Part shown: in pieces, positions 1-64,000 of the stretch
Layout of the letters: every line of letters starts with the position of its first letter
How positions within the stretch are numbered: the stretch's first letter is position 1
Assembly: GCA_964016885.1 (NCBI GenBank)
Contig: OZ024747.1
Coordinates: 81,158,001-81,222,000, forward strand
Direction of reading: 5' to 3'
Origin: Eledone cirrhosa
Taxonomy: Eukaryota
DNA: 64,000 bases
Made by a program: the position numbers and the translations under genes
The notes under the pieces: model-generated
Seen by the model: only the letters and a program-made list of their open reading frames with translations
What the model was told of the DNA's origin: nothing
Database searches by the model: none

Positions 1-96
1 ATATTTCAAGGGCAACCAAGACACCATTGGTGTGCTTTCATCAGATAAAATACAAAGTTTGTTTTATAAATACCCATGAAAATCATACATATATAT

Positions 97-552
<456 letters not shown>

Positions 553-1043
553 ATATATGTATATGTGTGTGCGTGTGTTTAGGCAAGCAGGGAAAAGCAG
601 TCGTAAAATGATGATGATGATGATATATGTATGTATATGTATATATATATATATACATGTGTTTGTGTATGTGTATTACTCACATACATGCACATGTGCA
701 TGTATATGTGTATGATTCAGCTAATTATATTTTCTAGAATGCGAATCGATGGTAGAATATTTCCTCAGATTTGAAATTACATCGGATGAAAAGGAAGGCA
801 ACCACCTTGGGGTAAAAATCTTATGAAGGTTCTATCCTCATTGTGACAGGTGTATCGTGTGTGTGTGTGTGTTGTGCGTTTGCTAGATTAAATTTGTTTT
901 TATTGTTGTTTGCTTTCTTTAATTATAGATATTCTTCTCCTCATCCCTCATAATAGTGTTTTTTTTTCTTCTTTTTGTTGCTCTTGGATACTAAGAGAAC
1001 ATAATGGTATTATATTCTATATTCACATCAAGATGCAATGCAA

Positions 1044-1083
<40 letters not shown>

Positions 1084-1173
1084 AAGAAGAAGAAGAAAAA
1101 GAAAAAGAAAAAGAAAAAGAAGAAGAAGAAGAAGAAGAAGAAGAAGAAGAAGAAGAAGAAGAAGAAGAAGAAG
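1044..1173. repeat. Compound (CTA)n-(GAA)n microsatellite
   Basis: Direct inspection. It explains the poly-L/poly-K ORF. Confidence 0.95.
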
Positions 1174-1754
1174 ATCGTTAATAAAAAAAAAGTATGGTTG
1201 CTCTTTTTCCATAGGAATACTAATAATAGCTCTAATAACAATATATTTTTTATAAAGACATAAGACCAAAAAACGTGTAGGATGTGGGTAGAGTTGATTA
1301 TCAACGACAGTATTAGAATATATTATTGACTTATGGAATGATAAAAGGCAAAGGTGACATCAGTGGGATTTGAACTCAAACTGTAAAGAACCATAATATA
1401 ACAATAGTAATGGTTTCTAATTAAAGTACAATGTCAGCATTTTTGTGGGAAGAAAGGAAAAAGTCAATAAAATACAATAAAATACTTTACTTATACTTTA
1501 TTCTATTTTACTCCAGAAGAATGAAAGTCAATGAAAGTCAAAGCTGACCTTGGTAAAATTTAATCTTGGAATGTAAAGAGAAATAATAGCAAAATTTATA
1601 AAAAATAAAATTATAAAAAAATATACAAATAAAATTACTTCTCCATTGACTTCGAGAATAGTCACATTAGCAACAAATAAGACATTGCATGTAGCAATGT
1701 TGATACTTTGGCAGTAGTAGTAGTAGCGTTTGTCATAGCAGTAGTTGTAATAAT

Positions 1755-1965
1755 AATTGTTTATGATTTTAGGCACAAGGCCAGCAATTTGAAGGGAAAA
1801 GAACAACTAAATGGATCTCAATGCATTACTGGTACTTTATTTTATTGACCCCGTAAGGATGAAAGGCAAAGCTAACCTCGGCTGGATTTGAACTGAGAAT
1901 GTAAAGGGTCATAACTCTTTGCTACGAAGCATGGTGTCCAACGCTGTACTGATACTACCAATCCA
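1755..1965 (-). mobile_element. tRNA-derived SINE, family B (AT-tailed)
   Basis: Shares ACTGGTACTTTATTTTAT(C/T)GACCCCGTAAGGATGAAAGGCAAAG...GGATTTGAACT with copies at 3.2-3.6, 21.8, 47.2 and 60.4 kb. More decayed copies lie near 1.3-1.6, 3.0 and 13.2 kb. Confidence 0.75.
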
Positions 1966-3149
1966 AATAATAGTAGTAATCAAAAGAGCAAGTATAATGC
2001 TGTTTGACTTTATATCGACATTGTTTCCTTACTCAAATAAAAAATATATATAATCATGCGATGGTAATTTATTTTTACACAAATAGGAAACTTTGAAATG
2101 GTGATGAGATGATAATGATGATGATGTTGTTGGTGGTGGTACTAATAACAAACAGTTTCTATTATGTGATATATTTTGGGAAGAGTGTGAACATTTCATT
2201 AAGAAGATTCAGATTAATATAAAGATCAAATATAACATTTTGCATTATTGATGCCACACTGTCACTCTATCAACTAACATGGCCATCTCACCTCACCACA
2301 TTCATTTACTTTCTTTGTTGCTACTGTTTTTCTACCCTTTGAGACAACATTGAACAAAAGATGATGGAAAGAGAAGAGGAAGGAGAATAAAGAAGGGAGA
2401 AATAAAAGTGAAAATAACAACAGGAAAAATAAAATGCAAAAGAAATAAGCAAGAACATGCAAATGATTAAATAAATATATGAATAAGTATATAAGATGAA
2501 AAAAGGAAAATTGGATTTTTTCCTGTCAGTGCTTATCTTTAATTCATCTGAAACTTGATATGATACAGGTGATTGCAAGTACATTGCTATTACATGGCAC
2601 CTATATGTTATTTCAGATATATTATAAATGTATCCACATAGTCTTCCTCTATTGTTAAAGAAAATTTTAAACCTAGGGGGATTTATAGATAATTCCAGGA
2701 AGGGAGGACATTCCATTTCAGAGAAATCCTACAAGTATGGAGGTACTGTCAACCACAGCTTTCTAAGATGTGTGCAAAGAAATTAAACTTTTCTGCATGC
2801 AACTCTTCAGTATCTTAATAATGCTGACTTGTGAAATTATTTTGAACAACTTATCAAAGTAAGGATAGATATGGATATAGATCCAGAATTTGAACATGAG
2901 TTATGAAGCACAGAAATAAATACTTGCAAGGTATTCCGTCCAATGTTCTAATGATACATTGAGATCATTTTTAGCATAGGCATAAAGCCAGAAACTGTGG
3001 GGAATGGTTGTCGATTAAATCTTTCCCAGTATCTGATTGATATTGTATTTTATCAACTGTGGATGCATGAAAGACAAAGTTGAGCTAAACAGAATTTGAA
3101 ATCATAATGTAATAACTCAGAACACATACACCCCTGCCCTAATAATTAA

Positions 3150-3351
3150 TTCTTACTTAGGTCAACAATTTGGGGGAAGGAAAGTCAATTAAATCAAACC
3201 CAGTACTTTAGTGGTACTTTATTTCATCGACCCCGTAAGGATGAAATGCAAAGTCAATCTCGGTGGGATTTGAACTCAGATCGTAAAGGGACGTAACTCT
3301 ATGCTTCAAAGCATGGCGTCCGACCCTCTACCGATACTGCCAATCCACCGC

Positions 3352-3389
<38 letters not shown>

Positions 3390-3577
3390 TGTTTCTACGT
3401 TAGGCACAAGGCCAGCAATCACCCAGTGCATTACTGGTACTTTATTTTATCGACCCCGTAAGGATGAAAGGCAAAGTTAACCTTGGCGGGATTTGAACTC
3501 AGAATGGCAAGGGCCGTAACTCTATACGTCAAAGCATGGCGTCCGACCCTCTACCAATACTGCCAATCCACCGCCCC
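3150..3577 (-). mobile_element. Two tandem family-B SINE copies separated by (TAA)n
   Basis: Copies at about 3150-3351 and 3388-3577. The minus strand of the second reads GGCGGTGGATTGGCAGTATTGGTAG...GAGTTCAAATCC (B box)...TTTGCCTTTCATCCTTACGGGGTCGATAAAATAAAGTACCAG. Confidence 0.85.
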
Positions 3578-3606
3578 CCTATATAATAATAATAATAATA
3601 ATAATA

Positions 3607-4569
3607 TAGAGGACTGTGTTCAGATGGAGAAAAACAACCTGCACAAATACGTGACTGACAGTAGGGAGCCAATGCTCAAAATTGTACTGAAGGAGAAGAC
3701 AATAGACCAGGGAATGTCCAAGGAGGAAATAACAACAAAGAGGAAGAGCAACCTTCATGAAAAATCCCTTCATAGTACCTTCTTTAAGAAAACTGAATTT
3801 AGAGATCCACAGACATGGAACTGGTTAAAAAGAGGAGACCTTAAAAAAGCTACAGAAGGAATGCTAATGGCTGCGCAAGAGCAGGCTCTCAGAATGAAGT
3901 GGGTGAAACACCATATTTACAAAGCGGAGGCTAACCCACTGTAGGATCTGTGGAGAGAGAGAGGAGACTGTGGCTAACATTGTATCCGAGTGTAAACACC
4001 TAGTCCAGACTCACTATAAAGGCTGGAGACATGATGTGATAAGCAGGGTGATCCACTGGCATCTATGCAAAGTAAACAATTTACCACATTCTGAGAAGTG
4101 GTATGAGCATAAGTCAGAGTCGGTGATAGAAAATGATCAGGTGAAGGTGCTATGGGATTTTAGGATACAGACGGACAAGAAATTAGAACAAAATAGGCCT
4201 GACCTGGTGGTTCTGGACAAGAAAAAAAGATCGTGCCTGATTGTAGATGTAGCCTGCCTATTTGACACGAGAGTGCAAGAAAAGGTGAGGGAGAAAATTA
4301 ACCGATACCAGGACTTAAAGTGGGAGTTAAAAAGGATTTGGAACTGCAAGCAATCAAGGTCGTCCTGATTGTCATAGGCGGATGGTTAAAGAAGATTAGT
4401 CCAGCCCCACTTTTTGGAACACTTCAAAAGGCATGCTTGCTGGGAACAGCAAGAACCCGCCGATACGTCCTGAATATCTGAGGCTGCAGGTAGCGGCTTG
4501 ATATTCATTTCAACAAACTTTCCAGTTAAATAACATCAATGACTGAGACTCAAAGAACAATAATAATAA
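3607..4569 (+). mobile_element. 5'-truncated R4/Dong-like non-LTR retrotransposon (restriction-like endonuclease end), pseudogenised
   Basis: Translation gives WLKRGDLK..TEG.L.AAQEQAL, a decayed zinc knuckle (..IC...NIVSEC...RHD), and VLWDFRIQTD...RPDLVVLD...IVDVAC (PD-D/ExK). The stop is at 4479-4481. (TAA)n flanks both sides. Confidence 0.85.
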
Positions 4570-4570
4570 G

Positions 4571-4865
4571 ATGAAAATGGTCGCCATTCATGAAGGGAGG
4601 AAGAGGTTGCATTTAGTTACAAAGGAAAGTAGAAAGTTTGCAGAAGAACTGGGAATACAGTTTCAAAATAATGGTGATTCTACAATTAAAGCTGTGAAGA
4701 ATATCAAAGTGATGGCAAAATATGAAGACCAACAGAGACTGTGCACTAAATAGAAGCAAAAACCACTGCATGGGCAGTAAGTTATCCATAGCAAAGAACC
4801 TGATGTAGATCAACCTCTCACCCATCAGTGGCTGTAGAGTTCTGGGCTAAAGGCAGAGAGTGAGT
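4571..4865 (+). pseudogene. Fragment of a second R4/Dong-like element
   Basis: *KQKPLHGQ*...VDQPLTHQWL*SSGLKAESE resembles the K.LHG...WL..G.LK..TEG region of the upstream element. It has internal stops. Confidence 0.6.
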
Positions 4866-6511
4866 ACTTCATTTTGTTTGAATAAGACCTATCTCTTTCA
4901 ATGCACAAATTTCAAGCCAAAGTTCTGTGCCTTCACAATAATGATAATAATTATAACAATTTCTCTGATATTGAGAGAAGAATATGAGTTTGGAAAAGAA
5001 ATGGTAGAACCAATTGAATCAATACCACTATGGTTACTGATATTTATATTTTATTAATCCTAGTTTGACTTGAACTGAAAACATCTGAGTTTAAAACTAG
5101 ACACCACAATAAATTTTGTCTGGTGCTCAACTATTATCATTCCCCTGTCCATTCTCCACCATAACCCCTCCAAAAAATATTAATGATTATTATGATCATG
5201 TTGATGATGATGATTATTGAGTGGATGTTTTTTTTACATAATACTGTAATGCACTTAATGTTGCTTTAACATCTGTGTACTATATATATTATCTGAATAA
5301 AAGAAAAGACCACACAGTCTTCACAGAAATTGACTGCCATCAGCTAATTAGTCCATCAAATTATAAACTAAAGTTTAATTACATTCTTACCTCCTTCTTC
5401 TCTTTCTCCCCTGTCTCATCTTCGATTCTTTGTTCTTTCTTTCCAGTTTTACTTTTTCCTCCTCTGTCATTCATCTACATAAATCCCCTTCCCCATTTCA
5501 TCTCTCTTTTCCTTACTTATCAACCATCTGGTCTTCTTCACTACACCACATTTCTGATATACCCCCCCCCCCCCCCCCATCTCTTGCTTCTTCTTACCAT
5601 ACCATCAGAGAGACAAGGTCTGGAGGAAAGATTTTTGTCAATTCCCTCAATGGTAAGGTAAAAATCAAATTTTATAAGATTAATTAAGCACAGAACACCT
5701 AATTACTAAAGCATGTTAAGAAGTGTACAAGGGAAGAAAACAGAAAGAAAGAAAGAATAGTTACACAAGATAAAGAAAACAAAAAATAAAGAAGAGAAAT
5801 CTAACTACAAAACAGAAAACTACATAATACAAAATCTACCACTGTTATATTGATTCTCTTGTATTTTGTGTGGCAAATTCACTTTTTCAATTAGTTTCAG
5901 TATAAACTGATTTTGATAGTTTGTCTATGAAGGAGAATTCTTGTACCTTTTTAAGGCAACTGAGAAAGGTATCAAAAATGACCCTGCATAAGCAGTTAAA
6001 CAACCTTCTAAAAAAAGTTGAGGTTGTAAGCCATGAGTGTTAGTGCATACTATATCCTGGGAAAGATAATAATTTATGTCAAAGGAATATGTTAGTTATA
6101 GAGCAGATAAGGAAAGAGAGAAAGAGATAGGGGAGACAGAGAAAGATGATGAGTGGTGGTGTGATAAAGTACTGAATGAACTGTAATTTAAAACTACCAA
6201 TTCTGGTGGTGTACAATATTGAGTTAAACTTGCCTCACATGAGAATACATAATTTGGAAGAAGAAGAGAGTGATGAAAGAAAGAAAAGAGATATATTATG
6301 AACATTGATAATCAATGTTGAGATATGATTGTGTAACTAAAGACGTGTGATAGTATGAGAAGTATTGTAACAGTGATTGATATAGCAGTGACTGCAGAGG
6401 TGAATTTAGGACTGCAGTGGAGGGATTGAACTATATAAATGTTATATATATATATAAAATATTTATATAGTTCTATCCCCAAGTGCAGCCCTAAATATAC
6501 ATATATTATAT

Positions 6512-6722
6512 ATGAGGTTAGCTGAACATGCTCACCGACATCCAGAGTTAACACTGCACTCAGTGCTCCTGTGGGAGCCCCTACATGGACACACTGGAAG
6601 AGGGAGACCGAGGTTGACATATGTTGATGCCCTAAGGGCAGACACTGGTCTCTTGGAGACGCAGGGCATGGCAGTGATGATGAGGGACAGAGACCGCTGG
6701 AGAGAACTCGTCCATGGATCTC
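6512..6722 (+). mobile_element. 3' fragment of an RTE/RTEX-like LINE
   Basis: RLAEHAHRHPE...LLWEP.HG...RGRPRLTYVD...M.DRDRWR is a typical RTE-group C-terminus. It sits in TA repeats and belongs to the same family as 43590-43943. Confidence 0.8.
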
Positions 6723-6897
6723 TCTATATATATATATAGGGATTGTAACATCCAGTTACAGTAGTCCTGGGTTCAATTGAGCTTTCCTGATGATTTCGTT
6801 TGAATGAAACAATTCTAGTCCTGCAGAAGCCATTTCTATATTAAACATGGTATATATATATATATATATATATAAATAAAGAAAAGAGATATATTAT

Positions 6898-6972
<75 letters not shown>

Positions 6973-7090
6973 ATAATAATAAATTTGAAGACTAAAATCC
7001 AAATCTGTTATTTTAATAAATATAAATATATATTAAAATAACAGATTAAAGTTTAAGCAAAGAATCGCTGCTTATATATATATATATATA

Positions 7091-7889
7091 TCATCATCAT
7101 CATCATCGTTTAACGTCCATCTTCCACGCTTGCATGGCTTTGGACGGGAGTTTTCCCACTTGAGGCAAGAGTGGTTGTCTTGCTCGCATAGGACTGTCTG
7201 GCAGGTTTTCTACGGCTAGATGCCCTTCCTAACACCAACCACATTTACAGTGTGGACTGGGAGGTTTTTACCGTGTTACCGACACGGCCACATTACAGCG
7301 TGGACTGTGTGTTTTTTTATCGTGACACCTACACGACCTCATTTGTTTCGGACTGGATGTTGTGGTACCAACATAACTTTACATTGAAAGGGGTGGTATG
7401 GATGGGGTGGGGGTAGTGGGACGGGGTGTATTTTTGTTAGAGGTGCCTACTGACTGTAGTAGGTTTCACTTTGTACTTAGGTAAGCCGGGTCTTCTCTAT
7501 TACTGTGTAGCGCCAAAGATCTCGGTCCAGTGACATTGTCTTGGAGGGGTGTGAGTGTGTGAGGTCGGAATTTATCAAGTCGTCCCAGGTTTTTCTGGGT
7601 CTGCCTACTCCGTGGCTACCGTCTATTTTAATTGCCCTGCACTTTTTTATACAGATGTCGTCTTTCATGCGCATCACATGACTATACCAACGTAGTCTTC
7701 TCTCGAGTAATCAAGATCTGATCCTCTTATTCCTAATTTCTCCCTTAGTTCGTTTATGCTTTGCCGTTCACGTATATTACTATTACACATCCAGCGGAGC
7801 ATGCAAGCTTTGCTCCTCTCCAGTCTGCGTATATCCTCTGCACACAATACCCAGGTCTCACTGCCATGTAACATTGCTGTTCATATGCA
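7091..7889 (-). mobile_element. 5'-truncated copy of the PHD-RTE family
   Basis: Reverse complement of the region around 42770-43580 (MLHGSETW...VIEKTRLT*, 3' UTR, (GAT)n tail). It has indels. Confidence 0.95.
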
Positions 7890-9992
7890 ATACAATTTCT
7901 ATTTATCTATCTTCACTCACAAAGCTGGGATCAACCTGAGGTTATGGTAGATACCATACCACTGGATCAAATCTGACTTCATGACTGGGAATTGAACTTC
8001 TTAGCTATTCAGTCATTCATGCATCAAACTAAATCTCCCTAAATTCTTGATTATTTTCAAAATTATCTGAAAATTATGAGTAGTGTGTTTCATTAGAAAT
8101 ATGTTAATGAAGTGTTTAAAGAAGTCTATGCATATACGAATAATATGCACATTCATTCACATGTTGTATATATACACACATATATGTATATATAAATATA
8201 TGTGTGTGTTTGTGAGCATACATTTAAGTATACATGTGTATAAATGATACATGTGAATATGTATGTTTAGGTTTCTGTGTACACACACACATAAACACAC
8301 AAACTTAATATATATATATCTGTTGGCCAAGATATCAAGTGTGTGTTACTGCAATTTATCCTGATACAGCAACAGTATCATGTTTGAGGAATAAAAGAAT
8401 TAGAAATACAATAGTTGAAGTTTTGTTTCATCTTTCCTTCTCCGGATTAGAGTTCTGTCATTTGAGTTTGGCACATCTCAAAAGAATCTCAAAAGCTCAA
8501 AAATATTGTAGAAAAAAAAATATTACTCCTTTCCATTCCACCAGAAACAAGAAAATAATCCTTGGAAATGCAGTTTGACATGACTGAATTTAAAATCTGA
8601 TGCTGCTGATGCTTATTTTTTCTATGTTCTTTTACAGCTTTTTTTAAATTTTCATTTTTTAACATATTTTCTAATCCTAGGCGATATCATCAAACAGTTT
8701 CAATATGGTATGTTTATGTCTATCATGCAATACTATCTGCAATATAAGAATGTGCTCTCACTGTATCTATATGAGATAGTAACTTGTATATTAGGCTGTA
8801 TTCATTAATTATTGTAACTTAATGTTTGAATGTATAGAAGTATATATTTGAATATATATCAAGACACATGAGATATTGTCTGAGTATGTAGTGGGGACAT
8901 ATATGCAATTATATGTCTTAATATCTCTCTACAAATATTAAATGTAAATTGATATGGTTTTATGTGAATGAATTTGCACTTTTGATTGTGTATATATAAA
9001 AACAATAGTTCATATATTTCATAGAAGAGTCAGAACAATGTTCATATGATTCTTTATCCAGCAATTATTGACTAGACTATTGATGTAGCTGTATGAGCAT
9101 TTTAGGCCTATGTTCAATCTTAACTGTTTCAAGTTAGGCATTTAAGAATAGAGATATGCAGAGACATTTAGTTCTGGGAAAGAGAAATGATCAATATGTT
9201 TAGTAGAGATGTCTGGGAAATGGTACACTATAGGGGTACTGGGTAAAGCAGGCTTGTACAAAGCTAGTAATAAGTCAAGGATAGATATGAAATATAGGCA
9301 CCATTTCAAAATGCTCAATTAATATCTTACTAATAAGTATCAAATATATATGATGTGTGGGTTAAGGGCCCATATATGTACATTTAGTGTGCATGGTGTA
9401 CTTACAAATAGCAGAACAGAATAAAAGATTAGGAGTTCGTAAAGGATAGAACCATGCCATTTGGATTATCTGCCCCATCTGTCCTTCTCTAGCTTGACTT
9501 ACATAAAACCAGAAGTAAAGACATGAAGCTGGCTTAGGGAGAATGATACTGTAACAGATAGATTCAAAACAAAGCATCTCGCTATAGTTGATGTGCTAGT
9601 ATGTTTATCAGAAACAAGATCCAGAAAGATTCCATGTCATTCTGAAGCAGTTAAATGTTATTACTAAATATCTAGTCTGTTTGATATCTTGGGCTAAGAG
9701 TTGTACAACTGTCTACTATCTTAAATACACAGGAATCTATAAAAGCATGGTTAAACTTGTTAGCATAAAATATCAATATAAATAATTTCCACTTTTGAGC
9801 TGAACAACCACACGTGTGTGTATGTGTGTTCATTTATTTCCAAAGCTGAGGCTTCAATCTGGCAAAAAAATCTTTTGAGTAGATAGAGAGTTATGCCTCC
9901 ATTTTAAGTTAAAGAATATACTATCCCTACATGCAATACAAGTTTTTAGTTTTTCTTTTATTTACAAATCCAAACACACATGAATGTGTACA

Positions 9993-10010
9993 CATCTCTC
10001 TCTCTCTCTC

Positions 10011-10092
<82 letters not shown>

Positions 10093-10112
10093 GTGTGTGT
10101 GTGTGTGTGAGA
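9993..10112. repeat. (CT)n-(GT)n microsatellite
   Basis: Direct inspection. Confidence 0.95.
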
Positions 10113-10624
10113 GTGTGCATGTGTGTATTCCAGAGGTTTCAAACATTGTTACTAAAAGTACAAATTTCTATTGCACATGCCTAAAAGGAAAACTGTCTTT
10201 AATCTTATCAGTAATATCTGTTTAGCTTCCTATAATTATATGACACCTTAATAAAGGGGATCTACACACCTCACACCTTAGCACAGCCACAACACTATGA
10301 TAAAGCGCAGAGAAACTCTCACAGCATATTTATCTATGGGGAAATAAAAATGCATCTACAATAACAAGAAAGCCTGCATGAAAAATTGACTGATGGAATG
10401 ATGCACCTGAGATAATGAGGAGGGAAATTATTTATTTACAGGTGTTCACATGGATATTTTACTCAGTTATGTTATAAAATATTAAAGAAAAAAATGTGTG
10501 TGTGTGGTAATAGTGATGATTGTAGTTGTGATTGTTATGAAAAAAGTGATGGTAAATATGGATTTTGTTGTAAAGGTAATGGTGAGGTGATAGGTTTTGC
10601 TGAGATGAGGGTTTTCATACCTTG

Positions 10625-11565
10625 GTAATAGTGGCTGCTGTAGTGGTGGCGATGGTGATAGTGGTAATTGTAGTGGTGGAGATGGTGATGGTTGCTGTTG
10701 TAGTGGTGCTGATGGTGATTGTGGCTGTTGTCGTGGTGGTGATGGTGGCTGTTGTAGTGTTGTAGTGATGGTGATAGTGGTAGTTGTAGTGGTGGCGATG
10801 GTGATAGTGGCTGTTGTAGTGGTGGTGCTGGTGACAGTGGTAATTGTAGTGGTGGCGATGGTGACAGTGGTAGTTGTAGTGGAGGTGATAGTGACAGTGG
10901 TGGTGCTGATGACAGTGGTAATTGTAGTGGTGGCGATGGTGACAGTGGTAGTTGTAGTGGAGGTGATAGTGACAGTGGTGGTGATGGTGACAGTGGTAAT
11001 TGTAGTGGTGGCGATGGTGACAGTGGTAGTTGTAGTGGAGGTGATAGTGACAGTGGTGGTGATGGTGACAGTGGTAATTGTAGTGGTGGCGATGGTGACA
11101 GTGGTAGTTGTAGTGATGGTGATATTGATAGTGGTGGTGATGGTGACAGTGGTAGTTGTAGTGGGGGGCGATGGTGACAGTGGTAGTTGTAGTGGTGGTG
11201 ATATTGATAGTGGTGGTGATGGTGACAGTGGTAGTTGTAGTGGTGGTGATGGTGACAGTGGTAGTTCTAGTGGTGGCGATGGTAATGGGGGCTGTTGTAG
11301 TGGTGGTGATGGTGATGGTGGCTGTTGTAGTGGTGGTGATGGTGAAGGTGTCTGTTGTAGTGGTGGTGATGGTGGCTGTTGTAGTGGTGGTGATGGTGAT
11401 GGTTGCTGTTGTAGTGGTGGTGATGGTGAAGGTGTCTGTTGTAGTGGTGGTGATGGTGATGGTTGCTGTTGTAGTGGTGGTGATGGTGAAGGTGTCTGTT
11501 GTAGTGGTGGTGATGGTGGCTGTTGTAGTGGTGGTGGTGGTGATGTTGATAGTGGTAGTTGTAGC
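10625..11565. repeat. Trinucleotide-derived G/T-rich minisatellite (about 24-30 bp units with about 78-bp and 60-bp higher-order repeats)
   Basis: Repeats of TGTAGTGGTGGTGATGGTGACAGTGGTAGT-like units. ORFs in several frames are low-complexity only. Confidence 0.9.
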
Positions 11566-13657
11566 ATTAGTATGGTTAATGTTTGATGTTTATTGCATTA
11601 ATACTTTTATTGGTGTTGATATTGTTACTAGCATTGCTTTAGTTGTTGTTTAGCCATAGGTCTATCCAGATTGAGCAGGCTATGATCAAATATGTTCCTG
11701 TCATGATCATGTCATTCTTGTTTTCAAGAACACCGTATCGTTGAGTATATTATCATATGGGACTCGATGTTAAGATGGTAGTACGTGCTTGCAACTAGTG
11801 CTAGGGTTGTTGGTGTTAGTACATTTGGTGTTTTTGCTAATGTTATATTGTCTAATGCCTCATTGCCATTTGTCTTATTATTGTTTATAGTGTAATGATA
11901 TATCTCAAAAAATAAGGAATTCATTTTTTAAAGGTTTTTCTATGACATCTGGAGGTTCAATTATCATTTCTATCACTGTTGCTATCAATGTTGATATCTT
12001 TGGAGGTATTCAGTATTTTGTTATCATTAATACTATGCGTGTTGCTGCTGGGTAATCACTCTACTCTAGTAGAAATATAAGGCAAAGGTAACCACTAAAC
12101 TGCTGTGGAAAGAACTCCAATTCTAGCATGCCAATTAGCATGCCAATAATAGTGTGCTGCTACATGCTCTATCATTGAAAATTTGATTGTATGTAATTTA
12201 GTGTGTTATGTGACTTTATGCAGTGAATTTGTCTGGTTATATTCAAGATAATTTGCTGAGCCACCAGTTTTTACATATATAAACGATATTAATTTGGCTG
12301 CTGCTGTTGTTGGTAAAGAGGTTTTGAGTGTCATACAGATAGTTAAATACATTTTAATTATCATATTGTCAGTTAGGAAAAGTAATTTTAGTAGAAATTC
12401 CAAACTAATATATTCTTTCTCATGTAATCTGTAAATGACATCACGATACCCGATTAACTCTCACACCATATCTCGACTTCAACCAAGTTATTTTCTCTGA
12501 AACTTTTATAATTTCTTTTTTGTCAAATGGAAGTCTAGACTAATATATCTTCTCCCAAACATTTATTAAGAGGAATTAGGAACTAGCACATAAATAATTC
12601 TCACACGATACCTTGACATCACCATTAAAACTTCTGAAAAAAACTTTCTTTAAAATTACTTTCAATTTTCTTTGAAATATTTATGAATTTATTTTCAGTA
12701 GAAATATGTTTTTGTACATCTATTTTTTAATGTTGATATGGGTTGGGTTTAGTTGCTTGACAAATTTAAAGACTTTAGAGGACACTTACAAAATGAAAGA
12801 TATATAATTTGAAAATATGATGTATGTATATGTGTTGATCATTTTATTCCATTGTTATATACAGTGATGCATGGGTATGTATTATTCCAAATTAAGAATT
12901 ATGAATTGGTGAGTGGAGCTTATTTCAAGAATATAACAGCAATAATAGTACTAGAACCAATAACATTATACATATACTGTTGTTGATTCAACTTATGCAT
13001 GCATAGGCCTAACTAGTCTCCCATGTAATTACTTCTCATAAGAGGTTTCTTGAGTAGTTTAATAATAGGATCCCTAATCCTATCATGTCACAATTCTTTC
13101 TAGTAACAGAAAATGTGAGTTGAACTTAAAGCAAACAGAGCCAAAACAGCTAACACAAAGCATATCCTCTGATGTACTAATAATTCCAGTAGTCCACCAC
13201 GCTACATAGGTACTTTATTTATTGATCCATTGAATTATGAAAGGCAAATTTGACCATTGCAGAATTTGAGCTCAGAGTGTGGAAAAAAAACAACAATATC
13301 AGGCAAGGCATTTAATAAGAAACTAACTTATCTGCCAATTTGCTGTCTTATAGAAAGTAAATTGTCGGCCAGACATTTTTATTAAAAGTGCTAGATAAAT
13401 AACATGACTTGAATTGAGAAGTAAATTTAGATTAGAGTTTGCTAACACCTTTTCAAAAGCAAGCTATATAAATAAAAGGCAATGTAGTGACTCCTTGGAT
13501 AATAATTATGCATCTGAAATTCATTTATCTCATGTACATATTTGACTTTTCATAATTAGAGTTGGGAGTGATATAGTCATTCAATAGCTTGAAATTTCAT
13601 GACTAAATACATGTGTAGTTATAAAAGTTATCCTGCTGCTTTGCTCTTCACAATTAA

Positions 13658-13899
13658 TCTTTTCAATACTCACCTGCCTAAAACTACCTCTGGCTCGGTG
13701 ATAAAACAGTCCATGAAAACACTGTTCATATATAAATTAAAACCACCTTCCATCATAATTTTATTTAAGAATTTTGTCATATTCCTAACACCAACTTGAT
13801 GAAAACGTTATTTTATTAAAACCTTCCAAATTCTTGACTTTTTCAAGATTAATTGAAATGCATTCAATGTATTTCATAATAAATATAGTCATGAAAGAG
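13658..13899. mobile_element. Decayed TTAA-flanked MITE
   Basis: TTAA-TCTTTTC...GAAAGAG-TTAA ends. The interior resembles the reverse complement of 14150-14439 and the sequence at about 55040-55285. Confidence 0.45.
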
Positions 13900-14030
13900 T
13901 TAAATGTATGTGTGAAATAGTCTCATCATTTCTTGGCTCTTTATGATTACAGACATGTAAGATATAGAGTCAGTTGTTTAACTTTTTATGCCTAAATGAA
14001 TGTGTGATATTGAGTCAACAAATTGCTTAA

Positions 14031-14439
14031 CCCTTTAGCATTCACATTACTCTACATATACTATTATATTTTCATGATAAAGGCTTTACCTCACATATCT
14101 CACATGATATCGAACCTATGAGATTTTGAAAGTATTTATTTTGAGAACAATACCTTAATAACCCTTTCATAAATATATTTTTAATGAAATACACCAACCA
14201 TGTTTTTCAATTAATATTGTAAATGATAATCATTTTTTAAGGATTTAGTATTATAAAATAACTAACCATATTATTAAGCTGGACTAGTACTAGTACATAC
14301 ATTAACAAACTATTCTTACATTATTTCTATTTAAATAGAAATACTTTAAAGCATTATTTCTATTTAAATAGAAATACTTTAAAATGAGGCTCGTCATCAT
14401 AGAATTGGAGTGGTTTTGGCTGAGTTGGTATCAAATGGG
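14031..14439. mobile_element. piggyBac-like MITE (TTAA target site duplication)
   Basis: TTAA|CCCTTTAGCATT...CAAATGGG|TTAA. The left 100 bp is the reverse complement of the right end of the 60160-60380 element. Confidence 0.65.
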
Positions 14440-15316
14440 TTAAATTTACATGATTAGAGGTCTACATCAAAGTATGATTAGATAAACTAAAACCTGTTTT
14501 TCAGAAATCCTCATATAATTCACAACTGGGTAAAGTAGAGTGGTTAAAACAGGTTAAAATAGAGTGCCTTGCAGGGAAATGAAAATAAATATCTGTAGTG
14601 GTTTTGAACACATTTTGCATGAGAAGATAGTTAAATGCTTTATTCACACAGTCCTTTTACTTCACCAATAAATCAAATAATTTAATATATATATATAATG
14701 ATATTAAATAAATGGAAACTTTATTTATATAACCATATTTATTATATATATATATAAAATGGAATAAATTAAAAGAGTATATATAAGTAGAGGGGAAAAT
14801 CCTTCTATGAGATTTTGAAAATAGTTATTATGCATTTATGGAAATAAATTGTTTGAACTAATTATATTTCCTATATAAAATCTACACCCATATATACCGA
14901 TACATACACATTCAGTACTTTGTGCTAATGTGTCATACGTATATATATATATAGATATATAGATATATATCTATATATATATGTATGCACATTCAGGCAC
15001 CTGTATTGGACACACCAGCACATACAGTACTACAAGTTGAGTTGCACACATGGAAGAAAACATGTAAATATGGTGTGATATTTACACACACCTACACAAA
15101 TATACATTCACAAATGTATAAATTATGCATGCATATATACATATATATAATGTGTGTGCATACAAAACACAACAATTGTACTTTCTGAAACATAGTCACA
15201 CACACAAATTTTAATTGATATAGGTATATATGAAGTTACGCAGGGACATGCATATTTTTCTTTTCTCCATAATTACACAAACACATAGACATGACATATA
15301 TATTCATATATGCATA

Positions 15317-15319
<3 letters not shown>

Positions 15320-15385
<66 letters not shown>

Positions 15386-15386
15386 C

Positions 15387-15435
<49 letters not shown>

Positions 15436-15516
15436 CATATATACATATATATATATACATATATATATATATACATATATATATATACATATATATATAT
15501 ATACATATATATACAT
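15320..15516. repeat. (TA)n/(CATA) microsatellite
   Basis: Direct inspection. Confidence 0.95.
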
Positions 15517-15763
15517 ATTAGTTTTGCGAGGTTTTTGATATGAAATCGAGTGTCGAAACAAATATTGTTATACTTGGGGAGGGTCATATTTGTGTAATAT
15601 TGCCAGAATTAATAACAGAACACATTCACTGTTTGGTTGGTTTTCGCTTCTGTGTCTTTTATATCGGTAATCTAATTTATTCGGTCCTCAATGTTACCAT
15701 TGACTGACCAACGGTCAAAAATAATACAGATACAATATAGACACAAACACATATATATAGTTT

Positions 15764-15805
15764 ATCAAAGTTCTTTCGTTGCACATCTGCAACATCGTCA
15801 GTGGT
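15764..15805 (-). ncRNA. Minimal type I hammerhead ribozyme (left arm)
   Basis: Reverse complement of the motif at 15914-15955. Confidence 0.7.
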
Positions 15806-15913
15806 GCTATTGTTTCTTCCCGTTACATTGTATTTTCTACACCATCTTTATAAAGATGGCGTAGAAAATAAAGATGGCGTAGAAAATACAATGTAACGGG
15901 AGGAAACAATAGC

Positions 15914-15955
15914 ACCACTGACGATGTTGCAGATGTGCAACGAAAGAACTTTGAT
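15914..15955 (+). ncRNA. Minimal type I hammerhead ribozyme (right arm)
   Basis: acca-CUGACGA-u-guugca(gaug)ugcaac-GAAA-g(aa)c-UU-ugau. It has a complete core, a 6-bp stem II, a minimal stem III, and a stem I with one mismatch. Confidence 0.7.
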
Positions 15956-16170
15956 AAACTATATATATGTGTTTATGTCTATATTGTATCTGTATTATTT
16001 TTGACCGCTGGTCAGTCAATGGCAACATTGAGGACCGAATAAATTAGATTACCGATATAAAAGACACAGAAGCGAAAAGCGAAAACCAACCAAACAGTGA
16101 GTGTGTTCTGTTATTAATTCTGGCAATATTACACAAATATGACCCTCCCCAAGTATAACAATATATATAC

Positions 16171-16202
<32 letters not shown>

Positions 16203-16694
16203 ATACATATATATGTTCTTTGAAAACTATATATATTTATTATTTCTCACTAATAAATTTAATCCCCCCCCCCAATAATTATATGTATATGTAAATGTGT
16301 ATGTGTGTATATATATGTATGTATGTATGTATATATGCATGTATATGTATATATATATATGTATATGTGTATATATGTGTATATATATGTGTGTATATGT
16401 GTGTGTGTATGTGTATATATATGTGTATATATATAAGTATATATATATATTATTTTTATATTCTTTTAATTTCCCCTCATCTTTAACAGCACTTTTCAAC
16501 TGCATCTAACTCTTATTTATCATATCTATATGTATTAGTATAATTTTATCAATATAAATAAACCCATCAATTAAATTAATTTATATTCTTTTCATAGATG
16601 TATTTTTTTCACTAACATTCTTATCGTAAAACTTTAATCACCTTAGATATTTGTATTGGCATTACTATTTTATAACAGCAACGGCTTGTATACC

Positions 16695-17107
16695 TTTTAC
16701 TGACCACCTGACCTATTTTCACCCCTAAAATAAGCTTCAATTACTACTATTTTACCATTTGGCCAATTATTAACTTTCTATTGGTTAATTCTAAACCTCT
16801 TACCTAACAGACAGAATATATTAGATCTTTGTTGGTTTTATTCAATGAACAAATAAAATTATTTCTGAGGTCAGCATAAGACCTATTTCTTCCCTAAAAT
16901 AATCCTTCATTCATAATATTCTTTTCCATCCAAAACTGAAATCTACCTTCATCTACCCATAATTTAAGGTTCTTCTACTACTATATTACTACCTTGACCC
17001 TCACTATCTCTCTATTGGTCAATTCAAAACCTGTTCCCAAACAGACCTATTGTATTGAATCTTTGTTTTTTCAATAAACAAATATCATTATTTCTGAAGA
17101 CAGCATA
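16695..17107 (+). repeat. Diverged tandem duplication (about 235 bp), probably the 3' region of a Penelope-like element
   Basis: CTATTGGTYAATTC...AACAGAC...ATCTTTGTT...AACAAAT...ATTATTTCTGARG.CAGCATA occurs at about 16778-16878 and again at 17012-17107. A decayed CTGATAG...GAAACGATCGTA follows. Confidence 0.55.
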
Positions 17108-17299
17108 TATATGTGTAGGTATGTATATTCCCTCTGATAGTTTGTATAAATATTGTACATAGATCTATAGAATATGCATACCAACTCTAACATATATATA
17201 TCCTAGAAACGATCGTAAAATGATGAATTTTTTTTAATATAAGGAACTGTTTCTTTGTTTATTCATTATTTTATTAATTTATATATGTATATATATATA

Positions 17300-19205
<1,906 letters not shown>

Positions 19206-19609
19206 TATATATATATATATATATACATATTATATGTATGTATGTGTGTGTAACTGTGAGTGTGGATAAGTATCTATAATTATACACACACACATAAACA
19301 CAGACACACACACATATATATTTAAACAAAGAATTAAAAATAATTTTCTATTTCTGAATATCTTATCGTTTTAATCTGAAAAGATATAAAAAAAAACTGC
19401 AATGTATGATAAATATCAGGCACCAGTTAGAAATATAATAGAATTAAGTTGTATGGTAAAGATATCTTTTATAACGTTCCAGCAACAAACGTTTATCCAA
19501 TGCTGTTCTGTTGCAATACATTGTTTGCTAAACAATGTATTGTGAATGAAAATGAGGCAGCTGCATATAGCTTTATGGTAGAGAACAGTGATAAGTATAT
19601 GGTCGTGAA

Positions 19610-19610
19610 C

Positions 19611-19700
<90 letters not shown>

Positions 19701-19738
19701 TATGTATGTATATATATATATATATATGTATATATATG

Positions 19739-19773
<35 letters not shown>

Positions 19774-19796
19774 GTATATGTATATATATATGTATG

Positions 19797-19893
<97 letters not shown>

Positions 19894-19924
19894 ATATATA
19901 TATGTATATATATATATATGTATG

Positions 19925-19955
<31 letters not shown>

Positions 19956-20099
19956 GTATGTATATATATACATATATATATGTATATGTATATATATATA
20001 TATGTATATACATACATATATACATACACATACATATATATATATATATATACACACATGCGTACATATATATATACATACATACACATATATATTCAT

Positions 20100-20130
<31 letters not shown>

Positions 20131-20221
20131 CACATATATATACATATATACATATATATACATACATATATATACAAACATATATACATATATATATATA
20201 TGCAAACACATGCATATATAT
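19610..20221. repeat. Long compound (TA)/(TATG)/(CATA) microsatellite
   Basis: Direct inspection. Confidence 0.95.
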
Positions 20222-20619
20222 TCACCACAATAATCATTTTCACTACAATCACAATCACCATCTTCTTGATCATATTAGCATTTATTTTCCTGATCTGTTC
20301 TGGCTTGGGTAGACCTACATTATACAATTCATGCTTAACCTCCATCATGTAATCTGTGCTTCCAATAGTTCTCAGGCATACTTCACTAATTCCTTTCATA
20401 TCACATTTGGATGTACCTTTATCATAAATGGTGTTAATAATTTACTGAAGACAATTTTCCAGACCAGTATACATCATCTCCCCCACTCCATATTTTAGCA
20501 TTCTCTTTTGCAAACATACACGAGTCAATGTCTTTGATGCAACCAGTAAATACTCAATTCTTTTGTCTGTATGATTTGTCTTAAGTAAATATGTAATTGA
20601 CAGGGAAATGTTGAATGAA

Positions 20620-21170
20620 GAAGATGGATTGAACACAGCAACAGTAGCTAGAGTAAGATGAACATAGAAGTTCAAGGAATTGAGTGGCGAATTAACAAGG
20701 GGCTGTGGATTGTTGCCAATACTGAAGAGGAATGTGTATACTGCATTTGTGAGAAGTGTCATGATTTATGAGATCATGACATGAGTGACAACAGTAAAGA
20801 AAGCTGGTAAAAACTGGAATGGGAATGATTCAGGGGATGAATGGCATATAGCTGAGATAGAGGAAGATAAACAATGAATGACTGAATATGATGAGAATAG
20901 AGCATGTGATAAATGTTGTGGAGAGAAATGGAATGACAGGGCTGGGTCATGTGTTGAGGAAAGATGAAAAGTGATTGGGTGAGGAGGGTGACAGAAATGA
21001 ATGTGAAAGGAAGTAGAGGAAAGGGAACATCAATAAAGACATGTTTAAAGGTGACGGAGGAGAAAAATGAAAGCCAGTGGCTTGGTGATGCAAATGGTAG
21101 CACAAAATGGAAAAGATTGTTATGGAGCCTGCAAGGTTAACTTCTGCTACAGCAAGGACAATGGTCTTAA
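20620..21170 (+). pseudogene. Decayed RTE-clade LINE 3' fragment
   Basis: LKRNVYTAFVRSVMIY...TW and a (W)LGHVLRKD...W.RRV....V.G.RGKG motif are readable across frameshifts. Confidence 0.6.
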
Positions 21171-21844
21171 AATACTTGTCAAGAAATATTATCACTAGAA
21201 TCAGGATCTTTAACTTAGTCCATAATAGCTAAGTTGTGTACTTCTCAAATGAAGGACTGTGTATACATATCCCATAAATGAGTTTTGGACAAGGCACTCA
21301 TTACTCTCTCTCATGTTTGGTAACAGTGTATGTATGGACTTTGATTTTTCATGTGATGCAGCTAGAGTGTTGTTTTGTATATTGCTGTATTAGAGTAAAA
21401 AGTTCTTAATGTGATGTAGTCATAGTGATATTTTATACATTTGAAGAATGTCATTCAAATACAGTTTTGTGTGGTACAGGTGTTAAGACTTAAGGCTGTT
21501 ATATCAATAAATGTTCTTTCGACACAGGCAGTTCTAGAACAATCATGATCTATGATGTTTGTACACTTGTAATGATGTTTCTTTGTCTTCACTAACTGGA
21601 ATACCTGTGTGCACTCTGTGTTTGTATACATTTTTTTTTACAGTGTCTTCTGCATATGCTGTAGCTGTTGTAGAAATGTCATATATTAATCATGTTAGCT
21701 CAAGATTAGTCTAAGTAAATAGTGACTTTATAAGCAGTGCTTTTATGGACAGTTATAGAGGTACTCAGTTGCTGATGAAATCCTAACATATGAATGAAAC
21801 TAGTCCTGCTTGTCTCTTGTTATTTTCGCATAGATATTGTATTA

Positions 21845-22020
21845 GGCAGCGAATTGGCAGAGTCATTAGAATGTTTTATAGAATGCTTTATGGTATTCAT
21901 TCCAGCTTTCTGCTCGCTGATTGCAAATTCCACCAAGGTCAACTTTGCCTTTCATCCGTTCGATGTTGATAAAAAAAAGTACCAGTCTAGTAACAGAGTC
22001 GATTCTTCCTCTCAGGCCTG
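21845..22020 (+). mobile_element. Family-B SINE (diverged)
   Basis: GGCAGCGAATTGGCAGAG...CAAGGTCAACTTTGCCTTTCATCC...AAAGTACCAG. Confidence 0.7.
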
Positions 22021-22409
22021 GAAAGGGATGGGCTCCACCAGGCTTAAAATGCCCAAGAAATGTTGTATCATAAACTAAACACCCTAACCACTAAACCATG
22101 CACTTTCCTCACAAGCACACAAACACATATAAACTGTTAATATCATATAAAACACTCAACATTCACATTATATGTTAATTGCCCTTTTATTTATACCCAT
22201 ACCTGTGTCTATATATCTCAACCTGTGTCTATATATCTCAACCTGTGGCAGCCTGTCCAGCCCTTGCTAACAAGGAGAATGAATATTAAATGATGATGAT
22301 ATATATAAACACACACACATATTTAGTGACATGTTTGTGAGAATCAGCAATATGAAGCTACAAGTAGCACCCCATAGAAAATACAACCCTAAAAAACACC
22401 AAGAATGTG

Positions 22410-22800
22410 TGAAAGCTGGAAAGAAACAAGGCACTCATGCTTCACTGGATGTATAATCTTAGTGAGCATGAAAAACATGAAATAAATAATCTGAGAAAAA
22501 ATGAATTTATGTGAAATTAGTTGCATGTATGTGCTAGGAGCAAGACTGAACTGGTACAGACATGTGGTGTTTATAGAGGATGACAGTTATATAAAAAGCT
22601 GTGAATTTATCCAAATGGAAGGAGCCTGTGTGAGAAGTATACCAGATATCACATGATAAGAAGTGGTGATAATTGATCTATGGACGCTGAACATTACAAA
22701 GCAGATAAAAAAGGTCTGTAAAATGTAGTGAGACACTGCACTGAAGAAGATCCATCCAACCCATGTAAAACATAGAAAACAGAAGAAAAGGATGATGATG
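22410..22800 (+). pseudogene. Very decayed RTE 3' fragment
   Basis: RLNWYRHV...EDDSYIK remnants, an AACCCATG motif and a GATGATGATG tail. Confidence 0.45.
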
Positions 22801-23412
22801 GATGTGTGTTGATAGAAGATTCTCATATCTCCTGTGATATTTTTATATATGTATGTTATGCCAGGAATTATTTATATTAATTATTTATTATTCATTCTAA
22901 ATGGCAATTAACATATCAACTCTATTCATTCTCTTTGTATTTATTTTCAATATATTTTCTGTATTGTTACCGTGACATAAATGGATACAATTTTGAAAAT
23001 TTAGCTAAATTGATATCCATTAATATTTGATATTATTATTTAGTTATTAATATTTAAGTTAATGTCTCTGATATTAATTTAATGAATCTTAAAGCATTTC
23101 TCTTTTGAGTAACGAATATTATATTAAATATAATTGGATCTCTAAAATAATTAGTTTGATATTTGTTAAAGACTTTGTTTTGAACAGTAACAAAGTTTGA
23201 CTTGACAGAAAATTAGCAATCAAATCAAGACACTTCTCACGAAATCTGAGATGATTTGATCACTGTAATAAAAATAGACAAAAAGTTCAAATATTCAAAG
23301 CCTGCACAGAAAATATCCAAATGATTAAAATGGCAAACTATTTTTACTTCTTTTCCTTCCTGATAAAAACATATATATTGATTTTATTAACAGGTCAATT
23401 ACTAATGCAGAG

Positions 23413-26400
23413 AAATTTTGTATTTTTGTTAATCGCTTGTTAAATGCATAGACCTATCTCAATCATTACCTTCTTGCTAGCTATTTTCAAACCTTAATTC
23501 CTAACGTATTTTCAAACCCCAAAAAAAAAGCAAAATCCTTTCCTTCTTCCTTCTTCGAAGGCACGGGGCGGTCAAACGCCTAACACCCACAGCCATCATG
23601 TGGCCCCCTACCCTCGCACTCTCTCTCTCTCTCTCTCTCTCCCTATAAATATATGATAGGAATTCACTTCGCCAAATTTCATTTCTTTGCCTGCTGTCCG
23701 AACGAAAATCATGCAAACGTAAGGTACAGACTTCATCTCTCTCTCCTCTCTCTCTCTCATTTCGTATTTCAAGTCCAAATAGCCATTCTATCGCTAAAAC
23801 AAACTACATTTTCTGTTCCTATTAAGTGCTAAATACGTTTAGGTTTTTGGACGTATTTAACTGAACAAATTTTGTATTTTTGTTAATCGCTTGTTAAATG
23901 CATAGACCTATCTCAATCATTACCTTCTTGCTTAGGTTTTTGGACGTATTTAACTGAACAAATTTTGTATTTTTGTTAATCGCTTGTTAAATGCATAGAC
24001 CTATCTCAATCATTACCTTCTTGCTAGCTATTTTCAAACCTTAATTCCTAACGTATTTTCAAACCCCAAAAAAAAAGCAAAATCCTTTCCTTCTTCCTTC
24101 TTCGAAGGCACGGGGCGGTCAAACGCCTAACACCCACAGCCATCATGTGGCCCCCTACCCTCGCACTCTCTCTCTCTCTCTCTCTCTCCCTATAAATATA
24201 TGATAGGAATTCACTTCGCCAAATTTCATTTCTTTGCCTGCTGTCCGAACGAAAATCATGCAAACGTAAGGTACAGACTTCATCTCTCTCTCCTCTCTCT
24301 CTCTCATTTCGTATTTCAAGTCCAAATAGCCATTCTATCGCTAAAACAAACTACATTTTCTGTTCCTATTAAGTGCTAAATACGTTTAGGTTTTTGGACG
24401 TATTTAACTGAACAAATTTTGTATTTTTGTTAATCGCTTGTTAAATGCATAGACCTATCTCAATCATTACCTTCTTGCTAGCTATTTTCAAACCTTAATT
24501 CCTAACGTATTTTCAAACCCCAAAAAAAAAGCAAAATCCTTTCCTTCTTCCTTCTTCGAAGGCACGGGGCGGTCAAACGCCTAACACCCACAGCCATCAT
24601 GTGGCCCCCTACCCTCGCACTCTCTCTCTCTCTCTCTCTCTCCCTATAAATATATGATAGGAATTCACTTCGCCAAATTTCATTTCTTTGCCTGCTGTCC
24701 GAACGAAAATCATGCAAACGTAAGGTACAGACTTCATCTCTCTCTCCTCTCTCTCTCTCATTTCGTATTTCAAGTCCAAATAGCCATTCTATCGCTAAAA
24801 CAAACTACATTTTCTGTTCCTATTAAGTGCTAAATACGTTTAGGTTTTTGGACGTATTTAACTGAACAAATTTTGTATTTTTGTTAATCGCTTGTTAAAT
24901 GCATAGACCTATCTCAATCATTACCTTCTTGCTAGCTATTTTCAAACCTTAATTCCTAACGTATTTTCAAACCCCAAAAAAAAAGCAAAATCCTTTCCTT
25001 CTTCCTTCTTCGAAGGCACGGGGCGGTCAAACGCCTAACACCCACAGCCATCATGTGGCCCCCTACCCTCGCACTCTCTCTCTCTCTCTCTCTCTCCCTA
25101 TAAATATATGATAGGAATTCACTTCGCCAAATTTCATTTCTTTGCCTGCTGTCCGAACGAAAATCATGCAAACGTAAGGTACAGACTTCATCTCTCTCTC
25201 CTCTCTCTCTCTCATTTCGTATTTCAAGTCCAAATAGCCATTCTATCGCTAAAACAAACTACATTTTCTGTTCCTATTAAGTGCTAAATACGTTTAGGTT
25301 TTTGGACGTATTTAACTGAACAAATTTTGTATTTTTGTTAATCGCTTGTTAAATGCATAGACCTATCTCAATCATTACCTTCTTGCTAGCTATTTTCAAA
25401 CCTTAATTCCTAACGTATTTTCAAACCCCAAAAAAAAAGCAAAATCCTTTCCTTCTTCCTTCTTCGAAGGCACGGGGCGGTCAAACGCCTAACACCCACA
25501 GCCATCATGTGGCCCCCTACCCTCGCACTCTCTCTCTCTCTCTCTCTCTCCCTATAAATATATGATAGGAATTCACTTCGCCAAATTTCATTTCTTTGCC
25601 TGCTGTCCGAACGAAAATCATGCAAACGTAAGGTACAGACTTCATCTCTCTCTCCTCTCTCTCTCTCATTTCGTATTTCAAGTCCAAATAGCCATTCTAT
25701 CGCTAAAACAAACTACATTTTCTGTTCCTATTAAGTGCTAAATACGTTTAGGTTTTTGGACGTATTTAACTGAACAAATTTTGTATTTTTGTTAATCGCT
25801 TGTTAAATGCATAGACCTATCTCAATCATTACCTTCTTGCTAGCTATTTTCAAACCTTAATTCCTAACGTATTTTCAAACCCCAAAAAAAAAGCAAAATC
25901 CTTTCCTTCTTCCTTCTTCGAAGGCACGGGGCGGTCAAACGCCTAACACCCACAGCCATCATGTGGCCCCCTACCCTCGCACTCTCTCTCTCTCTCTCTC
26001 TCTCCCTATAAATATATGATAGGAATTCACTTCGCCAAATTTCATTTCTTTGCCTGCTGTCCGAACGAAAATCATGCAAACGTAAGGTACAGACTTCATC
26101 TCTCTCTCCTCTCTCTCTCTCATTTCGTATTTCAAGTCCAAATAGCCATTCTATCGCTAAAACAAACTACATTTTCTGTTCCTATTAAGTGCTAAATACG
26201 TTTAGGTTTTTGGACGTATTTAACTGAACAAATTTTGTATTTTTGTTAATCGCTTGTTAAATGCATAGACCTATCTCAATCATTACCTTCTTGCTTAGGT
26301 TTTTGGACGTATTTAACTGAACAAATTTTGTATTTTTGTTAATCGCTTGTTAAATGCATAGACCTATCTCAATCATTACCTTCTTGCTAGCTATTTTCAA

Positions 26401-29400
26401 ACCTTAATTCCTAACGTATTTTCAAACCCCAAAAAAAAAGCAAAATCCTTTCCTTCTTCCTTCTTCGAAGGCACGGGGCGGTCAAACGCCTAACACCCAC
26501 AGCCATCATGTGGCCCCCTACCCTCGCACTCTCTCTCTCTCTCTCTCTCTCCCTATAAATATATGATAGGAATTCACTTCGCCAAATTTCATTTCTTTGC
26601 CTGCTGTCCGAACGAAAATCATGCAAACGTAAGGTACAGACTTCATCTCTCTCTCCTCTCTCTCTCTCATTTCGTATTTCAAGTCCAAATAGCCATTCTA
26701 TCGCTAAAACAAACTACATTTTCTGTTCCTATTAAGTGCTAAATACGTTTAGGTTTTTGGACGTATTTAACTGAACAAATTTTGTATTTTTGTTAATCGC
26801 TTGTTAAATGCATAGACCTATCTCAATCATTACCTTCTTGCTTAGGTTTTTGGACGTATTTAACTGAACAAATTTTGTATTTTTGTTAATCGCTTGTTAA
26901 ATGCATAGACCTATCTCAATCATTACCTTCTTGCTAGCTATTTTCAAACCTTAATTCCTAACGTATTTTCAAACCCCAAAAAAAAAGCAAAATCCTTTCC
27001 TTCTTCCTTCTTCGAAGGCACGGGGCGGTCAAACGCCTAACACCCACAGCCATCATGTGGCCCCCTACCCTCGCACTCTCTCTCTCTCTCTCTCTCTCCC
27101 TATAAATATATGATAGGAATTCACTTCGCCAAATTTCATTTCTTTGCCTGCTGTCCGAACGAAAATCATGCAAACGTAAGGTACAGACTTCATCTCTCTC
27201 TCCTCTCTCTCTCTCATTTCGTATTTCAAGTCCAAATAGCCATTCTATCGCTAAAACAAACTACATTTTCTGTTCCTATTAAGTGCTAAATACGTTTAGG
27301 TTTTTGGACGTATTTAACTGAACAAATTTTGTATTTTTGTTAATCGCTTGTTAAATGCATAGACCTATCTCAATCATTACCTTCTTGCTTAGGTTTTTGG
27401 ACGTATTTAACTGAACAAATTTTGTATTTTTGTTAATCGCTTGTTAAATGCATAGACCTATCTCAATCATTACCTTCTTGCTAGCTATTTTCAAACCTTA
27501 ATTCCTAACGTATTTTCAAACCCCAAAAAAAAAGCAAAATCCTTTCCTTCTTCCTTCTTCGAAGGCACGGGGCGGTCAAACGCCTAACACCCACAGCCAT
27601 CATGTGGCCCCCTACCCTCGCACTCTCTCTCTCTCTCTCTCTCTCCCTATAAATATATGATAGGAATTCACTTCGCCAAATTTCATTTCTTTGCCTGCTG
27701 TCCGAACGAAAATCATGCAAACGTAAGGTACAGACTTCATCTCTCTCTCCTCTCTCTCTCTCATTTCGTATTTCAAGTCCAAATAGCCATTCTATCGCTA
27801 AAACAAACTACATTTTCTGTTCCTATTAAGTGCTAAATACGTTTAGGTTTTTGGACGTATTTAACTGAACAAATTTTGTATTTTTGTTAATCGCTTGTTA
27901 AATGCATAGACCTATCTCAATCATTACCTTCTTGCTTAGGTTTTTGGACGTATTTAACTGAACAAATTTTGTATTTTTGTTAATCGCTTGTTAAATGCAT
28001 AGACCTATCTCAATCATTACCTTCTTGCTAGCTATTTTCAAACCTTAATTCCTAACGTATTTTCAAACCCCAAAAAAAAAGCAAAATCCTTTCCTTCTTC
28101 CTTCTTCGAAGGCACGGGGCGGTCAAACGCCTAACACCCACAGCCATCATGTGGCCCCCTACCCTCGCACTCTCTCTCTCTCTCTCTCTCTCCCTATAAA
28201 TATATGATAGGAATTCACTTCGCCAAATTTCATTTCTTTGCCTGCTGTCCGAACGAAAATCATGCAAACGTAAGGTACAGACTTCATCTCTCTCTCCTCT
28301 CTCTCTCTCATTTCGTATTTCAAGTCCAAATAGCCATTCTATCGCTAAAACAAACTACATTTTCTGTTCCTATTAAGTGCTAAATACGTTTAGGTTTTTG
28401 GACGTATTTAACTGAACAAATTTTGTATTTTTGTTAATCGCTTGTTAAATGCATAGACCTATCTCAATCATTACCTTCTTGCTTAGGTTTTTGGACGTAT
28501 TTAACTGAACAAATTTTGTATTTTTGTTAATCGCTTGTTAAATGCATAGACCTATCTCAATCATTACCTTCTTGCTAGCTATTTTCAAACCTTAATTCCT
28601 AACGTATTTTCAAACCCCAAAAAAAAAGCAAAATCCTTTCCTTCTTCCTTCTTCGAAGGCACGGGGCGGTCAAACGCCTAACACCCACAGCCATCATGTG
28701 GCCCCCTACCCTCGCACTCTCTCTCTCTCTCTCTCTCTCCCTATAAATATATGATAGGAATTCACTTCGCCAAATTTCATTTCTTTGCCTGCTGTCCGAA
28801 CGAAAATCATGCAAACGTAAGGTACAGACTTCATCTCTCTCTCCTCTCTCTCTCTCATTTCGTATTTCAAGTCCAAATAGCCATTCTATCGCTAAAACAA
28901 ACTACATTTTCTGTTCCTATTAAGTGCTAAATACGTTTAGGTTTTTGGACGTATTTAACTGAACAAATTTTGTATTTTTGTTAATCGCTTGTTAAATGCA
29001 TAGACCTATCTCAATCATTACCTTCTTGCTTAGGTTTTTGGACGTATTTAACTGAACAAATTTTGTATTTTTGTTAATCGCTTGTTAAATGCATAGACCT
29101 ATCTCAATCATTACCTTCTTGCTAGCTATTTTCAAACCTTAATTCCTAACGTATTTTCAAACCCCAAAAAAAAAGCAAAATCCTTTCCTTCTTCCTTCTT
29201 CGAAGGCACGGGGCGGTCAAACGCCTAACACCCACAGCCATCATGTGGCCCCCTACCCTCGCACTCTCTCTCTCTCTCTCTCTCTCCCTATAAATATATG
29301 ATAGGAATTCACTTCGCCAAATTTCATTTCTTTGCCTGCTGTCCGAACGAAAATCATGCAAACGTAAGGTACAGACTTCATCTCTCTCTCCTCTCTCTCT

Positions 29401-32400
29401 CTCATTTCGTATTTCAAGTCCAAATAGCCATTCTATCGCTAAAACAAACTACATTTTCTGTTCCTATTAAGTGCTAAATACGTTTAGGTTTTTGGACGTA
29501 TTTAACTGAACAAATTTTGTATTTTTGTTAATCGCTTGTTAAATGCATAGACCTATCTCAATCATTACCTTCTTGCTAGCTATTTTCAAACCTTAATTCC
29601 TAACGTATTTTCAAACCCCAAAAAAAAAGCAAAATCCTTTCCTTCTTCCTTCTTCGAAGGCACGGGGCGGTCAAACGCCTAACACCCACAGCCATCATGT
29701 GGCCCCCTACCCTCGCACTCTCTCTCTCTCTCTCTCTCTCCCTATAAATATATGATAGGAATTCACTTCGCCAAATTTCATTTCTTTGCCTGCTGTCCGA
29801 ACGAAAATCATGCAAACGTAAGGTACAGACTTCATCTCTCTCTCCTCTCTCTCTCTCATTTCGTATTTCAAGTCCAAATAGCCATTCTATCGCTAAAACA
29901 AACTACATTTTCTGTTCCTATTAAGTGCTAAATACGTTTAGGTTTTTGGACGTATTTAACTGAACAAATTTTGTATTTTTGTTAATCGCTTGTTAAATGC
30001 ATAGACCTATCTCAATCATTACCTTCTTGCTAGCTATTTTCAAACCTTAATTCCTAACGTATTTTCAAACCCCAAAAAAAAAGCAAAATCCTTTCCTTCT
30101 TCCTTCTTCGAAGGCACGGGGCGGTCAAACGCCTAACACCCACAGCCATCATGTGGCCCCCTACCCTCGCACTCTCTCTCTCTCTCTCTCTCTCCCTATA
30201 AATATATGATAGGAATTCACTTCGCCAAATTTCATTTCTTTGCCTGCTGTCCGAACGAAAATCATGCAAACGTAAGGTACAGACTTCATCTCTCTCTCCT
30301 CTCTCTCTCTCATTTCGTATTTCAAGTCCAAATAGCCATTCTATCGCTAAAACAAACTACATTTTCTGTTCCTATTAAGTGCTAAATACGTTTAGGTTTT
30401 TGGACGTATTTAACTGAACAAATTTTGTATTTTTGTTAATCGCTTGTTAAATGCATAGACCTATCTCAATCATTACCTTCTTGCTTAGGTTTTTGGACGT
30501 ATTTAACTGAACAAATTTTGTATTTTTGTTAATCGCTTGTTAAATGCATAGACCTATCTCAATCATTACCTTCTTGCTAGCTATTTTCAAACCTTAATTC
30601 CTAACGTATTTTCAAACCCCAAAAAAAAAGCAAAATCCTTTCCTTCTTCCTTCTTCGAAGGCACGGGGCGGTCAAACGCCTAACACCCACAGCCATCATG
30701 TGGCCCCCTACCCTCGCACTCTCTCTCTCTCTCTCTCTCTCCCTATAAATATATGATAGGAATTCACTTCGCCAAATTTCATTTCTTTGCCTGCTGTCCG
30801 AACGAAAATCATGCAAACGTAAGGTACAGACTTCATCTCTCTCTCCTCTCTCTCTCTCATTTCGTATTTCAAGTCCAAATAGCCATTCTATCGCTAAAAC
30901 AAACTACATTTTCTGTTCCTATTAAGTGCTAAATACGTTTAGGTTTTTGGACGTATTTAACTGAACAAATTTTGTATTTTTGTTAATCGCTTGTTAAATG
31001 CATAGACCTATCTCAATCATTACCTTCTTGCTTAGGTTTTTGGACGTATTTAACTGAACAAATTTTGTATTTTTGTTAATCGCTTGTTAAATGCATAGAC
31101 CTATCTCAATCATTACCTTCTTGCTAGCTATTTTCAAACCTTAATTCCTAACGTATTTTCAAACCCCAAAAAAAAAGCAAAATCCTTTCCTTCTTCCTTC
31201 TTCGAAGGCACGGGGCGGTCAAACGCCTAACACCCACAGCCATCATGTGGCCCCCTACCCTCGCACTCTCTCTCTCTCTCTCTCTCTCCCTATAAATATA
31301 TGATAGGAATTCACTTCGCCAAATTTCATTTCTTTGCCTGCTGTCCGAACGAAAATCATGCAAACGTAAGGTACAGACTTCATCTCTCTCTCCTCTCTCT
31401 CTCTCATTTCGTATTTCAAGTCCAAATAGCCATTCTATCGCTAAAACAAACTACATTTTCTGTTCCTATTAAGTGCTAAATACGTTTAGGTTTTTGGACG
31501 TATTTAACTGAACAAATTTTGTATTTTTGTTAATCGCTTGTTAAATGCATAGACCTATCTCAATCATTACCTTCTTGCTTAGGTTTTTGGACGTATTTAA
31601 CTGAACAAATTTTGTATTTTTGTTAATCGCTTGTTAAATGCATAGACCTATCTCAATCATTACCTTCTTGCTAGCTATTTTCAAACCTTAATTCCTAACG
31701 TATTTTCAAACCCCAAAAAAAAAGCAAAATCCTTTCCTTCTTCCTTCTTCGAAGGCACGGGGCGGTCAAACGCCTAACACCCACAGCCATCATGTGGCCC
31801 CCTACCCTCGCACTCTCTCTCTCTCTCTCTCTCTCCCTATAAATATATGATAGGAATTCACTTCGCCAAATTTCATTTCTTTGCCTGCTGTCCGAACGAA
31901 AATCATGCAAACGTAAGGTACAGACTTCATCTCTCTCTCCTCTCTCTCTCTCATTTCGTATTTCAAGTCCAAATAGCCATTCTATCGCTAAAACAAACTA
32001 CATTTTCTGTTCCTATTAAGTGCTAAATACGTTTAGGTTTTTGGACGTATTTAACTGAACAAATTTTGTATTTTTGTTAATCGCTTGTTAAATGCATAGA
32101 CCTATCTCAATCATTACCTTCTTGCTTAGGTTTTTGGACGTATTTAACTGAACAAATTTTGTATTTTTGTTAATCGCTTGTTAAATGCATAGACCTATCT
32201 CAATCATTACCTTCTTGCTAGCTATTTTCAAACCTTAATTCCTAACGTATTTTCAAACCCCAAAAAAAAAGCAAAATCCTTTCCTTCTTCCTTCTTCGAA
32301 GGCACGGGGCGGTCAAACGCCTAACACCCACAGCCATCATGTGGCCCCCTACCCTCGCACTCTCTCTCTCTCTCTCTCTCTCCCTATAAATATATGATAG

Positions 32401-35400
32401 GAATTCACTTCGCCAAATTTCATTTCTTTGCCTGCTGTCCGAACGAAAATCATGCAAACGTAAGGTACAGACTTCATCTCTCTCTCCTCTCTCTCTCTCA
32501 TTTCGTATTTCAAGTCCAAATAGCCATTCTATCGCTAAAACAAACTACATTTTCTGTTCCTATTAAGTGCTAAATACGTTTAGGTTTTTGGACGTATTTA
32601 ACTGAACAAATTTTGTATTTTTGTTAATCGCTTGTTAAATGCATAGACCTATCTCAATCATTACCTTCTTGCTTAGGTTTTTGGACGTATTTAACTGAAC
32701 AAATTTTGTATTTTTGTTAATCGCTTGTTAAATGCATAGACCTATCTCAATCATTACCTTCTTGCTAGCTATTTTCAAACCTTAATTCCTAACGTATTTT
32801 CAAACCCCAAAAAAAAAGCAAAATCCTTTCCTTCTTCCTTCTTCGAAGGCACGGGGCGGTCAAACGCCTAACACCCACAGCCATCATGTGGCCCCCTACC
32901 CTCGCACTCTCTCTCTCTCTCTCTCTCTCCCTATAAATATATGATAGGAATTCACTTCGCCAAATTTCATTTCTTTGCCTGCTGTCCGAACGAAAATCAT
33001 GCAAACGTAAGGTACAGACTTCATCTCTCTCTCCTCTCTCTCTCTCATTTCGTATTTCAAGTCCAAATAGCCATTCTATCGCTAAAACAAACTACATTTT
33101 CTGTTCCTATTAAGTGCTAAATACGTTTAGGTTTTTGGACGTATTTAACTGAACAAATTTTGTATTTTTGTTAATCGCTTGTTAAATGCATAGACCTATC
33201 TCAATCATTACCTTCTTGCTTAGGTTTTTGGACGTATTTAACTGAACAAATTTTGTATTTTTGTTAATCGCTTGTTAAATGCATAGACCTATCTCAATCA
33301 TTACCTTCTTGCTAGCTATTTTCAAACCTTAATTCCTAACGTATTTTCAAACCCCAAAAAAAAAGCAAAATCCTTTCCTTCTTCCTTCTTCGAAGGCACG
33401 GGGCGGTCAAACGCCTAACACCCACAGCCATCATGTGGCCCCCTACCCTCGCACTCTCTCTCTCTCTCTCTCTCTCCCTATAAATATATGATAGGAATTC
33501 ACTTCGCCAAATTTCATTTCTTTGCCTGCTGTCCGAACGAAAATCATGCAAACGTAAGGTACAGACTTCATCTCTCTCTCCTCTCTCTCTCTCATTTCGT
33601 ATTTCAAGTCCAAATAGCCATTCTATCGCTAAAACAAACTACATTTTCTGTTCCTATTAAGTGCTAAATACGTTTAGGTTTTTGGACGTATTTAACTGAA
33701 CAAATTTTGTATTTTTGTTAATCGCTTGTTAAATGCATAGACCTATCTCAATCATTACCTTCTTGCTTAGGTTTTTGGACGTATTTAACTGAACAAATTT
33801 TGTATTTTTGTTAATCGCTTGTTAAATGCATAGACCTATCTCAATCATTACCTTCTTGCTAGCTATTTTCAAACCTTAATTCCTAACGTATTTTCAAACC
33901 CCAAAAAAAAAGCAAAATCCTTTCCTTCTTCCTTCTTCGAAGGCACGGGGCGGTCAAACGCCTAACACCCACAGCCATCATGTGGCCCCCTACCCTCGCA
34001 CTCTCTCTCTCTCTCTCTCTCTCCCTATAAATATATGATAGGAATTCACTTCGCCAAATTTCATTTCTTTGCCTGCTGTCCGAACGAAAATCATGCAAAC
34101 GTAAGGTACAGACTTCATCTCTCTCTCCTCTCTCTCTCTCATTTCGTATTTCAAGTCCAAATAGCCATTCTATCGCTAAAACAAACTACATTTTCTGTTC
34201 CTATTAAGTGCTAAATACGTTTAGGTTTTTGGACGTATTTAACTGAACAAATTTTGTATTTTTGTTAATCGCTTGTTAAATGCATAGACCTATCTCAATC
34301 ATTACCTTCTTGCTTAGGTTTTTGGACGTATTTAACTGAACAAATTTTGTATTTTTGTTAATCGCTTGTTAAATGCATAGACCTATCTCAATCATTACCT
34401 TCTTGCTAGCTATTTTCAAACCTTAATTCCTAACGTATTTTCAAACCCCAAAAAAAAAGCAAAATCCTTTCCTTCTTCCTTCTTCGAAGGCACGGGGCGG
34501 TCAAACGCCTAACACCCACAGCCATCATGTGGCCCCCTACCCTCGCACTCTCTCTCTCTCTCTCTCTCTCCCTATAAATATATGATAGGAATTCACTTCG
34601 CCAAATTTCATTTCTTTGCCTGCTGTCCGAACGAAAATCATGCAAACGTAAGGTACAGACTTCATCTCTCTCTCCTCTCTCTCTCTCATTTCGTATTTCA
34701 AGTCCAAATAGCCATTCTATCGCTAAAACAAACTACATTTTCTGTTCCTATTAAGTGCTAAATACGTTTAGGTTTTTGGACGTATTTAACTGAACAAATT
34801 TTGTATTTTTGTTAATCGCTTGTTAAATGCATAGACCTATCTCAATCATTACCTTCTTGCTTAGGTTTTTGGACGTATTTAACTGAACAAATTTTGTATT
34901 TTTGTTAATCGCTTGTTAAATGCATAGACCTATCTCAATCATTACCTTCTTGCTAGCTATTTTCAAACCTTAATTCCTAACGTATTTTCAAACCCCAAAA
35001 AAAAAGCAAAATCCTTTCCTTCTTCCTTCTTCGAAGGCACGGGGCGGTCAAACGCCTAACACCCACAGCCATCATGTGGCCCCCTACCCTCGCACTCTCT
35101 CTCTCTCTCTCTCTCTCCCTATAAATATATGATAGGAATTCACTTCGCCAAATTTCATTTCTTTGCCTGCTGTCCGAACGAAAATCATGCAAACGTAAGG
35201 TACAGACTTCATCTCTCTCTCCTCTCTCTCTCTCATTTCGTATTTCAAGTCCAAATAGCCATTCTATCGCTAAAACAAACTACATTTTCTGTTCCTATTA
35301 AGTGCTAAATACGTTTAGGTTTTTGGACGTATTTAACTGAACAAATTTTGTATTTTTGTTAATCGCTTGTTAAATGCATAGACCTATCTCAATCATTACC

Positions 35401-38400
35401 TTCTTGCTTAGGTTTTTGGACGTATTTAACTGAACAAATTTTGTATTTTTGTTAATCGCTTGTTAAATGCATAGACCTATCTCAATCATTACCTTCTTGC
35501 TAGCTATTTTCAAACCTTAATTCCTAACGTATTTTCAAACCCCAAAAAAAAAGCAAAATCCTTTCCTTCTTCCTTCTTCGAAGGCACGGGGCGGTCAAAC
35601 GCCTAACACCCACAGCCATCATGTGGCCCCCTACCCTCGCACTCTCTCTCTCTCTCTCTCTCTCCCTATAAATATATGATAGGAATTCACTTCGCCAAAT
35701 TTCATTTCTTTGCCTGCTGTCCGAACGAAAATCATGCAAACGTAAGGTACAGACTTCATCTCTCTCTCCTCTCTCTCTCTCATTTCGTATTTCAAGTCCA
35801 AATAGCCATTCTATCGCTAAAACAAACTACATTTTCTGTTCCTATTAAGTGCTAAATACGTTTAGGTTTTTGGACGTATTTAACTGAACAAATTTTGTAT
35901 TTTTGTTAATCGCTTGTTAAATGCATAGACCTATCTCAATCATTACCTTCTTGCTTAGGTTTTTGGACGTATTTAACTGAACAAATTTTGTATTTTTGTT
36001 AATCGCTTGTTAAATGCATAGACCTATCTCAATCATTACCTTCTTGCTAGCTATTTTCAAACCTTAATTCCTAACGTATTTTCAAACCCCAAAAAAAAAG
36101 CAAAATCCTTTCCTTCTTCCTTCTTCGAAGGCACGGGGCGGTCAAACGCCTAACACCCACAGCCATCATGTGGCCCCCTACCCTCGCACTCTCTCTCTCT
36201 CTCTCTCTCTCCCTATAAATATATGATAGGAATTCACTTCGCCAAATTTCATTTCTTTGCCTGCTGTCCGAACGAAAATCATGCAAACGTAAGGTACAGA
36301 CTTCATCTCTCTCTCCTCTCTCTCTCTCATTTCGTATTTCAAGTCCAAATAGCCATTCTATCGCTAAAACAAACTACATTTTCTGTTCCTATTAAGTGCT
36401 AAATACGTTTAGGTTTTTGGACGTATTTAACTGAACAAATTTTGTATTTTTGTTAATCGCTTGTTAAATGCATAGACCTATCTCAATCATTACCTTCTTG
36501 CTTAGGTTTTTGGACGTATTTAACTGAACAAATTTTGTATTTTTGTTAATCGCTTGTTAAATGCATAGACCTATCTCAATCATTACCTTCTTGCTAGCTA
36601 TTTTCAAACCTTAATTCCTAACGTATTTTCAAACCCCAAAAAAAAAGCAAAATCCTTTCCTTCTTCCTTCTTCGAAGGCACGGGGCGGTCAAACGCCTAA
36701 CACCCACAGCCATCATGTGGCCCCCTACCCTCGCACTCTCTCTCTCTCTCTCTCTCTCCCTATAAATATATGATAGGAATTCACTTCGCCAAATTTCATT
36801 TCTTTGCCTGCTGTCCGAACGAAAATCATGCAAACGTAAGGTACAGACTTCATCTCTCTCTCCTCTCTCTCTCTCATTTCGTATTTCAAGTCCAAATAGC
36901 CATTCTATCGCTAAAACAAACTACATTTTCTGTTCCTATTAAGTGCTAAATACGTTTAGGTTTTTGGACGTATTTAACTGAACAAATTTTGTATTTTTGT
37001 TAATCGCTTGTTAAATGCATAGACCTATCTCAATCATTACCTTCTTGCTTAGGTTTTTGGACGTATTTAACTGAACAAATTTTGTATTTTTGTTAATCGC
37101 TTGTTAAATGCATAGACCTATCTCAATCATTACCTTCTTGCTAGCTATTTTCAAACCTTAATTCCTAACGTATTTTCAAACCCCAAAAAAAAAGCAAAAT
37201 CCTTTCCTTCTTCCTTCTTCGAAGGCACGGGGCGGTCAAACGCCTAACACCCACAGCCATCATGTGGCCCCCTACCCTCGCACTCTCTCTCTCTCTCTCT
37301 CTCTCTCCCTATAAATATATGATAGGAATTCACTTCGCCAAATTTCATTTCTTTGCCTGCTGTCCGAACGAAAATCATGCAAACGTAAGGTACAGACTTC
37401 ATCTCTCTCTCCTCTCTCTCTCTCATTTCGTATTTCAAGTCCAAATAGCCATTCTATCGCTAAAACAAACTACATTTTCTGTTCCTATTAAGTGCTAAAT
37501 ACGTTTAGGTTTTTGGACGTATTTAACTGAACAAATTTTGTATTTTTGTTAATCGCTTGTTAAATGCATAGACCTATCTCAATCATTACCTTCTTGCTTA
37601 GGTTTTTGGACGTATTTAACTGAACAAATTTTGTATTTTTGTTAATCGCTTGTTAAATGCATAGACCTATCTCAATCATTACCTTCTTGCTAGCTATTTT
37701 CAAACCTTAATTCCTAACGTATTTTCAAACCCCCAAAAAAAAGCAAAATCCTTTCCTTCTTCCTTCTTCGAAGGCACGGGGCGGTCAAACGCCTAACACC
37801 CACAGCCATCATGTGGCCCCCTACCCTCGCACTCTCTCTCTCTCTCTCTCTCTCCCTATAAATATATGATAGGAATTCACTTCGCCAAATTTCATTTCTT
37901 TGCCTGCTGTCCGAACGAAAATCATGCAAACGTAAGGTACAGACTTCATCTCTCTCTCCTCTCTCTCTCTCATTTCGTATTTCAAGTCCAAATAGCCATT
38001 CTATCGCTAAAACAAACTACATTTTCTGTTCCTATTAAGTGCTAAATACGTTTAGGTTTTTGGACGTATTTAACTGAACAAATTTTGTATTTTTGTTAAT
38101 CGCTTGTTAAATGCATAGACCTATCTCAATCATTACCTTCTTGCTAGCTATTTTCAAACCTTAATTCCTAACGTATTTTCAAACCCCAAAAAAAAAGCAA
38201 AATCCTTTCCTTCTTCCTTCTTCGAAGGCACGGGGCGGTCAAACGCCTAACACCCACAGCCATCATGTGGCCCCCTACCCTCGCACTCTCTCTCTCTCTC
38301 TCTCTCTCCCTATAAATATATGATAGGAATTCACTTCGCCAAATTTCATTTCTTTGCCTGCTGTCCGAACGAAAATCATGCAAACGTAAGGTACAGACTT

Positions 38401-39791
38401 CATCTCTCTCTCCTCTCTCTCTCTCATTTCGTATTTCAAGTCCAAATAGCCATTCTATCGCTAAAACAAACTACATTTTCTGTTCCTATTAAGTGCTAAA
38501 TACGTTTAGGTTTTTGGACGTATTTAACTGAACAAATTTTGTATTTTTGTTAATCGCTTGTTAAATGCATAGACCTATCTCAATCATTACCTTCTTGCTT
38601 AGGTTTTTGGACGTATTTAACTGAACAAATTTTGTATTTTTGTTAATCGCTTGTTAAATGCATAGACCTATCTCAATCATTACCTTCTTGCTAGCTATTT
38701 TCAAACCTTAATTCCTAACGTATTTTCAAACCCCAAAAAAAAAGCAAAATCCTTTCCTTCTTCCTTCTTCGAAGGCACGGGGCGGTCAAACGCCTAACAC
38801 CCACAGCCATCATGTGGCCCCCTACCCTCGCACTCTCTCTCTCTCTCTCTCTCTCCCTATAAATATATGATAGGAATTCACTTCGCCAAATTTCATTTCT
38901 TTGCCTGCTGTCCGAACGAAAATCATGCAAACGTAAGGTACAGACTTCATCTCTCTCTCCTCTCTCTCTCTCATTTCGTATTTCAAGTCCAAATAGCCAT
39001 TCTATCGCTAAAACAAACTACATTTTCTGTTCCTATTAAGTGCTAAATACGTTTAGGTTTTTGGACGTATTTAACTGAACAAATTTTGTATTTTTGTTAA
39101 TCGCTTGTTAAATGCATAGACCTATCTCAATCATTACCTTCTTGCTTAGGTTTTTGGACGTATTTAACTGAACAAATTTTGTATTTTTGTTAATCGCTTG
39201 TTAAATGCATAGACCTATCTCAATCATTACCTTCTTGCTAGCTATTTTCAAACCTTAATTCCTAACGTATTTTCAAACCCCCAAAAAAAAGCAAAATCCT
39301 TTCCTTCTTCCTTCTTCGAAGGCACGGGGCGGTCAAACGCCTAACACCCACAGCCATCATGTGGCCCCCTACCCTCGCACTCTCTCTCTCTCTCTCTCTC
39401 TCCCTATAAATATATGATAGGAATTCACTTCGCCAAATTTCATTTCTTTGCCTGCTGTCCGAACGAAAATCATGCAAACGTAAGGTACAGACTTCATCTC
39501 TCTCTCCTCTCTCTCTCTCATTTCGTATTTCAAGTCCAAATAGCCATTCTATCGCTAAAACAAACTACATTTTCTGTTCCTATTAAGTGCTAAATACGTT
39601 TAGGTTTTTGGACGTATTTAACTGAACAAATTTTGTATTTTTGTTAATCGCTTGTTAAATGCATAGACCTATCTCAATCATTACCTTCTTGCTTAGGTTT
39701 TTGGACGTATTTAACTGAACAAATTTTGTATTTTTGTTAATCGCTTGTTAAATGCATAGACCTATCTCAATCATTACCTTCTTGCTAGCTA
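23413..39791 (+). repeat. 16.4-kb tandem array of 31 near-identical units (24 long of 547 bp, 7 short of 454 bp; long units carry two copies of a 93-bp module)
   Basis: The 71-aa marker ORF recurs at spacings of 547 or 454 bp. Order: L,S4,L6,S2,L13,L(+2 bp),S,L,L,L(truncated). The module is TTAGGTTTTTGGACG...ACCTTCTTGC. Confidence 0.98.
39405..39411 (+). promoter_or_regulatory. TATA box-like motif (TATAAAT) in every array unit; last copy shown
   Basis: (CT)n-CCCTATAAATA is followed by initiator-like TCACTT/TCATTT, AAAATCATG and AAC|GTAAG. Function is inferred only. Confidence 0.35.
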
Positions 39792-39827
39792 CCCAACATC
39801 CCTCCCTCCCACCCCCACACACCACCA

Positions 39828-40514
39828 TTGCTATTACGTGGACCAATCATAAAACAGCCCCCACGTATCACCAGTATTATTACGCGGACCAATCAGAAAC
39901 CAGAGGCCTATACTATCGCTTGCCTGGTTGCCTTTCGATATACGATATATGATGGATGGATGGACTGCGGAATCCTGGAGAGTGGAGGTGAGAGAGAAAA
40001 ATCTGGACGCTCAGCGACAATGCCAAAGATAAAGACAAATTCACCCCTTGGACGAGAATGCGAGCACTCCTCATTGTTTCGACCGCGGACGGCTAACATA
40101 ACACCATCGCCCCCCGCCCCTCACCGCCCCCAACCCCCAAACGCAATCCAAAACTTCAGAGTTGGTACCATAAATGTAGGCACCCTAAAGGGTCGCGCTA
40201 ACGAGGTTGTAGAAATGCTTGAACGTAAGGAGGTCGATGTTTGTTGTATTCAAGAGACCAGGTGGAGGGGTGGGTCTGCTAGGTTCATTGAGGGTAAAAA
40301 ACGTTGTTATAAGCTTTTCTGGGTGGGAAACGACGATGGGCTGGGTGGAGTAGGAATCATGGTAGCAGAAAAGTGGGCAGATAAGATAATAGACGTAAAT
40401 AGAGTGAACGACAGAATAATTAAAATACGACTTGTCCTCAATAGAACTACGAGTAATATCTGCGTACGCACCCCAATCCGGACTGCCCGGCACTATAAAA
40501 GACAGATTCTATGA
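39828..40514 (+). CDS. RTE ORF, N-terminal part (AP endonuclease N-half); continues via a frameshift near 40441
   Basis: RVGTINVGTLKGR, DVCCIQETRW, GVGI and RVNDRII are APE motifs. The frame is open from 39789, and the true start is uncertain (ATG at 40020 is a candidate). Confidence 0.85.
   Translation: MLLRGPIIKQPPRITSIITRTNQKPEAYTIACLVAFRYTIYDGWMDCGILESGGEREKSGRSATMPKIKTNSPLGRECEHSSLFRPRTANITPSPPAPHRPQPPNAIQNFRVGTINVGTLKGRANEVVEMLERKEVDVCCIQETRWRGGSARFIEGKKRCYKLFWVGNDDGLGGVGIMVAEKWADKIIDVNRVNDRIIKIRLVLNRTTSNICVRTPIRTARHYKRQIL
39832..39895 (+). promoter_or_regulatory. Duplicated 18-bp motif with CCAAT box in the RTE leader
   Basis: TATTACGTGGACCAATCA and TATTACGCGGACCAATCA lie 46 bp apart. 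Confidence 0.4.
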
Positions 40515-43185
40515 GACACTGATGCTAACTACCTCCCAAATATCCGACAGTGACTATATAATTATCGCAGGCGACCTAAATGGTCACGTTGGACAACATT
40601 GTGACGGCTACGACGAAATCCATGGAGGCTATGGGTTTGGTACTAGAAATGAGGAAGGCTCCAGAATCCTGGAATTCTGTGATGCAAATAACCTAACTAT
40701 CTGTAACACTAACTTCAAAAAACGTGACAATCACCTGATCACCTATAGATCCGGGGAACACACAAGCCAGGTAGATTATATCCTTACCAGAAGACGTGAC
40801 AGAGTGTCTGTTGTTAACACTAAATCCCTCCCCCATGAAGAATGCACCTCCCAACATAGACTGATAATTAGCGACCTCATAGTCAGGACGAGACGTACTC
40901 GACAACAGAAGAGGACTATCCTCAGGAGGAAAATATGGAAGTTAAAGGACCCCACAGCCAGGAATAAATTTCAAAGCATATTACTTGATGCTTTCGACAG
41001 TAAGGAAGAACATTTAGAGTCGGACAATATAGAGGGAGAGTGGGAATTTCTGAAAGCAAACCTGCTGTTGGCGACAGACGAGGTCTGTGGCTGGAGCAGG
41101 CCTGTAGGCAGGAGGAGAGTAACATGGTGGTGGAACAGTAAGGTGGAGGGGTCAATTAAGGCCAAAAAGCAGGCTTGGAAAGTATGGCGGGATGGGGGAA
41201 GTAGAGAGGACTATCAAGTGGCCAGGAGGGAAGCTAGGAGACAAGTGTACTTAGCAAGAAGGGAAGCTGAGGAAAGAAAGTTCAAGCATGTTCTACAACG
41301 CGATGACCAAAAACGTGAGGTGTTCAGGATTGCTAGGCAATGCGTCAAGGAAAACCGTGATATTGTCGGGGAGAAGTGTGTACTAAACGACGATGGCACA
41401 CTTGCCATCACCGACGCTGATAAGAAGGTAGCTTGGAAGTGTCACTATGAAAGGCTTCTAAATGAGGAGAATAATTGGGAGAAAGGCAGTCTCCCCCATA
41501 TCGACCCAATAGAGGGACCAGCAGTGTTAGTCGAGGGGAGTATAATAAGTAAGGCAATCAAGGATATGAAGACTGGTAAGGCGGCTGGGCCTTCGGAAAT
41601 AGTTGCTGAGATGCTGAAGGCATCTGGCACGGTGGGACACACCATGGTCACCCGCATAGTTAACCAAGTCGTACAAAACGGGGTTGTTCCGAAGGACTGG
41701 CATAGCAGCATCATCGTTAACTGTTATAAGGGTAAAGGAGACGCCCTAGATAGGAGTAACTATAGAGGCATTAAATTAATCGACCAGGTCATGAAGGTCA
41801 CGGAAAGAGTAATAGCGCAGCTAATCAGAGAGAGAATTGACCTAGATGAAATGCAGTTCGGGTTTGTGTCAGGCAAAAGTACCACAGACGCTCTTTTCAT
41901 AGTACGACAACTACAAGAGAAGTACCTAGCTAAAGGTAAACCCCTCTACTTAGCTTTTGTCGACTTGGAGAAAGCCTTCGACAGAGTCCCCCGCTCCATT
42001 ATCTGGTGGGCTCTTAGAAAACTAGGCGTTGACGAATGGCTTGTGAGGGCTATACAAGCCATGTATAAAGAAACAGTCAGCAAGGTTAGAATTAACAACG
42101 AATATAGTGAAGAGTTTAGCGTAAAAGTCGGCGTCCATCAGGGCTCTGTTCTCAGTCCACTACTATTTATTATTGCCCTTCAGGCCATAACAGAGGAGTT
42201 CAAGACAGGCTGCCCATGGGAACTCCTATACGCAGACGACCTGACACTCATAGCGGAATCAATGGCCGAGCTAGAGAAGAAATTCCAAACATGGAAGCAC
42301 GGCCTAGAGTCAAAAGGACTTAAAATTAACCTGGCTAAGACCAAAGTACTAGTTTGTAGGAAAGAAAACAAGGCGGCGGTCCCTTCTGGGAAATGGTCGT
42401 GCTCGGTGTGTAGGAAAGGCGTAGGTAGAAACTCCATTTTATGTCCTAAATGCAAAGTATGGGTGCATAAAAGATGTAGTGGGATCACAGGTAGGCTAAC
42501 TAAGAACATAGATTTTACATGTGGCCGGTGCTCTGGTGCAATAAGTAGCAGCAAGTGCCCACAAACTACTAGCTCTTTCAATTGCGCAGAGGGTTCTATA
42601 GAAATAGTGGACAGCTTCCGTTACCTGGGCGATAAAATCAGCAGTGGGGGAGGGTGCTCTGAAAGTACTGTAGCTAGAGTCAGAACTGGTTGGAAAAAGT
42701 TCAGAGAGCTTATACCACTATTAGCTGCTAAAGGGTTCTCACTAAAAATGAAAGGCAGGTTGTACGATGCCTGCATACGAACAGCAATGCTGCATGGCAG
42801 TGAGACCTGGGCATTGTGTGCAGAGGATATACGCAGACTAGAGAGGAACGAAGCTTGCATGCTCCGCTGGATGTGTAACAGTAATATACGTGAACGGCAA
42901 AGCATAAACGAACTAAGGAATAAATTAGAGATAAGAGGGATCAGATGTTGTTTACTCGAGAGAAGGCTACGTTGGTATGGACACGTGATGCGCATGAAAG
43001 TCGATAGCTGTATAACAAAGTGCAGGGCAATAAAGATAGACGGTAGTCACGGAATAGGCAGACCTAGAAAAACCTGGGACGAGCTGATAAACTCCGACAT
43101 CACACACTTACACCTCTCCAAGACAATGTCACTGGACCGAGACCTTTGGCGGTACTCAGTAACAGAGAAGACCCGCCTTACCTAA
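40432..43185 (+). CDS. RTE ORF, main part: APE C-half, reverse transcriptase, PHD finger, C-terminal domain
   Basis: SAYAPQ, GDLNGH, QVDYIL, SQHRL, NYRGIKL, QFGF, FVDLEKAFDRV, GVHQGSVLSPLLF, YADD (42229-42240), C4HC3 finger, FRYLG and RLRWYGHV. There are 917 codons without a stop. Confidence 0.95.
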   Translation: MSSIELRVISAYAPQSGLPGTIKDRFYETLMLTTSQISDSDYIIIAGDLNGHVGQHCDGYDEIHGGYGFGTRNEEGSRILEFCDANNLTICNTNFKKRDNHLITYRSGEHTSQVDYILTRRRDRVSVVNTKSLPHEECTSQHRLIISDLIVRTRRTRQQKRTILRRKIWKLKDPTARNKFQSILLDAFDSKEEHLESDNIEGEWEFLKANLLLATDEVCGWSRPVGRRRVTWWWNSKVEGSIKAKKQAWKVWRDGGSREDYQVARREARRQVYLARREAEERKFKHVLQRDDQKREVFRIARQCVKENRDIVGEKCVLNDDGTLAITDADKKVAWKCHYERLLNEENNWEKGSLPHIDPIEGPAVLVEGSIISKAIKDMKTGKAAGPSEIVAEMLKASGTVGHTMVTRIVNQVVQNGVVPKDWHSSIIVNCYKGKGDALDRSNYRGIKLIDQVMKVTERVIAQLIRERIDLDEMQFGFVSGKSTTDALFIVRQLQEKYLAKGKPLYLAFVDLEKAFDRVPRSIIWWALRKLGVDEWLVRAIQAMYKETVSKVRINNEYSEEFSVKVGVHQGSVLSPLLFIIALQAITEEFKTGCPWELLYADDLTLIAESMAELEKKFQTWKHGLESKGLKINLAKTKVLVCRKENKAAVPSGKWSCSVCRKGVGRNSILCPKCKVWVHKRCSGITGRLTKNIDFTCGRCSGAISSSKCPQTTSSFNCAEGSIEIVDSFRYLGDKISSGGGCSESTVARVRTGWKKFRELIPLLAAKGFSLKMKGRLYDACIRTAMLHGSETWALCAEDIRRLERNEACMLRWMCNSNIRERQSINELRNKLEIRGIRCCLLERRLRWYGHVMRMKVDSCITKCRAIKIDGSHGIGRPRKTWDELINSDITHLHLSKTMSLDRDLWRYSVTEKTRLT

Positions 43186-43589
43186 ATATATAGTAAAACC
43201 TACTCCAGCCAGTAGGCATCTCTAACAAATACACCCCGTCCCACCACCCCCACCCGATCCACACCACCCCGTTCTATGTAAAGTTATGTTGGTGCCGCGC
43301 CATCGAGGCCGAAACAAATGAGATCGTGTAGGTGTCACGACAAAAAAACACACAGTCCACGCTGTAATGTGGCCGTGTAGGCAACACGGTAAAAACCTCC
43401 CAGACCCACACTGTAAATGTGGTTGGTGTTAGGAAGGGCATCCAACTGTAGAAAACCTGCCAGACAGTCCTATGCGAGCAAGACAATCACTCTTGCCTCA
43501 AGTGGGACTACCCCCGTCCAAACCCATGCAAGCGTGGAACACGGACGTTAAACGCTGATGATGATGATGATGATGATGATATATATATG

Positions 43590-43943
43590 TATCAACATAT
43601 GTTAACCTTGGTCTTCCTCTTCTAGTGTGTCCATGTAGGGGCTCCCAAAGGAGCACTGAGTGCAATGTCAACTCTGGATGTTGGTGAGCATGTCCAGCCA
43701 ACCTCAGTCTCCTCTGTGTCACTTTTGAGCTGACTTTTGGGATGCTCCCATACAGCTCTGAGTTTTTCATCCTCAGTGTATACTGATTAATGTTCAGAGC
43801 CATCCTCAGCATTCTCGTGTAGCACCCATCCACCATCTGGTCTGTTGGAGATGCAGGATATGGCAGCGATAATGAGGGACAGAGACCGCTGGAGAGAACT
43901 CGTCCATGGATCTCGGGAATTTTACCCGCCTTAGATAGATAGA
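43590..43943. mobile_element. RTE/RTEX-like LINE fragment with 5' inversion
   Basis: About 43590-43855 encodes DGCYTRMLR...RGRPRLTYVD on the minus strand. 43860-43943 encodes [18 protein letters not shown] plus a (TAGA)n tail on the plus strand. Confidence 0.85.
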
Positions 43944-44322
43944 TATATGTATATGTATATATGTGTATATATATATATATGTATATGTATATATGTGTAT
44001 ATGTATATGTGTATATGTATATATATATATGTGTATATGTATACATTTATATGTATATATGTGTATATGTATATATATATGTGTATATGTATATATATAT
44101 ATGTGTATATGTATATATATATACATGTATATGTATACATTTATATGTATATATGTGTATATGTATATATATAAAACATGTATATGTATACATTTATATG
44201 TATATATGTGTATATGTATATATATATACATGTATATGTATACATTTATATGTATATATGTGTATATGTATATATATATGTATATGTATATATGTGTATA
44301 TGTATATATATATGTATATGTA
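43944..44322. repeat. TA/TG compound micro/minisatellite
   Basis: Direct inspection. It includes repeated GTATACATTTATATGTATATATGTG units. Confidence 0.95.
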
Positions 44323-44323
44323 T

Positions 44324-46067
44324 GAGAGAATTGACCTAGATGAAATGCAGTTCGGGTTTGTGTCAGGCAAAAGTACCACAGACCCTCTTTTCTTTGTACG
44401 ACAACTACAGGAGAAGTACCTAGCGAAAGGTAAACCCCCTACTTAGCTTTTGTCGACTTGGAGAAAGCCTTCGACAGAGTCCCCCGCTCCATTATCTGGT
44501 GGGCTCTTAGAAAACTAGGTGTTGACGAATGGCTTGTGAGAGCTATACAAGCCATGTATAAAGAAACAGTCAGCAAGGTTAGAATTAACAACGAATATAG
44601 TGAAGAGTTTAGCGTAAAAGTTGGCGTCCATCAGGGCTCTGTTCTCAGCCCCCTACTATTTATTATTGCCTTTCAGGCTATAACAGAGGAGTTCAAGACC
44701 GGCTGCCTATACGCAGACGACCTGACACTCATAGCGGAATCAATGGCCGAGCTAGAGAAGAAATTCCAAACATGGAAGCACGGCCTAGAATCAAAAGGAC
44801 TTAAAATTAACCTGGCTAAGACTAAAGTTCTAGTTTGTAGGAAAGAAAATAAGGCGGCGGTCCCTTCTGGGAAATGGTCGTGCTCGGGGTGTAGGAAAGG
44901 CGTAGGTAGAAACTCCATTTTATGTCCTAAATGCAAAGTATGGGTGCATAAAAGATGTAGTGGGATCACAGGTAAGCTAACTAAGAACATAGATTTTACA
45001 TGTGGCCGGTGCTCTGGTGCAATAAGTAGCAGCAAGTGCCCACAAAATACTAGCTCTTTCAATTGAGCAGAGGGTTCTATAGAAATAGTGGACAGTTTCC
45101 GTTACCTGCGTGATAAAATCAGCAGTGGGGGAGGGTGCTCTGAAAGTACAGTAGCTAGAGTCAGAACTGGTTGGAAAAAGTTCAGAGAGCTTATACCACT
45201 ATTAGCTGCTAAAGGGTTCTCCCTAAAAATGAAAGGCAGGTTGTACGATGCCTGCATACGAACAGCAATGTTGCATGGCAGTGAGACCTGGGCATTGTGT
45301 GCAGAGGATATACGCAGACTAGAGAGGAACGAAGCTTGCATGCTCCGCTGGATGTGTAACAGTAATATACGTGAACGGCAAAGCATAAACGAACTAAGGA
45401 AAAAATTAGAGATAAGAGGGATCAGATGTTGTTTACTCGAGAGAAGGCTACGTTGGTATGGACACGTGATGCGCATGAAAGTCGATAGCTGTATAACAAA
45501 GTGCAGGGCAATAAAGATAGACGGTAGCCACGGAATAGGCAGACCTAGAAAAACCTGGGACGAGCTGATAAACTCCGACCTCACACACTTACACCTCTCC
45601 AAGACAATGTCACTGGACCGAGATCTTTGGCGGTACTCAGTAACAGAGAAGACCCGCCTTACCTAAATACATAGTAAAACCTACTACAGCCAGTAGGCAT
45701 CTCTAAAAAAATACCCCCCCCCCCGTCCCACCACCACCACCACCACCCCATCCACACCACCCCGTTCTATGTAAAGTTATGTTGGTGCCACACCATCCAG
45801 GCCGAAACAAATGAGATCGTGTAGGTGTCACGACAAAAAAACACACAGTCCACGCTGTAATGTGGCCGTGTAGGCAACACGGTAAAAACTTCCCAGACCC
45901 ACACTGTAAATGTGGTTGGTGTTAGGAAGGGCATCCAACTGTAGAAAACCTGCCAGACAGTCCTATGCGAGCAAGACAATCACTCTTGCCTCAAGTGGGA
46001 CTACACCCGTCCAAACCCATGCAAGCGTGGAACATGGACGTTAAACGTTGATGATGATGATGATGAT
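44324..46067 (+). mobile_element. 5'-truncated young copy of the PHD-RTE
   Basis: Very similar to 41830-43580. It has a frameshift near 44440, a 12-bp deletion before LYADD, a stop at 45064 and a (GAT)n tail. Confidence 0.97.
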
Positions 46068-46307
46068 ACATGTATTTACTATTAATAATAGAAAAATGAT
46101 AGTAAAATAGCAGAAATGGTTAGACACTAAACAAGGGAGCTCAAACTCCAATGCAGCTCAATGACATATGTACCAGTAATTTAATATTAATAATTCAGTA
46201 AACAATATCCTGCCATTGCAAATTCTGTCTTGTGCATAAAGAAGAATATGATATTTGATTGTATATACATATAAGTCATTTTAACTACAATTTAAAATTA
46301 CTGTAAG

Positions 46308-46650
46308 GGCAGACATGGCTGTGTGGTTAAGCCAAGTATGTGGCACCTTAAGCAATTATCTTCTAATATAGCCTCAAGTTGACCAATGTCTTGCAAATTA
46401 AATTTAGTAGAAAGACACTGTACAGAAACCTTCTGTGTGTGTCTGTGTGTGTGCACGCGTGTGCATGTGTATGCATGTATGAGTGTGTGATGTCTTTGCT
46501 TCTGTTTACTGCTTGTTTATATTCCATAACTTTGTACTTCGACAAAAGGAGATTGATAAAATAAGTACAGTGGTAGATATGATCAGCTAAATTACTTGAA
46601 GGTGGGTTCCATAGCATGGCCACATAATCTAATGAGTGAAACAAGTAAAG
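46308..46650 (+). mobile_element. Decayed tRNA-derived SINE-like element with internal (TG)n
   Basis: GGCAGACATGGCTGTGTGGTTAAG head and TCTTCTAAT...ACCAATG segment. A related copy lies at about 47660-47880. Confidence 0.45.
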
Positions 46651-46860
46651 AAATCAAATTAGATTTCATGAAATTCAGATAAATCAGATTTAATTTTTAT
46701 GTGTAGAATATTTTTCATATGAATATAATTGCATAGTTATTTTGTTTTTAAATAAAATTGAATACACTTTGGCGTTTAGATAATTGCTTTAAAAGTAAAA
46801 CATTTTGGGGTAATTTGTTTGATTTTCTATGTCTCTTTGTAATATGATTTTTGGAAATTA

Positions 46861-46967
46861 TGATATGCATGGGTGTAAGCATGTGTATGATATGGATGGG
46901 TGTAAGCATGTGTATGAATATGGATGGGTGTAAGCATGTGTAGGATATGGATGGGTGTAAGCATGTG
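46861..46967. repeat. 27-28 bp minisatellite, four copies
   Basis: TATGGATGGGTGTAAGCATGTGTATGA repeated. Confidence 0.9.
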
Positions 46968-47173
46968 AGTACTTTTGCATGTAAGTGATTCTGTATTTAA
47001 ATGTGTCTGTATGATAGTCATCTACTAGCAATATATACCCAATTAAATGAGGATATTTTGCAGAGGTAATCGAATATGATATCAGAAGTAAAATATTACT
47101 AAATCTGTATAATTACATCTTAAATCAACTTAGAACAATATACAGCTATCATGAAATATAGATTCTTGATAAT

Positions 47174-47358
47174 TGTTTCTACTTTTGGCACAAGGCCAGC
47201 AATTACCCAGTACATTACTGGTACTTTATTTTATCGACCCCGTAAGGATGAAAGGCAAAGTTAACCTTGGCGGGATTTGAACTCAGATCATAAAGGGGCG
47301 TAACTCTGTGCTGCAAAGCATAGCGTCTGACCCTCTACCGATACTGCCAATCAATTGC
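47174..47358 (-). mobile_element. Family-B SINE with 18-bp target site duplication
   Basis: ATATAGATTCTTGATAAT at 47156-47173 and 47359-47376. Confidence 0.9.
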
Positions 47359-47506
47359 ATATAGATTCTTGATAATGTTAGAAATATATGATTAAAAAAT
47401 ACATTCCAGTCATGATAATCCCATCTTTAATTTTTTCTTATTCAGATATGGTATATCTTGAAGACGATGTTATCTAATGTAAGAAGCAAGTGTTAAATGT
47501 CTCTTA

Positions 47507-47605
47507 GCTTTTGCATTTCATCCTTACGGGGGTCGATAAAATAAAGTACCAGTAATGCACTGGGTAATTGCTGGCCTTGTGCCAAAAGTAGAAACAATTA
47601 TCAAG
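47507..47605 (+). mobile_element. 3' half of a family-B SINE, inverted relative to the neighbouring copy
   Basis: Near-exact reverse complement of 47165-47260. Confidence 0.85.
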
Positions 47606-48955
47606 CATATCTAGCTTGTTAATAAGCTATCTATTATATATAAGCAAGGCTACACACAGTCATGGCTGCATGGTTAAAAAGTTTGATTTGTAGACATGTA
47701 GTCTTGAGGTTCTATCAAAATACATAAAACCATAGGTAAGTGTCTTCTAATCTAGCTTTGCATCAACTAATGACTTGTGAGTGAATTTGATAGATGTAAA
47801 CTGTACAAAGCCCATTATATGTGTGTGTTTCTGTGTGTATGTGTGGCTGGGTATTTGTCTTTTATCTTTACATTTGGTATTGCTAAGGTGAGAGATAATA
47901 ATTGTTTGCACTCCATGTAAACAGAAATCCTGTTTCTCAGAAGTTATACATGCAAAGATCCATAGATAGTGTTGCTATCAGGAGGGAAATCTGGTCATAG
48001 AATTCTGTTTCAAAATGTTTCATGCAACCCATACAGTAGTAGAAAATGGATGTAAAACATAATGATGATAATATATAACAAATAATGAAGAGAAATTTTA
48101 AGAATATCAACATAAACAATATTGAATATTCATATTTGTAAAAACAATAGAAAAATAAGTAAATAAATAGAAAAATAATTAATAAGGTTGTTAAAAAATA
48201 TTAATACTAGTACATAACCTGCCAAATAAGAGATATGTTGTTCAATTCCTATCAGCCAGTTCAATGTTCTGTATTAAATCTCAAATGTATTTTTTACAAA
48301 TGTGTAACATTTATCATTATTGTAATGAAATATTAGCTATTTCATCATAATTTATTCATATTTTCTGGTGTTAAGCCTTCTCTACTCTCTGAATTAAAGT
48401 TGAATATATTGCTATGTTAGACAGCAGAAGCACACGTGTAAATCTATCTACTAAAAGTCACTGATCACTTCCAGATGAAATATCTAATAACCACATTGAA
48501 GTGACAGTCAAAAATGGCAGATAGACATACATAATTTAGTTTTAGAAATTGAAAATACTTATTATATGTTGTTTACATGCTAGCACCTCTTCCCCAGAAA
48601 GTTACAGATACAGGGAAAATTATTTATCAGTGAGGTTCTTGTGATTTTAAAATCTCAAATAATGATATTTAGCTTTCAAGCCAGCAAAGATGTTAACACT
48701 TCTCACACCTCCTACTACCACTTCCGGCTAGTAATTACATAAACAGAGAGAAAAGATGGCACTTACAAACTAAAAGGTTTTCTCTAATTTCCAAGGTTTT
48801 TAACTTCTGATGAAGAGATTTTATCTAAAAAATTAAGGTAGTATTTGAATAAGAACAGGTAAAACAGAGCAGCTTTGTTACCTTCTTTTATCTTAAATTA
48901 TACCACATTTTTTGCATTGTCACAGCCTCCGAATTACATACATTCTTATATATAG

Positions 48956-51439
48956 CGACAGATGAAATATGTGGCTGGAGCAGACCTATAGGCAGGAGGA
49001 GAGTAACTTGGTGGTGGAACAGTAAGGTGGAGAAGTCAATCAAGGCCAAAAAGCAGGCTTGGAAAGTATGGCGGGATGGGGGAAGTAGAGAAGACTATCA
49101 AGTGGCCAGGAGGGAAGCTAGGAGACAAGTGTACTTCGCAAGAAGGGAAGCAGAGGAAAGAAAGTTCAAGCATGTTCTACAACGCGAGGACCAAAAACGT
49201 GAGGTGTTCAGGATTGCTAGGCAATGTGTCAAGGAAAACCGTGTCCTTAATGATGATGGTGTACTTGCCATCACCGACGCTGATAAGAAGGTAGCTTAGA
49301 AGTGTCACTATGAAAGGCTACTAAATGAGGAGAATAATTGGGAGAAAGACAGTCTCCCCCACATCGATCCAATAGAGAGACCAGCAGTGCAAGTTGAAGG
49401 TAGTATAATAAGTAAGGTGATCAAAGGTATGAAGACAGGCAAGGCAGCTGGGCCTTCAGAAATAGTTGCTGAAATGCTGAAAGCACCTGGAACGGTGGGA
49501 CACACTATGGTCACCCGGATAGTAAACCAAGTCATACAGAATGGGGTCGTTCCGAAGGACTAGCGTAGCAGCATCATCATTAACTGCTACAAGGGTAAAG
49601 GAGATGCCCTAGATAGGAGTAACTATAGAGGCATTAAATTAATCGACCAGGTCATGAAGGTCACAGAAAAAGTAATAGCGCAACTAATCAGAAAGCGAAT
49701 TGATCTAGATGAAATGCAGTTCGGGTTTGTGTCAGGTAAAAGTACCACAGACGCTCTTTTCATTGTACGACAACTACAGGAGAAGTACCTAGCTAAAAGT
49801 AAACTCCTATACTTAGCTTTTGTTGACTTGGAGAAAGCCTTTGACAGAGTCCCACGCCCCACTATCTGGTGGGTCCTCAGTAAACTAGGTGTTGACGAAT
49901 GGCTTGTGAGAGCTATACAAGCCATGTATAAAGAAACAGTCGGCAAGGTTAGAATTAACAACGAATATAGTGAAGAGTTTAGGGTAAAAGTTGGTGTTCA
50001 TCAGGGCTCTGTCCTTAGCCCCCTCCTATTTATTATTGCCCTTCAAGCTATAACAGCAGTTCAAGACCGGGTGCCCATGGCAACTCCTATACGCAGATGA
50101 TCTAACGCTCATAGCTGAATCAATGGCCGAGCTAGAGAAGAAATTCCAAACATGGAAGCACGGCCTAGAATCAAAAGGCCTTAAAGTTAACCTGGCTAAG
50201 ACTAAAGTTCTAGTTTGTAAGAAAGAAAATAAGGCGGCGGTCCCTTCCGGGAAGTGGCCATGCGCAGAGTGTAGGAAAGGCGTAGGTAGAAATTCCATTT
50301 TATGTCCCTAATGCAAAGTATGGGTGCATAAAAGATGTAGTGGGATCACAAGTAAGCTAACTAAGAATATAGATTTTATATGTGGCCGGTGCTCAGGTGC
50401 AATAAGTAGCAGCAAGTGCCCACAGAATACTAGCTCATTCCATTGCACAGATGGTTCTATAGAAATAGTGGACACCTTCCGTTACCAGGGTGACAAAATC
50501 AGCAGTGGTGGAGGGCACTCTGAAAGTACAGTAGCTAGAGTCAGAATGGGATGGAAAAAGTTCAGAGAGCTTATACCACTATTAGCCGCTAAAGGTTTCT
50601 CTCTAAAAATGAAAGGCAGGTTGTATGATGCCTGCATACGAACAGCAATGTTACATGGCAGTGAGACTTGGGCATTGTGTGCAGAGGATATTCGCAGACT
50701 GGAGAGGACCGAAGCTTGCATGCTCCGTTGGATGTATAATAGTAATATATGTGAATGGCAAAGCATAAATAAACTAAGGGAGAAATTAGGAATAAGAGGG
50801 ATCCGATGTTGTTTACTCGAGAGAAGACTACGTTGGTATGGTCACGTGATGCGCATGAAAGACGACATCTGTATAAAAAAGTGTAGGGCGATAAAAATAG
50901 ACGGTAGCCACAGAGTAGGCAGACCCAGAAAAACCTGGGATGACTTGATAAATTCCGACCTCACACACTTACACCTCTCCAAGACAATATCACTGGACCG
51001 AGATCTTTGGTGCTACACAGTAATTCAGAAGACCCGCCTTGCCTAAGTACAAAGCGAAACCTACAGTCAGTAGGCACCTCTTAACAAAAATAAATCCCTG
51101 TCCCACTACCCCTACCCCATCCACACCACCCCTTTCGATGTAAAGTTATGTTGGTACCACAACATCCAGTCCGAAATAAATGAGGGCGTGTAGATGTCAC
51201 GACAAAAAAACACACAGTCCACGTTGTAATGTGGGCGTGTAGGTAACACGGTAAAAACCTCCCAGTCCACACTGCAAACGTGGTTGGTGTTAGGAAGGGC
51301 ATCCAGCCGTAGAAAACCTGCCAGACAGTCCTATACGAGTGAGACACGGTCTCCCGACCAATCTTGCCTCAAGTGGGACAATTCCCATCTAAACCCATGC
51401 TAGCGTGGAAGATAGATGTTAAACGATGATGATGATGAT
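48956..51439 (+). mobile_element. 5'-truncated, older copy of the PHD-RTE
   Basis: Collinear with 41071-43580. It has several stops (49297, 49561, 50309), a frameshift near 50057 and a (GAT)n tail, and TA runs flank it. Confidence 0.97.
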
Positions 51440-52136
51440 ATATATATATATACACACACACACATATATATATACATATGTATACAATAAGTGGATTTGG
51501 TGTTTTAGAAGAAATCAAAACAAATGAAGAACAACTTTTTATGTATTTGTTAAATAGTAAAGACAGAACATCAGTAGATGTGTAAATATAGGTATAAAGT
51601 ATAATAAAAGTAAAATCTATGTTAAAAATGTTAGAGGCTAAACACTTGTAGAAAATTGTAGCAATTATATAAAAATTGACAGAAGGAATCTTTTAACATA
51701 ATTTGAAATAAAGACCACCAAGTTATAGGTGTAGATTTTTGCCACCTCCCTATTTCTCAATTTTGTGTCTTTCCCTTTTTCTCTTTCTTTTTTCCTTATC
51801 ATATTGTAATTATATTATGTAGAAATATAAATGGAGAAACAACATTCAATAGTTATACACACACACATACCTAATTCCTTGAGTAAATGCTTAGATGATG
51901 ATATACAGACATATATATATATATATGTACATGTATATGGGATAAAAAATTATCGTTATAGGTAATCCAGTTAGAGGTTGTGAGTACTCTGTATTGTGGA
52001 TAGTTTGATTAGGCATACACTGTATTTAAGATTGAGTGACACAACTTCAAGTGATTAGCAAGCTTTAGACATCCTAATCAATGAACTGTAAATAAAGCCC
52101 TTTTTGTGCTGTTGACCATGTTATTCTTCACTCTTC

Positions 52137-52201
<65 letters not shown>

Positions 52202-52307
52202 TAAACGGAATAGAAAATGATGACAAATTGCTCACAGTGAAAAATAGTTTAATTTGGAATAAGTGAGAATTAGTAATAGTATTGGTTAGCATTCAGTTTT
52301 GTTTTAA

Positions 52308-52452
<145 letters not shown>

Positions 52453-52841
52453 GGTGAAGGCGCATGGCTTAGTGGTTAGAGCAGTAGGCTTGGAACTGAA
52501 AGGTTGTGGGTTCGACCGGGTGATGTGTTGTTTCCTTGAGCAAGACACTTTATTTCACGTTGCTCCAGTTTACTCAACTGAAAATGAGTACCAGCAATAG
52601 CTGGAGGTTTAACCCTGCGATGGACTGGCGTCCTGTCCAGGAGAGAGTCTTGTTCTCTCGGTCGCTTCACGCCATGAAACTGGGATAAGCACCGGCCAAA
52701 TGAGCCTACTGGCTTAAGACAGACTTTAGAATAACAGCCTACCCGCCCAGCCAGTGGGATGGCGTCATCGTATGGCTAAAACAGCACATGCTGAGATCAG
52801 CAGTGCCGAATGGCGCCCAACAGATTGGTCGGTGAAGGTGA
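52453..52841 (+). mobile_element. tRNA-derived SINE with CORE-like and V-domain-like segments
   Basis: A box TGGCTTAGTGG, B box GGTTCGACC, CCTTGAGCAAGACACTT, then CCCTGCGATGGACTGGCGTCCTGTCCAGG. The tail differs from that of the 97-439 family. Confidence 0.75.
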
Positions 52842-52976
52842 TATATACCAATAATTGGGCTTCAGGGAGGATTTTCACCATTTTTATTTCTTCTTAATAT
52901 TTTCTGTTCAACCTTGTAGAAATATGTATTACAAGAATAAGATGTCTTTACTTTTTCATATTGACTATATATATAT

Positions 52977-53079
52977 ATAGCGTGTCTCCGAAAATTTTAT
53001 ACACATTTTGATTACCTGTACAGGCAATATTTATGAGAATGCTGCTAAGTGTGTATACATGTTTTTGGGACACCCTGTA
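52977..53079. mobile_element. Small Tc1/mariner-like MITE
   Basis: TA-TAGCGTGTCTCCGAAAA...TTTTTGGGACACCCTG-TA imperfect terminal inverted repeats, with inner TATACAC/GTGTATA. Confidence 0.5.
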
Positions 53080-56000
53080 GGTATGTATATATATATATAT
53101 ATATATACACACACATTTCATTTTAGATTAGGAGCTGTTTTTATAGTAGATAAGGAGCTGTTTTAGAAGTTATAAAAAGATTAGAATTATGCAAGAATAT
53201 CATCATCTAAAATTCACACTATACCCTGCAGATGCTCGAACAGATTTTAAAGCACCAAATGATGCAGATGAATAACTGAATTACTTATAAGATATTCCAT
53301 GGATTTATGAAAGGACATGAAAGGGTGAAAGAACAATATGTAAATATCAGAAGTGATGAACATCAGATAGTTCTGTTTAGAAAAGAATCAATGAAGTGAG
53401 AAAGAGCAGAAAATAGAATATTTATATGAAAATAGAAAATTGTCATGGAAATATTTTTTTATATGAAAATAGAAAGTTTTTCAATGAAAATAGAAATCAT
53501 ATACTACTTTGATTCATAAAAGACAAAATTCCATAATGGTAAGTGAAAAAATGTCAGAAGCAGTTCATACAGTACATATAATATTGAGAATCAAATCAGT
53601 AAGTCTAATAGAAAGTTCAGTTGAATATGAGTGCTTTTACAGAGATGAGTTTATGTACCATTAATAGTGACACATATATGTTCTATATATGTTACAAATT
53701 AAGCTTTTTTTAGTTTATTTGTAGTCTGAGAATATGTTGAATGATGTCTGAAAATGACTGTAGATGTTACTGATACAAACACAAATGATGAGGCTAATTG
53801 TCTTCTCAAGTAATAATTCATGTCATGTACACTGAGACAAATAACAAAAACTAAATACCACCTTATTTATAAAACAGTAAGAAGTAGCAACAACTTAGTA
53901 TACGCTCGAGATTTCAAACCTTTCCTCTCTAGAGCACCACTTTTATTCAAATGAATTTCCCTACTTCAATTAGTTCCCTCCTAGATTGATACACAGTGAT
54001 AATAATGGTAAAAAGAGAGAAATATATATACTTAGAAAACAATGGATGCCAAATCGAATATATTGTGTTTATAACAAATTACTTGAAAATTTGAACTTAA
54101 CTCACAGACACTTAGCAAGCCCCAGAGGTCCATGGACCCCAGACCAGAAACCTTTAGTATAAGCCACTCATTTGGTGCTTCTAGTCTGTCACATAATATT
54201 TTAAATATAAAAGACAAATTTCCAAGAAACATTTTACTTTCTATAAAATGGGGATTACATGAAGTTCTAAATCTTTAGACAAAATAAATTAATAGCAGTA
54301 ACTACTATGACTACTACCCACAAAAAGGGATAGCAGATTAAAGTAATAGGGCTTATATTTATCTAAAAACTTCCCATCATAGTTTTATGTAAGAATCCTT
54401 GTTAAGTTATGCCCCAGACACTAGCCTAATAATAAGGAAGTAAGTTATAGTACAAAATCCCTCATTCAAAAATTGAACATTATATATAATATTTATCATC
54501 GGAATAATTAGTAATTAAAAGGTTAAACAAAGTCAAAAAGTAAGTTTGAAAAATGAAGAGGTAATGAATCTTGACTGTTTCATCACCATTTTAGCAAAAT
54601 TGAGATCATATCTTCGTACTTTTTCCAAAGATAAATAACAATACATAGCAAATAATTCAACATAAAGCATGTACCAGTATTTAACAGGTTTAGTACCATA
54701 TATCTAATGAAACATTGCCTATATATGTCGATTAATTTGGAATGTTTGAAAACTTTAATGAGATAATTAGCTTTTCCATTCATCAGCAACTGTTTGAAAC
54801 ATATATTAACAAAAATGTCTCAAATAAGATTATGATGGAAGCTTTTATTAAAAGTAGATACATTCTAAAACAAGCAGTTGCCTATCTTTTCTGTTTTCAT
54901 ATATATTAAATAAAATTCAAATATATTTTATTGGCTCATTTGTTACAGTTTGTAAAAAGGAGTACAACAACCACCTCAAGAATGCACATCCAATATAAAC
55001 ATCTCCAACACCATCTATGAAGTGTATGCAACATATCACGGGCCCCCTAAAATGTTCATTAACCTTTTGAATACCAAACTGTTCAAAGCCATCTTTGGTT
55101 CTATGAAACAGAACCTGTTGTTTTAAATTAAAATATTCTCTTATAATTTAATATAAAACCATTTTACCCTATTATGTTATAAAAGCTACCATATTAAAGA
55201 TAATTTAATAAATCCCACCAAAATATCCATATATTTATTAAAATACAGAATATTTGATGTGAAATACAGTAAAGAAAGGGTTAACTATCTTGCACAAGTA
55301 ATGCTTCAGAAGCCCCACTATCACCATCTTCACTCCAACAATTTATACAAGAGCATATACTCTCTTTATAATCAAACCTCCATAAACATAACATCACACC
55401 CAATAACTATCTCTGTAATTGACCCTTTAAATACAAAACTATTTGAAACTGGCCTCAATTCTATGAAACAAAGCTATTTGCTTTAAAGTCTGTATATTTT
55501 TCTAAAGTATTATGTTGTAATTTTATGTAAGAACCATTGTTAAGTTACTTTTATGAAAACCAGTTTAATGATTAGCAAGTTAGTTACTTTACTAAATCCT
55601 TTTAAATTCCTGATTGTTGAAAATCATAGATAGTGTCTTTCAGAAAAGAATTTTGTAACAAAAGTGTTAAGTCACTAGACCATACTATTAAATATTACAC
55701 AATTGTAGGTACTCTTATTAGTGCCTCTAGCAATGCCACATCTAAGACAATGATAACTCATATATCCACCACCAGCTTCTCTATATAAACATCACAATAA
55801 AGTATGCCACCATAACTGCTTGCTGCGACCATAAATATACTCCCACTACCATCCACCATAAGCTAAATTGCTAAAGAAATTATCAAATTCTCCAACCTTC
55901 TGCATTAATTATTATCACAGGAAAAATAACTTATTAGTTATTTTTCTTTCATTCATGCCTGTAGTTTTTATTTTGCTAAGATTGCTGGTTTTTAATAGGA

Positions 56001-56528
56001 TTATGTAATGTTTGTGCGAGAATAGCTTAGGCAAGTTTTTTCTAAACAGATTAGTAAACAGTAAAGACATTGCTATGTGTCTTAAAATGGAATTACTTGA
56101 TTAAATTGTGATAATTTTTGCAAAAAAATGTATATTTAGATAATTATATATAAATGTGTGTGTATATATATATATATATCTATGCACACAAACATAAAGA
56201 CTCAGGCACACATATAACCATATATGTATATAAATGCATGAACATATATTCATATATGCAAAATGTTTCTGTGTATCTTTATTCATATATAAGTATATAT
56301 TGATAGAAAGACAAAGACAGTTATTTAATATATATATATATACACATACACACATATATATCTATATATATATATATATATGTATTGTTATACTTTGGGA
56401 GGGTCATGTTGCCAATAAGAAACACACGCACCAGTTGCTTTCACTTCAATTTATTATAATAAATTCATAAATTTAGGAATTTATAAATTTCCAGTTGGTT
56501 GGTTGGTTCCACAACCAGATGATTGTTT

Positions 56529-57890
56529 CCCCGAAAACCACGATGAACTAAAGAAAATGATTGCACATGCAGTGAGGGCCAGTATAAAATTAACCCTTAA
56601 GGAACATATGTTCAAATTTAATGGAAAAACATATGCCCAAGAGGAGGGAGCAGCCATTGGTGTTAGCATTGCAGGTGACATAGCTAACCTATTCATGGTA
56701 TGGTGGGACAATAGACTTAAACTTAAACTTAAAGAACAATTAGAAGACAGCAACCCCTTAACCCTGATAATGTACTCCCACTACGTTGATGATATAAACA
56801 TCGTAGTAAAAACACCCCCACTAGAGAACAGTCAGGAATTAGAGAAAAACACCATGGAAAACATCCAGCAAATAGCTAACTCCATCCACCAGAGTATTAG
56901 AGTTACTATAGACTACCCAAGCAAACACCCCAACCATTGATTACCTGTACTAGACACAGAGCTCTGGTTAGATACCATTAATAACAAAAAACAAATCCTC
57001 CATTCCCATTATGCCAAACCCATGACTTCCAAATATCTGATCCACCGAAACTCAGCTGTTTCGGACCATACCAAAATCAACATACTGATTGCGGATTTGG
57101 TACGGGTGATGTGCAACCCCAAAGAACTAGAGAGACACATACAACACTTCATCCACCATATGCAGTTCTCTGGTTACAATCAGAGAGATAAAATCAGAGT
57201 ATATAGAGGAGCCAGAACCAAATGGGAAAAAATGGTAAATAATGACACAAATGGGACCTGCCCCTTGTATAGGAGCAAATTTTGGAATAGAATAGAAAGA
57301 ACTAGGAACAAGGCCAATAGAATAAACTCATGGTATGATAGCAATAAATACCAGAGTGTAATGTTCATCGATACAACCCCTAGAGGTGAATTAGCTTACA
57401 AATTTAGAAGGACCCTAGATAAACATAAACTCAATATTAAGATAGTAGAAAGACCAGGTACCTCCATAAAAACACTTATTAGCAATACATACCCTTTTCA
57501 AAGACCTCCCTGTATAGATAAGAAATGTATAATCTGTAAATTAAGCCCCCATATTAACTGTAAAACTAGAAATGTAGTATATAGCATAAGATGTACTGAC
57601 AATGTAGAGATAAGAATATAGTGTACATAGGTGAGACAGCTCGTAGTGTAGGGGAACGGATAAATGAACACTGGCGAGACCTTCAAGATAGTAAAGAATC
57701 ATCTGTACTCTACCAACATGCTAAAATAGAACATAAGGGTAAATTAGAGAACATAGAAATAAAGATAGAATCTACACACAGAAAAGACGCAATGTTTAGA
57801 CAAATCACAGAGGCAATAAACATAAATGAACTCCAACCAAAATTAAATAGAAAACATGAATGGAACAGCAACATCACAACTTACAATTAA
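56529..57890 (+). pseudogene. Penelope-type RT (C-terminal half) and GIY-YIG endonuclease
   Basis: FKFNGKTYAQEEGAAIG...IANLFM, YVDD, LPVLD, Cys-rich linker, NVVY..RC, YIGETAR...R..EH and RQITEA...PKLN. There is a stop at 56938 and a frameshift near 57620. Confidence 0.92.
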
Positions 57891-58089
57891 GGACAAAATG
57901 AAAACACACACACACATAGAACAAACAACCAGCCAGTAATATGTAAATAAACAAATAAATAAACAAATATAAACACACACAGACACCCGGATGTAACACA
58001 TGCGCAAAATAAGCACACAAGACACACAAAAACAAGATGGCATAGGACAGAACAAAGGAGAGGCACAAAAACAAAGAAAAGAATCCCCA

Positions 58090-58132
58090 GTCACTGAAGA
58101 GGTCACAGAATGTGTGACGAAAGAACTTTGAC
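58090..58132 (+). ncRNA. Minimal type I hammerhead ribozyme in the pLTR
   Basis: guca-CUGAAGA-g-gucaca(gaaug)ugugac-GAAA-g(aa)c-UU^-ugac, with a perfect 4-bp stem I and 6-bp stem II. Confidence 0.8.
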
Positions 58133-58594
58133 AATATATGAACAATCATCTGGTTGTGGAACCAACCAACCAACCAACCAACCGGAAATTTATAAATTCC
58201 TAAATTTATAAATTTATTATAATAAATTGAAGTGAAAGCAACTGGTGCGTGTGTTTCTTATTGGCAACATGACCCTCCCAAAGTATAACAATATCGGTTT
58301 CAACACACGTTTTCAGATAAAGAATCTTGCTAAACAAATTCAGAAACAAAATATATATATATATATATATATGATGATGATAATGGTACAAATCTTCAGA
58401 AACATAATTGTTTACACATGTATATGTAGATAATTGCCTACATCACTATATATATGAACTATATATGTATATATATATATATTCAAGCACACTCATACAA
58501 AACCAGCTGCTATTGATGACCATATTCTGGTACAGGTGAAAAATCCAATTCATGCCCAATACTACTACTAGCATACCTGTTCAGTTACTATTCT

Positions 58595-58817
58595 TTTGAT
58601 TACACATTTAAACTGGCCATATCCGGCCATAATTCTCTCACCTCTTTCTGTTCAAACTGGTCATACCTGGCTCCTCATACAGACTTTAAGGTATTGCTCT
58701 CAAAATAAACAGTAACAAAATCTTATAGATTCGATATTATGTGAGATAATTATGTGAGGTAAAGCCTTTACCATGAAAATATAAGAGTAAATATAGAGTA
58801 ATGTAAATGATAAAGGG
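58595..58817. mobile_element. Diverged copy of the 60160-60380 MITE
   Basis: Collinear: CATTTAAACTGGCCATATCCGG...GAGTAATGTAAATGATAAAGGG. Confidence 0.75.
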
Positions 58818-60159
58818 AGAGTGCTTAGTGGAGAGTATAGTGATAATTGAAATACCCTGAATGTTTTAACTGACATTATATCTTGTCAAGACAAATGTAA
58901 ATACAAAACCAACAGCCAAATTACAAAAAAAAAATATTAAAAAGCTACAGGATGGATTATGATTTGGTAATGTATTTTCTTCGACTTACGATTTTAATTG
59001 TAACATTTTTTCTCATAAAAGTACTAAACTGCACTTGGATAATCAATTAAATTAAATTATTTCAAGTCTAAACAAATTAAAATAACAGTCAATATTTGTT
59101 TAATGTAGAAGTGCAGTCATTGGGTTAGCCCAAATTATACAAACAATAAATATATAAAAAGTGAAACAACTCCAATTATATAACAACCAAATTTTGTTGC
59201 ATTAGACAACTAGTGGTCAACTAATCTAGCTAAACTGTTAAAATATGTTATGATGCCAACCAGTGAGGATAGGAAGAAAGAATTTTGATGTATAGATTGA
59301 GATTATCTTAATATAAAGTTCTACTACTTTAAAAAGAAGCACACTATGCTGGTAGTTGAGTATGCAACATGCCACCTAGACTAAAAGAAAGGTAACTGAG
59401 ATCAATCTGAAAGAGTCAATGATATTAATAAGTCAAAAGAATAAATTTCTCAGCACAAAATGTATACATATTAAATCTGTTCTAAATCTAGACTTATTGA
59501 ATTTGTGCACAGTCATTTTAAAACTAATGAAACAATCTATTTGAAGGGCTACCACATCACAAAAATGGTTGAATGTGATCATAAAAATGATCTATTGAGA
59601 TACCTCAATGTTCAACATAAGGGGGTTTGTTCAGAATTAAATCAAGTAATACAATATGAACATTACTGCTAAGATACACAAAACAACTCGTTAGACATCA
59701 ATATATTAAATGTTTTAAATGCCTATAAGAGATGTTCTTATTCCCCACAAAACATACTAGCTTCTATAAAGCAAGAATCAACTGTATGTTCTTGTTATTC
59801 TATCTTATTTCATCACATAAGGAGGACCTATGCAGCTGTATAACTGAGGAACCTAATTTCTCAATAACGGAAGTAAACATTAACATAGTTATACATATAT
59901 AAAGGCAAGATGGTTGTCGCAGAAATGCTTTTGATTATATGTCTGCTCAGTCAGGACTGACCTGGAACTAAACAACAACAACAAACACACTCATCACATA
60001 TGTCTTTCATACATCTGAGATCAAAAATACAAAACAGCAGTTATGCACTTGGTAAATATAATTGATTATACTGCTTATCTTACCACCAAATGTGTGAATT
60101 TGTCCCAATTTTAGGAACAATTGTTCGAATGTTATTAGAATTCTTACTACTTCTATTAA

Positions 60160-60380
60160 CCCTTTAGCATTTAAACCGGCCATATCCGGTGAAAATTCTC
60201 TTACCCCTTTCTGTTCAAACTGGCTGTAACTGGCCACTCATACTGATATTAAGGTATTGTTCTCAAAATAAATAACATTGAAATCTCATAGATTCGATAT
60301 TATGTAAGATAATTATGTGAGATAAAGCCTTTATCATGAAAACACAATAGTATATATAGAGTAATGTAAATGGTAAAGGG
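60160..60380. mobile_element. 221-bp piggyBac-like MITE
   Basis: TTAA|CCCTTTAGCATTTA...TAAATGGTAAAGGG|TTAA (14-bp terminal inverted repeat, one mismatch). Confidence 0.8.
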
Positions 60381-60386
60381 TTAAAA

Positions 60387-60630
60387 TGGAGGATTGTCAG
60401 TATCAGAAGAGCATTGGACAACATGTTTTGCAGTATATAGTTATGGTCTTTTACAGTATATAATTATGGTCCTTTACATTCTGATTTCAAATCTTGTTGA
60501 GGTTAATTTGCCCTTCATCTTTAAAGGTTGATAGAAGAAAGTACCTGTAATGCACTGGAGTTGATTTATTCAACTTTCCCCTTCCCCTCAAATTGTTGGC
60601 CTTGTGTCAAATGTAAAGCAATTATTACTA
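60387..60630 (+). mobile_element. Family-B SINE (diverged)
   Basis: GGAGGATTGTCAGTATC...GAGGTTAATTTGCCCTTCATC...GTACCTGTAATGCACTGG...GGCCTTGTG...ATTATTA. Confidence 0.7.
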
Positions 60631-61575
60631 CTTCAATTATCGTCCTTATAACATAGATCTTTGTCATGTCAACATATAAATGGGAAATTGCTACAGCTGA
60701 GATAGTATACACTAAAATGTCTAGTTAATTGGACATAGCAACCCTATTTAGTTGTTTTCTTTCATTTTTTTTTTTATTGTTAGATATAAAATGCCATACT
60801 TTAAAATTAGATCTGCTGTATACTTTGGGAAAAGTTCCTCTTATTTCCAATAAAATAAGGCCAGGTGTTCCCTCATAACTCATCTTATTCATCTCAGTCA
60901 AAGTTGGACATGGAACTGTCATGTCCACCTTTGGCAGCTGTTATTGCTGAAATGAATGAGTGAGCCTTGTTTGAATGGAAATAACCCTAAACATTCTAGA
61001 TGTTCAAAGCTAAATGAACACTACAAGCATATTTAGTTGTGTAGTTCACCAGCAATTATTTGTCTAAATCTGTCAGTTTTGCTACACTGTTATTTTCTTT
61101 GCTACTCCACCGAAACCCTCACACATATATTAACTCCTTTGTCACCAAATAACTGTAATGTGGAGAGTTTTCTAACTGTGTAGTTTAGGCAGATATGAAA
61201 TGATGATAAGTATACCAGTTGTTTAGTTTATTAAAATATTGTGATACATGTATATACTTCTTTGTCAGTACTCATGTGTACAGCAATAAACTCAAAATCA
61301 CATAAAAGTATCTACAGCAGAAATACACAGACACACTTTTACGCACATACACTGTAATAGACAAGCATTCATATGTATGAGTTAGAAACAACATACAAAC
61401 AAACATTTATTTATAAATATTCTCTCTCTCTACACACATATATATATATCAATAATTATGTATGTGTATATATATATATATGGACAGACACATATTTATG
61501 CACTTTGAAATGTATTGAACAATATAAAGTCACTTTGGGCATATTTCATTTTCAAAGAATGAAAACTATAAACAA

Positions 61576-61637
<62 letters not shown>

Positions 61638-61648
61638 TTGTTTATAGT

Positions 61649-61705
<57 letters not shown>

Positions 61706-62190
61706 GTATATGTATATATATGTATGTGTGTTTACATATAGTTATGTACATAAATAGGTGTACATAAACATACATACATATGCACACACACACAAACGCA
61801 TAGATACATAAATCTGGAAGTTCGCAGCTTTCAATGATATCTTGTCAATAACAAAGACAGCAGAACCAATGAAAACAAATAGCAAATGTCCTTTTATGGG
61901 GAAAATGCAAACATAAAATGACAAATACATGACCATATGTGGTTGAAATATAAATATACATGAACAGGAAATATGGAATTATTAACAATTTATGAATATA
62001 GCAAAATATGAAATGCATGTCTAGTTGTGGTCGACATATGAACAGAAACAATTGCAAATAATATCTGTGATGTAAAATATAAATACAGGCTGACTGAAAA
62101 TGTACAATTGTAATAGGGGAATATAGCAATACCTTTAGAAAAAAGATATAGATTATATGGCTAAAAGAAACACATGATTACACACACAAA

Positions 62191-62243
<53 letters not shown>

Positions 62244-62259
62244 AATATATATAATTATT

Positions 62260-62432
62260 ATAATGAAATGACAGGAGGCTGGATTTGTGTAAATCCTTGA
62301 AAGGTTTATTATACTATGATCATTTCAATGACCGGGTTCCGTATGAATCCGGTGATATCATCAGGTATTCGAAATATAATACGTGAATGTAATAGATAAA
62401 ATCCATGGGGCTGAAAATCGAGGACCCGAGTA
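62260..62432 (-). mobile_element. Probable Penelope-like pLTR remnant with degenerate hammerhead
   Basis: Minus strand reads CTGATGA...CGGAACCCGGTC followed by AATAAA, between (TA)n runs. The GAAA core is mutated. Confidence 0.35.
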
Positions 62433-62704
62433 TAAATATATATATATATATATGTCTATATATATATGTGTCTATATATATATATGTGTGTGTGTGTCTA
62501 TATATGTGTGTGTGTATGTATATATATATATATAGTGCGCCATCAATAAAACAGGGAAAAAATGGCGCACTGTATCTCTCTCTAGTGTGGTACCTTTTCA
62601 ACATATTATATTTTAAAGTGCCCAGGATTTCCTCTCCTTTGAGCACATTATTTACAGGGAACGGCGAGAGTCTATGGCTCCGTTTATGTAGCGTGATATA
62701 TATA

Positions 62705-64000
62705 TCTTTATATATATAAAAGCGAGGATGTGTGTGTGTCTGTGTACAATTTTGCATACTTAAGGTTTTTACAATTACCAATTGAATTTGACCAAATTTT
62801 CTGTACAGGTTGCACAGGTCGCTAAGATTGTCACATCACAAACATTTTTCAAATCGATCCACGTTGAGCAATAAAAAATCGATATCAAAATTATGGGTAG
62901 AAAAATTGATGTAAGGGAGATAACAAACTTTATTGACAATCCTTATAAAAAAGGGAGATAACCAACTTTTCAGAAATATAAACATCACATTCATTTGAAG
63001 ATAAATCACTAATATTATCGTTTGTTTCTTGTTTATTCTTTGTTGCACTTTCAAAGTTAAAAAAACACTTGTTGTTTTAACTTTTTTCACTATATTAAGT
63101 GTTAATTTTCACGTTAAGGGCCTAATCTCGCAGCAGTCTCGAATTGACGAGATTTTGATGATGGTTTGTTTATTTTTAGAACAATCGTTATGGGACTTTC
63201 CATTCAAACCATTGGGACCTACAACTTTTACATTTTTAAAACTTTCATAAGCCATGTTGATACAAAAAAAAAATTTGTTGCACTTTCAAAGTCAACCGTA
63301 ACGCTTCAATTCATACATTTTGACGTTACAACTTTTCACCAAATATGCCCCGTAAAAGAAACTATGCACATATTGGATATCGGTCGAAGAAAACAATGCT
63401 TGTAAATGACGCTCCGCCGATAAGCGAAAATAGACAATCACTAAATGCGGTGATTGCAACATCTTTGTCCGCCGCTGAGCGTCGGTTAGTGCGGCGAATC
63501 AATAATGTTGCAGCAACTGCTGCAGCACAAGCTGCAGAGACTACAGAGCAATGTGAAACATGCCTTGCTATGGATGCTACAGATACTGCTGCAGCAAGAT
63601 CTGCAGAGACAGTACAAAAATATGAAAGACGCCGTGCACGTAATGCTTCAGCTAATGTTGCAGCAAGAGTAATTGAGACTGAGCAAGCACGCTCACGATG
63701 GTACCTTGAGGCAGTTAATTATGACCCTAATGTAAACTATCAAATCCATCCTGATATTCAAATATATGCCATGTCAAATACTTGCCAACATTGTAAAGCT
63801 AAAAAGTGTGTGCGTGGGGGGGGGGGGGGGAATCAGCTGGAATGTGCTGCTCCAACGGTAAGGTTAAATTTCCCACCCTTAGGGAACCACCGCAACCTCT
63901 CCAGATGCTTCTAACAGGTAAGCATTCACAATCACGTGATTTTCTGAAGCATATCTGACAGTACAACATTGCGTTTAAAATGACCTCTTTCGGTGCAAAA
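62705..64000 (+). mobile_element. Helitron 5' end (continues beyond window)
   Basis: A|TCTTTATATATATAAAAG start with a following (TG)n, then a RepHel N-terminal coding region. Confidence 0.8.
63345..64000 (+). pseudogene. Helitron Rep/helicase N-terminus (zinc-finger region)
   Basis: MPRKR...NYDP...M...CQHCKAKK, then after a frameshift at the poly-G (63816-63830) ESAGMCCSNGKV...PPQPL..LL......SRDFLKHI*QYNIAFKMTSFGA. Confidence 0.85.

Follow-up and report, generated by a model that had tools for sequence, protein, structure and literature searches.

Introduction

The 5' ends of mouse and rat LINE-1 elements (L1Md A, Tf and Gf) consist of tandem monomers that vary in number and are connected to the ORF by a short tether. 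The A-module of the Dictyostelium element TRE5-A is also repeated in tandem, and non-LTR retrozymes occur as tandem monomers, each a few hundred bases long, that are homogeneous within a locus. Mouse L1 monomers turn over quickly relative to the ORF and carry a YY1-like motif (PMC6454616, PMC5381506). How are such monomers regenerated? The process has been called unclear, and second-strand expansion and unequal crossing-over have been proposed (PMC6454616). The 200-bp A-module, which lies at the 5' side of this non-LTR element, has promoter activity (PMC3159450), and short tandem arrays within Lathyrus sativus retrotransposons sometimes expand into long satellites (PMC7004042). RTE-clade LINEs, including Bov-B and RTE-2_OV of Octopus vulgaris, encode an APE endonuclease and a reverse transcriptase in a single long ORF, carry a microsatellite 3' tail and use TA-containing targets (PMC13295347, PMC9115989). 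The literature searched by title and abstract opening contained no account of an RTE-like LINE with 5' monomer arrays, and the word 'tandem' is absent from the main text of the RTE-2_OV paper. Here, we analyse such an array in a 64-kb window, the whole stretch of Eledone cirrhosa DNA under study, and its relatives across the genome.

Results

The window array spans positions 23413-39791 of the forward strand, on which all features below lie unless stated otherwise, and abuts the 5' end of an element. It begins with a 5'-truncated distal partial monomer (23413-23477; unit positions 390-454, 65 nt) and continues with 31 full 5' monomers (23478-39785; 24 long and 7 short, counted from the assembly). 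The long units measure 547 bp, one of them 549 bp, and the short 454-bp units occur in runs of 4, 2 and 1. A 93-bp tandem duplication, carried by the 24 long units, is private to this locus, with 24 of its 24 occurrences lying in the window; at 39600-39785, its junction lies at 39686-39697 and its right breakpoint is the monomer/leader boundary. Apart from this duplication, the units differ only at one CT repeat and one homopolymer-edge base. The boundary itself is TAGCTA (39786-39791), the opening 6 nt of the next unit and the endpoint of the backward-jump junctions described below, and the leader follows with a spacer of 0 nt. The initial annotation had recognized near-identical units that end mid-unit and pass directly into the leader, and this description holds for the 31 full units plus TAGCTA. 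Its observation of an abrupt left edge inside the 93-bp module is equally accurate: non-repetitive flank switches sharply to the partial at unit position 390. The unit has no other match within the window, and this is, as had been noted, the only copy there that keeps its 5' end, all others (7090-7889, 44324-46067, 48955-51439 and short 3' ends) lacking it. No TSD was found at the window copy. The distal partial covers 8 array-wide private sites, of which 7 are present and 1 is absent, a mostly uninformative test. With 31 monomers, the window array is the longest seen, and it is no one-off, as other loci carry arrays too.

The element body starts with the leader and the N-terminal half of an APE endonuclease (39789-40514) in a stop-free frame that begins at the boundary, with the earliest in-frame ATGs at 39960 and 40020. 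The remaining ORF, in a shifted frame (40420-43185), encodes the C-terminal half of the endonuclease, the reverse transcriptase and a PHD finger. It is followed by a 3' UTR (43186-43555) with a third C-tract near 43234, a (TGA)n tail (43556-43580) and a short TA tract. The element had been called near-intact: a 5-nt deletion near 40451 splits the ORF within the endonuclease domain. This deletion is private to the window, being missing from the other 100 copies and 11 aligned related loci. A stop-free frame of at least 1050 codons is found in 70 of 101 copies, the window copy being frameshifted. The single long ORF matches the Pfam families Exo_endo_phos and RVT_1, with the endonuclease preceding the reverse transcriptase, and a Pfam scan of the two window ORF pieces returned no RNase H family. 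There is no separate ORF1, the frame opening right at the boundary. RTE-clade LINEs are not known to have a separate ORF1 or RNase H. The (TGA)n tail recurs in other copies as a microsatellite 3' tail rather than poly(A). No named RTE reference occurs among the 120 listed relatives, and the PDB hits are L1, R2 and group II proteins; we therefore term the family RTE-like. Identity with RTE-2_OV was rejected, given that three of its primers show 6-7 mismatches and the 3' end also differs.

Is the array a part of the element or a neighbouring satellite? The window array is almost certainly the element's own 5' end, composed of monomers that belong to a young family of RTE-like LINEs. The initial annotation had raised this reading and named a count of same-base junctions beforehand as its test. 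Among the 30 loci that match the leader best (window included), 29 have the monomer end at the identical base and none has a spliced leader, and 172 exact monomer-element junctions exist genome-wide, next to 798 monomer-monomer junctions and 961 monomer ends in total (a pattern count that includes canonical junctions). At least 3 kb of body continues past 99 of 100 fetched junctions. Divergence of monomer and body is correlated (Mantel r 0.80, reached by 0 of 999 permutations), and the monomer, 450-560 bp long in family copies, is approximately 7-8 times more variable than the body. Monomers and body are inserted jointly, mostly into (TA)n tracts, and are randomly truncated at the 5' end, with truncation points scattered over the unit. 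TSD-like repeats, the signature expected of TPRT insertion, flank monomers plus body at 12 of 76 loci, where 20 shuffles gave 0-6; microsatellite targets blur this comparison.

An independent satellite, a Helitron-like repeat beside the LINE or an assembly artefact would accommodate the near-perfect homogeneity, the CTAG at the unit end and a copy number that rests on the assembly. These readings are largely refuted and retain scarcely any probability, as every array tested ends in the element: it follows all 10 of the arrays first suspected to be orphans and all 4 of the end-motif sites, which argues against independent satellite DNA. Moreover, many loci carry arrays with variant patterns of their own, and short-read contigs span the junction, one of them from a different organism and study; of the four runs that supplied contigs, two may belong to the assembly's own study and do not count as independent. 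The proposal that the element targets a satellite is unsupported because its targets are (TA)n tracts. In Helitrons, a subterminal hairpin precedes the 3' CTAG. A Helitron tandem array was rejected, with no stable hairpin before CTAG on either strand (z 0.7-1.3); nor was a hairpin found at the monomer/leader boundary.

The arrays likely grow in place, as argued by homogeneity within loci, differences between loci and block doublings, and this growth is likely anchored at the monomer/leader boundary. In arrays of at least three units, single-unit substitutions amount to 0.21/kb versus 0.83/kb private substitutions in their bodies, and 13 array-shared private changes were found in 24 loci. Block patterns have periods of 3, 4 and 8 units, and local multiplication, including that of such blocks, is established. 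Arrays of 10-22 monomers are carried by 10 of 100 loci, against a geometric expectation of 0.36 for at least 10. A few monomers, defects included, do come from the source copy: a 166-bp deleted monomer is common to at least six loci, and L077 and L118 have a common first-versus-later monomer pattern. These inherited defects would suit the transcription of a whole 16-20-kb array from a long-array source copy and its intact reverse transcription. Such wholesale copying is nevertheless very improbable, since the variants in long arrays are locus-private and the diagnostic SNP of the window recurs at a single other locus, where there are two monomers and no 93-bp duplication.

At the rare microhomology junctions, the sequence runs up to the boundary and then returns to a point further upstream, which may even lie in the flanking DNA. 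Of 18 rearrangement junctions, selected manually among 32 noisy rows, approximately 7 stop at -4 to +6 nt of the monomer 3' end (binomial for the excess, about 1e-7), and 5 of these 7 abut the leader. At L162, which lies at C1:142.90 Mb, approximately 800 nt of flank and 1.5 monomers are triplicated up to the boundary, although the continuity of the flank has no confirmation from the 3' side. At L198, located at C22:0.90 Mb, approximately 1.8 kb of TA target and a 92-nt partial monomer are triplicated, likewise as far as the boundary, as read from the order of landmarks, global TA-spacer identities being uninformative.

Could unequal crossing-over or slippage, acting once two monomers exist, account for growth of the same element with the boundary irrelevant? 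Unequal crossing-over was already proposed for long mouse arrays (PMC6454616), and a period-8 block at L122, like period-4 blocks, is not boundary-anchored. The distribution of monomer number falls steeply from 58 loci with one to 29 with two and then decays slowly. Unequal exchange alone leaves unexplained the clustering of junctions at the monomer end and the triplication at L198, where only the partial monomer and flank were available. Long arrays also sit on copies without private body substitutions (window, L134 and L147), and older copies do not have longer arrays (rho -0.19, p 0.054). We thus regard exchange as the sole route as unlikely.

Arrays could alternatively be built at insertion if reverse transcriptase jumped repeatedly onto a linear or circular RNA whose 3' end coincides with that of the monomer, for example a cleavage product or an intron after its excision, in a manner resembling retrozymes or R2 template jumping. 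The monomer end resembles a 3' splice site, a donor-like motif is present in 65 of 74 loci and the new unit of L107 starts at that motif. The distal partial of L107 begins inside this new unit, which simple slip-back there would not give. Two solo monomer fragments shorter than a unit (L196 and L197) stop at the boundary and have no leader, and homogeneous arrays occur on the youngest copies. However, the stops spread over -4 to +6 rather than a single site, the block doublings with common mutations imply several rounds at the DNA level, and an exact-pattern search of the genome found the L162 junction at L162 only, leaving its flank triplication without a source copy among the matches. There are no spliced leaders among 30 loci, and an Rfam search of 38600-40300 for known ribozyme and ncRNA families gave 0 matches at E up to 5, so that a retrozyme with a known self-cleaving ribozyme was rejected. 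Template jumping is accordingly still less probable than exchange alone. The same search and unremarkable folding of the monomer RNA (z -1.27) gave no support to the suggested ncRNA array.

Immediately past the boundary, where growth in place would be anchored, lies a C-tract that forms a G-quadruplex (G4) motif on the reverse strand (39792-39816; G runs with 1-nt loops), a candidate stall site. GGGA/GGGT-type G4s on the G-rich strand inhibit replicative polymerases (PMC12038398). Because the motif begins exactly at the monomer/leader boundary, we prefer stalling followed by slipping back. The tract is also a deletion hotspot in other copies: among the 27 indel junctions in the body that measure 8 nt or more, 10 fall within it. 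G4 state is, on the other hand, unlinked to array length, as exchange without any role of the G4 would predict: at least seven monomers are found at 13 of 94 strict-G4 versus 5 of 29 other loci, or at 15 of 108 versus 3 of 15 under a loose definition. Two end-anchored junctions (L097 and L161) join distal monomers away from the G4, which counts against it as the trigger, and across 109 bodies no large backward jump was seen at either of the two other body G4 motifs. The G4 as trigger of array growth is therefore a tentative proposal, with a chance slightly short of even.

Each monomer is likely a promoter, judging from conserved motifs. The candidate core of the proximal monomer (39326-39412), which recurs in every unit, comprises a GC box (39326-39332; conserved in 72 of 74 loci), GCCATCAT (39353-39360; 74 of 74), which we take to be YY1-like, (CT)n (39380-39401; 74 of 74) and TATAAATA (39405-39412; 57 of 74); the motif names are presumptive. 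The 5' ends of copies are spread across the unit without clear phasing on a start site, and 5 of 80 lie at unit positions 195-203, 28-36 nt past the TATA (p ~0.02, post hoc).

Discussion

Overall, the lengthening of 5' monomer arrays in place by stalling at the G4 and slipping back is the best explanation and, in our judgement, moderately probable. Plus-strand DNA synthesis would stall at the G4 motif just past the last monomer. The nascent strand, halted at the boundary, would re-anneal one period or more upstream and thereby add monomers, or would re-anneal at a microhomology and create a new unit; the slip may then recur in a ratchet-like manner. Ordinary unequal exchange probably contributes as well. 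The monomer period itself may be such a duplication, retained because it would restore a promoter of the TATA type, which would be missing from the transcript.

A bolder and more doubtful reading, although a possible one, is that the LINE has a built-in promoter-regeneration device, in which a G4 behind the promoter causes stalling and upstream DNA is re-copied. If so, a single monomer could suffice for a new insertion to regain a promoter array as long as 16 kb, and the device could invent new monomer units and amplify kilobases of host flank; it would explain in concrete terms how the promoter monomers of LINEs originate and are renewed. In-place growth would more generally help to explain how jumping genes regain a putative promoter lost on moving. 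With at least 172 copies, very young and mostly intact, the family supplies monomer variants that are private to single loci; together with the rare 'mistake' junctions, which point to a fixed breakpoint and a direction, these variants make the competing models testable from sequence.

How does the family compare with known systems? Its coding organization, 3' tail and targets are those of RTE-clade LINEs, and a PHD finger follows the reverse transcriptase, unlike in Bov-B or the RTE-2_OV entry. Its 5' end works like that of rodent L1 monomer elements, of which it is not a member, as its body is not of the L1 clade: it has a single APE-RT-PHD ORF, a (TGA)n tail and TA targets, whereas L1 has ORF1, ORF2 and poly(A). 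An L1-style monomer architecture is thus shown in a different LINE type. In contrast to mouse L1 monomers, those described here are 450-560 bp long and AT-rich and carry a TATA box. More than 10 monomers occur at 9 of 100 loci versus 1% in mouse (maximum 50, not homogeneous). Unlike in rodent L1, the 5' ends show no clear phasing and boundary-anchored duplications capture flank. Retrozymes differ in that no ribozyme was found here and the array is joined to an autonomous ORF. TRE5-A belongs to another clade and targets tRNA genes, and we know of no multi-kb arrays of its A-module. The Lathyrus sativus arrays derive from LTR elements and are pericentromeric, whereas the arrays described here stay at the 5' boundary of dispersed LINEs, outlining how multi-kb satellites can come from the 5' ends of LINEs; host DNA beside insertions is also amplified locally.

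The tandem unit as the 5′ end of an RTE-like element

The array in the window begins at 23413 with a 65-nt partial unit and continues through 31 full units, 24 long (547 bp, one 549 bp) and seven of 454 bp, up to TAGCTA (39786-39791), directly after which the element leader starts at 39792. The fusion of a 31-unit array to an RTE leader, as described in the initial annotation, was thus re-found in each of these parts. The long form carries a tandem duplication of 93 bp at the 3′ end of the unit. The element had also been called near-intact; its body encodes an APE endonuclease, RT and PHD finger (Pfam scan) and closes with (TGA)n, and its ORF is split near 40451 by a 5-nt deletion absent from the other 100 copies. 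This is the sole window copy with a 5′ end, as previously noted. The other, 5′-truncated members of this LINE family at 7090-7889 (-), 44324-46067 (+), 48955-51439 (+), 164-219 and 19083-19138 show 89-96% identity and represent insertions of several ages within one window.

The proposal that the unit is the element's own 5′ monomer is borne out across the 3.0-Gb, (TA)n-rich genome. The monomer ends at the identical base in 29 of the 30 best leader-matching loci (window included; drawn from 40 scored out of 2128 candidates). An exact-pattern search found 172 monomer-element and 798 monomer-monomer junctions genome-wide, and reversed control patterns for both types gave 0 matches. Among the first 100 of the 172 junction loci (contigs C1-C4), 99 run on for 3 kb or more of the element body, with 97.6-99.9% identity in the 98 that have one long alignment; a frame of at least 1050 codons is retained in 70/101 copies. 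Arrays lacking the element were looked for, and all 10 suspected orphan arrays ended in it, as did 4/4 further end-motif sites. Monomer and body distances are correlated (r 0.80, 57 loci; 0/999 permutations as high), the monomer being ~8 times as divergent as the body. Short-read contigs bridge the junction in sequencing run X4 and in run X6, the latter from a different organism and study. The monomer array is real and a feature of the whole family, and it is virtually certain that the unit is the 5′ end of the element, attached in copies family-wide. Relatives of the element protein are widespread (55-66% identity over the RT region), with named matches in Hydractinia and Mercenaria.

Array sizes and growth

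The number of full monomers per locus (n=100) is 0 in 43, 1 in 29, 2 in 5, 3-8 in 13 and 10-22 in 10, and the window's 31 units form the largest array found. Loci with at least 10 monomers number 10, versus 0.36 expected under a geometric model. Every long array has a private unit variant: the 93-bp duplication occurs 24 times in the genome search, always inside the window, and a diagnostic SNP marks the window's 31 units as well as two others, both from a single related locus without that duplication. In 24 arrays of at least three units, single-unit substitutions number 12 in 57,893 bp (0.21/kb), compared with 0.83/kb private changes in the bodies of those arrays and with 1.57/kb in the monomers of loci that have one or two units; array-wide shared private changes number 13. 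Variant patterns of period 3, 4 and 8 indicate block duplication. Array length does not increase with age (rho -0.19, p 0.054). Some of the monomer structure is passed on through RNA, a monomer with a 166-bp deletion being common to at least six loci.

A fixed breakpoint at the monomer end

The most informative part of the analysis is the boundary-anchored, flank-capturing duplications. A k-mer catalogue of rearrangement junctions over 126 loci gave 32 rows and, after hand curation, ~18 events; rows that arose from 30-nt repeats within the monomer, from microsatellites or from subfamily inserts were removed, and shared events were merged. Seven of the ~18 junctions (the window's duplication, L074, L097, L107, L144, L161 and L162) end at -4 to +6 nt from the monomer end and then resume at an earlier position (binomial 8e-8 for all seven and 2e-5 for the five leader-abutting ones, on hand-curated events). 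L162 holds three copies of a block that joins ~800 nt of flanking, non-element DNA to 1.5 monomers, and a genome search for the flank junction finds only this locus. At L198, which was found by targeted search after the catalogue and lies outside the binomial statistic, a stretch comprising ~1.8 kb of TA target and a partial monomer of 92 nt occurs three times, ending at the boundary, with landmarks in the same order across the target copies. The new unit occurs in at least three copies at 4/6 leader-adjacent cases, L198 included, and two solo monomer fragments likewise end at -1. Because flank is captured, these duplications point to a DNA-level event in cis.

At one solo fragment ending at the boundary (L196 / L200, G000:C2:145137600-145137830), the adjoining local sequence forms a short duplication and an inverted repeat; the fragment looks like a templated repair insertion. 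At L197 / L201 (G000:C3:210209400-210210600 (-)), the monomer end is followed by ~800 nt of TA tract and an element 3′ part that begins exactly at the third C-tract; an N gap adjoins.

The boundary coincides exactly with the onset of a C-tract whose minus strand reads as a G-quadruplex (G4) motif with 1-nt loops, and 10/27 indel junctions of at least 8 nt sit in this tract (109 bodies). Polymerases are described as inhibited at such motifs when the template is the G-rich strand (PMC12038398). The plus strand would stall at the boundary G4, leaving a nascent end at +6 or less that could re-anneal upstream via homology or microhomology; once a repeat exists, the same re-annealing would recur. 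The predicted G4 is our preferred candidate for the trigger of backward duplication. Against it, two end-anchored junctions are located away from the G4, the distal partial of L107 starts inside its new unit, and the L122 block is not anchored at the boundary. G4 state showed no link with long arrays under two definitions (13/94 vs 5/29; 15/108 vs 3/15), and no large backward jumps were found at the two other G4 motifs in 109 bodies. No hairpin or known RNA at the boundary accounts for the site in folding and Rfam checks.

Insertion sites and 5′ ends

Dinucleotide tracts adjoin 62/76 of the 5′ flanks and 65/76 of the 3′ flanks. TSD-like repeats enclose monomers and body in 12/76 loci versus 0-6 in 20 shuffles, a signal blurred by microsatellite targets; the 76 exclude 10 arrays that were open, 11 loci whose boundaries were unreliable and four in which no tail was found. 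No TSD was found at the window copy. The 5′ ends of copies are scattered over the whole unit. L051 and L053 (C1:7.43 and 9.35 Mb) share as target the same short tandem repeat, not pure TA, with a 17-nt duplication at L053. Immediately behind the window element's (TGA)n tail lies a fragment from the 3′ end of another LINE-like element (43590-43930 (-)); a (TATATG)n tract and a further copy come next, as nested insertions in one TA target. L162 holds two palindromic high-copy MITE-like repeats within TA tracts (1775-2016, with 2361 candidates genome-wide, and 9715-9960).

Candidate promoter motifs in the monomer

Promoter-like motifs are conserved across 74 loci: GC box in 72/74, GCCATCAT in 74/74, (CT)n-TATA in 74/74 and TATAAATA in 57/74. 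CpG o/e is 1.04 in the monomer versus 0.36 in the remaining window, although young age raises it too (0.69 in the body). Only 5/80 5′ ends lie 28-36 nt beyond the TATA. Judged by its motifs and by analogy, the monomer is probably a promoter. Donor-like (39476-39485) and acceptor-like (39777-39788) splice motifs occur in each monomer; no spliced genomic copies were found among 30 leader loci.

Other features of the window

A GTG-rich 30-bp minisatellite (10623-11564) has ~31 copies with periods of 54/60/78 bp and is open in more than one reading frame. Broken RT-like frames at 56419-57621 (+), presumably Penelope-like, include a first frame with a weak RVT_1 match. Frames with CxxC motifs lie at 3468-4368 (+) and 63324-63914 (+), which we take to resemble the C-terminus of an R2/R4-type element and the N-terminus of a Helitron; a Pfam scan of the 3907-4365 and 63324-63911 frames gave no match.

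Comparison with known systems

Identity with RTE-2_OV was ruled out, as three of its primers (PMC9115989) have 6-7 mismatches. The available portion of the O. vulgaris repeat annotation (PMC13282606) makes no mention of such a 5′ monomer structure, and no report of a 5′ monomer array in an RTE-like LINE was found in the titles and abstract openings that the literature search covered. Of the known systems, the monomer promoters of mouse L1 come closest; for these, PMC6454616 gives at most 10 monomers in 99% and one case with 50, and states that the duplication mechanism is unclear. Tandem 5′ motifs are known from several mammalian L1s (PMC5381506).
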